A stretch of DNA of 18,703 nt from Candidatus Thermosaccharophagus tengchongensis (GCA_032161105.1 JAVHTD010000035.1); one strand, 5' to 3'; shown: positions 1 through 18,703, counted from the stretch's first letter. Notes: generated by a model not told the origin, from the letters alone. Numbers and translations: made by a program.

Positions 1-1020
1 GTGGACATGCACAAACAGCTTATTCCCCTTGCGTGTGAAGTTGGCGAAGGCGGATCTCTTCACAGCACATGGTTCTGCGCCATAAATAGTGTCCCCGTGC
101 CTCTTCATCCATTCACCAACTTCCTTGAGTATGCGCACGGACTCCTCGGGCACAGTCCCATCTGCCATCGGTCCGATGTTGAGAAGATAATTTCCGCCAT
201 CCCTCGCGCATGTGATCAAGTTGCGCAGGATTTGCTTCGGCGTCTTCCAAGCATCGTCAGCTTTATGGTAGCCCCAACTTTCGTTCATCGTCATGCAAGC
301 TTCCCATGCTCTCCCAACACTCGGGCGTATGTGTTGTTCGGGTGTATCAAAGTCCTCCGGTAAACCTGAGCGGTTGTTTATGATGATGTCCGGTTGCAAC
401 TCTCGCACCATGCGGTTCATTCTCTCCGATTCCCAACCTTCCGCGCTCAACGGCCATGGGACATCATACCAAAGGATGTCAACCTTGCCGTAGTTTGTGC
501 ACAGCTCACGCACTTGCCCGTGAATGTATTCAACGAAACGCCTCCTCGCTTCATCGTCATATGCACAGCGGGCACCATCTGGGTGATGCCAATCCATGAG
601 CGAGTAGTAGAAACCGACCCGTAGTCCCTCTGAGCGCGCGGCTTCAACAAATTCGGCGACTAAGTCCCTCCCGCACACCTTCGGCGCACAGTAGTCGGTG
701 AGCTTTGTGTCAAACAGGCAAAAGCCCTCGTGATGCTTTGTCGTCATGACCATGTATTTCATGCCAGCTTGTTTTGCCAGTTGTGCCCACTCCTTAGCCG
801 GGTATGGCTTTGGTCTGAAGAGCTTCGTCAATTGCTCATACTCAGCCACCGGGATGGCTTCAAGTTCCATGACCCATTCATGCCTTCCAATGATGCTATA
901 GAGCCCCCAGTGTATGAACATGCCGAATTTAGCCTCATGCCACCATTGCATTCGCCTCCTGCGCTCCAACTCAGCCGCATCAGCCGTATCGCATGGTCCG
1001 CCATGCGCTGTCATTCTCAT
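1..1020 (-). CDS. Alpha-L-fucosidase, glycoside hydrolase family 29 (3' end runs off the window)
   Basis: Hand translation of the reverse strand from ATG at 1020 (SD GGAGGT just upstream) is open for 340 codons to base 1: MRMTAHGG...WWHEAKFGMFIHWGLYS...WAQLAKQAGMKYMVMTTKHHEGFCLFDT...GFYYSLMDWHHPD...DILWYD...IINNR...TPEQ...WEACMTMNESWGY...GGNYLLNIGP. These are GH29 motifs; the Asp of WYD is the expected nucleophile. No signal peptide. Not in the ORF track because there is no stop in the window. Confidence 0.96.
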   Translation of the reverse strand, partial: MRMTAHGGPCDTADAAELERRRRMQWWHEAKFGMFIHWGLYSIIGRHEWVMELEAIPVAEYEQLTKLFRPKPYPAKEWAQLAKQAGMKYMVMTTKHHEGFCLFDTKLTDYCAPKVCGRDLVAEFVEAARSEGLRVGFYYSLMDWHHPDGARCAYDDEARRRFVEYIHGQVRELCTNYGKVDILWYDVPWPLSAEGWESERMNRMVRELQPDIIINNRSGLPEDFDTPEQHIRPSVGRAWEACMTMNESWGYHKADDAWKTPKQILRNLITCARDGGNYLLNIGPMADGTVPEESVRILKEVGEWMKRHGDTIYGAEPCAVKRSAFANFTRKGNKLFVHVH

Positions 1021-1115
1021 CCACCTCCCAACCTGTGTAACATTTGCAGGTCTAACTTCGCGGTGAAGTTTATCACAAGCCGCTGAGGGGGAACATGCAC
1101 GGACGGCTAATGAAT

Positions 1116-3545
1116 TTACCTCTCTTGCACGGCTCTCAAGATGAGCATTTGATACACGCGCAGCCTCGGCAGGGCAACTATAGCGGTTGAGCCCTTGATC
1201 CCGCAATTGAGCTCCAGCGGCTGCGCCCTGTCTGGGTCACAGCATGTCACCGCTGCAGTGTGCCATGTAGATGGCACCGGTATGCGCAGTTGAATGCCAT
1301 CAATCTCGCTCACTTTACCCGGGGCAGATTCAACGCATGTGATGTTGTAGTTGAGCACATGAACCAAAAGCAGTTTTGGTTTTTGGGACGGCTCTGCGAA
1401 TGCCGTTATGCGCACGCCGCTCATTCTTCCGCCAGATTCGCACATCGGCTCAGCAATGCTCGGTGGCTTCTCCCAATCCCAGATCTCAAGCCGTTCCCTC
1501 GGTATACCGATAGCCCTTTCAATCGGCACAAAGTTAACCGTCGTCTCTTGATGCTCAAGTATGAGTCGTCCACCGTTTAGCACGAAGCTCCTCAGCGCCG
1601 TGATCTGATTTTGGTTTAGCTCATAATTGCGGCAAACGAGTATGAGCGCCTTTAACCCGATAAGGTCGCTCGGCTCTAAGTCTCGGTCAACTAAGCCATA
1701 GTAAAGGACATGACTTGCCGAGAGATGCTCTGCGACAGTCCTTCCGGCAGCCCTGCCAATCGCCCCGGGGTTGCCACCCCAATAGGCATACAACAATGCG
1801 ATTGACCCATAAGGTATAAGTCCTGAGAGCAAGCTGCCGTGCCTTCGGAAGAATGACCAATACTTCCTGTATGATGTTGTGCCGGGACGAGCATTCACAA
1901 TGAACCTGCCGCCAGATGCAGCGCACTCCGCCAAAGCAAGTTCTGCAACCGGCTCCCAAGCTTTATCCCTCGGTAGATACCAAAGACCCACCATTCTCGC
2001 GCGGCTGTTGAATGTGCAGGATAGCCCGGGTAAGTTTGAGCGGTAAATGTTGCCCAAGGTGAGTTCATCCGCTATTTGAACGCGGTTAGCCACATCAATG
2101 TGGTCGGCATCTGTGTATCGGTATCGGATTCTGATGCCGTAATACCCAACTCGCCTTGGGAGCCATTCGCCATGCAACTCAACTGGTGGGCGGACTGCCC
2201 CTGTAACAATCCTCGGGTCTCCAACGCCGGGCAGCGGACCTAAAGGGATGCTCTCAGATTCGCCAGTTTCAATGTGTATCAGTTCCAACATGGGACTCTC
2301 CATGCAATCCGCATCTGTGTTGCTGTCGCCGACGCGCTTCACACGCATTACGAATTTGACCGGCTTGCCAAGCCGTGCCACTTGCGGATATTGTAGGTCC
2401 ATAGCCAGTTCAACAAACAAGTCCCTGTGTATGGCTTCATACGGCACTGTTGCAATTCGTTCCTCAGCGCCATCTGCAACGAGAAGGAGCGCATTGGGTG
2501 ATGGTGGTGGCTCGCCAATTATTGTGCACCCCGGGGGTTGAATGCTTTCAAACATGAATAGGTCGCAACCATCACCATACGGGATGGCTCTTTGGAAGTC
2601 CCCAACATTCGCGAATGTTTTGAAGCCTGCTTTTACCCTCTTACCCTCCTCCCTCAGCATTGCCAGCCTATCCCGAACAACAGCGACATGCCACCTGTTT
2701 ATCAATGGGCGAAGGTTGCGGTTGCGAACGCTTATCTCTCCCACACCGTCTGTGCCGCAGATCTTGGCGAGCACAGCAGCGTTGAAGTTCTCCCTCACCC
2801 ACCTTTGGAACGCCCTCTCACAATGCTCACACTCATCCCCGCCAGCTATGGCATTGTCAACAAAAACTCCATCATAGCCGCACATGGCGATTAACCTGAC
2901 GATGGCTGCACTGAACTTGTTCCAAGATGGGTTATTTGGGCAAACCGCATAGCGATGCAGCGGCGCAAAGTATGATGGAGTGTATCCATAGGGAGATTCT
3001 ATGCGCCTACCTTGCGCATCTCGCATTATCCAAAGTGTCGGTGGTTCTTCCGGCTTTGGACCGAGCCAGCGCGCATAATCATCCCACCTCTGATAAAACG
3101 CGAAGAAGCCCTCGTTCTTTTCGTGGTCGCCGGCGATCGTGAAGTGGCAAATGTATGGCATCACCAAATTAACCCCGACATCGTGCAGTCGCTTCACTGC
3201 AGCCGTGATGAGCGAAATTTTCCTCTCAAGCTCATCCGGTGAGAGCAAGCGAATTGCATCTCGGTTAAGCGTGTGCTTCGGTCCACCGGTGTATTGGTTC
3301 TCGCCGGCCATCAAGGGTATCGGTCCCCAAATGTGCGTTATTGGCACGGCTTTACCTATGTGAAGTAGGTCCGGAGGCATGCCCTCAAACTCATCAGCTG
3401 CAGCCGGATCTGTGATCCACTTATCGCTGTAGTCAATCACATAGATGATTGGCGCACAGCTTCGCTGTGTCAGGGCAACGGCGTTGGTTAAGGCAATGAA
3501 GAGTAGCGCTGCCACGATGCACGCTTGAATCGCCACTTTCACCAC
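1116..3545 (-). CDS. Secreted putative glycoside hydrolase-like protein (TIM barrel + GH42-like trimerisation domain + C-terminal beta-sandwich), family unassigned
   Basis: 809-aa ORF; hydrophobic N-terminus ending AVA; CPNNPSW...GYDGVFVDN...DECEHCERAF resembles barrel and Cys-cluster motifs of GH42-like proteins; SIALLY...LKALIL...LRSFVLNGGRLIL resembles the GATase-like trimerisation domain; LLVHVLNY in the C-terminal sandwich. Exact start uncertain (GTG at 3545, 3542 or 3536). Confidence 0.65.
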   Translation of the reverse strand: MVKVAIQACIVAALLFIALTNAVALTQRSCAPIIYVIDYSDKWITDPAAADEFEGMPPDLLHIGKAVPITHIWGPIPLMAGENQYTGGPKHTLNRDAIRLLSPDELERKISLITAAVKRLHDVGVNLVMPYICHFTIAGDHEKNEGFFAFYQRWDDYARWLGPKPEEPPTLWIMRDAQGRRIESPYGYTPSYFAPLHRYAVCPNNPSWNKFSAAIVRLIAMCGYDGVFVDNAIAGGDECEHCERAFQRWVRENFNAAVLAKICGTDGVGEISVRNRNLRPLINRWHVAVVRDRLAMLREEGKRVKAGFKTFANVGDFQRAIPYGDGCDLFMFESIQPPGCTIIGEPPPSPNALLLVADGAEERIATVPYEAIHRDLFVELAMDLQYPQVARLGKPVKFVMRVKRVGDSNTDADCMESPMLELIHIETGESESIPLGPLPGVGDPRIVTGAVRPPVELHGEWLPRRVGYYGIRIRYRYTDADHIDVANRVQIADELTLGNIYRSNLPGLSCTFNSRARMVGLWYLPRDKAWEPVAELALAECAASGGRFIVNARPGTTSYRKYWSFFRRHGSLLSGLIPYGSIALLYAYWGGNPGAIGRAAGRTVAEHLSASHVLYYGLVDRDLEPSDLIGLKALILVCRNYELNQNQITALRSFVLNGGRLILEHQETTVNFVPIERAIGIPRERLEIWDWEKPPSIAEPMCESGGRMSGVRITAFAEPSQKPKLLLVHVLNYNITCVESAPGKVSEIDGIQLRIPVPSTWHTAAVTCCDPDRAQPLELNCGIKGSTAIVALPRLRVYQMLILRAVQER

Positions 3546-3550
3546 CTGAC

Positions 3551-4846
3551 CTATGGTGGGAAGCCCGGCAGTGCAATTTCGTTCTCCCTCGGCAATTCAA
3601 CTGTCCCGTTGATGAAGTCCTCAGCGCTTGGCTTTAGCGCGAGGTTGTAAAGTTCTGGGTTCTTGTTTGGGTCGCCCATTATCTCGCTCCAAAAGACTTG
3701 CCGACCGGTGTATGCTGATATGCGTCCCATAATTGCCGTCGCAGTTGATTCAGCGAGGTCCTTAGCTTGGTTTACCGGGATGCCCTTGGCGACATAGTAA
3801 AGCGTGTCAATCTGCTCTTGGACATGGCTGCTTGGACCCCTTGGGAGGTCCGGTGGTATCGGTGATTGCTTTGGCTTTGGATAGTCTGCACCGTTGGTGC
3901 GACCCCTTTCGTAGACGAAGTCATGCCCGACCCAATTCCAGCAGCCATTCACTTGCCTGCACATTGAGTGTATATGCACGCCATCACCGTAGTCGTAGTC
4001 AACGCTAAAGAAGTCGTATTGATCACCGGCATTGCGCCTTGCCCTCCCGCCAAACCCGACGGCGCTCACCGGCGGTCTGCCGACAAACCAATTTGCGATG
4101 TCTATGTTGTGGATATGCTGTTCAACGATATGGTCGCCGGATAGGCAAACCCAATTTTGCCAAGTGCGCACAAGGTCATCGGCATTCTTCGGGTTGATTG
4201 GGCGAGCGGAGAACATATGCCCAATGCAAAATGCCACACGCCCGTAAAAGAGCCTCCCGAGTGCACCCTCAACTGCCACAGCCTGATGAGTGAGCCTGAA
4301 GTTGAAGTCGTGGCGCATCTCCGTCCCCGATGTTATAACCAAGCCCTTCTTTTGCGCCACCTCCGCAGCCGCAATAACTCGCCTGCATCCCGGCGGGTCA
4401 ACAGCGCACGGTTTCTCAATGAATGCGTGTTTTCCAGCCTTGACGACCGCTTCAAGATGTATCGGACGAAACGCCGGCGGCTCGCAAAGAAGGACTATCT
4501 CAACATCCGTCTCAAGCAGTGCCTCATACGCCCTCGGTCCGCCGAAGCATCTCTCTTCAGGAACGCCAAATCTCTTTCCGGCATCAATGGCGCGCTCACG
4601 AAACCAGTCGGCAAGCGCTACTATGCGCACATCAAAGCCGAGTATCTTTCCAGCCTCAATTGCATCAGCGAGCGCGCCCCTACCTCTACCGCCGCACCCG
4701 ATAAGACCGATTTTGAAGGTCTTCGCTTGCGGCTTGACGACGATCGCCGGAAAGCCTGTGGCGCAAATTGCGGCGCCAGCTACAACAGCCCTCCGGACGA
4801 ATTGACGCCTCGTGAGTTTCTCATCACCGCCACTTGAGTTAGCCAT
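3551..4846 (-). CDS. Gfo/Idh/MocA family NAD(P)-dependent oxidoreductase with twin-arginine signal
   Basis: TRRQF Tat motif followed by a hydrophobic stretch; Rossmann IGLIGCGGRG; FIEKP; GDHIVEQHIHNID. Start placed at ATG 4846 because the SD-like GGGGGTGA overlaps the longer ORF's first codons (ORF track start 4864). Confidence 0.92.
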   Translation of the reverse strand: MANSSGGDEKLTRRQFVRRAVVAGAAICATGFPAIVVKPQAKTFKIGLIGCGGRGRGALADAIEAGKILGFDVRIVALADWFRERAIDAGKRFGVPEERCFGGPRAYEALLETDVEIVLLCEPPAFRPIHLEAVVKAGKHAFIEKPCAVDPPGCRRVIAAAEVAQKKGLVITSGTEMRHDFNFRLTHQAVAVEGALGRLFYGRVAFCIGHMFSARPINPKNADDLVRTWQNWVCLSGDHIVEQHIHNIDIANWFVGRPPVSAVGFGGRARRNAGDQYDFFSVDYDYGDGVHIHSMCRQVNGCWNWVGHDFVYERGRTNGADYPKPKQSPIPPDLPRGPSSHVQEQIDTLYYVAKGIPVNQAKDLAESTATAIMGRISAYTGRQVFWSEIMGDPNKNPELYNLALKPSAEDFINGTVELPRENEIALPGFPP

Positions 4847-4892
4847 CGCCATCACCCCCCACACTAAGGCTTTTTGGCGTTAGCCGGTGCCT

Positions 4893-6449
4893 TTAAAGCT
4901 TGCGAATGCGTATGTCCCTTACAGCCCCAGTCGTGCGCCATGTCGCAATGCCGAATGGTATTGACGGTTCGCACTCCCATCGGATTGAAATTTGCTTCCC
5001 CTCAATGACTGCGTCAACAATCTTCTGCGAGTCAAGCCATGCCTCAATCTTGTGCTTCGTCACCCTAACCCTCACCCGATACCATCGTCCGTTCTTGAAC
5101 TGGATGAACCGTGTCGTCTCATTCTGCGAGGCATCAAACCCATCTATGCATGACAGCCCTACGACACTCCCACCCCATCCACCGAGTATCAACGAGCAGT
5201 GGCTATCACCAACTGGGAATGTGAGACCGCAGAAGAAATCAGAGCCGTCAACTCGCATCCCCTGAAGAGTCACCTCGTAATCAATGCGCGGCAGCTCACC
5301 AGCCCAAGTTATGCCGGTCATGTCATTCCCCGCAAGCATGACGACGCGGTCGTTCTCAACGAACACTTCGTTTCTACCAAAGAAGTTGCTCTCCTTCCAT
5401 CCGGCGAGGGTTTGTCCGTCAAACATGAACTGCCATCCCTCTTTCGGGAGCGTCACCGCCCCAATGTCGGTCACTTGATTTGGATTGGCTGAGACATCGC
5501 TTATCGTATATCTCGGGCGCAAATCTCCCTTCATGCGCACATCCAAGCAATGGATTCCGTGTGTCAATCCGGTGAGCACAAATGAGCCATCGTCTTGGAC
5601 TGCGGCTTCGGAATAGCAATCAATTGCGCCATGTGCATATGCAGCAGCTTCGCTTGCTGCTTGCATGCGCTCACTCGGGAATGTCCCAGTTTGCACGGAA
5701 ATGATGCAACCCCTTGCCGGCTCACCGTCACCGAAAAGCAACCGACCGCGAATTGACCCGCCATGTTGCAACTTAAGTTCTATTCGCTGCACGCCATCGC
5801 CCGGCGTCACTTCAATGCACCTGAACAGCATCCGCGCAAACTTGCCCTCTTTATCCCCCTCCACATCCTCAACCCAAACATCGTAAAGCCCACCCGGCAA
5901 ATCATCAATTCGTGCCGCTCCAGCATCTCCTGACCATACCCCTTTCGTGTTTATGGTGATCTCACCATACATGTTGTAGATATGGAGTAGAGCCCTTCTT
6001 CCAAGCCGCTTTCCGTCCGGCGCCTCAATTGCGAACTCAACGGACTCTCTAACCGAGTCAAGTCGGACTTTGCCCAGGTCAACCTTCACGCCGTCCTCTT
6101 TTGGAGCGATGATCGGCGTGACTGAACTGCACGACAAAGTGCCTTTGAAGTATGCGCACAAAAAGAGGCGCTCCATCGGCTCAGCGGTCACGGGCAACTC
6201 AAACGAGCCATCAGCGTTAAGCTTCGTCATCCCAGAAAGCCTCCGTGCATCGTTCGGTATGACCGCATGCACAACGGTTGAAGCGCATATCACCCATTCG
6301 TCAGCCTTACCCGGTATGGATTGGGCTTTGCCTACAACTGTGAAGCTGACTTTGCCGGCGCATTGTGTATCCATCGTCTGATGAGCGAGCAGAGTTAATG
6401 TGATGGAAAGCAAAAGCACAGTTGCGGTGTGCTTCCGGAGAGCAAGCAT
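4893..6449 (-). CDS. Exported protein: carboxypeptidase-regulatory-like beta-sandwich repeats fused to a C-terminal DUF1080 (3-keto-disaccharide hydrolase-like) domain
   Basis: N-terminal hydrophobic segment; repeats such as ARIDDLPGGLYDVWV and GSIRGRLL...DDGSFVLTGLTHG; C-terminal domain begins WQFMFDGQTLAGW and ends AVRDIRIRKL, typical DUF1080 boundaries. SD GGAGGTGA favours ATG 6449 over GTG 6458. Confidence 0.78.
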   Translation of the reverse strand: MLALRKHTATVLLLSITLTLLAHQTMDTQCAGKVSFTVVGKAQSIPGKADEWVICASTVVHAVIPNDARRLSGMTKLNADGSFELPVTAEPMERLFLCAYFKGTLSCSSVTPIIAPKEDGVKVDLGKVRLDSVRESVEFAIEAPDGKRLGRRALLHIYNMYGEITINTKGVWSGDAGAARIDDLPGGLYDVWVEDVEGDKEGKFARMLFRCIEVTPGDGVQRIELKLQHGGSIRGRLLFGDGEPARGCIISVQTGTFPSERMQAASEAAAYAHGAIDCYSEAAVQDDGSFVLTGLTHGIHCLDVRMKGDLRPRYTISDVSANPNQVTDIGAVTLPKEGWQFMFDGQTLAGWKESNFFGRNEVFVENDRVVMLAGNDMTGITWAGELPRIDYEVTLQGMRVDGSDFFCGLTFPVGDSHCSLILGGWGGSVVGLSCIDGFDASQNETTRFIQFKNGRWYRVRVRVTKHKIEAWLDSQKIVDAVIEGKQISIRWECEPSIPFGIATWRTTGAVRDIRIRKL

Positions 6450-6486
6450 CTTCATCACCTCCGTCCCGTGTGTTCCGCGGCGAGTA

Positions 6487-9400
6487 TCAGCATGTTTTTA
6501 AAGCCTTCGCCACTCCATCAACGATGCGCAAAATCGCAGCATATGATGCGCTGGTAATCTTTTCCCATTCGCTTAAAAGACGGGCTGCAGCTTCACTCGG
6601 TGAACGCGCCCCGGTTAGGTGCATAGCCAAATATGAGAACGATGCGTCATTTACGCTTATGCTCCTAACCTGTGGCGATTTGAGGAGTGTGATTGAGGCT
6701 TTCACTGCCCTCAAAAACTCATGCGCTCTCAGCAGTGCCCTCGCATCCTCTTCGCCGAGGAGCTGCAGCTTTGCAGCCGTGTCAATTGCCCTCGCATAGC
6801 TGTGATGCCTCAGCTGGCGGTGCTCGCGAGCATATGCCAGCTGGATCAGCGTTGCCGCAAATTGCAAGTCTGAGAGCCCACCGCGAACATGCTTTGGGTC
6901 AATGGTGTCCTTCTGTGGCGTGTGTTCCCTTTGTATTGTCAGCCAGAGCGTTAGCAGCTCTTCAATCATCCCTCCTTCCAGAAACTGCCCGTGCATTTCC
7001 TCCCATGCCATTTCAATCAACCGATTGGACTTTTCCCAACTCCCAGCGATGTGGCGCATCCTCGGCAGCGAGAGAAGATGCCATGGTTCAAGCATTCTCA
7101 GAGCCGCATGCCATCCCTCTTCTGAATGCGATAATGAAGTGCCACCCAATGGGCGCAGGCGAACATCAACCCTATAGGCAATGCCATCCTCGGTGTTGTC
7201 TGAAAGGAGCTTGATCAGGCGTATGGTGGTTTCCTCTGCGCCATCCCATCCGGATTCGTGGATGAACGACAGGTCTAAGTCAGACGCGTAGTGTAGCTCT
7301 TGAGCGCCCAATCCGCCGAACCCCAGCACAGCTATTTGCACATTGTGTTCGTGTGGTATTGCTGTAGCCTCATCGGCTCTCAATGAATGGCGCAATGCCG
7401 CATTGATTACGATGTCGGCAATTGCGGCGAGGGCAAAGGATGCCTCAACTGTGTTGAGGATGCCGTTGACTTCCATAAAGCCCACGCGCAGGCTCTCTCT
7501 GTGCTTGAACCTTCTGAGGAGATGCATTGCTTCCCTATCCGTCCTTGCGGACATGATGCGTTCGGACAGCTGGTAGCGAAGCGTTTCAATCTCCATTGCC
7601 CTTCTCATTGGTTCCCTAAGCACCGCTTCCAAATGCTCCGGGTAGCGCATCATCAGGTCGCTCAAAAACTCGGAGAAGGAAATGCACCTTAGGAGCATAC
7701 GGAGGGTGACTTCATTTGAGCACAATGATGAGATGAACGCCGCCCTGTTTCCGATCGCTGTTGAAAGCTGCTCCAGACGCTGTATAGCTGCATCCGGGCT
7801 GACGGTTTGAGATGCAGCCCTTAGCACTGTCGGGAGGGAACGCAGCACCGCTATCCTTTCCCTCGCGCTCAGGTTAACTCCAGCTGGTCCTTTAAGCAGC
7901 AGGCGCAATGCCTTCATTGTATCGCTCGCATTGGCAAAGCCATATTCCGAGAGCTGCCTTGCCAATGCCAATTCATCATCCAGCGCAATTGACCCCACAT
8001 CCTCAAAAGCTCTCCTAACGATGCTGTCAAGCTCGTTCAATATGCGCTCGTAAATTGAGCGCACCCTATCGGTGTGCATCCTGTAGTCCGAGATGAGCGA
8101 GTTGACTGGATCTTTTGTGTAGCCCATTCTCCTTGCGACCCTTTCAAGCTCATCTTGTGATTCAGGCAGCTCATGCATCGGCAGGTGCTCGGCTATCTGA
8201 AGCATGTGCTCAAGCTTTCTCAGGAAGATGTAGCTTTCCCGGAGGGAGTTAGCCTCCTCATCCGTGAGCAGCGATAGCTTGTGTAGTTCGTCAATCGCGC
8301 ACAGCGTGTTTGTCGTCTTCAGGGCATCAAATCTGCTGCCGAGGGTAAGCTGCAGCAGCTGCACCACAAATTCAATGTCCCTTATTCCGCCACGCCCAAC
8401 TTTAACATCAGCGTGCGAGCGCGCCATCCCTTCACTGTGCCTCTTTATCTCCAGCAACGAGGCAAAGGCGTTGTGCTCAAATGGTGCCATGTAGACATAG
8501 CTTTCGGCGAACCGCTCAAAGCGCAAAGCGAGCCTCACATCGCCGGCTATCGGTCTCGCCTTTATCAACGCCATTCGCTCCCAAGCCCTCGCCCAAGATT
8601 CGTAATAGCTCATCATCGCTCCCCACTCAAGCGCAATAGGACCATCCCGTCCATATGGGCGAAGGCGCAAGTCAACTCTATATGCGCATCCATAGTCGGT
8701 GACTTCCGATAGACCCTTAAGCAAAGCTTGCGATAGCTTCTCTGCGGTGAGTGTGGCAATGCGCCTTAAATGCTCCTCATCGCCGCTTGAAGTTGGACTG
8801 CACAATGCCCATGAGAGGATTGAGTCCCTGTCAAATGAGAACATCAAGTCAATGTCAGAACTGTAGTTGAGCTCCATCCCGCCGAGCTTCCCAAGAGCTA
8901 TGACGAGGAAGCCGCACTCCTGCTGAGGGATGTTTGCGCCAACTTGCTTTAATGCTATGTCAAGCCCAGCCCTTACAACAGCTTCGGCGAGCGCTGTAAG
9001 TTCGGATAGGACATCCTCACAGCGCATCATGCCGAGTATATCAGCTGCAATTATTCTCAATGACTCCCTTCGCCTGAACCTGCGCAGGCTCTCCCACTTT
9101 CGCTTTGTCTCCTTAAAGGCATTGACTGTCAGCATTGCCTCCCTCGCCATTGCTTCAAAACCCTTAGGTGTGCGCAGCTGGCTGACCGGGAAGAGCAAGC
9201 TCAAATACTCCGGGTGAAGGCAAAGCGTGTCTGCGGCGTAGTTACTTGTGCCGAGGAGTTTGATGAGCGCATACAATGTTGCCATGCTGTCCTTGAGCCA
9301 TTGAAGCAGGCGCAGCTTTCCGGCGGCATCGCATAACCGTTCAAAGTTCACAAGTGCCAAGTCAGGGTCTGGCGACAACCTAAACGCCTCAAGCAGTTCG

Positions 9401-9579
9401 TCCAAGATGGGTGCGAGCTTCAGTGCCACTTGCACATCAGACGCGAAGCGCAACAATACCCTCCATGCGCCAAAGCCGTCTTTGAATGTCCGGCTGACCA
9501 ACTGGCGTGCAGCTTCCGTGAGTTCCCTTCGCAGCAGCGCTTCAACGAGTGCGTTGGCAGCACTTTGCGGCGCCATCAT
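6487..9579 (-). CDS. glnE: Glutamine synthetase adenylyltransferase / adenylyl-removing enzyme
   Basis: Two nucleotidyltransferase halves: ALGKLGGMELNYSSDIDL...YRVDLRLRPYG...WERMALIKAR...GGIRDIEF and GFGGLGAQELHYASDLDL...YRVDVRLRP...GGLSDLQF. Start placed at ATG 9579, which overlaps the glnD stop (ATGA); longest ORF starts at 9597. Confidence 0.94.
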   Translation of the reverse strand: MMAPQSAANALVEALLRRELTEAARQLVSRTFKDGFGAWRVLLRFASDVQVALKLAPILDELLEAFRLSPDPDLALVNFERLCDAAGKLRLLQWLKDSMATLYALIKLLGTSNYAADTLCLHPEYLSLLFPVSQLRTPKGFEAMAREAMLTVNAFKETKRKWESLRRFRRRESLRIIAADILGMMRCEDVLSELTALAEAVVRAGLDIALKQVGANIPQQECGFLVIALGKLGGMELNYSSDIDLMFSFDRDSILSWALCSPTSSGDEEHLRRIATLTAEKLSQALLKGLSEVTDYGCAYRVDLRLRPYGRDGPIALEWGAMMSYYESWARAWERMALIKARPIAGDVRLALRFERFAESYVYMAPFEHNAFASLLEIKRHSEGMARSHADVKVGRGGIRDIEFVVQLLQLTLGSRFDALKTTNTLCAIDELHKLSLLTDEEANSLRESYIFLRKLEHMLQIAEHLPMHELPESQDELERVARRMGYTKDPVNSLISDYRMHTDRVRSIYERILNELDSIVRRAFEDVGSIALDDELALARQLSEYGFANASDTMKALRLLLKGPAGVNLSARERIAVLRSLPTVLRAASQTVSPDAAIQRLEQLSTAIGNRAAFISSLCSNEVTLRMLLRCISFSEFLSDLMMRYPEHLEAVLREPMRRAMEIETLRYQLSERIMSARTDREAMHLLRRFKHRESLRVGFMEVNGILNTVEASFALAAIADIVINAALRHSLRADEATAIPHEHNVQIAVLGFGGLGAQELHYASDLDLSFIHESGWDGAEETTIRLIKLLSDNTEDGIAYRVDVRLRPLGGTSLSHSEEGWHAALRMLEPWHLLSLPRMRHIAGSWEKSNRLIEMAWEEMHGQFLEGGMIEELLTLWLTIQREHTPQKDTIDPKHVRGGLSDLQFAATLIQLAYAREHRQLRHHSYARAIDTAAKLQLLGEEDARALLRAHEFLRAVKASITLLKSPQVRSISVNDASFSYLAMHLTGARSPSEAAARLLSEWEKITSASYAAILRIVDGVAKALKTC

Positions 9580-12215
9580 GCCCATATCGGTGTCCATGGC
9601 TTCTCAAGTCGCTCCCTAAGTTCCTTCTCAAGCTCGTCCAACTCGTCGTCCGGGACCTTTTTCCTATCCCTCGTGACGACATAGAATGAGTCTTCGGCGA
9701 CATCACGCCATGTCGCAATCTTCGCAGTGACGATGTCCAAGCCAAGCGAAGATATGGCACTCGTGATCCTGAAGAGCAGCCCCTTCCTATCATCAGCCTT
9801 GATGTGGATGACAGTGCAGGCTTCTGACACCGAGTTGCTCACCGACAGTTTGTGAATGCTCACAGAGAAGGCATCCTCCAATCCGGCTTCCTCAAGCAGC
9901 TGCTTAACGCTCACATCTTTGTTGAGCACCATCTCAATTGCTTCCTTTATGCGCCTTGCCTTGGCTTCACTCACTTGCCCATACCTTGTCCGTATGAGGA
10001 GGGAGTCAAGGACGACACGCCTTTCTCCTGCATCATATGCCTCAGCCTTAAACTCGCTGGGGATGGTCACGGTTATTGCCTGAGCCATCCTTATGTCCAC
10101 ATCTTGGGCATACAATGTGCCGCATATCTTGCTGAGCAAGCCGGGCATCGGCTCATCATAAGCGCAGATTATGAGGCTGGAAAAATCGGCACCCGGCTCG
10201 CTGCGTATGGTTATGACCGGTTTTTCTGTCTCCATCAGGCTGTCAATCATCCTGAGGTGCTCAGCTATTGTCTCCGTGGTGTTGTTGAGCAAGTAGCCCG
10301 TCGGAAATGCCGATAAGACAAACTCAATTTGCTGTGGCGTTAGCCCGTATCGTTTTAGCCGGTGAGAGAGCGTTGTCCGGCGTTCCCTCACCATCGTTTG
10401 CAAGTCAGCTTCGGCTTGCTTTGAAAGGTATCGGTTGAGGTTTATGAACAGGCTGTCAAGGAGCTCCCTTTCAAGGGCTGTGAATGTCTGTTTGCTCACA
10501 GCTTGAGCATCGGCGTATGAGAGGAGGTAAAGCATGCGAAGCAAATCGGTGTCATTAATCCTCTCGGCAAGGCGCATTATGACGGTCTCGTCTTGGATGT
10601 CGTGCAGGCGCGCTGCCCTCAAAAGAAGCATGTGATTTCTGATGAGCTCTACAAGCAGCCTTTTCCTGTCCGGGTCAAGCCCAAACTCATTCCCAACATC
10701 CTCGGCGAGCTTTGCGCTGGCTTCGCAATGCCCCTCCTCATCCTCCGTCTGTATCTTCCCGAGGTCGTGAAGAAGGGCAGCAAGGTGCAATATTGAGCGG
10801 TCGCTTACATCCTTCCAAACTTCACCTATGAGCGTCTCAGCGCCCCTGCCGGTTCGTTCCAATTCAGCCAAGTTGAGCATCGTGCGCACGCAGTGAGCGC
10901 CAACGGTGAGTTCGTGTGCCCTGTTGCTCGGCACAAGATGCATTGCCATCTTGAGTTGCGGAATGCATGCTTGCAGCACGCCGAGTTCAACCATCTCTTC
11001 CACTGCCCTCTGAGGCGATGGATGAGCGAGTATGTTAATTAGCTTCTTGCCGCACCATTCCGAGCGAGGCAGCTCACCACCCAACCTGTTGATGGTTTCC
11101 CTTATGGCGTCGCGCAGTTCGTGGGAGAATGTCAGGTTGTATTGCTGCGCATGCTCAAACGCCGTGAGCACCAACTGGGTATCCCTTATCAGCATGTTGG
11201 CATCTCGTATGTATAGGCGTTGATGCTCCGCGTAGAAGTGCTGGTCAATGTTAATCCGCATTTCAAGCGCCATCTGCTCAACGCGCCTTGCGAGCGCATT
11301 CACAAACTCGGCGTATCCATACAGGAGTTCAAACATGATCGTTGGGGTTAACTTGAGGTCGCAGGCAATCTGCTCGTGATATTCGCGCAGAAGCGTATCC
11401 TCCCTCTTACCGGCTCGCAAGTGAAGCCAGTTTCTGATTGTCAGGAAGAAGTCAAGAGCTTCTTGGAGCTTGGTCGCCTCATCGCGGCTCAGCGCACCAA
11501 CCTCGCACAGTTTGAACGGCGTTACTGGCGGATGTATCCCGTGGATGGACGCGAGCAGCCACTGGGTTTGCTGTATATCTCGCAGCATGCCGATGCCTTG
11601 TTTGATGTTTGGCTCGGTGAGGTGTAATGGCTTCCCAAAGGCGCTGCTCCGCTCAGCCACCTTATCTTGCACAAACGCCATGATGTCCATTGTCTCGTGC
11701 AGCAAATTAATGAGCGCATTATAAAGCCTTTCGCTGCCGGCGATGAGGCGGGCATCCATTAGGGCGGTCTTGGTGAGGCTATCCAAGCTCGGTATGTCCT
11801 CAAGTGGTCTGTAAGCGTAGCCGAGGCGCAAGTCTGTGGCATCAATGATTGTGGATATGAGGAGCCTGAAGGCGTGCTTCAGTGCGGCGTCAATGAATGG
11901 GTTGTCCTGTTCCGATGGCACGAAGGTTATGTCAACATCCGAGAATGGGCAAAGCTGCATCCTGCCGTAGCTCCCCGTCGCCACGATGGCAATCTCTGTC
12001 CCGCCGGGTTGGTAATATTGGCCAGCGACTTTGAATGCGTGAGATAGCGAGAGCTCATAAATCCTTCGCATCAACTTGTCCAAGCCCTGCGTTATCTCGG
12101 CGCACAACCTAAGCCCGCTCACGCTTTGGAGTTGTGTTTCTCGTATTCGTTTGCGCCACAGCCTTGCCTCCTCTTGCAACTCAACCTGCTGGCAGCTCAT
12201 TTCATCGTGGCACAT
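9576..12215 (-). CDS. glnD: PII uridylyltransferase / uridylyl-removing enzyme
   Basis: Nucleotidyltransferase motif ATGSYGRMQLCPFSDVD; EPNIKQGIGMLRD; HD domain (HELTVGAH...LAALLHDLGK); two C-terminal ACT domains (DEPMPGLLSKI; DDRKGLLFRI...AKIAT...AEDSFYV). Confidence 0.94.
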   Translation of the reverse strand: MCHDEMSCQQVELQEEARLWRKRIRETQLQSVSGLRLCAEITQGLDKLMRRIYELSLSHAFKVAGQYYQPGGTEIAIVATGSYGRMQLCPFSDVDITFVPSEQDNPFIDAALKHAFRLLISTIIDATDLRLGYAYRPLEDIPSLDSLTKTALMDARLIAGSERLYNALINLLHETMDIMAFVQDKVAERSSAFGKPLHLTEPNIKQGIGMLRDIQQTQWLLASIHGIHPPVTPFKLCEVGALSRDEATKLQEALDFFLTIRNWLHLRAGKREDTLLREYHEQIACDLKLTPTIMFELLYGYAEFVNALARRVEQMALEMRINIDQHFYAEHQRLYIRDANMLIRDTQLVLTAFEHAQQYNLTFSHELRDAIRETINRLGGELPRSEWCGKKLINILAHPSPQRAVEEMVELGVLQACIPQLKMAMHLVPSNRAHELTVGAHCVRTMLNLAELERTGRGAETLIGEVWKDVSDRSILHLAALLHDLGKIQTEDEEGHCEASAKLAEDVGNEFGLDPDRKRLLVELIRNHMLLLRAARLHDIQDETVIMRLAERINDTDLLRMLYLLSYADAQAVSKQTFTALERELLDSLFINLNRYLSKQAEADLQTMVRERRTTLSHRLKRYGLTPQQIEFVLSAFPTGYLLNNTTETIAEHLRMIDSLMETEKPVITIRSEPGADFSSLIICAYDEPMPGLLSKICGTLYAQDVDIRMAQAITVTIPSEFKAEAYDAGERRVVLDSLLIRTRYGQVSEAKARRIKEAIEMVLNKDVSVKQLLEEAGLEDAFSVSIHKLSVSNSVSEACTVIHIKADDRKGLLFRITSAISSLGLDIVTAKIATWRDVAEDSFYVVTRDRKKVPDDELDELEKELRERLEKPWTPIWA

Positions 12216-12231
12216 TTAAGCCTCGCCTCTC

Positions 12232-12573
<342 letters not shown>

Positions 12574-12618
12574 TCAGCTCAACCTCCCTCAGACTTCTGG
12601 GGATAACTGACACCCTCT

Positions 12619-12630
12619 TTTGGTTTGCGG
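12619..12630 (-). repeat. Copy 1 of a 12-bp motif CCGCAAACCAAA (reverse strand)
   Basis: TTTGGTTTGCGG at 12619-12630 is the exact reverse complement of 13800-13811. Confidence 0.5.
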
Positions 12631-12636
12631 GAGAGG

Positions 12637-13635
12637 CTATGCAAAAAGCCTAACCCTCTCTTTCTTGAACTCGCGCTTTGAAGGGAGCATGCGCCACTTA
12701 TACTGCCCAACGATGCACAGCATTCGTTCCACAAGCTCTCTGACACTCCCTTCGTTCGCTCCGTGAATCATGGTGTAAAGCGAGAAGCCCCACATCGGGT
12801 ATCTTGGGCGCTGGTAGCAATGGCTCACGCATGGCAGCGAGGCTAATTTCCTTCCGACCGTTTCAACATCCTCATCGGGGACATCCCATACGACCAGAGC
12901 ATTTGCTGCATAGCCGAGAAGCCTGTGATTCACCGATGCGGCAATGCGCCTTAACCTGCCCTCGCTTGACAGCAGCAGCGAGCGCTCAATCAGCCATACT
13001 TCATCAACACCGTGCTTTCTCGCAAGCTCTTTAAATGGTTCGCTCACAAGCGGGAATTCGCCCTGCAAGATGCGTATGCACGCTATATCATCATCGTCAA
13101 TCTGCCGGGTCGGCATCTTCATCTCTTCAGTCTGGTTGTAAATGTTGCCGAGACGAAGTGAAGCATCCAATGCGACTCCGACCTTGAATGTTCGCAGCGC
13201 CGGAAGGAGCATCCAATCGCTGACTTTGCAGATGTGGGCGAGTTGAAAGATTGTATTGTGCAAGTCTTGTGCTTGCGGGAGCACTACAGTGAACCAAAGG
13301 TTAAACTCAGCCTCCCGTTCATAGTTGTGGCTGACGAACGGCATTGAGTTCACTTTGTTGGCGACCTCATCAATCCTCGCCTCTTCAACGGTGAATGCGA
13401 CGAGTGCCGTTTTATACCCGACCTTTGAGGCATCAAATATGGCGCTTATGCGGCGCAGCAAATTCATCCCTTTCATGCGCTCAAGCCTGCTTATCACATC
13501 CGCCTCACTCATGGCGAGCTGCTGCCCGAGTGAGTGGAATGGCTTTCGTTCAATGGGTATGCCAAGTTGCACCCTGTTGAGCAGTTCAATGTCTGCGTCA
13601 TTGAGGTAACTGCGCAAGTGCCCATTGATGCCCAT
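12637..13635 (-). CDS. Fused siroheme decarboxylase AhbA/AhbB (NirDL-like; two Lrp/AsnC-like halves)
   Basis: Two HTH + AsnC-like halves, each with an HxYxR motif: VSHNYER...FNLWFT and VSHCYQRP...FSLYTMIH; ends EFKKERVRLF. SD GGAGG upstream. Confidence 0.88.
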   Translation of the reverse strand: MGINGHLRSYLNDADIELLNRVQLGIPIERKPFHSLGQQLAMSEADVISRLERMKGMNLLRRISAIFDASKVGYKTALVAFTVEEARIDEVANKVNSMPFVSHNYEREAEFNLWFTVVLPQAQDLHNTIFQLAHICKVSDWMLLPALRTFKVGVALDASLRLGNIYNQTEEMKMPTRQIDDDDIACIRILQGEFPLVSEPFKELARKHGVDEVWLIERSLLLSSEGRLRRIAASVNHRLLGYAANALVVWDVPDEDVETVGRKLASLPCVSHCYQRPRYPMWGFSLYTMIHGANEGSVRELVERMLCIVGQYKWRMLPSKREFKKERVRLFA

Positions 13636-13713
13636 TCAATCCGTCCTCCGTTTTCAAGCTCTTTGCTGCGTTAATTCCTTGCGCTCGTCATCTGAGCCCA
13701 TTGCCACTCCAAA

Positions 13714-13722
13714 ATTGTAGCA
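13714..13722 (-). promoter_or_regulatory. Candidate extended -10 promoter (TGcTACAAT) for the leftward ahbAB-glnBDE run
   Basis: Reverse complement of ATTGTAGCA is TGCTACAAT, matching TGnTATAAT at all but one position, about 80 bp upstream of the ahbAB start. No convincing -35. Confidence 0.45.
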
Positions 13723-13799
13723 TCACCTCTCTGTGTGGAATTGTGCCCTACACCGGGCAAATGTGGGAGCGCAAATAATCCATCACTGGTGCAGGTGAG

Positions 13800-13811
13800 C
13801 CGCAAACCAAA
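13800..13811 (+). repeat. Copy 2 of the 12-bp motif CCGCAAACCAAA
   Basis: Exact inverted copy of 12619-12630, in the divergent intergenic region. Confidence 0.5.
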
Positions 13812-13950
13812 CATGCCCATTTGCTCTCTAATTGCATGTGGGGATGGGCGGCTATTTGCGATACAATGTTGAAGGCAGGTTACAGTTTAGCCCATCCAAG
13901 AGTGAGCATCGGTAAGCGATGCATCTTTAGCTTATTGGGGGTGATAGCTG

Positions 13951-15234
13951 ATGCGCAAGAATGGCGAAAGCCAATCTCGGTCTGTGACGAGGCGCGAATT
14001 CTTGCTTATCGGTGCCGCTGCGGCAGCTGGCATTGCCTCATCTGGATGGAAGAAGAGCCGAGCATACGCTCTCGCCGGTCCGGGGAGGGTCATTGGAGCG
14101 AATGACCGCATAAATGTCGGCGTGATCGGATGCGGTGGCATGGGGACTCACCACCTCCGTAAGCTTGTAGACGCTTCAAAGAGTGGCAAAGAGAACATTC
14201 AAGTCATTGCGGTGTGTGACATTTACGAAAAGCGCCTCAACAACGCCGTCCAAATATCCGGTGCAAAGCCGTTCAAGGACTATCGCAAGTTACTTGAATG
14301 GCAGGATGTTGATGTCGTTTGGATCGCCACACCGGAGCACTGGCATGCGAGGATGGCAATTGATGCTATGGAAGCCGGGAAGGACATCTACCTTGAAAAG
14401 CCATTCACGAGATACCTTGATGAAGCCAAGCAAGTATACGAGACGGCTTTGCGCACAAAGAGTGTTGTCCAAGTTGGCTCTCAGGGTTGTTCTGAGAATG
14501 TATGGCACAGGGCAGCTGAGTTGGTTAAAAGCGGCAAACTCGGCAAGGTAGTTTGGGCACAGGCAAGCTATTGCAGGAACTCAAAAGAGGGGGAGTGGAA
14601 TTACCCAATAGATCCTGACGCAAAGCCCGGCGTCAACCTTGATTGGGATGCATTTCTCGGACCGGCTCCAAAACGCCCTTGGGATCCAGAGAGGTTTTTC
14701 AGGTGGCGCAAGTTCTGGGATTATTCGGGCGGCATTGGAACAGACTTATTCCCGCATGTTCTCAACACGCTCCTATTAGCCATAGGCGCTGAGTTCCCAA
14801 CGAGGGTGGTCGCAAGCGGTGGAATCTATGTTCACAAGGATAGAGAGGTGCCAGATACATACCACATGATCGTTGAGTATCCGGGCAACTACAATGTGGT
14901 TGTGCTTTCATCAATGGCAAACGAGGTTGGAGTCCCGACACTGATTAGAGGGCATGAGGCGACGATGGAGATAAGTGGCAACAGGATAATTATCCGCCCG
15001 ACACGCCCATACGCAGAGGAGAGGGAAGTTGAGGAAGTGCAAGTTGAGCCAACGCCAGATAGCGTTGCGGCGCACCACAAGAACTTCTTTGAGTGTGTGC
15101 GCACTCGCGGTAAGCCAAACTGCGATGTTGAGCTCGCATACAAAGTTATGGTTGCCGTCGGTCTCGCTGAGCTTTCCTACAGGCAAGATAAGGTGATGAA
15201 GTTTGATCCGAGCACTCAACGAGTTATCTCGTGA
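13951..15234 (+). CDS. Gfo/Idh/MocA family oxidoreductase with twin-arginine signal
   Basis: VTRREFL Tat motif; GANDRINVGVIGCGGMG; IATPEHWH; YLEKP; GGIGTDLFPH (DxxxH); SD GGGGGTGA upstream. Confidence 0.94.
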   Translation: MRKNGESQSRSVTRREFLLIGAAAAAGIASSGWKKSRAYALAGPGRVIGANDRINVGVIGCGGMGTHHLRKLVDASKSGKENIQVIAVCDIYEKRLNNAVQISGAKPFKDYRKLLEWQDVDVVWIATPEHWHARMAIDAMEAGKDIYLEKPFTRYLDEAKQVYETALRTKSVVQVGSQGCSENVWHRAAELVKSGKLGKVVWAQASYCRNSKEGEWNYPIDPDAKPGVNLDWDAFLGPAPKRPWDPERFFRWRKFWDYSGGIGTDLFPHVLNTLLLAIGAEFPTRVVASGGIYVHKDREVPDTYHMIVEYPGNYNVVVLSSMANEVGVPTLIRGHEATMEISGNRIIIRPTRPYAEEREVEEVQVEPTPDSVAAHHKNFFECVRTRGKPNCDVELAYKVMVAVGLAELSYRQDKVMKFDPSTQRVIS

Positions 15235-15414
15235 TCGCATTTGGTGACAATCCTTAGCATCCCCAGTTTGTAGGCAACATGGATTGCGAAGTTGAATATG
15301 GTGCGCTTTGCAAGCCACCTGCGGATGACAGTTTGGTGGCTGGTGCTTTGAACATCAACGCAAGTGGGCGTTTGCTTCTGCTGATAGTTTTTCTCGCCCA
15401 AAGGAGTTGGAGCT

Positions 15415-16437
15415 GTGGAGCAGTGTAGGGGAGTAAATTCGTTCAATCTGCCCTTTGTGATGGCGGCGCGCATAGCTATGGCATGCAGGTTTGAGATTAT
15501 TGCAGTTGATGACGGACGCAATGACCTTCATGCAATCCTTGAAAGGGCGCTTGATGAAGTTGAGCAGCTGGAAATGCAACTAAGCCCATTCGTTGATGAT
15601 AGCCACCTCAGCGACCTCAACAGGCGCGCTCACCATGAGCCTGTAAGGGTTGAGCCGCAGTTTTATTGGCTCATTAAGCGCGCTGTGCAAATTGGCATTG
15701 AGACGCAAAGCGCATTTGATATCACCGTAGGTGCTTTAACGATCCCGATGAAGCTTGGCAACCGCCCCGAAATTGAAACACAGCTGCGGATGCGCAGCGA
15801 AGTTGAAGGCAATGCCGAGTTACCGATAGGATTACAATGGCTGCAGTTGGACGATGAGGCAATGACAGTGCGTTTCCTCCAATGCGGTATGATGATTGAC
15901 CTGTGTGGCATTGCAAAGGGCTATGCTGTTGATAAGGTTGCAAGCTACCTCATGGATGAGGGCGTGCGCGACTTTTTCGTGCACGCTGGCAAGAGCTCAA
16001 TCTATGCTGCTGGGAAGCAGCCCAACTTTAACGGTTGGGTTGTCGGAATAACCGATCCATTAGAGCCATCAAGGCGGTTAGCTACCATAGAACTTAGGGA
16101 CATGGCAATGGGCGTCTCCGAGTGGCACAGCAACTCCGCATATGGCAGACGATTGCACATCTTTGACACGCGCGCTTGTTCCACCATTGTTGAGGGCATA
16201 TGTGGCAGTGGTGAGAGGGTGATTCGTGCTTATGCAATTTGCAGCAGCGCAACGGAGGCAGACGCGCTTTCAACGGCATTCCTACTGCTTGGTTGCGATG
16301 GCGTAAAAAGTTACTGCGAGAGCCATGCAGGAGTTGGGGCGGTGCTGATCGTCCAAAGTGATGATGGCGTTTATGTTGTCACCTATGGGCTTGAGGGAAT
16401 CCCAGATTGTCGCTGCCGTGCCACTGTATATCGTTGA
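15415..16437 (+). CDS. apbE: FAD:protein FMN transferase (ApbE family), no signal peptide
   Basis: AMACRFEI, LEMQLSPF, AFDITVGAL, IDLCGIAKGYAVD, WVVGITDP, HIFD, ATEADALSTAF are ApbE motifs; SD AAGGAG at 15401-15406 before GTG 15415; no hydrophobic leader or lipobox. Confidence 0.9.
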   Translation: MEQCRGVNSFNLPFVMAARIAMACRFEIIAVDDGRNDLHAILERALDEVEQLEMQLSPFVDDSHLSDLNRRAHHEPVRVEPQFYWLIKRAVQIGIETQSAFDITVGALTIPMKLGNRPEIETQLRMRSEVEGNAELPIGLQWLQLDDEAMTVRFLQCGMMIDLCGIAKGYAVDKVASYLMDEGVRDFFVHAGKSSIYAAGKQPNFNGWVVGITDPLEPSRRLATIELRDMAMGVSEWHSNSAYGRRLHIFDTRACSTIVEGICGSGERVIRAYAICSSATEADALSTAFLLLGCDGVKSYCESHAGVGAVLIVQSDDGVYVVTYGLEGIPDCRCRATVYR

Positions 16438-16440
16438 AGG

Positions 16441-16493
16441 GAGCGATTTGACGGGATTGGCTTTTTGAAATCGCGTGGCGGCGCAAATCGCTC
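16441..16493 (+). other. Intergenic stem-loop between apbE and the second oxidoreductase
   Basis: Perfect 10-bp inverted repeat GAGCGATTTG (16441-16450) / CAAATCGCTC (16484-16493), with an inner 7-of-8 stem ACGGGATT (16451-16458) / AATCGCGT (16469-16476). No U-tract follows. Confidence 0.6.
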
Positions 16494-16547
16494 ATCGCTA
16501 TCAAGCTTTGGAGCAATGAGCAAGCGATACTGTAGGAGGTGAGCGAA

Positions 16548-17804
16548 GTGTCACAAGTTACAAGGCGCGACTTCGTCATTGGCAGTGCAACCGTTTTCAC
16601 TTTGACATCTTTAATGCGTTCCGAAGCGGAGGTATCCGAGAAGGTGACCAAAGAGAAGGTGCTGTGTGGTGTCATTGGTGTCGGCGTTCACGGGAGGCTT
16701 TTGTTGAAGGAGCTTATGCGCATGAGTGATGTTGAGGTTGTGGCACTGTGCGATGTTTACCAACCAAACTTGGAGCGAGCGCTGAAGGGCATCGGAAAAG
16801 CAGTGCGAGCATATTCCGACCACAGGCAGATGCTTGAAAAGGAGAAGGAAATGCAAGCCATAATCATAGCCACGCCAACCGGGACGCATGTTCCCATTTC
16901 AATTGATGCGCTGCAAGCGGGGAAGCATGTTTATTGTGAAGCCCCGCTTGCGAATGACATTGATGACTGCAAGCGCATGGTCAAGGCTGCTGAAGCGAGC
17001 GATAAAGTCTTTCAAGTTGGCTACCAAAGGCGCTTCAATCCGCTATACAGGCATGCTCTCAAATTCATTAGAGTCGGTGCAATAGGGCAGCCGGTGCAAG
17101 CTCGTGCACATTACAATCGTAAGGATTCTTTGCGCCGCCCAGTCTCGGATGCGAAGTATGAGAAGTTGCTCAACTGGCGGTTGTATCGCCATACATCTGG
17201 AGGCTTAGCTGTTGAATTTGGCTCACACCAACTTGATGTGGTGAATTGGTTTTTGGGCGCAACGCCAATATCAGTAGTTGGGAACGGCGGGATTGACATA
17301 TGGAAAGATGGCAGAGAGGTGCATGACAACATTCATCTGCTGTTTGAATATCCGAAGGGTGTAAAGGTGACATATACTGCAACGCTCGGATGTAGCTACG
17401 AGCGGCATTATGAGCTTTTGCTCGGGACAATGGGCGCAATGTGGTTCTCAAAGGAGCAGATTGGTCTATGGTTCAAGGAACCAGACGCACCGGAGCTTGG
17501 TTGGGAAATTTATGCCCGTAAAGAGCAGCTCGGTGATGCGCTTGGTATAGTCCTTGATCCGGAGGCGTCAAAGTATGCAGCACAGCTTGAAGGCGGATTT
17601 AAGCCGCCGCAGAAAACCGAGGCGGAGCTTAAAAGCCCATTCTATATCGCCCTGAGTGAATTCTTTGACTGCATCCGCGAGGGTAAAAAGCCAGCTTGCA
17701 CTGCAAGGGAGGCGTTGCAAGCTACAGTTACGGCGATTGTAGCTGCTGCGGCAATTGAGAAGGGTGAAAAGATCACCTACCGCCAAGAATGGTTTGAGGT
17801 TTAG
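16548..17804 (+). CDS. Gfo/Idh/MocA family oxidoreductase-like protein with twin-arginine signal (EKP motif altered to EAP)
   Basis: VTRRDF Tat motif; GVIGVGVHG; IATPTGTH; HVYCEAPL; FQVGYQRRF; GGLAVEFGSHQLD. SD AGGAGGTGA overlaps the ORF-track start (16539), favouring GTG 16548. Confidence 0.92.
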   Translation: MSQVTRRDFVIGSATVFTLTSLMRSEAEVSEKVTKEKVLCGVIGVGVHGRLLLKELMRMSDVEVVALCDVYQPNLERALKGIGKAVRAYSDHRQMLEKEKEMQAIIIATPTGTHVPISIDALQAGKHVYCEAPLANDIDDCKRMVKAAEASDKVFQVGYQRRFNPLYRHALKFIRVGAIGQPVQARAHYNRKDSLRRPVSDAKYEKLLNWRLYRHTSGGLAVEFGSHQLDVVNWFLGATPISVVGNGGIDIWKDGREVHDNIHLLFEYPKGVKVTYTATLGCSYERHYELLLGTMGAMWFSKEQIGLWFKEPDAPELGWEIYARKEQLGDALGIVLDPEASKYAAQLEGGFKPPQKTEAELKSPFYIALSEFFDCIREGKKPACTAREALQATVTAIVAAAAIEKGEKITYRQEWFEV

Positions 17805-17849
17805 CACCTGACACACGCTGCTACTTTACAGCCACGCCAAAGTTGCCAC

Positions 17850-17901
17850 CCAAACCGATGATGGCAGCAATGAAATGCATGCACCATTATCGGCGTTTTG
17901 G
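17850..17901 (+). terminator. Terminator-like hairpin after the oxidoreductase-apbE-oxidoreductase run
   Basis: CCGATGATGG (17855-17864) / CCATTATCGG (17884-17893), 10 bp with one G-U pair, followed by CGTTTTGG and T-rich sequence. The loop is long (19 nt) and the U-tract imperfect. Confidence 0.4.
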
Positions 17902-18281
17902 CTTCCTTTGTTGGTAGGGTAATGTGCTTGGTGAGTCAATGGCTAATTACTCACTTTGCTTGGGCAGTAAACGGTGCGGGTGGTCTGGGACGAACTTTTT
18001 GGCAACAAGAGGCTGGAGATGTGCAACCGGGAAGTTACGGCTTCTCGCCGCATTGGGGAGGCGGACGCTGAGAATACGGAAGGAGGAAGATCGGCGCGGC
18101 AAAAACCTGATTTACCACTGGCGACCGTCTGAGTAGTAGAAAAAAGTTGCAAGCGCAGCATACTTGGGGAGTTGAAAGCGGGTGAAACGAAAAGATGAAG
18201 CGTTGAGGGTTCGCGCAAGGTTTGATGGGCTTGTAGTTTTCGGTAAGTTGCAAAGTGAGCGAACAAAAGAGGTTGAGAAGG

Positions 18282-18703
18282 GTGGGTAGCAAACTACCTC
18301 GCTTGAAAGTTTTTGACGACCCTAAACATCCAAACAACCGCCGCTTCCTCGTCACAGAAAAAGGTCAACCCTTCTTCCACCTTGGTGACACTGATTGGGA
18401 ACTATTTCACATCTCTCATGCGAGGACTCCTTGGCAAAAGGCGTTGCATTTGCCCGGTGCATCTCAGGTCAGGCACGCAAAGGCTTTGATGCTTTCACGA
18501 CCGATGTTGCTTCGGATTCCAGACCAAACTTTGCTTGCATCAGATCCCGGGACAGGTGCAGAACATGTTCGCGCAGCAAGGGCAATTGACGGAAGTTACG
18601 CCTTCGTTTACATCCCGGTCCCAAAGCCGGTTAAGGTTCGGCTTGACAAGTTGTCAGGGAGGGAGGTTCGTGCATGGTGGTATGACCCGAGGTTGGGAGA
18701 GGC
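18282..18703 (+). pseudogene. DUF4038 / GH140 apiosidase-like gene with the catalytic domain deleted in frame; retains the C-terminal collagen-binding-like domain (runs off window)
   Basis: Hand translation from GTG 18282 (GAGGT upstream) is open to the edge: MGSKLPRLKV...NRRFLVTEKGQPFFHLGDTDWELFH|ISHARTPWQKALHLPGASQVRH...SRPMLLRIPDQTLL...DGSYAFVYIP...VRAWWYDPRLGE. The first 43 aa match the family N-terminus (FFxLGDTAWELFH); the rest matches the region that normally follows the barrel. Confidence 0.8.

Follow-up and report, generated by a model that had tools for sequence, protein, structure and literature searches.

Why should a gene for an ApbE-family flavin transferase lie between two genes for exported Gfo/Idh/MocA oxidoreductases that lack the [ST]GA[ST] flavinylation motif? 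We call the whole 18,703-nucleotide stretch of Candidatus Thermosaccharophagus tengchongensis DNA analysed here the window; the arrangement occupies its positions 13951-17804, in three plus-strand ORFs of 427, 340 and 421 aa. An earlier note had described two Gfo/Idh/MocA genes flanking an ApbE-family gene, twin-arginine leaders on both Gfo proteins and none on ApbE, and an "altered" second oxidoreductase. The ORFs, Pfam matches and protein sequences agreed with this description on each point, and a motif scan of all three proteins likewise found no [ST]GA[ST]. On balance, sequence comparison and structural models favour the reading that the unit encodes an exported sugar dehydrogenase system, dependent on NAD(P), together with a flavin transferase dedicated to it.

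The outer ORFs, Gfo1 (13951-15234) and Gfo2 (16539-17804), matched Pfam GFO_IDH_MocA with E values of 2e-25 and 5e-25, and both contain Rossmann and C-terminal domains with a GxGxxG motif. The Gfo1 leader (13951-14070, plus strand) consists of TRREFL with RR at residues 14-15, an uncharged h-region (score 1.83) and AYA at residues 38-40. That of Gfo2 has TRRDFV, an uncharged h-region and SEA, and among Gfo2 homologues without a fusion the RR was present in 109 of 115. Judged from sequence and h-region score, both proteins are predicted Tat substrates, with RRxF, a hydrophobic stretch and a cleavage site, in a genome that encodes TatC. Twin-arginine leaders alone are not special here, since at least 14 of the 47 Gfo-family paralogues of this genome carry one.

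The EKP lysine and the D/ExxxH motif have a catalytic role known from inositol dehydrogenase. Gfo1 keeps both (EKP at 149-151, DxxxH at 265-269) and is presumed to be the catalytic sugar (3-)dehydrogenase subunit; its best NCBIfam match was BT_2158_fam, at 153.9 bits far below the cut-off of 750, and its best PDB match was 8TDF (E 6e-33). Where Gfo1 has EKP, Gfo2 has E134-A135-P136, the lysine of the Gfo family being replaced by Ala135. Gfo2 (model pLDDT 94.7) keeps GxGxxG, its Glu226 and His230 were invariant in 120 of 120 homologues, and it scored 94.6 bits against the BT2158 glycoside 3-dehydrogenase family (NF058561, cut-off 750). Gfo2 residues are numbered from position 16539, and the true start may be a GTG at 16548.

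The middle ORF (15415-16437, plus strand) encodes a predicted leaderless ApbE-family flavin transferase. It matched PF02424 with an E value of 3.5e-45 (155 bits against a curated cut-off of 25.6) and missed the cut-off of the E. coli-type ApbE equivalog (80.8 versus 498 bits). The AlphaFold2 model (pLDDT 88.6) resembled solved FmnB, Ftp and ApbE structures in Foldseek (TM 0.70-0.78), and alignment showed that the catalytic triad, whose Ser-His-Asp residues are named in PMC12052999, is kept as Ser235, His248 and Asp283. The His248 loop is shortened and of low model confidence, and the canonical TSG and xGGD are changed to VSE and HAGKSS. The GTG start at 15415 is supported by an upstream AAGGAG at 15401-15406, and the N-terminus lacks RR, a hydrophobic stretch and any lipoprotein or secretion signal. 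In one metatranscriptome, contigs fell on each of the three genes but not on their flanks, another RNA run gave 12 scattered reads and two further runs gave zero; these runs were not counted as evidence because the share was low (0.14), the data were strandless and possibly of DNA origin, and the reads were few.

We asked which protein this ApbE could serve. The earlier note had seen no known ApbE target in the window, and this holds for the whole genome, which is 97.4% complete: FMN_bind, RnfD/NqrB and Flavodoxin_4 were not found, DUF2271 gave only matches below cut-off, and FMN_red gave three short matches. Gfo2, in turn, mostly occurs once per genome (27 of 30 genomes having it gave a single match, beside dozens of Gfo paralogues) in a family that ranges over Armatimonadota, Acidobacteriota, Planctomycetota, Bacteroidota and Verrucomicrobiota. 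ApbE lay within 6 kb of Gfo2 in 20/24 Gfo2-anchored loci from three other phyla. All 9 Gfo2-containing genomes among 61 Acidobacteriota possess an ApbE that ranks in the 10 best scoring, and in 17 genomes from other families of the window's own phylum the presence of the two genes agreed in 16. These tallies count any ApbE because the profile score used (A3) cannot split leaderless (243-402 bits) from canonical (269-289 bits) forms. Conservation of the triad of genes was borne out, the gene association being above chance. The three genes are not everywhere adjacent and are frequently apart in one genus (g2) of the sister family, and Gfo1 or Gfo2 occurred in only 29/80 ApbE-anchored loci (17/45 with 3 kb flanks), both together in none.

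Gfo1 followed one form of Gfo2. Within the same 17 genomes it was present in exactly the 8 with a Gfo2 lacking the EKP lysine (Lys-less), and it was found in the locus of 20/22 Lys-less compared to 0/18 Lys-bearing Gfo2. Lys-less forms of the window type group together in one clade (32 rows, 99% FastTree support), so this link may have arisen once and been inherited since.

It could be argued that the three genes are mere neighbours and that the target of this ApbE is a canonical one encoded elsewhere. The 51 of 80 ApbE-anchored loci with neither Gfo1 nor Gfo2 would fit this, many of them on short contigs, as would the 84 ORFs of the genome with [ST]GA[ST], a number that chance alone might produce. 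Against it stand the genome-wide failure to find FMN_bind, RnfD/NqrB or Flavodoxin_4 and the agreement of co-occurrence with motif enrichment, fusions and a complex model (all below) in indicating Gfo2, and we regard this explanation as highly improbable.

The feature that sets Gfo2 apart is an insert of about 55 residues (approximately 312-366; 17472-17636, plus strand), defined by alignment and model and absent from Gfo1, which comprises a short helix, a hairpin, a candidate site and a lower-confidence linker. The candidate site, L339-D-P-E-A-S344 (17553-17570; Ser344 codon 17568-17570), was located by homologue alignment: position 344 is Thr in 111 and Ser in 9 of the 120 nearest homologues while adjacent residues vary. 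The window protein departs from the full motif D-x-x-[ST]-G-A-[ST] in having no Gly and in placing Asp at -4 instead of -6. Another sequence in Gfo2, LGAT at 239-242, was rejected as a flavinylation site, as it follows a helix within the protein core and is unconserved.

Motifs were counted in the 133 of 150 Gfo2 representatives with a full insert, using 300 shuffles as control. Strict [ST]GA[ST] was present in the insert of 27/133 (shuffles: mean 1.3, maximum 5) and the full motif in 19/133 (mean 0.09, maximum 2). Outside the insert the strict motif occurred once in the 45,834 residues examined, and in the tails of the 47 Gfo paralogues of the window's own genome it did not occur. Bridging sites such as AITLDTGAT, AIVVTSGAT and GIALVAGAS lie in register with GIVLDPEAS of the window, and the distance from motif to C-terminal helix is 31 residues in the window compared to a family median of 32. 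On these alignments, the window site is probably a drifted form of the family motif. The strict motif was found in only 2 of 41 Lys-less representatives, and 61 of 92 Lys-bearing representatives had neither it nor the window-type pattern; enrichment of the latter would be circular because that pattern was derived from the same sequences. The earlier suggestion that ApbE flavinylates a non-canonical site is thereby given a specific candidate, Ser344 of Gfo2.

Binding of ApbE to Gfo2 is supported by gene fusions and by structure prediction. The predicted complex scored 0.73, compared to 0.00 for the best of three controls, its runs shared at least 92% of contacts, and partner pLDDT was at least 80; the score mark was reached by 116/157 solved and 2/215 mismatched pairs, a calibration that is only rough for ApbE-Gfo2. 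The modelled interface on Gfo2 (residues 50-63, 80-87, 196-203, 307 and 364-369) does not include Ser344 among its confident contacts.

This interface away from Ser344, together with the degenerate window motif, would be expected if flavinylation had decayed in the Lys-less branch, leaving Gfo2 as a pseudo-enzyme or scaffold for Gfo1 and ApbE either as an FAD pyrophosphatase or as a chaperone for folding or export. The low model confidence near His248 and the TSG-to-VSE change point the same way, as does loss of the ApbE His in 10 genomes of genus g2 and in 2 fusions (and at 1 other locus). However, the Ser/Thr at position 344 is kept in 120/120 homologues as its neighbours vary, Ser, His and Asp/Glu persist in the window ApbE and across most of its branch, and single changes of the motif Asp, Gly or Ala lower but do not abolish flavinylation (PMC12052999). 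We consider such decay unlikely. Motif, neighbourhood, fusions and model instead suggest that Ser344 of the window copy of Gfo2 likely receives FMN, taken from FAD by ApbE, and that the corresponding residue of relatives with the full motif very probably does.

The fusions also bear on where this transfer would occur. ApbE is fused to Gfo2 in 5/120 homologues, in 3 more representatives and in one genome locus without an intervening stop, and in all 9 sequences ApbE precedes a complete internal Tat leader. Since ApbE is leaderless and the fusions place it ahead of the Tat signal, FMN transfer would take place in the cytoplasm before Tat export, which we think reasonably probable. A separate search for longer ApbE forms returned 7 other fusions and missed those with Gfo2. 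A weak RR motif of their own was present in 49/120 ApbE homologues, which fits export and not cytoplasmic action.

Those RR motifs would suit an ApbE that flavinylates Gfo2, stays bound and leaves via Tat as a permanent subunit, in the strong form of the idea recycling NAD(P)H with its own FAD. The confident interface on the Gfo2 body and the fusions themselves are consistent with such a subunit, and TatC is available for hitchhiker export, which is known (a reference cited in PMC13673990). Yet the RR of free ApbEs is accompanied by weak h-regions (median 0.63 versus 1.75 for Gfo2), and the internal leader retained in 9/9 fusions matches the arrangement of class V Tat substrates, in which the N-terminal domain remains cis (PMC13673990). 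Passages on ApbE in PMC12052999 describe transfer chemistry only. A permanent subunit is therefore not what we expect, although it is slightly less improbable than decay. For ApbE itself as the NAD(P)H-recycling redox subunit, as the earlier note proposed, we found no evidence; the flavin is more likely on Gfo2.

With cytoplasmic flavinylation of Gfo2 as the preferred reading, we infer the following route. Gfo2, without the lysine for sugar oxidation, would pair with Gfo1, which kept it; Gfo1 would oxidise a glycoside, with a 3-keto sugar as the probable product, and FMN on the flexible Gfo2 arm would reoxidise the bound NAD(P)H. Reduced flavin may then pass electrons to a membrane carrier, the weakest step. 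Membrane partners of the kind that the earlier note had proposed to look for lie beside Gfo2 in other lineages and not in the window: DoxX or a multihaem cytochrome adjoins 8/18 Lys-bearing Gfo2 loci and an unnamed mono-haem membrane protein adjoins 4 Lys-less loci, while no DoxX or cytochrome lies next to the three genes in the window and a genome-wide search matched none of those DoxX or mono-haem proteins. The single DoxX match of the genome is better named MauE. A multihaem cytochrome c/b cluster on contig C7 is a candidate carrier here.

The window's lack of a membrane partner would also suit flavinylation as proposed with a flow that is reversed or internal, in which membrane electrons reduce NAD(P) for a periplasmic reductase or hydride shuttles between Gfo1 and Gfo2 in a two-sugar oxidation-reduction. 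Gfo2 retains GxGxxG, Glu226 and His230, and for BT2158 a second sugar has been put forward as the means of recycling the cofactor (PMC8121099). However, a two-sugar cycle does not need a flavin, and the DoxX and cytochrome neighbours fit an oxidative sink, as does the aerobic, sugar-using growth of a cultured Fervidibacter (PMC11535203). We judge reversed or internal flow improbable.

If electrons do run outward from Gfo2, the locus suggests a way in which exported sugar dehydrogenases that depend on NAD(P) could lose electrons outside the cytoplasm. Gfo2 might then be the first known covalent flavoprotein of its class, in which a Gfo scaffold exported by Tat bears a swinging flavin arm and acts as an NAD(P):FMN relay, and perhaps a shared hub for cofactor recycling that connects many exported NAD-dependent sugar dehydrogenases with the respiratory chain via DoxX or cytochromes; we put this forward as a speculative extension with the chances against it. 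In Fervidibacter the most highly expressed proteins include Gfo-like enzymes, of which 0/31 were active after expression in E. coli (PMC11535203), an inactivity that a shared hub, if true, would explain. No description of ApbE flavinylation of Gfo/Idh/MocA proteins was found in a literature search covering mostly non-subscription journals, and two ApbE-substrate surveys (PMC8238504, PMC11334425) do not mention "Gfo" in their main text; the supplementary gene-cluster tables of the former may list Gfo neighbours. The former survey left out genes without a signal peptide, and by its account "orphan" ApbE enzymes stay unexplained; Gfo2 would offer a substrate class for them. A working LDPEAS or LVADAT site would moreover widen the known flavinylation motif, with a bearing on flavin-tagging.

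Among known systems, the LacABC-type periplasmic glucoside 3-dehydrogenase is an FAD-dependent enzyme of the GMC type, which differs from Gfo1 and Gfo2 in fold and cofactor and is not known to involve ApbE. It links sugar oxidation to cytochrome c, the job proposed here (PMC8121099). BT2158-type glycoside 3-dehydrogenase, the closest named family for Gfo1, and Zymomonas glucose-fructose oxidoreductase are, like Gfo1 and Gfo2, Tat-exported Gfo/Idh/MocA proteins with bound NAD(P); cofactor recycling through a second sugar is established or proposed for them, and the passages on these enzymes in PMC8121099 describe no flavin partner. On the transferase side, the window ApbE shares fold and triad with known ApbE, FmnB and Ftp and differs from the typical ApbE in being leaderless. 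It resembles in this the cytoplasmic ApbE of Klebsiella pneumoniae and the ApbE fused to trypanosomatid fumarate reductase, each a leaderless or fused enzyme with one dedicated substrate (PMC12052999), but those substrates are intracellular FAD reductases, whereas in Gfo2 a Tat leader precedes a Rossmann fold for NAD(P). Known ApbE substrates comprise FMN_bind proteins (NqrC, RnfG, NosR, PceC), RnfD/NqrB, DUF2271, DUF3570 and variants of Flavodoxin_4 and FMN_red, from which Gfo2 is set apart by its NAD(P)-binding Gfo/Idh/MocA fold and the non-canonical motif of the window copy. Gfo2 shares with Flavodoxin_4 and DUF2271 a motif inserted in an existing fold and a gene that adjoins apbE or is fused to it (PMC11334425, PMC8238504).

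The three open reading frames described in the earlier note lie in the window where it had placed them: Gfo1 (13951-15234, +), ApbE (15415-16437, +) and Gfo2 (16539-17804, +). Their sequences bear out the twin-arginine leaders it had read on both Gfo proteins and their absence from ApbE, and a motif search confirmed that none of the three contains [ST]GA[ST]. The second oxidoreductase is indeed altered, with EKP changed to EAP in Gfo2. The window spans contig C35 completely; the genome it belongs to measures 2.74 Mb, is 97.4% complete, encodes TatC and two ApbEs and gave 48 PF01408 matches in a profile search. Close homologues bear database names that indicate Candidatus Fervidibacterota / Armatimonadota. 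RR leaders carry no weight alone because they are frequent among its Gfo paralogues (at least 14/47). Among established ApbE target families, FMN_bind, RnfD/NqrB and Flavodoxin_4 were not found in this 97.4% complete genome, DUF2271 matches stayed under the cut-off, and FMN_red gave three short matches.

The triad is present in the same order in 3/3 same-genus genomes and 2/2 genomes of the related genus g3. Across 24 Gfo2-anchored loci from Acidobacteriota (12), Planctomycetota (8) and Bacteroidota (4), with three ApbE-found seed loci left out, ApbE lay within 6 kb of Gfo2 in 20; among 16 own-phylum Gfo2 loci chosen non-randomly from 33, it did so in 10 and lay at 8-9 kb in two more. Gfo2 carriers, seeds included, made up at least 9/61 Acidobacteriota, 4/81 Bacteroidota and 9/51 Planctomycetota genomes. 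The 10 top ApbE-scoring Acidobacteriota genomes included 9/9 Gfo2 carriers, and 24 others of the 61 had ApbE with Gfo2 not found (the unpublished genome G068 is counted solely in these 24 and the 61). In 17 own-phylum genomes of other families, ApbE was present in 11 and Gfo2 in 10, with concordance in 16; neither was found in two of these genomes, although each of the two has more than 85 Gfo candidates. The link is looser from the ApbE side than from the Gfo2 side: 80 ApbE-anchored loci, many on short contigs, held Gfo2 in 23, Gfo1 in 6, both in 0, DoxX in 8 and a multihaem cytochrome in 6. Separately, ApbE recurs in a cluster with a PMT/STT3-like glycosyltransferase and a galactose-binding-like protein (loci L180, L181, L185, L058, L078, L086, L089), often joined by a multihaem cytochrome c and cytochrome b561.

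ApbE and Gfo2 are also found fused, in eight proteins (P0022, P0054, P0064, P0065, P0077, P0278, P0296, P0301) and as an open frame of 723 codons at locus L187. In all nine, ApbE comes first and a full internal Tat leader follows. The eight proteins have no Met among the 40 residues ahead of RR; L187 may have an internal start, since an ATG and a GTG precede RR by 28 and two codons, respectively. This layout matches class V Tat substrates, in which, according to PMC13673990, a folded domain at the N-terminus is left on the cis side; flavins are named there among the cofactors loaded before Tat export. By analogy, the match favours flavinylation of Gfo2 in the cytoplasm.

An insert of ~55 residues, lacking in Gfo1, precedes the last helices of Gfo2. 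Judging by inositol dehydrogenase, it presumably exits the fold close to the substrate pocket. Of 796 homologues, the 120 nearest all have a hydroxyl residue at position 344 (111 Thr, 9 Ser) between variable flanks; Glu226 and His230 never change in them, and position 135 holds Ala in 77 of the sequences and Lys in 37. A Gfo2 profile of 36 sequences, partly from ApbE-adjacent genes, was searched against 1.84 billion representatives; 133 of the best 150 span the insert, and 17 were left out. The strict [ST]GA[ST] occurred within the insert in 27/133 (300 shuffles: mean 1.3, maximum 5) and the full D-x-x-[ST]-G-A-[ST], such as VDGVSGAT or VDAISGAS, in 19/133 (mean 0.09, maximum 2). Outside the insert the strict motif occurred once in 45,834 residues, versus 27 proteins in 7,657 residues inside, and it was found in 0/47 paralogue tails of the source genome. 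AITLDTGAT, AIVVTSGAT and GIALVAGAS align in register with GIVLDPEAS of the window. Three points count against a flavinylation reading: 76/133 representatives carry neither pattern, strict or window-type; the window-type pattern was derived from the very sequences in which it was counted; and the strict motif is almost limited to Lys-bearing members (25/92 vs 2/41 Lys-less). As judged from sequence, Gfo2 itself fails the strict motif test and its family passes. We predict with high confidence that the family includes ApbE substrates, and consider FMN on Ser344 of the window Gfo2 likely. In the AlphaFold2 model, Ser344 begins a helix after a hairpin (pLDDT ~78) and a linker follows (66-69), values that make the insert compatible with a mobile arm.

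The predicted structure of the window ApbE resembles FmnB/Ftp. It retains Ser235, His248 and Asp283; Ser-His-Asp is named as the ApbE triad in a section of PMC12052999. Its branch has HxGxS versus xGGD in canonical ApbEs, including the second source-genome copy. The catalytic His is invariant in the 114 aligned of 120 listed homologues and absent from ApbE in 10 genomes of genus g2 (sister family), two fusions and one other locus. In the g2 proteins (L008, L009, L012-L014, L017, L019, L031, L199, L200) Glu also replaces Asp; these His-less enzymes form a natural experiment on the retention of transfer. An N-terminal RRxF-like motif, mostly with a weak h-region, occurs in 49/120 homologues (P0121-P0240) and may serve in docking at the Tat pore rather than in export; 35/114 have a Sec-like N-terminus. 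Five other ApbEs (P0241, P0242, P0243, P0244, P0246) are fused to PF06452/PF16011 domains, which we take to be carbohydrate-binding family 9-like. The second ApbE (L001, G000:C3:4754-5959) is of canonical type with a hydrophobic N-terminal stretch, and no known ApbE target family was found for it in the source genome. In 6/7 sister-family loci its orthologue adjoins a gene related to the third Tat-Gfo of the window; the five of these relatives that were checked lack GA[ST].

Modelled together with ApbE, Mg and FAD, Gfo2 (residues 38-421) reached a complex score of 0.73 in 3/3 runs, which shared at least 92% of contacts with partner pLDDT of at least 80; the best of three control complexes scored 0.00. 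The mark used was reached by 116/157 solved versus 2/215 mismatched pairs and is a rough guide for our own alignments with ligands. The model supports binding of ApbE to Gfo2, through the acidic N-terminal surface of ApbE and the first Rossmann helix, conserved 196-203 loop and insert end of Gfo2. Ser344 is absent from the contacts predicted with confidence. If ApbE docks on the Gfo2 body, a drifted motif could still be modified; such docking would suit a permanent ApbE subunit just as well.

Gfo1 accompanied Lys-less Gfo2 in 20/22 loci and Lys-bearing Gfo2 in 0/18, and in the 17 own-phylum genomes it was found in exactly the eight with Lys-less Gfo2. Window-type Lys-less forms make a single clade (32 rows, 99% support; FastTree, 139 rows, insert left out), so the association probably reflects one inherited event. 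Of the 18 Lys-bearing loci, eight have DoxX or a multihaem cytochrome alongside. We infer that Lys-bearing Gfo2 would unite enzyme and flavin arm on a single chain, and that window-type Gfo2 would divide the labour with Gfo1. In four Planctomycetota loci Lys-less Gfo2 is followed by an unnamed membrane protein of ~255 aa that has a single CxxCH (L188:5240-6040; L191:7232-7993; L193:1-808; L194:1401-2159) and is a candidate electron acceptor there; the two scanned had no Pfam match. In the source genome, at G000:C7:55857-71224, a Tat-Gfo gene lies upstream of genes for a membrane protein with 10 helices, a membrane cytochrome with seven haems and a 16-haem cytochrome. The 7-haem protein is similar (E 4e-29) to a cytochrome encoded beside Gfo2 in another phylum; genes near the cluster are presumably for haem and riboflavin synthesis.

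The nearest named family of Gfo1 is BT2158 glycoside 3-dehydrogenase, at a score far below cut-off. The third Tat-leader Gfo/Idh/MocA gene of the window and an adjoining gene for a 521 aa protein (3551-6458, -) lie near the triad; the C-terminal 3-keto-disaccharide hydrolase domain of the latter (Pfam) hints at 3-keto sugar metabolism. The oxidant for Tat-exported BT2158 is left as an unidentified sugar in part of PMC8121099. PMC11535203 reports that Fervidibacter sacchari has 31 Gfo-like enzymes, many of them highly expressed, that 11 bear Tat signals and that none of the 31 showed activity in E. coli.

Elsewhere in the window, 6487-13635 (-) holds an ordinary run of glnE, glnD and a PII gene by Pfam, with a fusion gene of siroheme decarboxylase-like type (NirDL/AhbAB) ahead of them, and a protein of 809 aa (1116-3545, -), probably with a signal peptide, has no Pfam match. 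No long ORF lies in 17880-18703, where short + strand pieces resemble what we take to be remains of a DUF4038-type gene.

We found no description of an ApbE-flavinylated Gfo/Idh/MocA protein in the searched literature, and 'Gfo' is absent from the main text, as far as available, of the ApbE-substrate surveys PMC8238504 and PMC11334425. The whole mechanism, in which ApbE would place a flavin on Gfo2 that recycles the Gfo1 cofactor, is somewhat favoured. In predicted function the unit resembles systems of ApbE with a dedicated substrate; its ApbE is a member of the ApbE family, and Gfo2 departs from known substrates in the strict motif.
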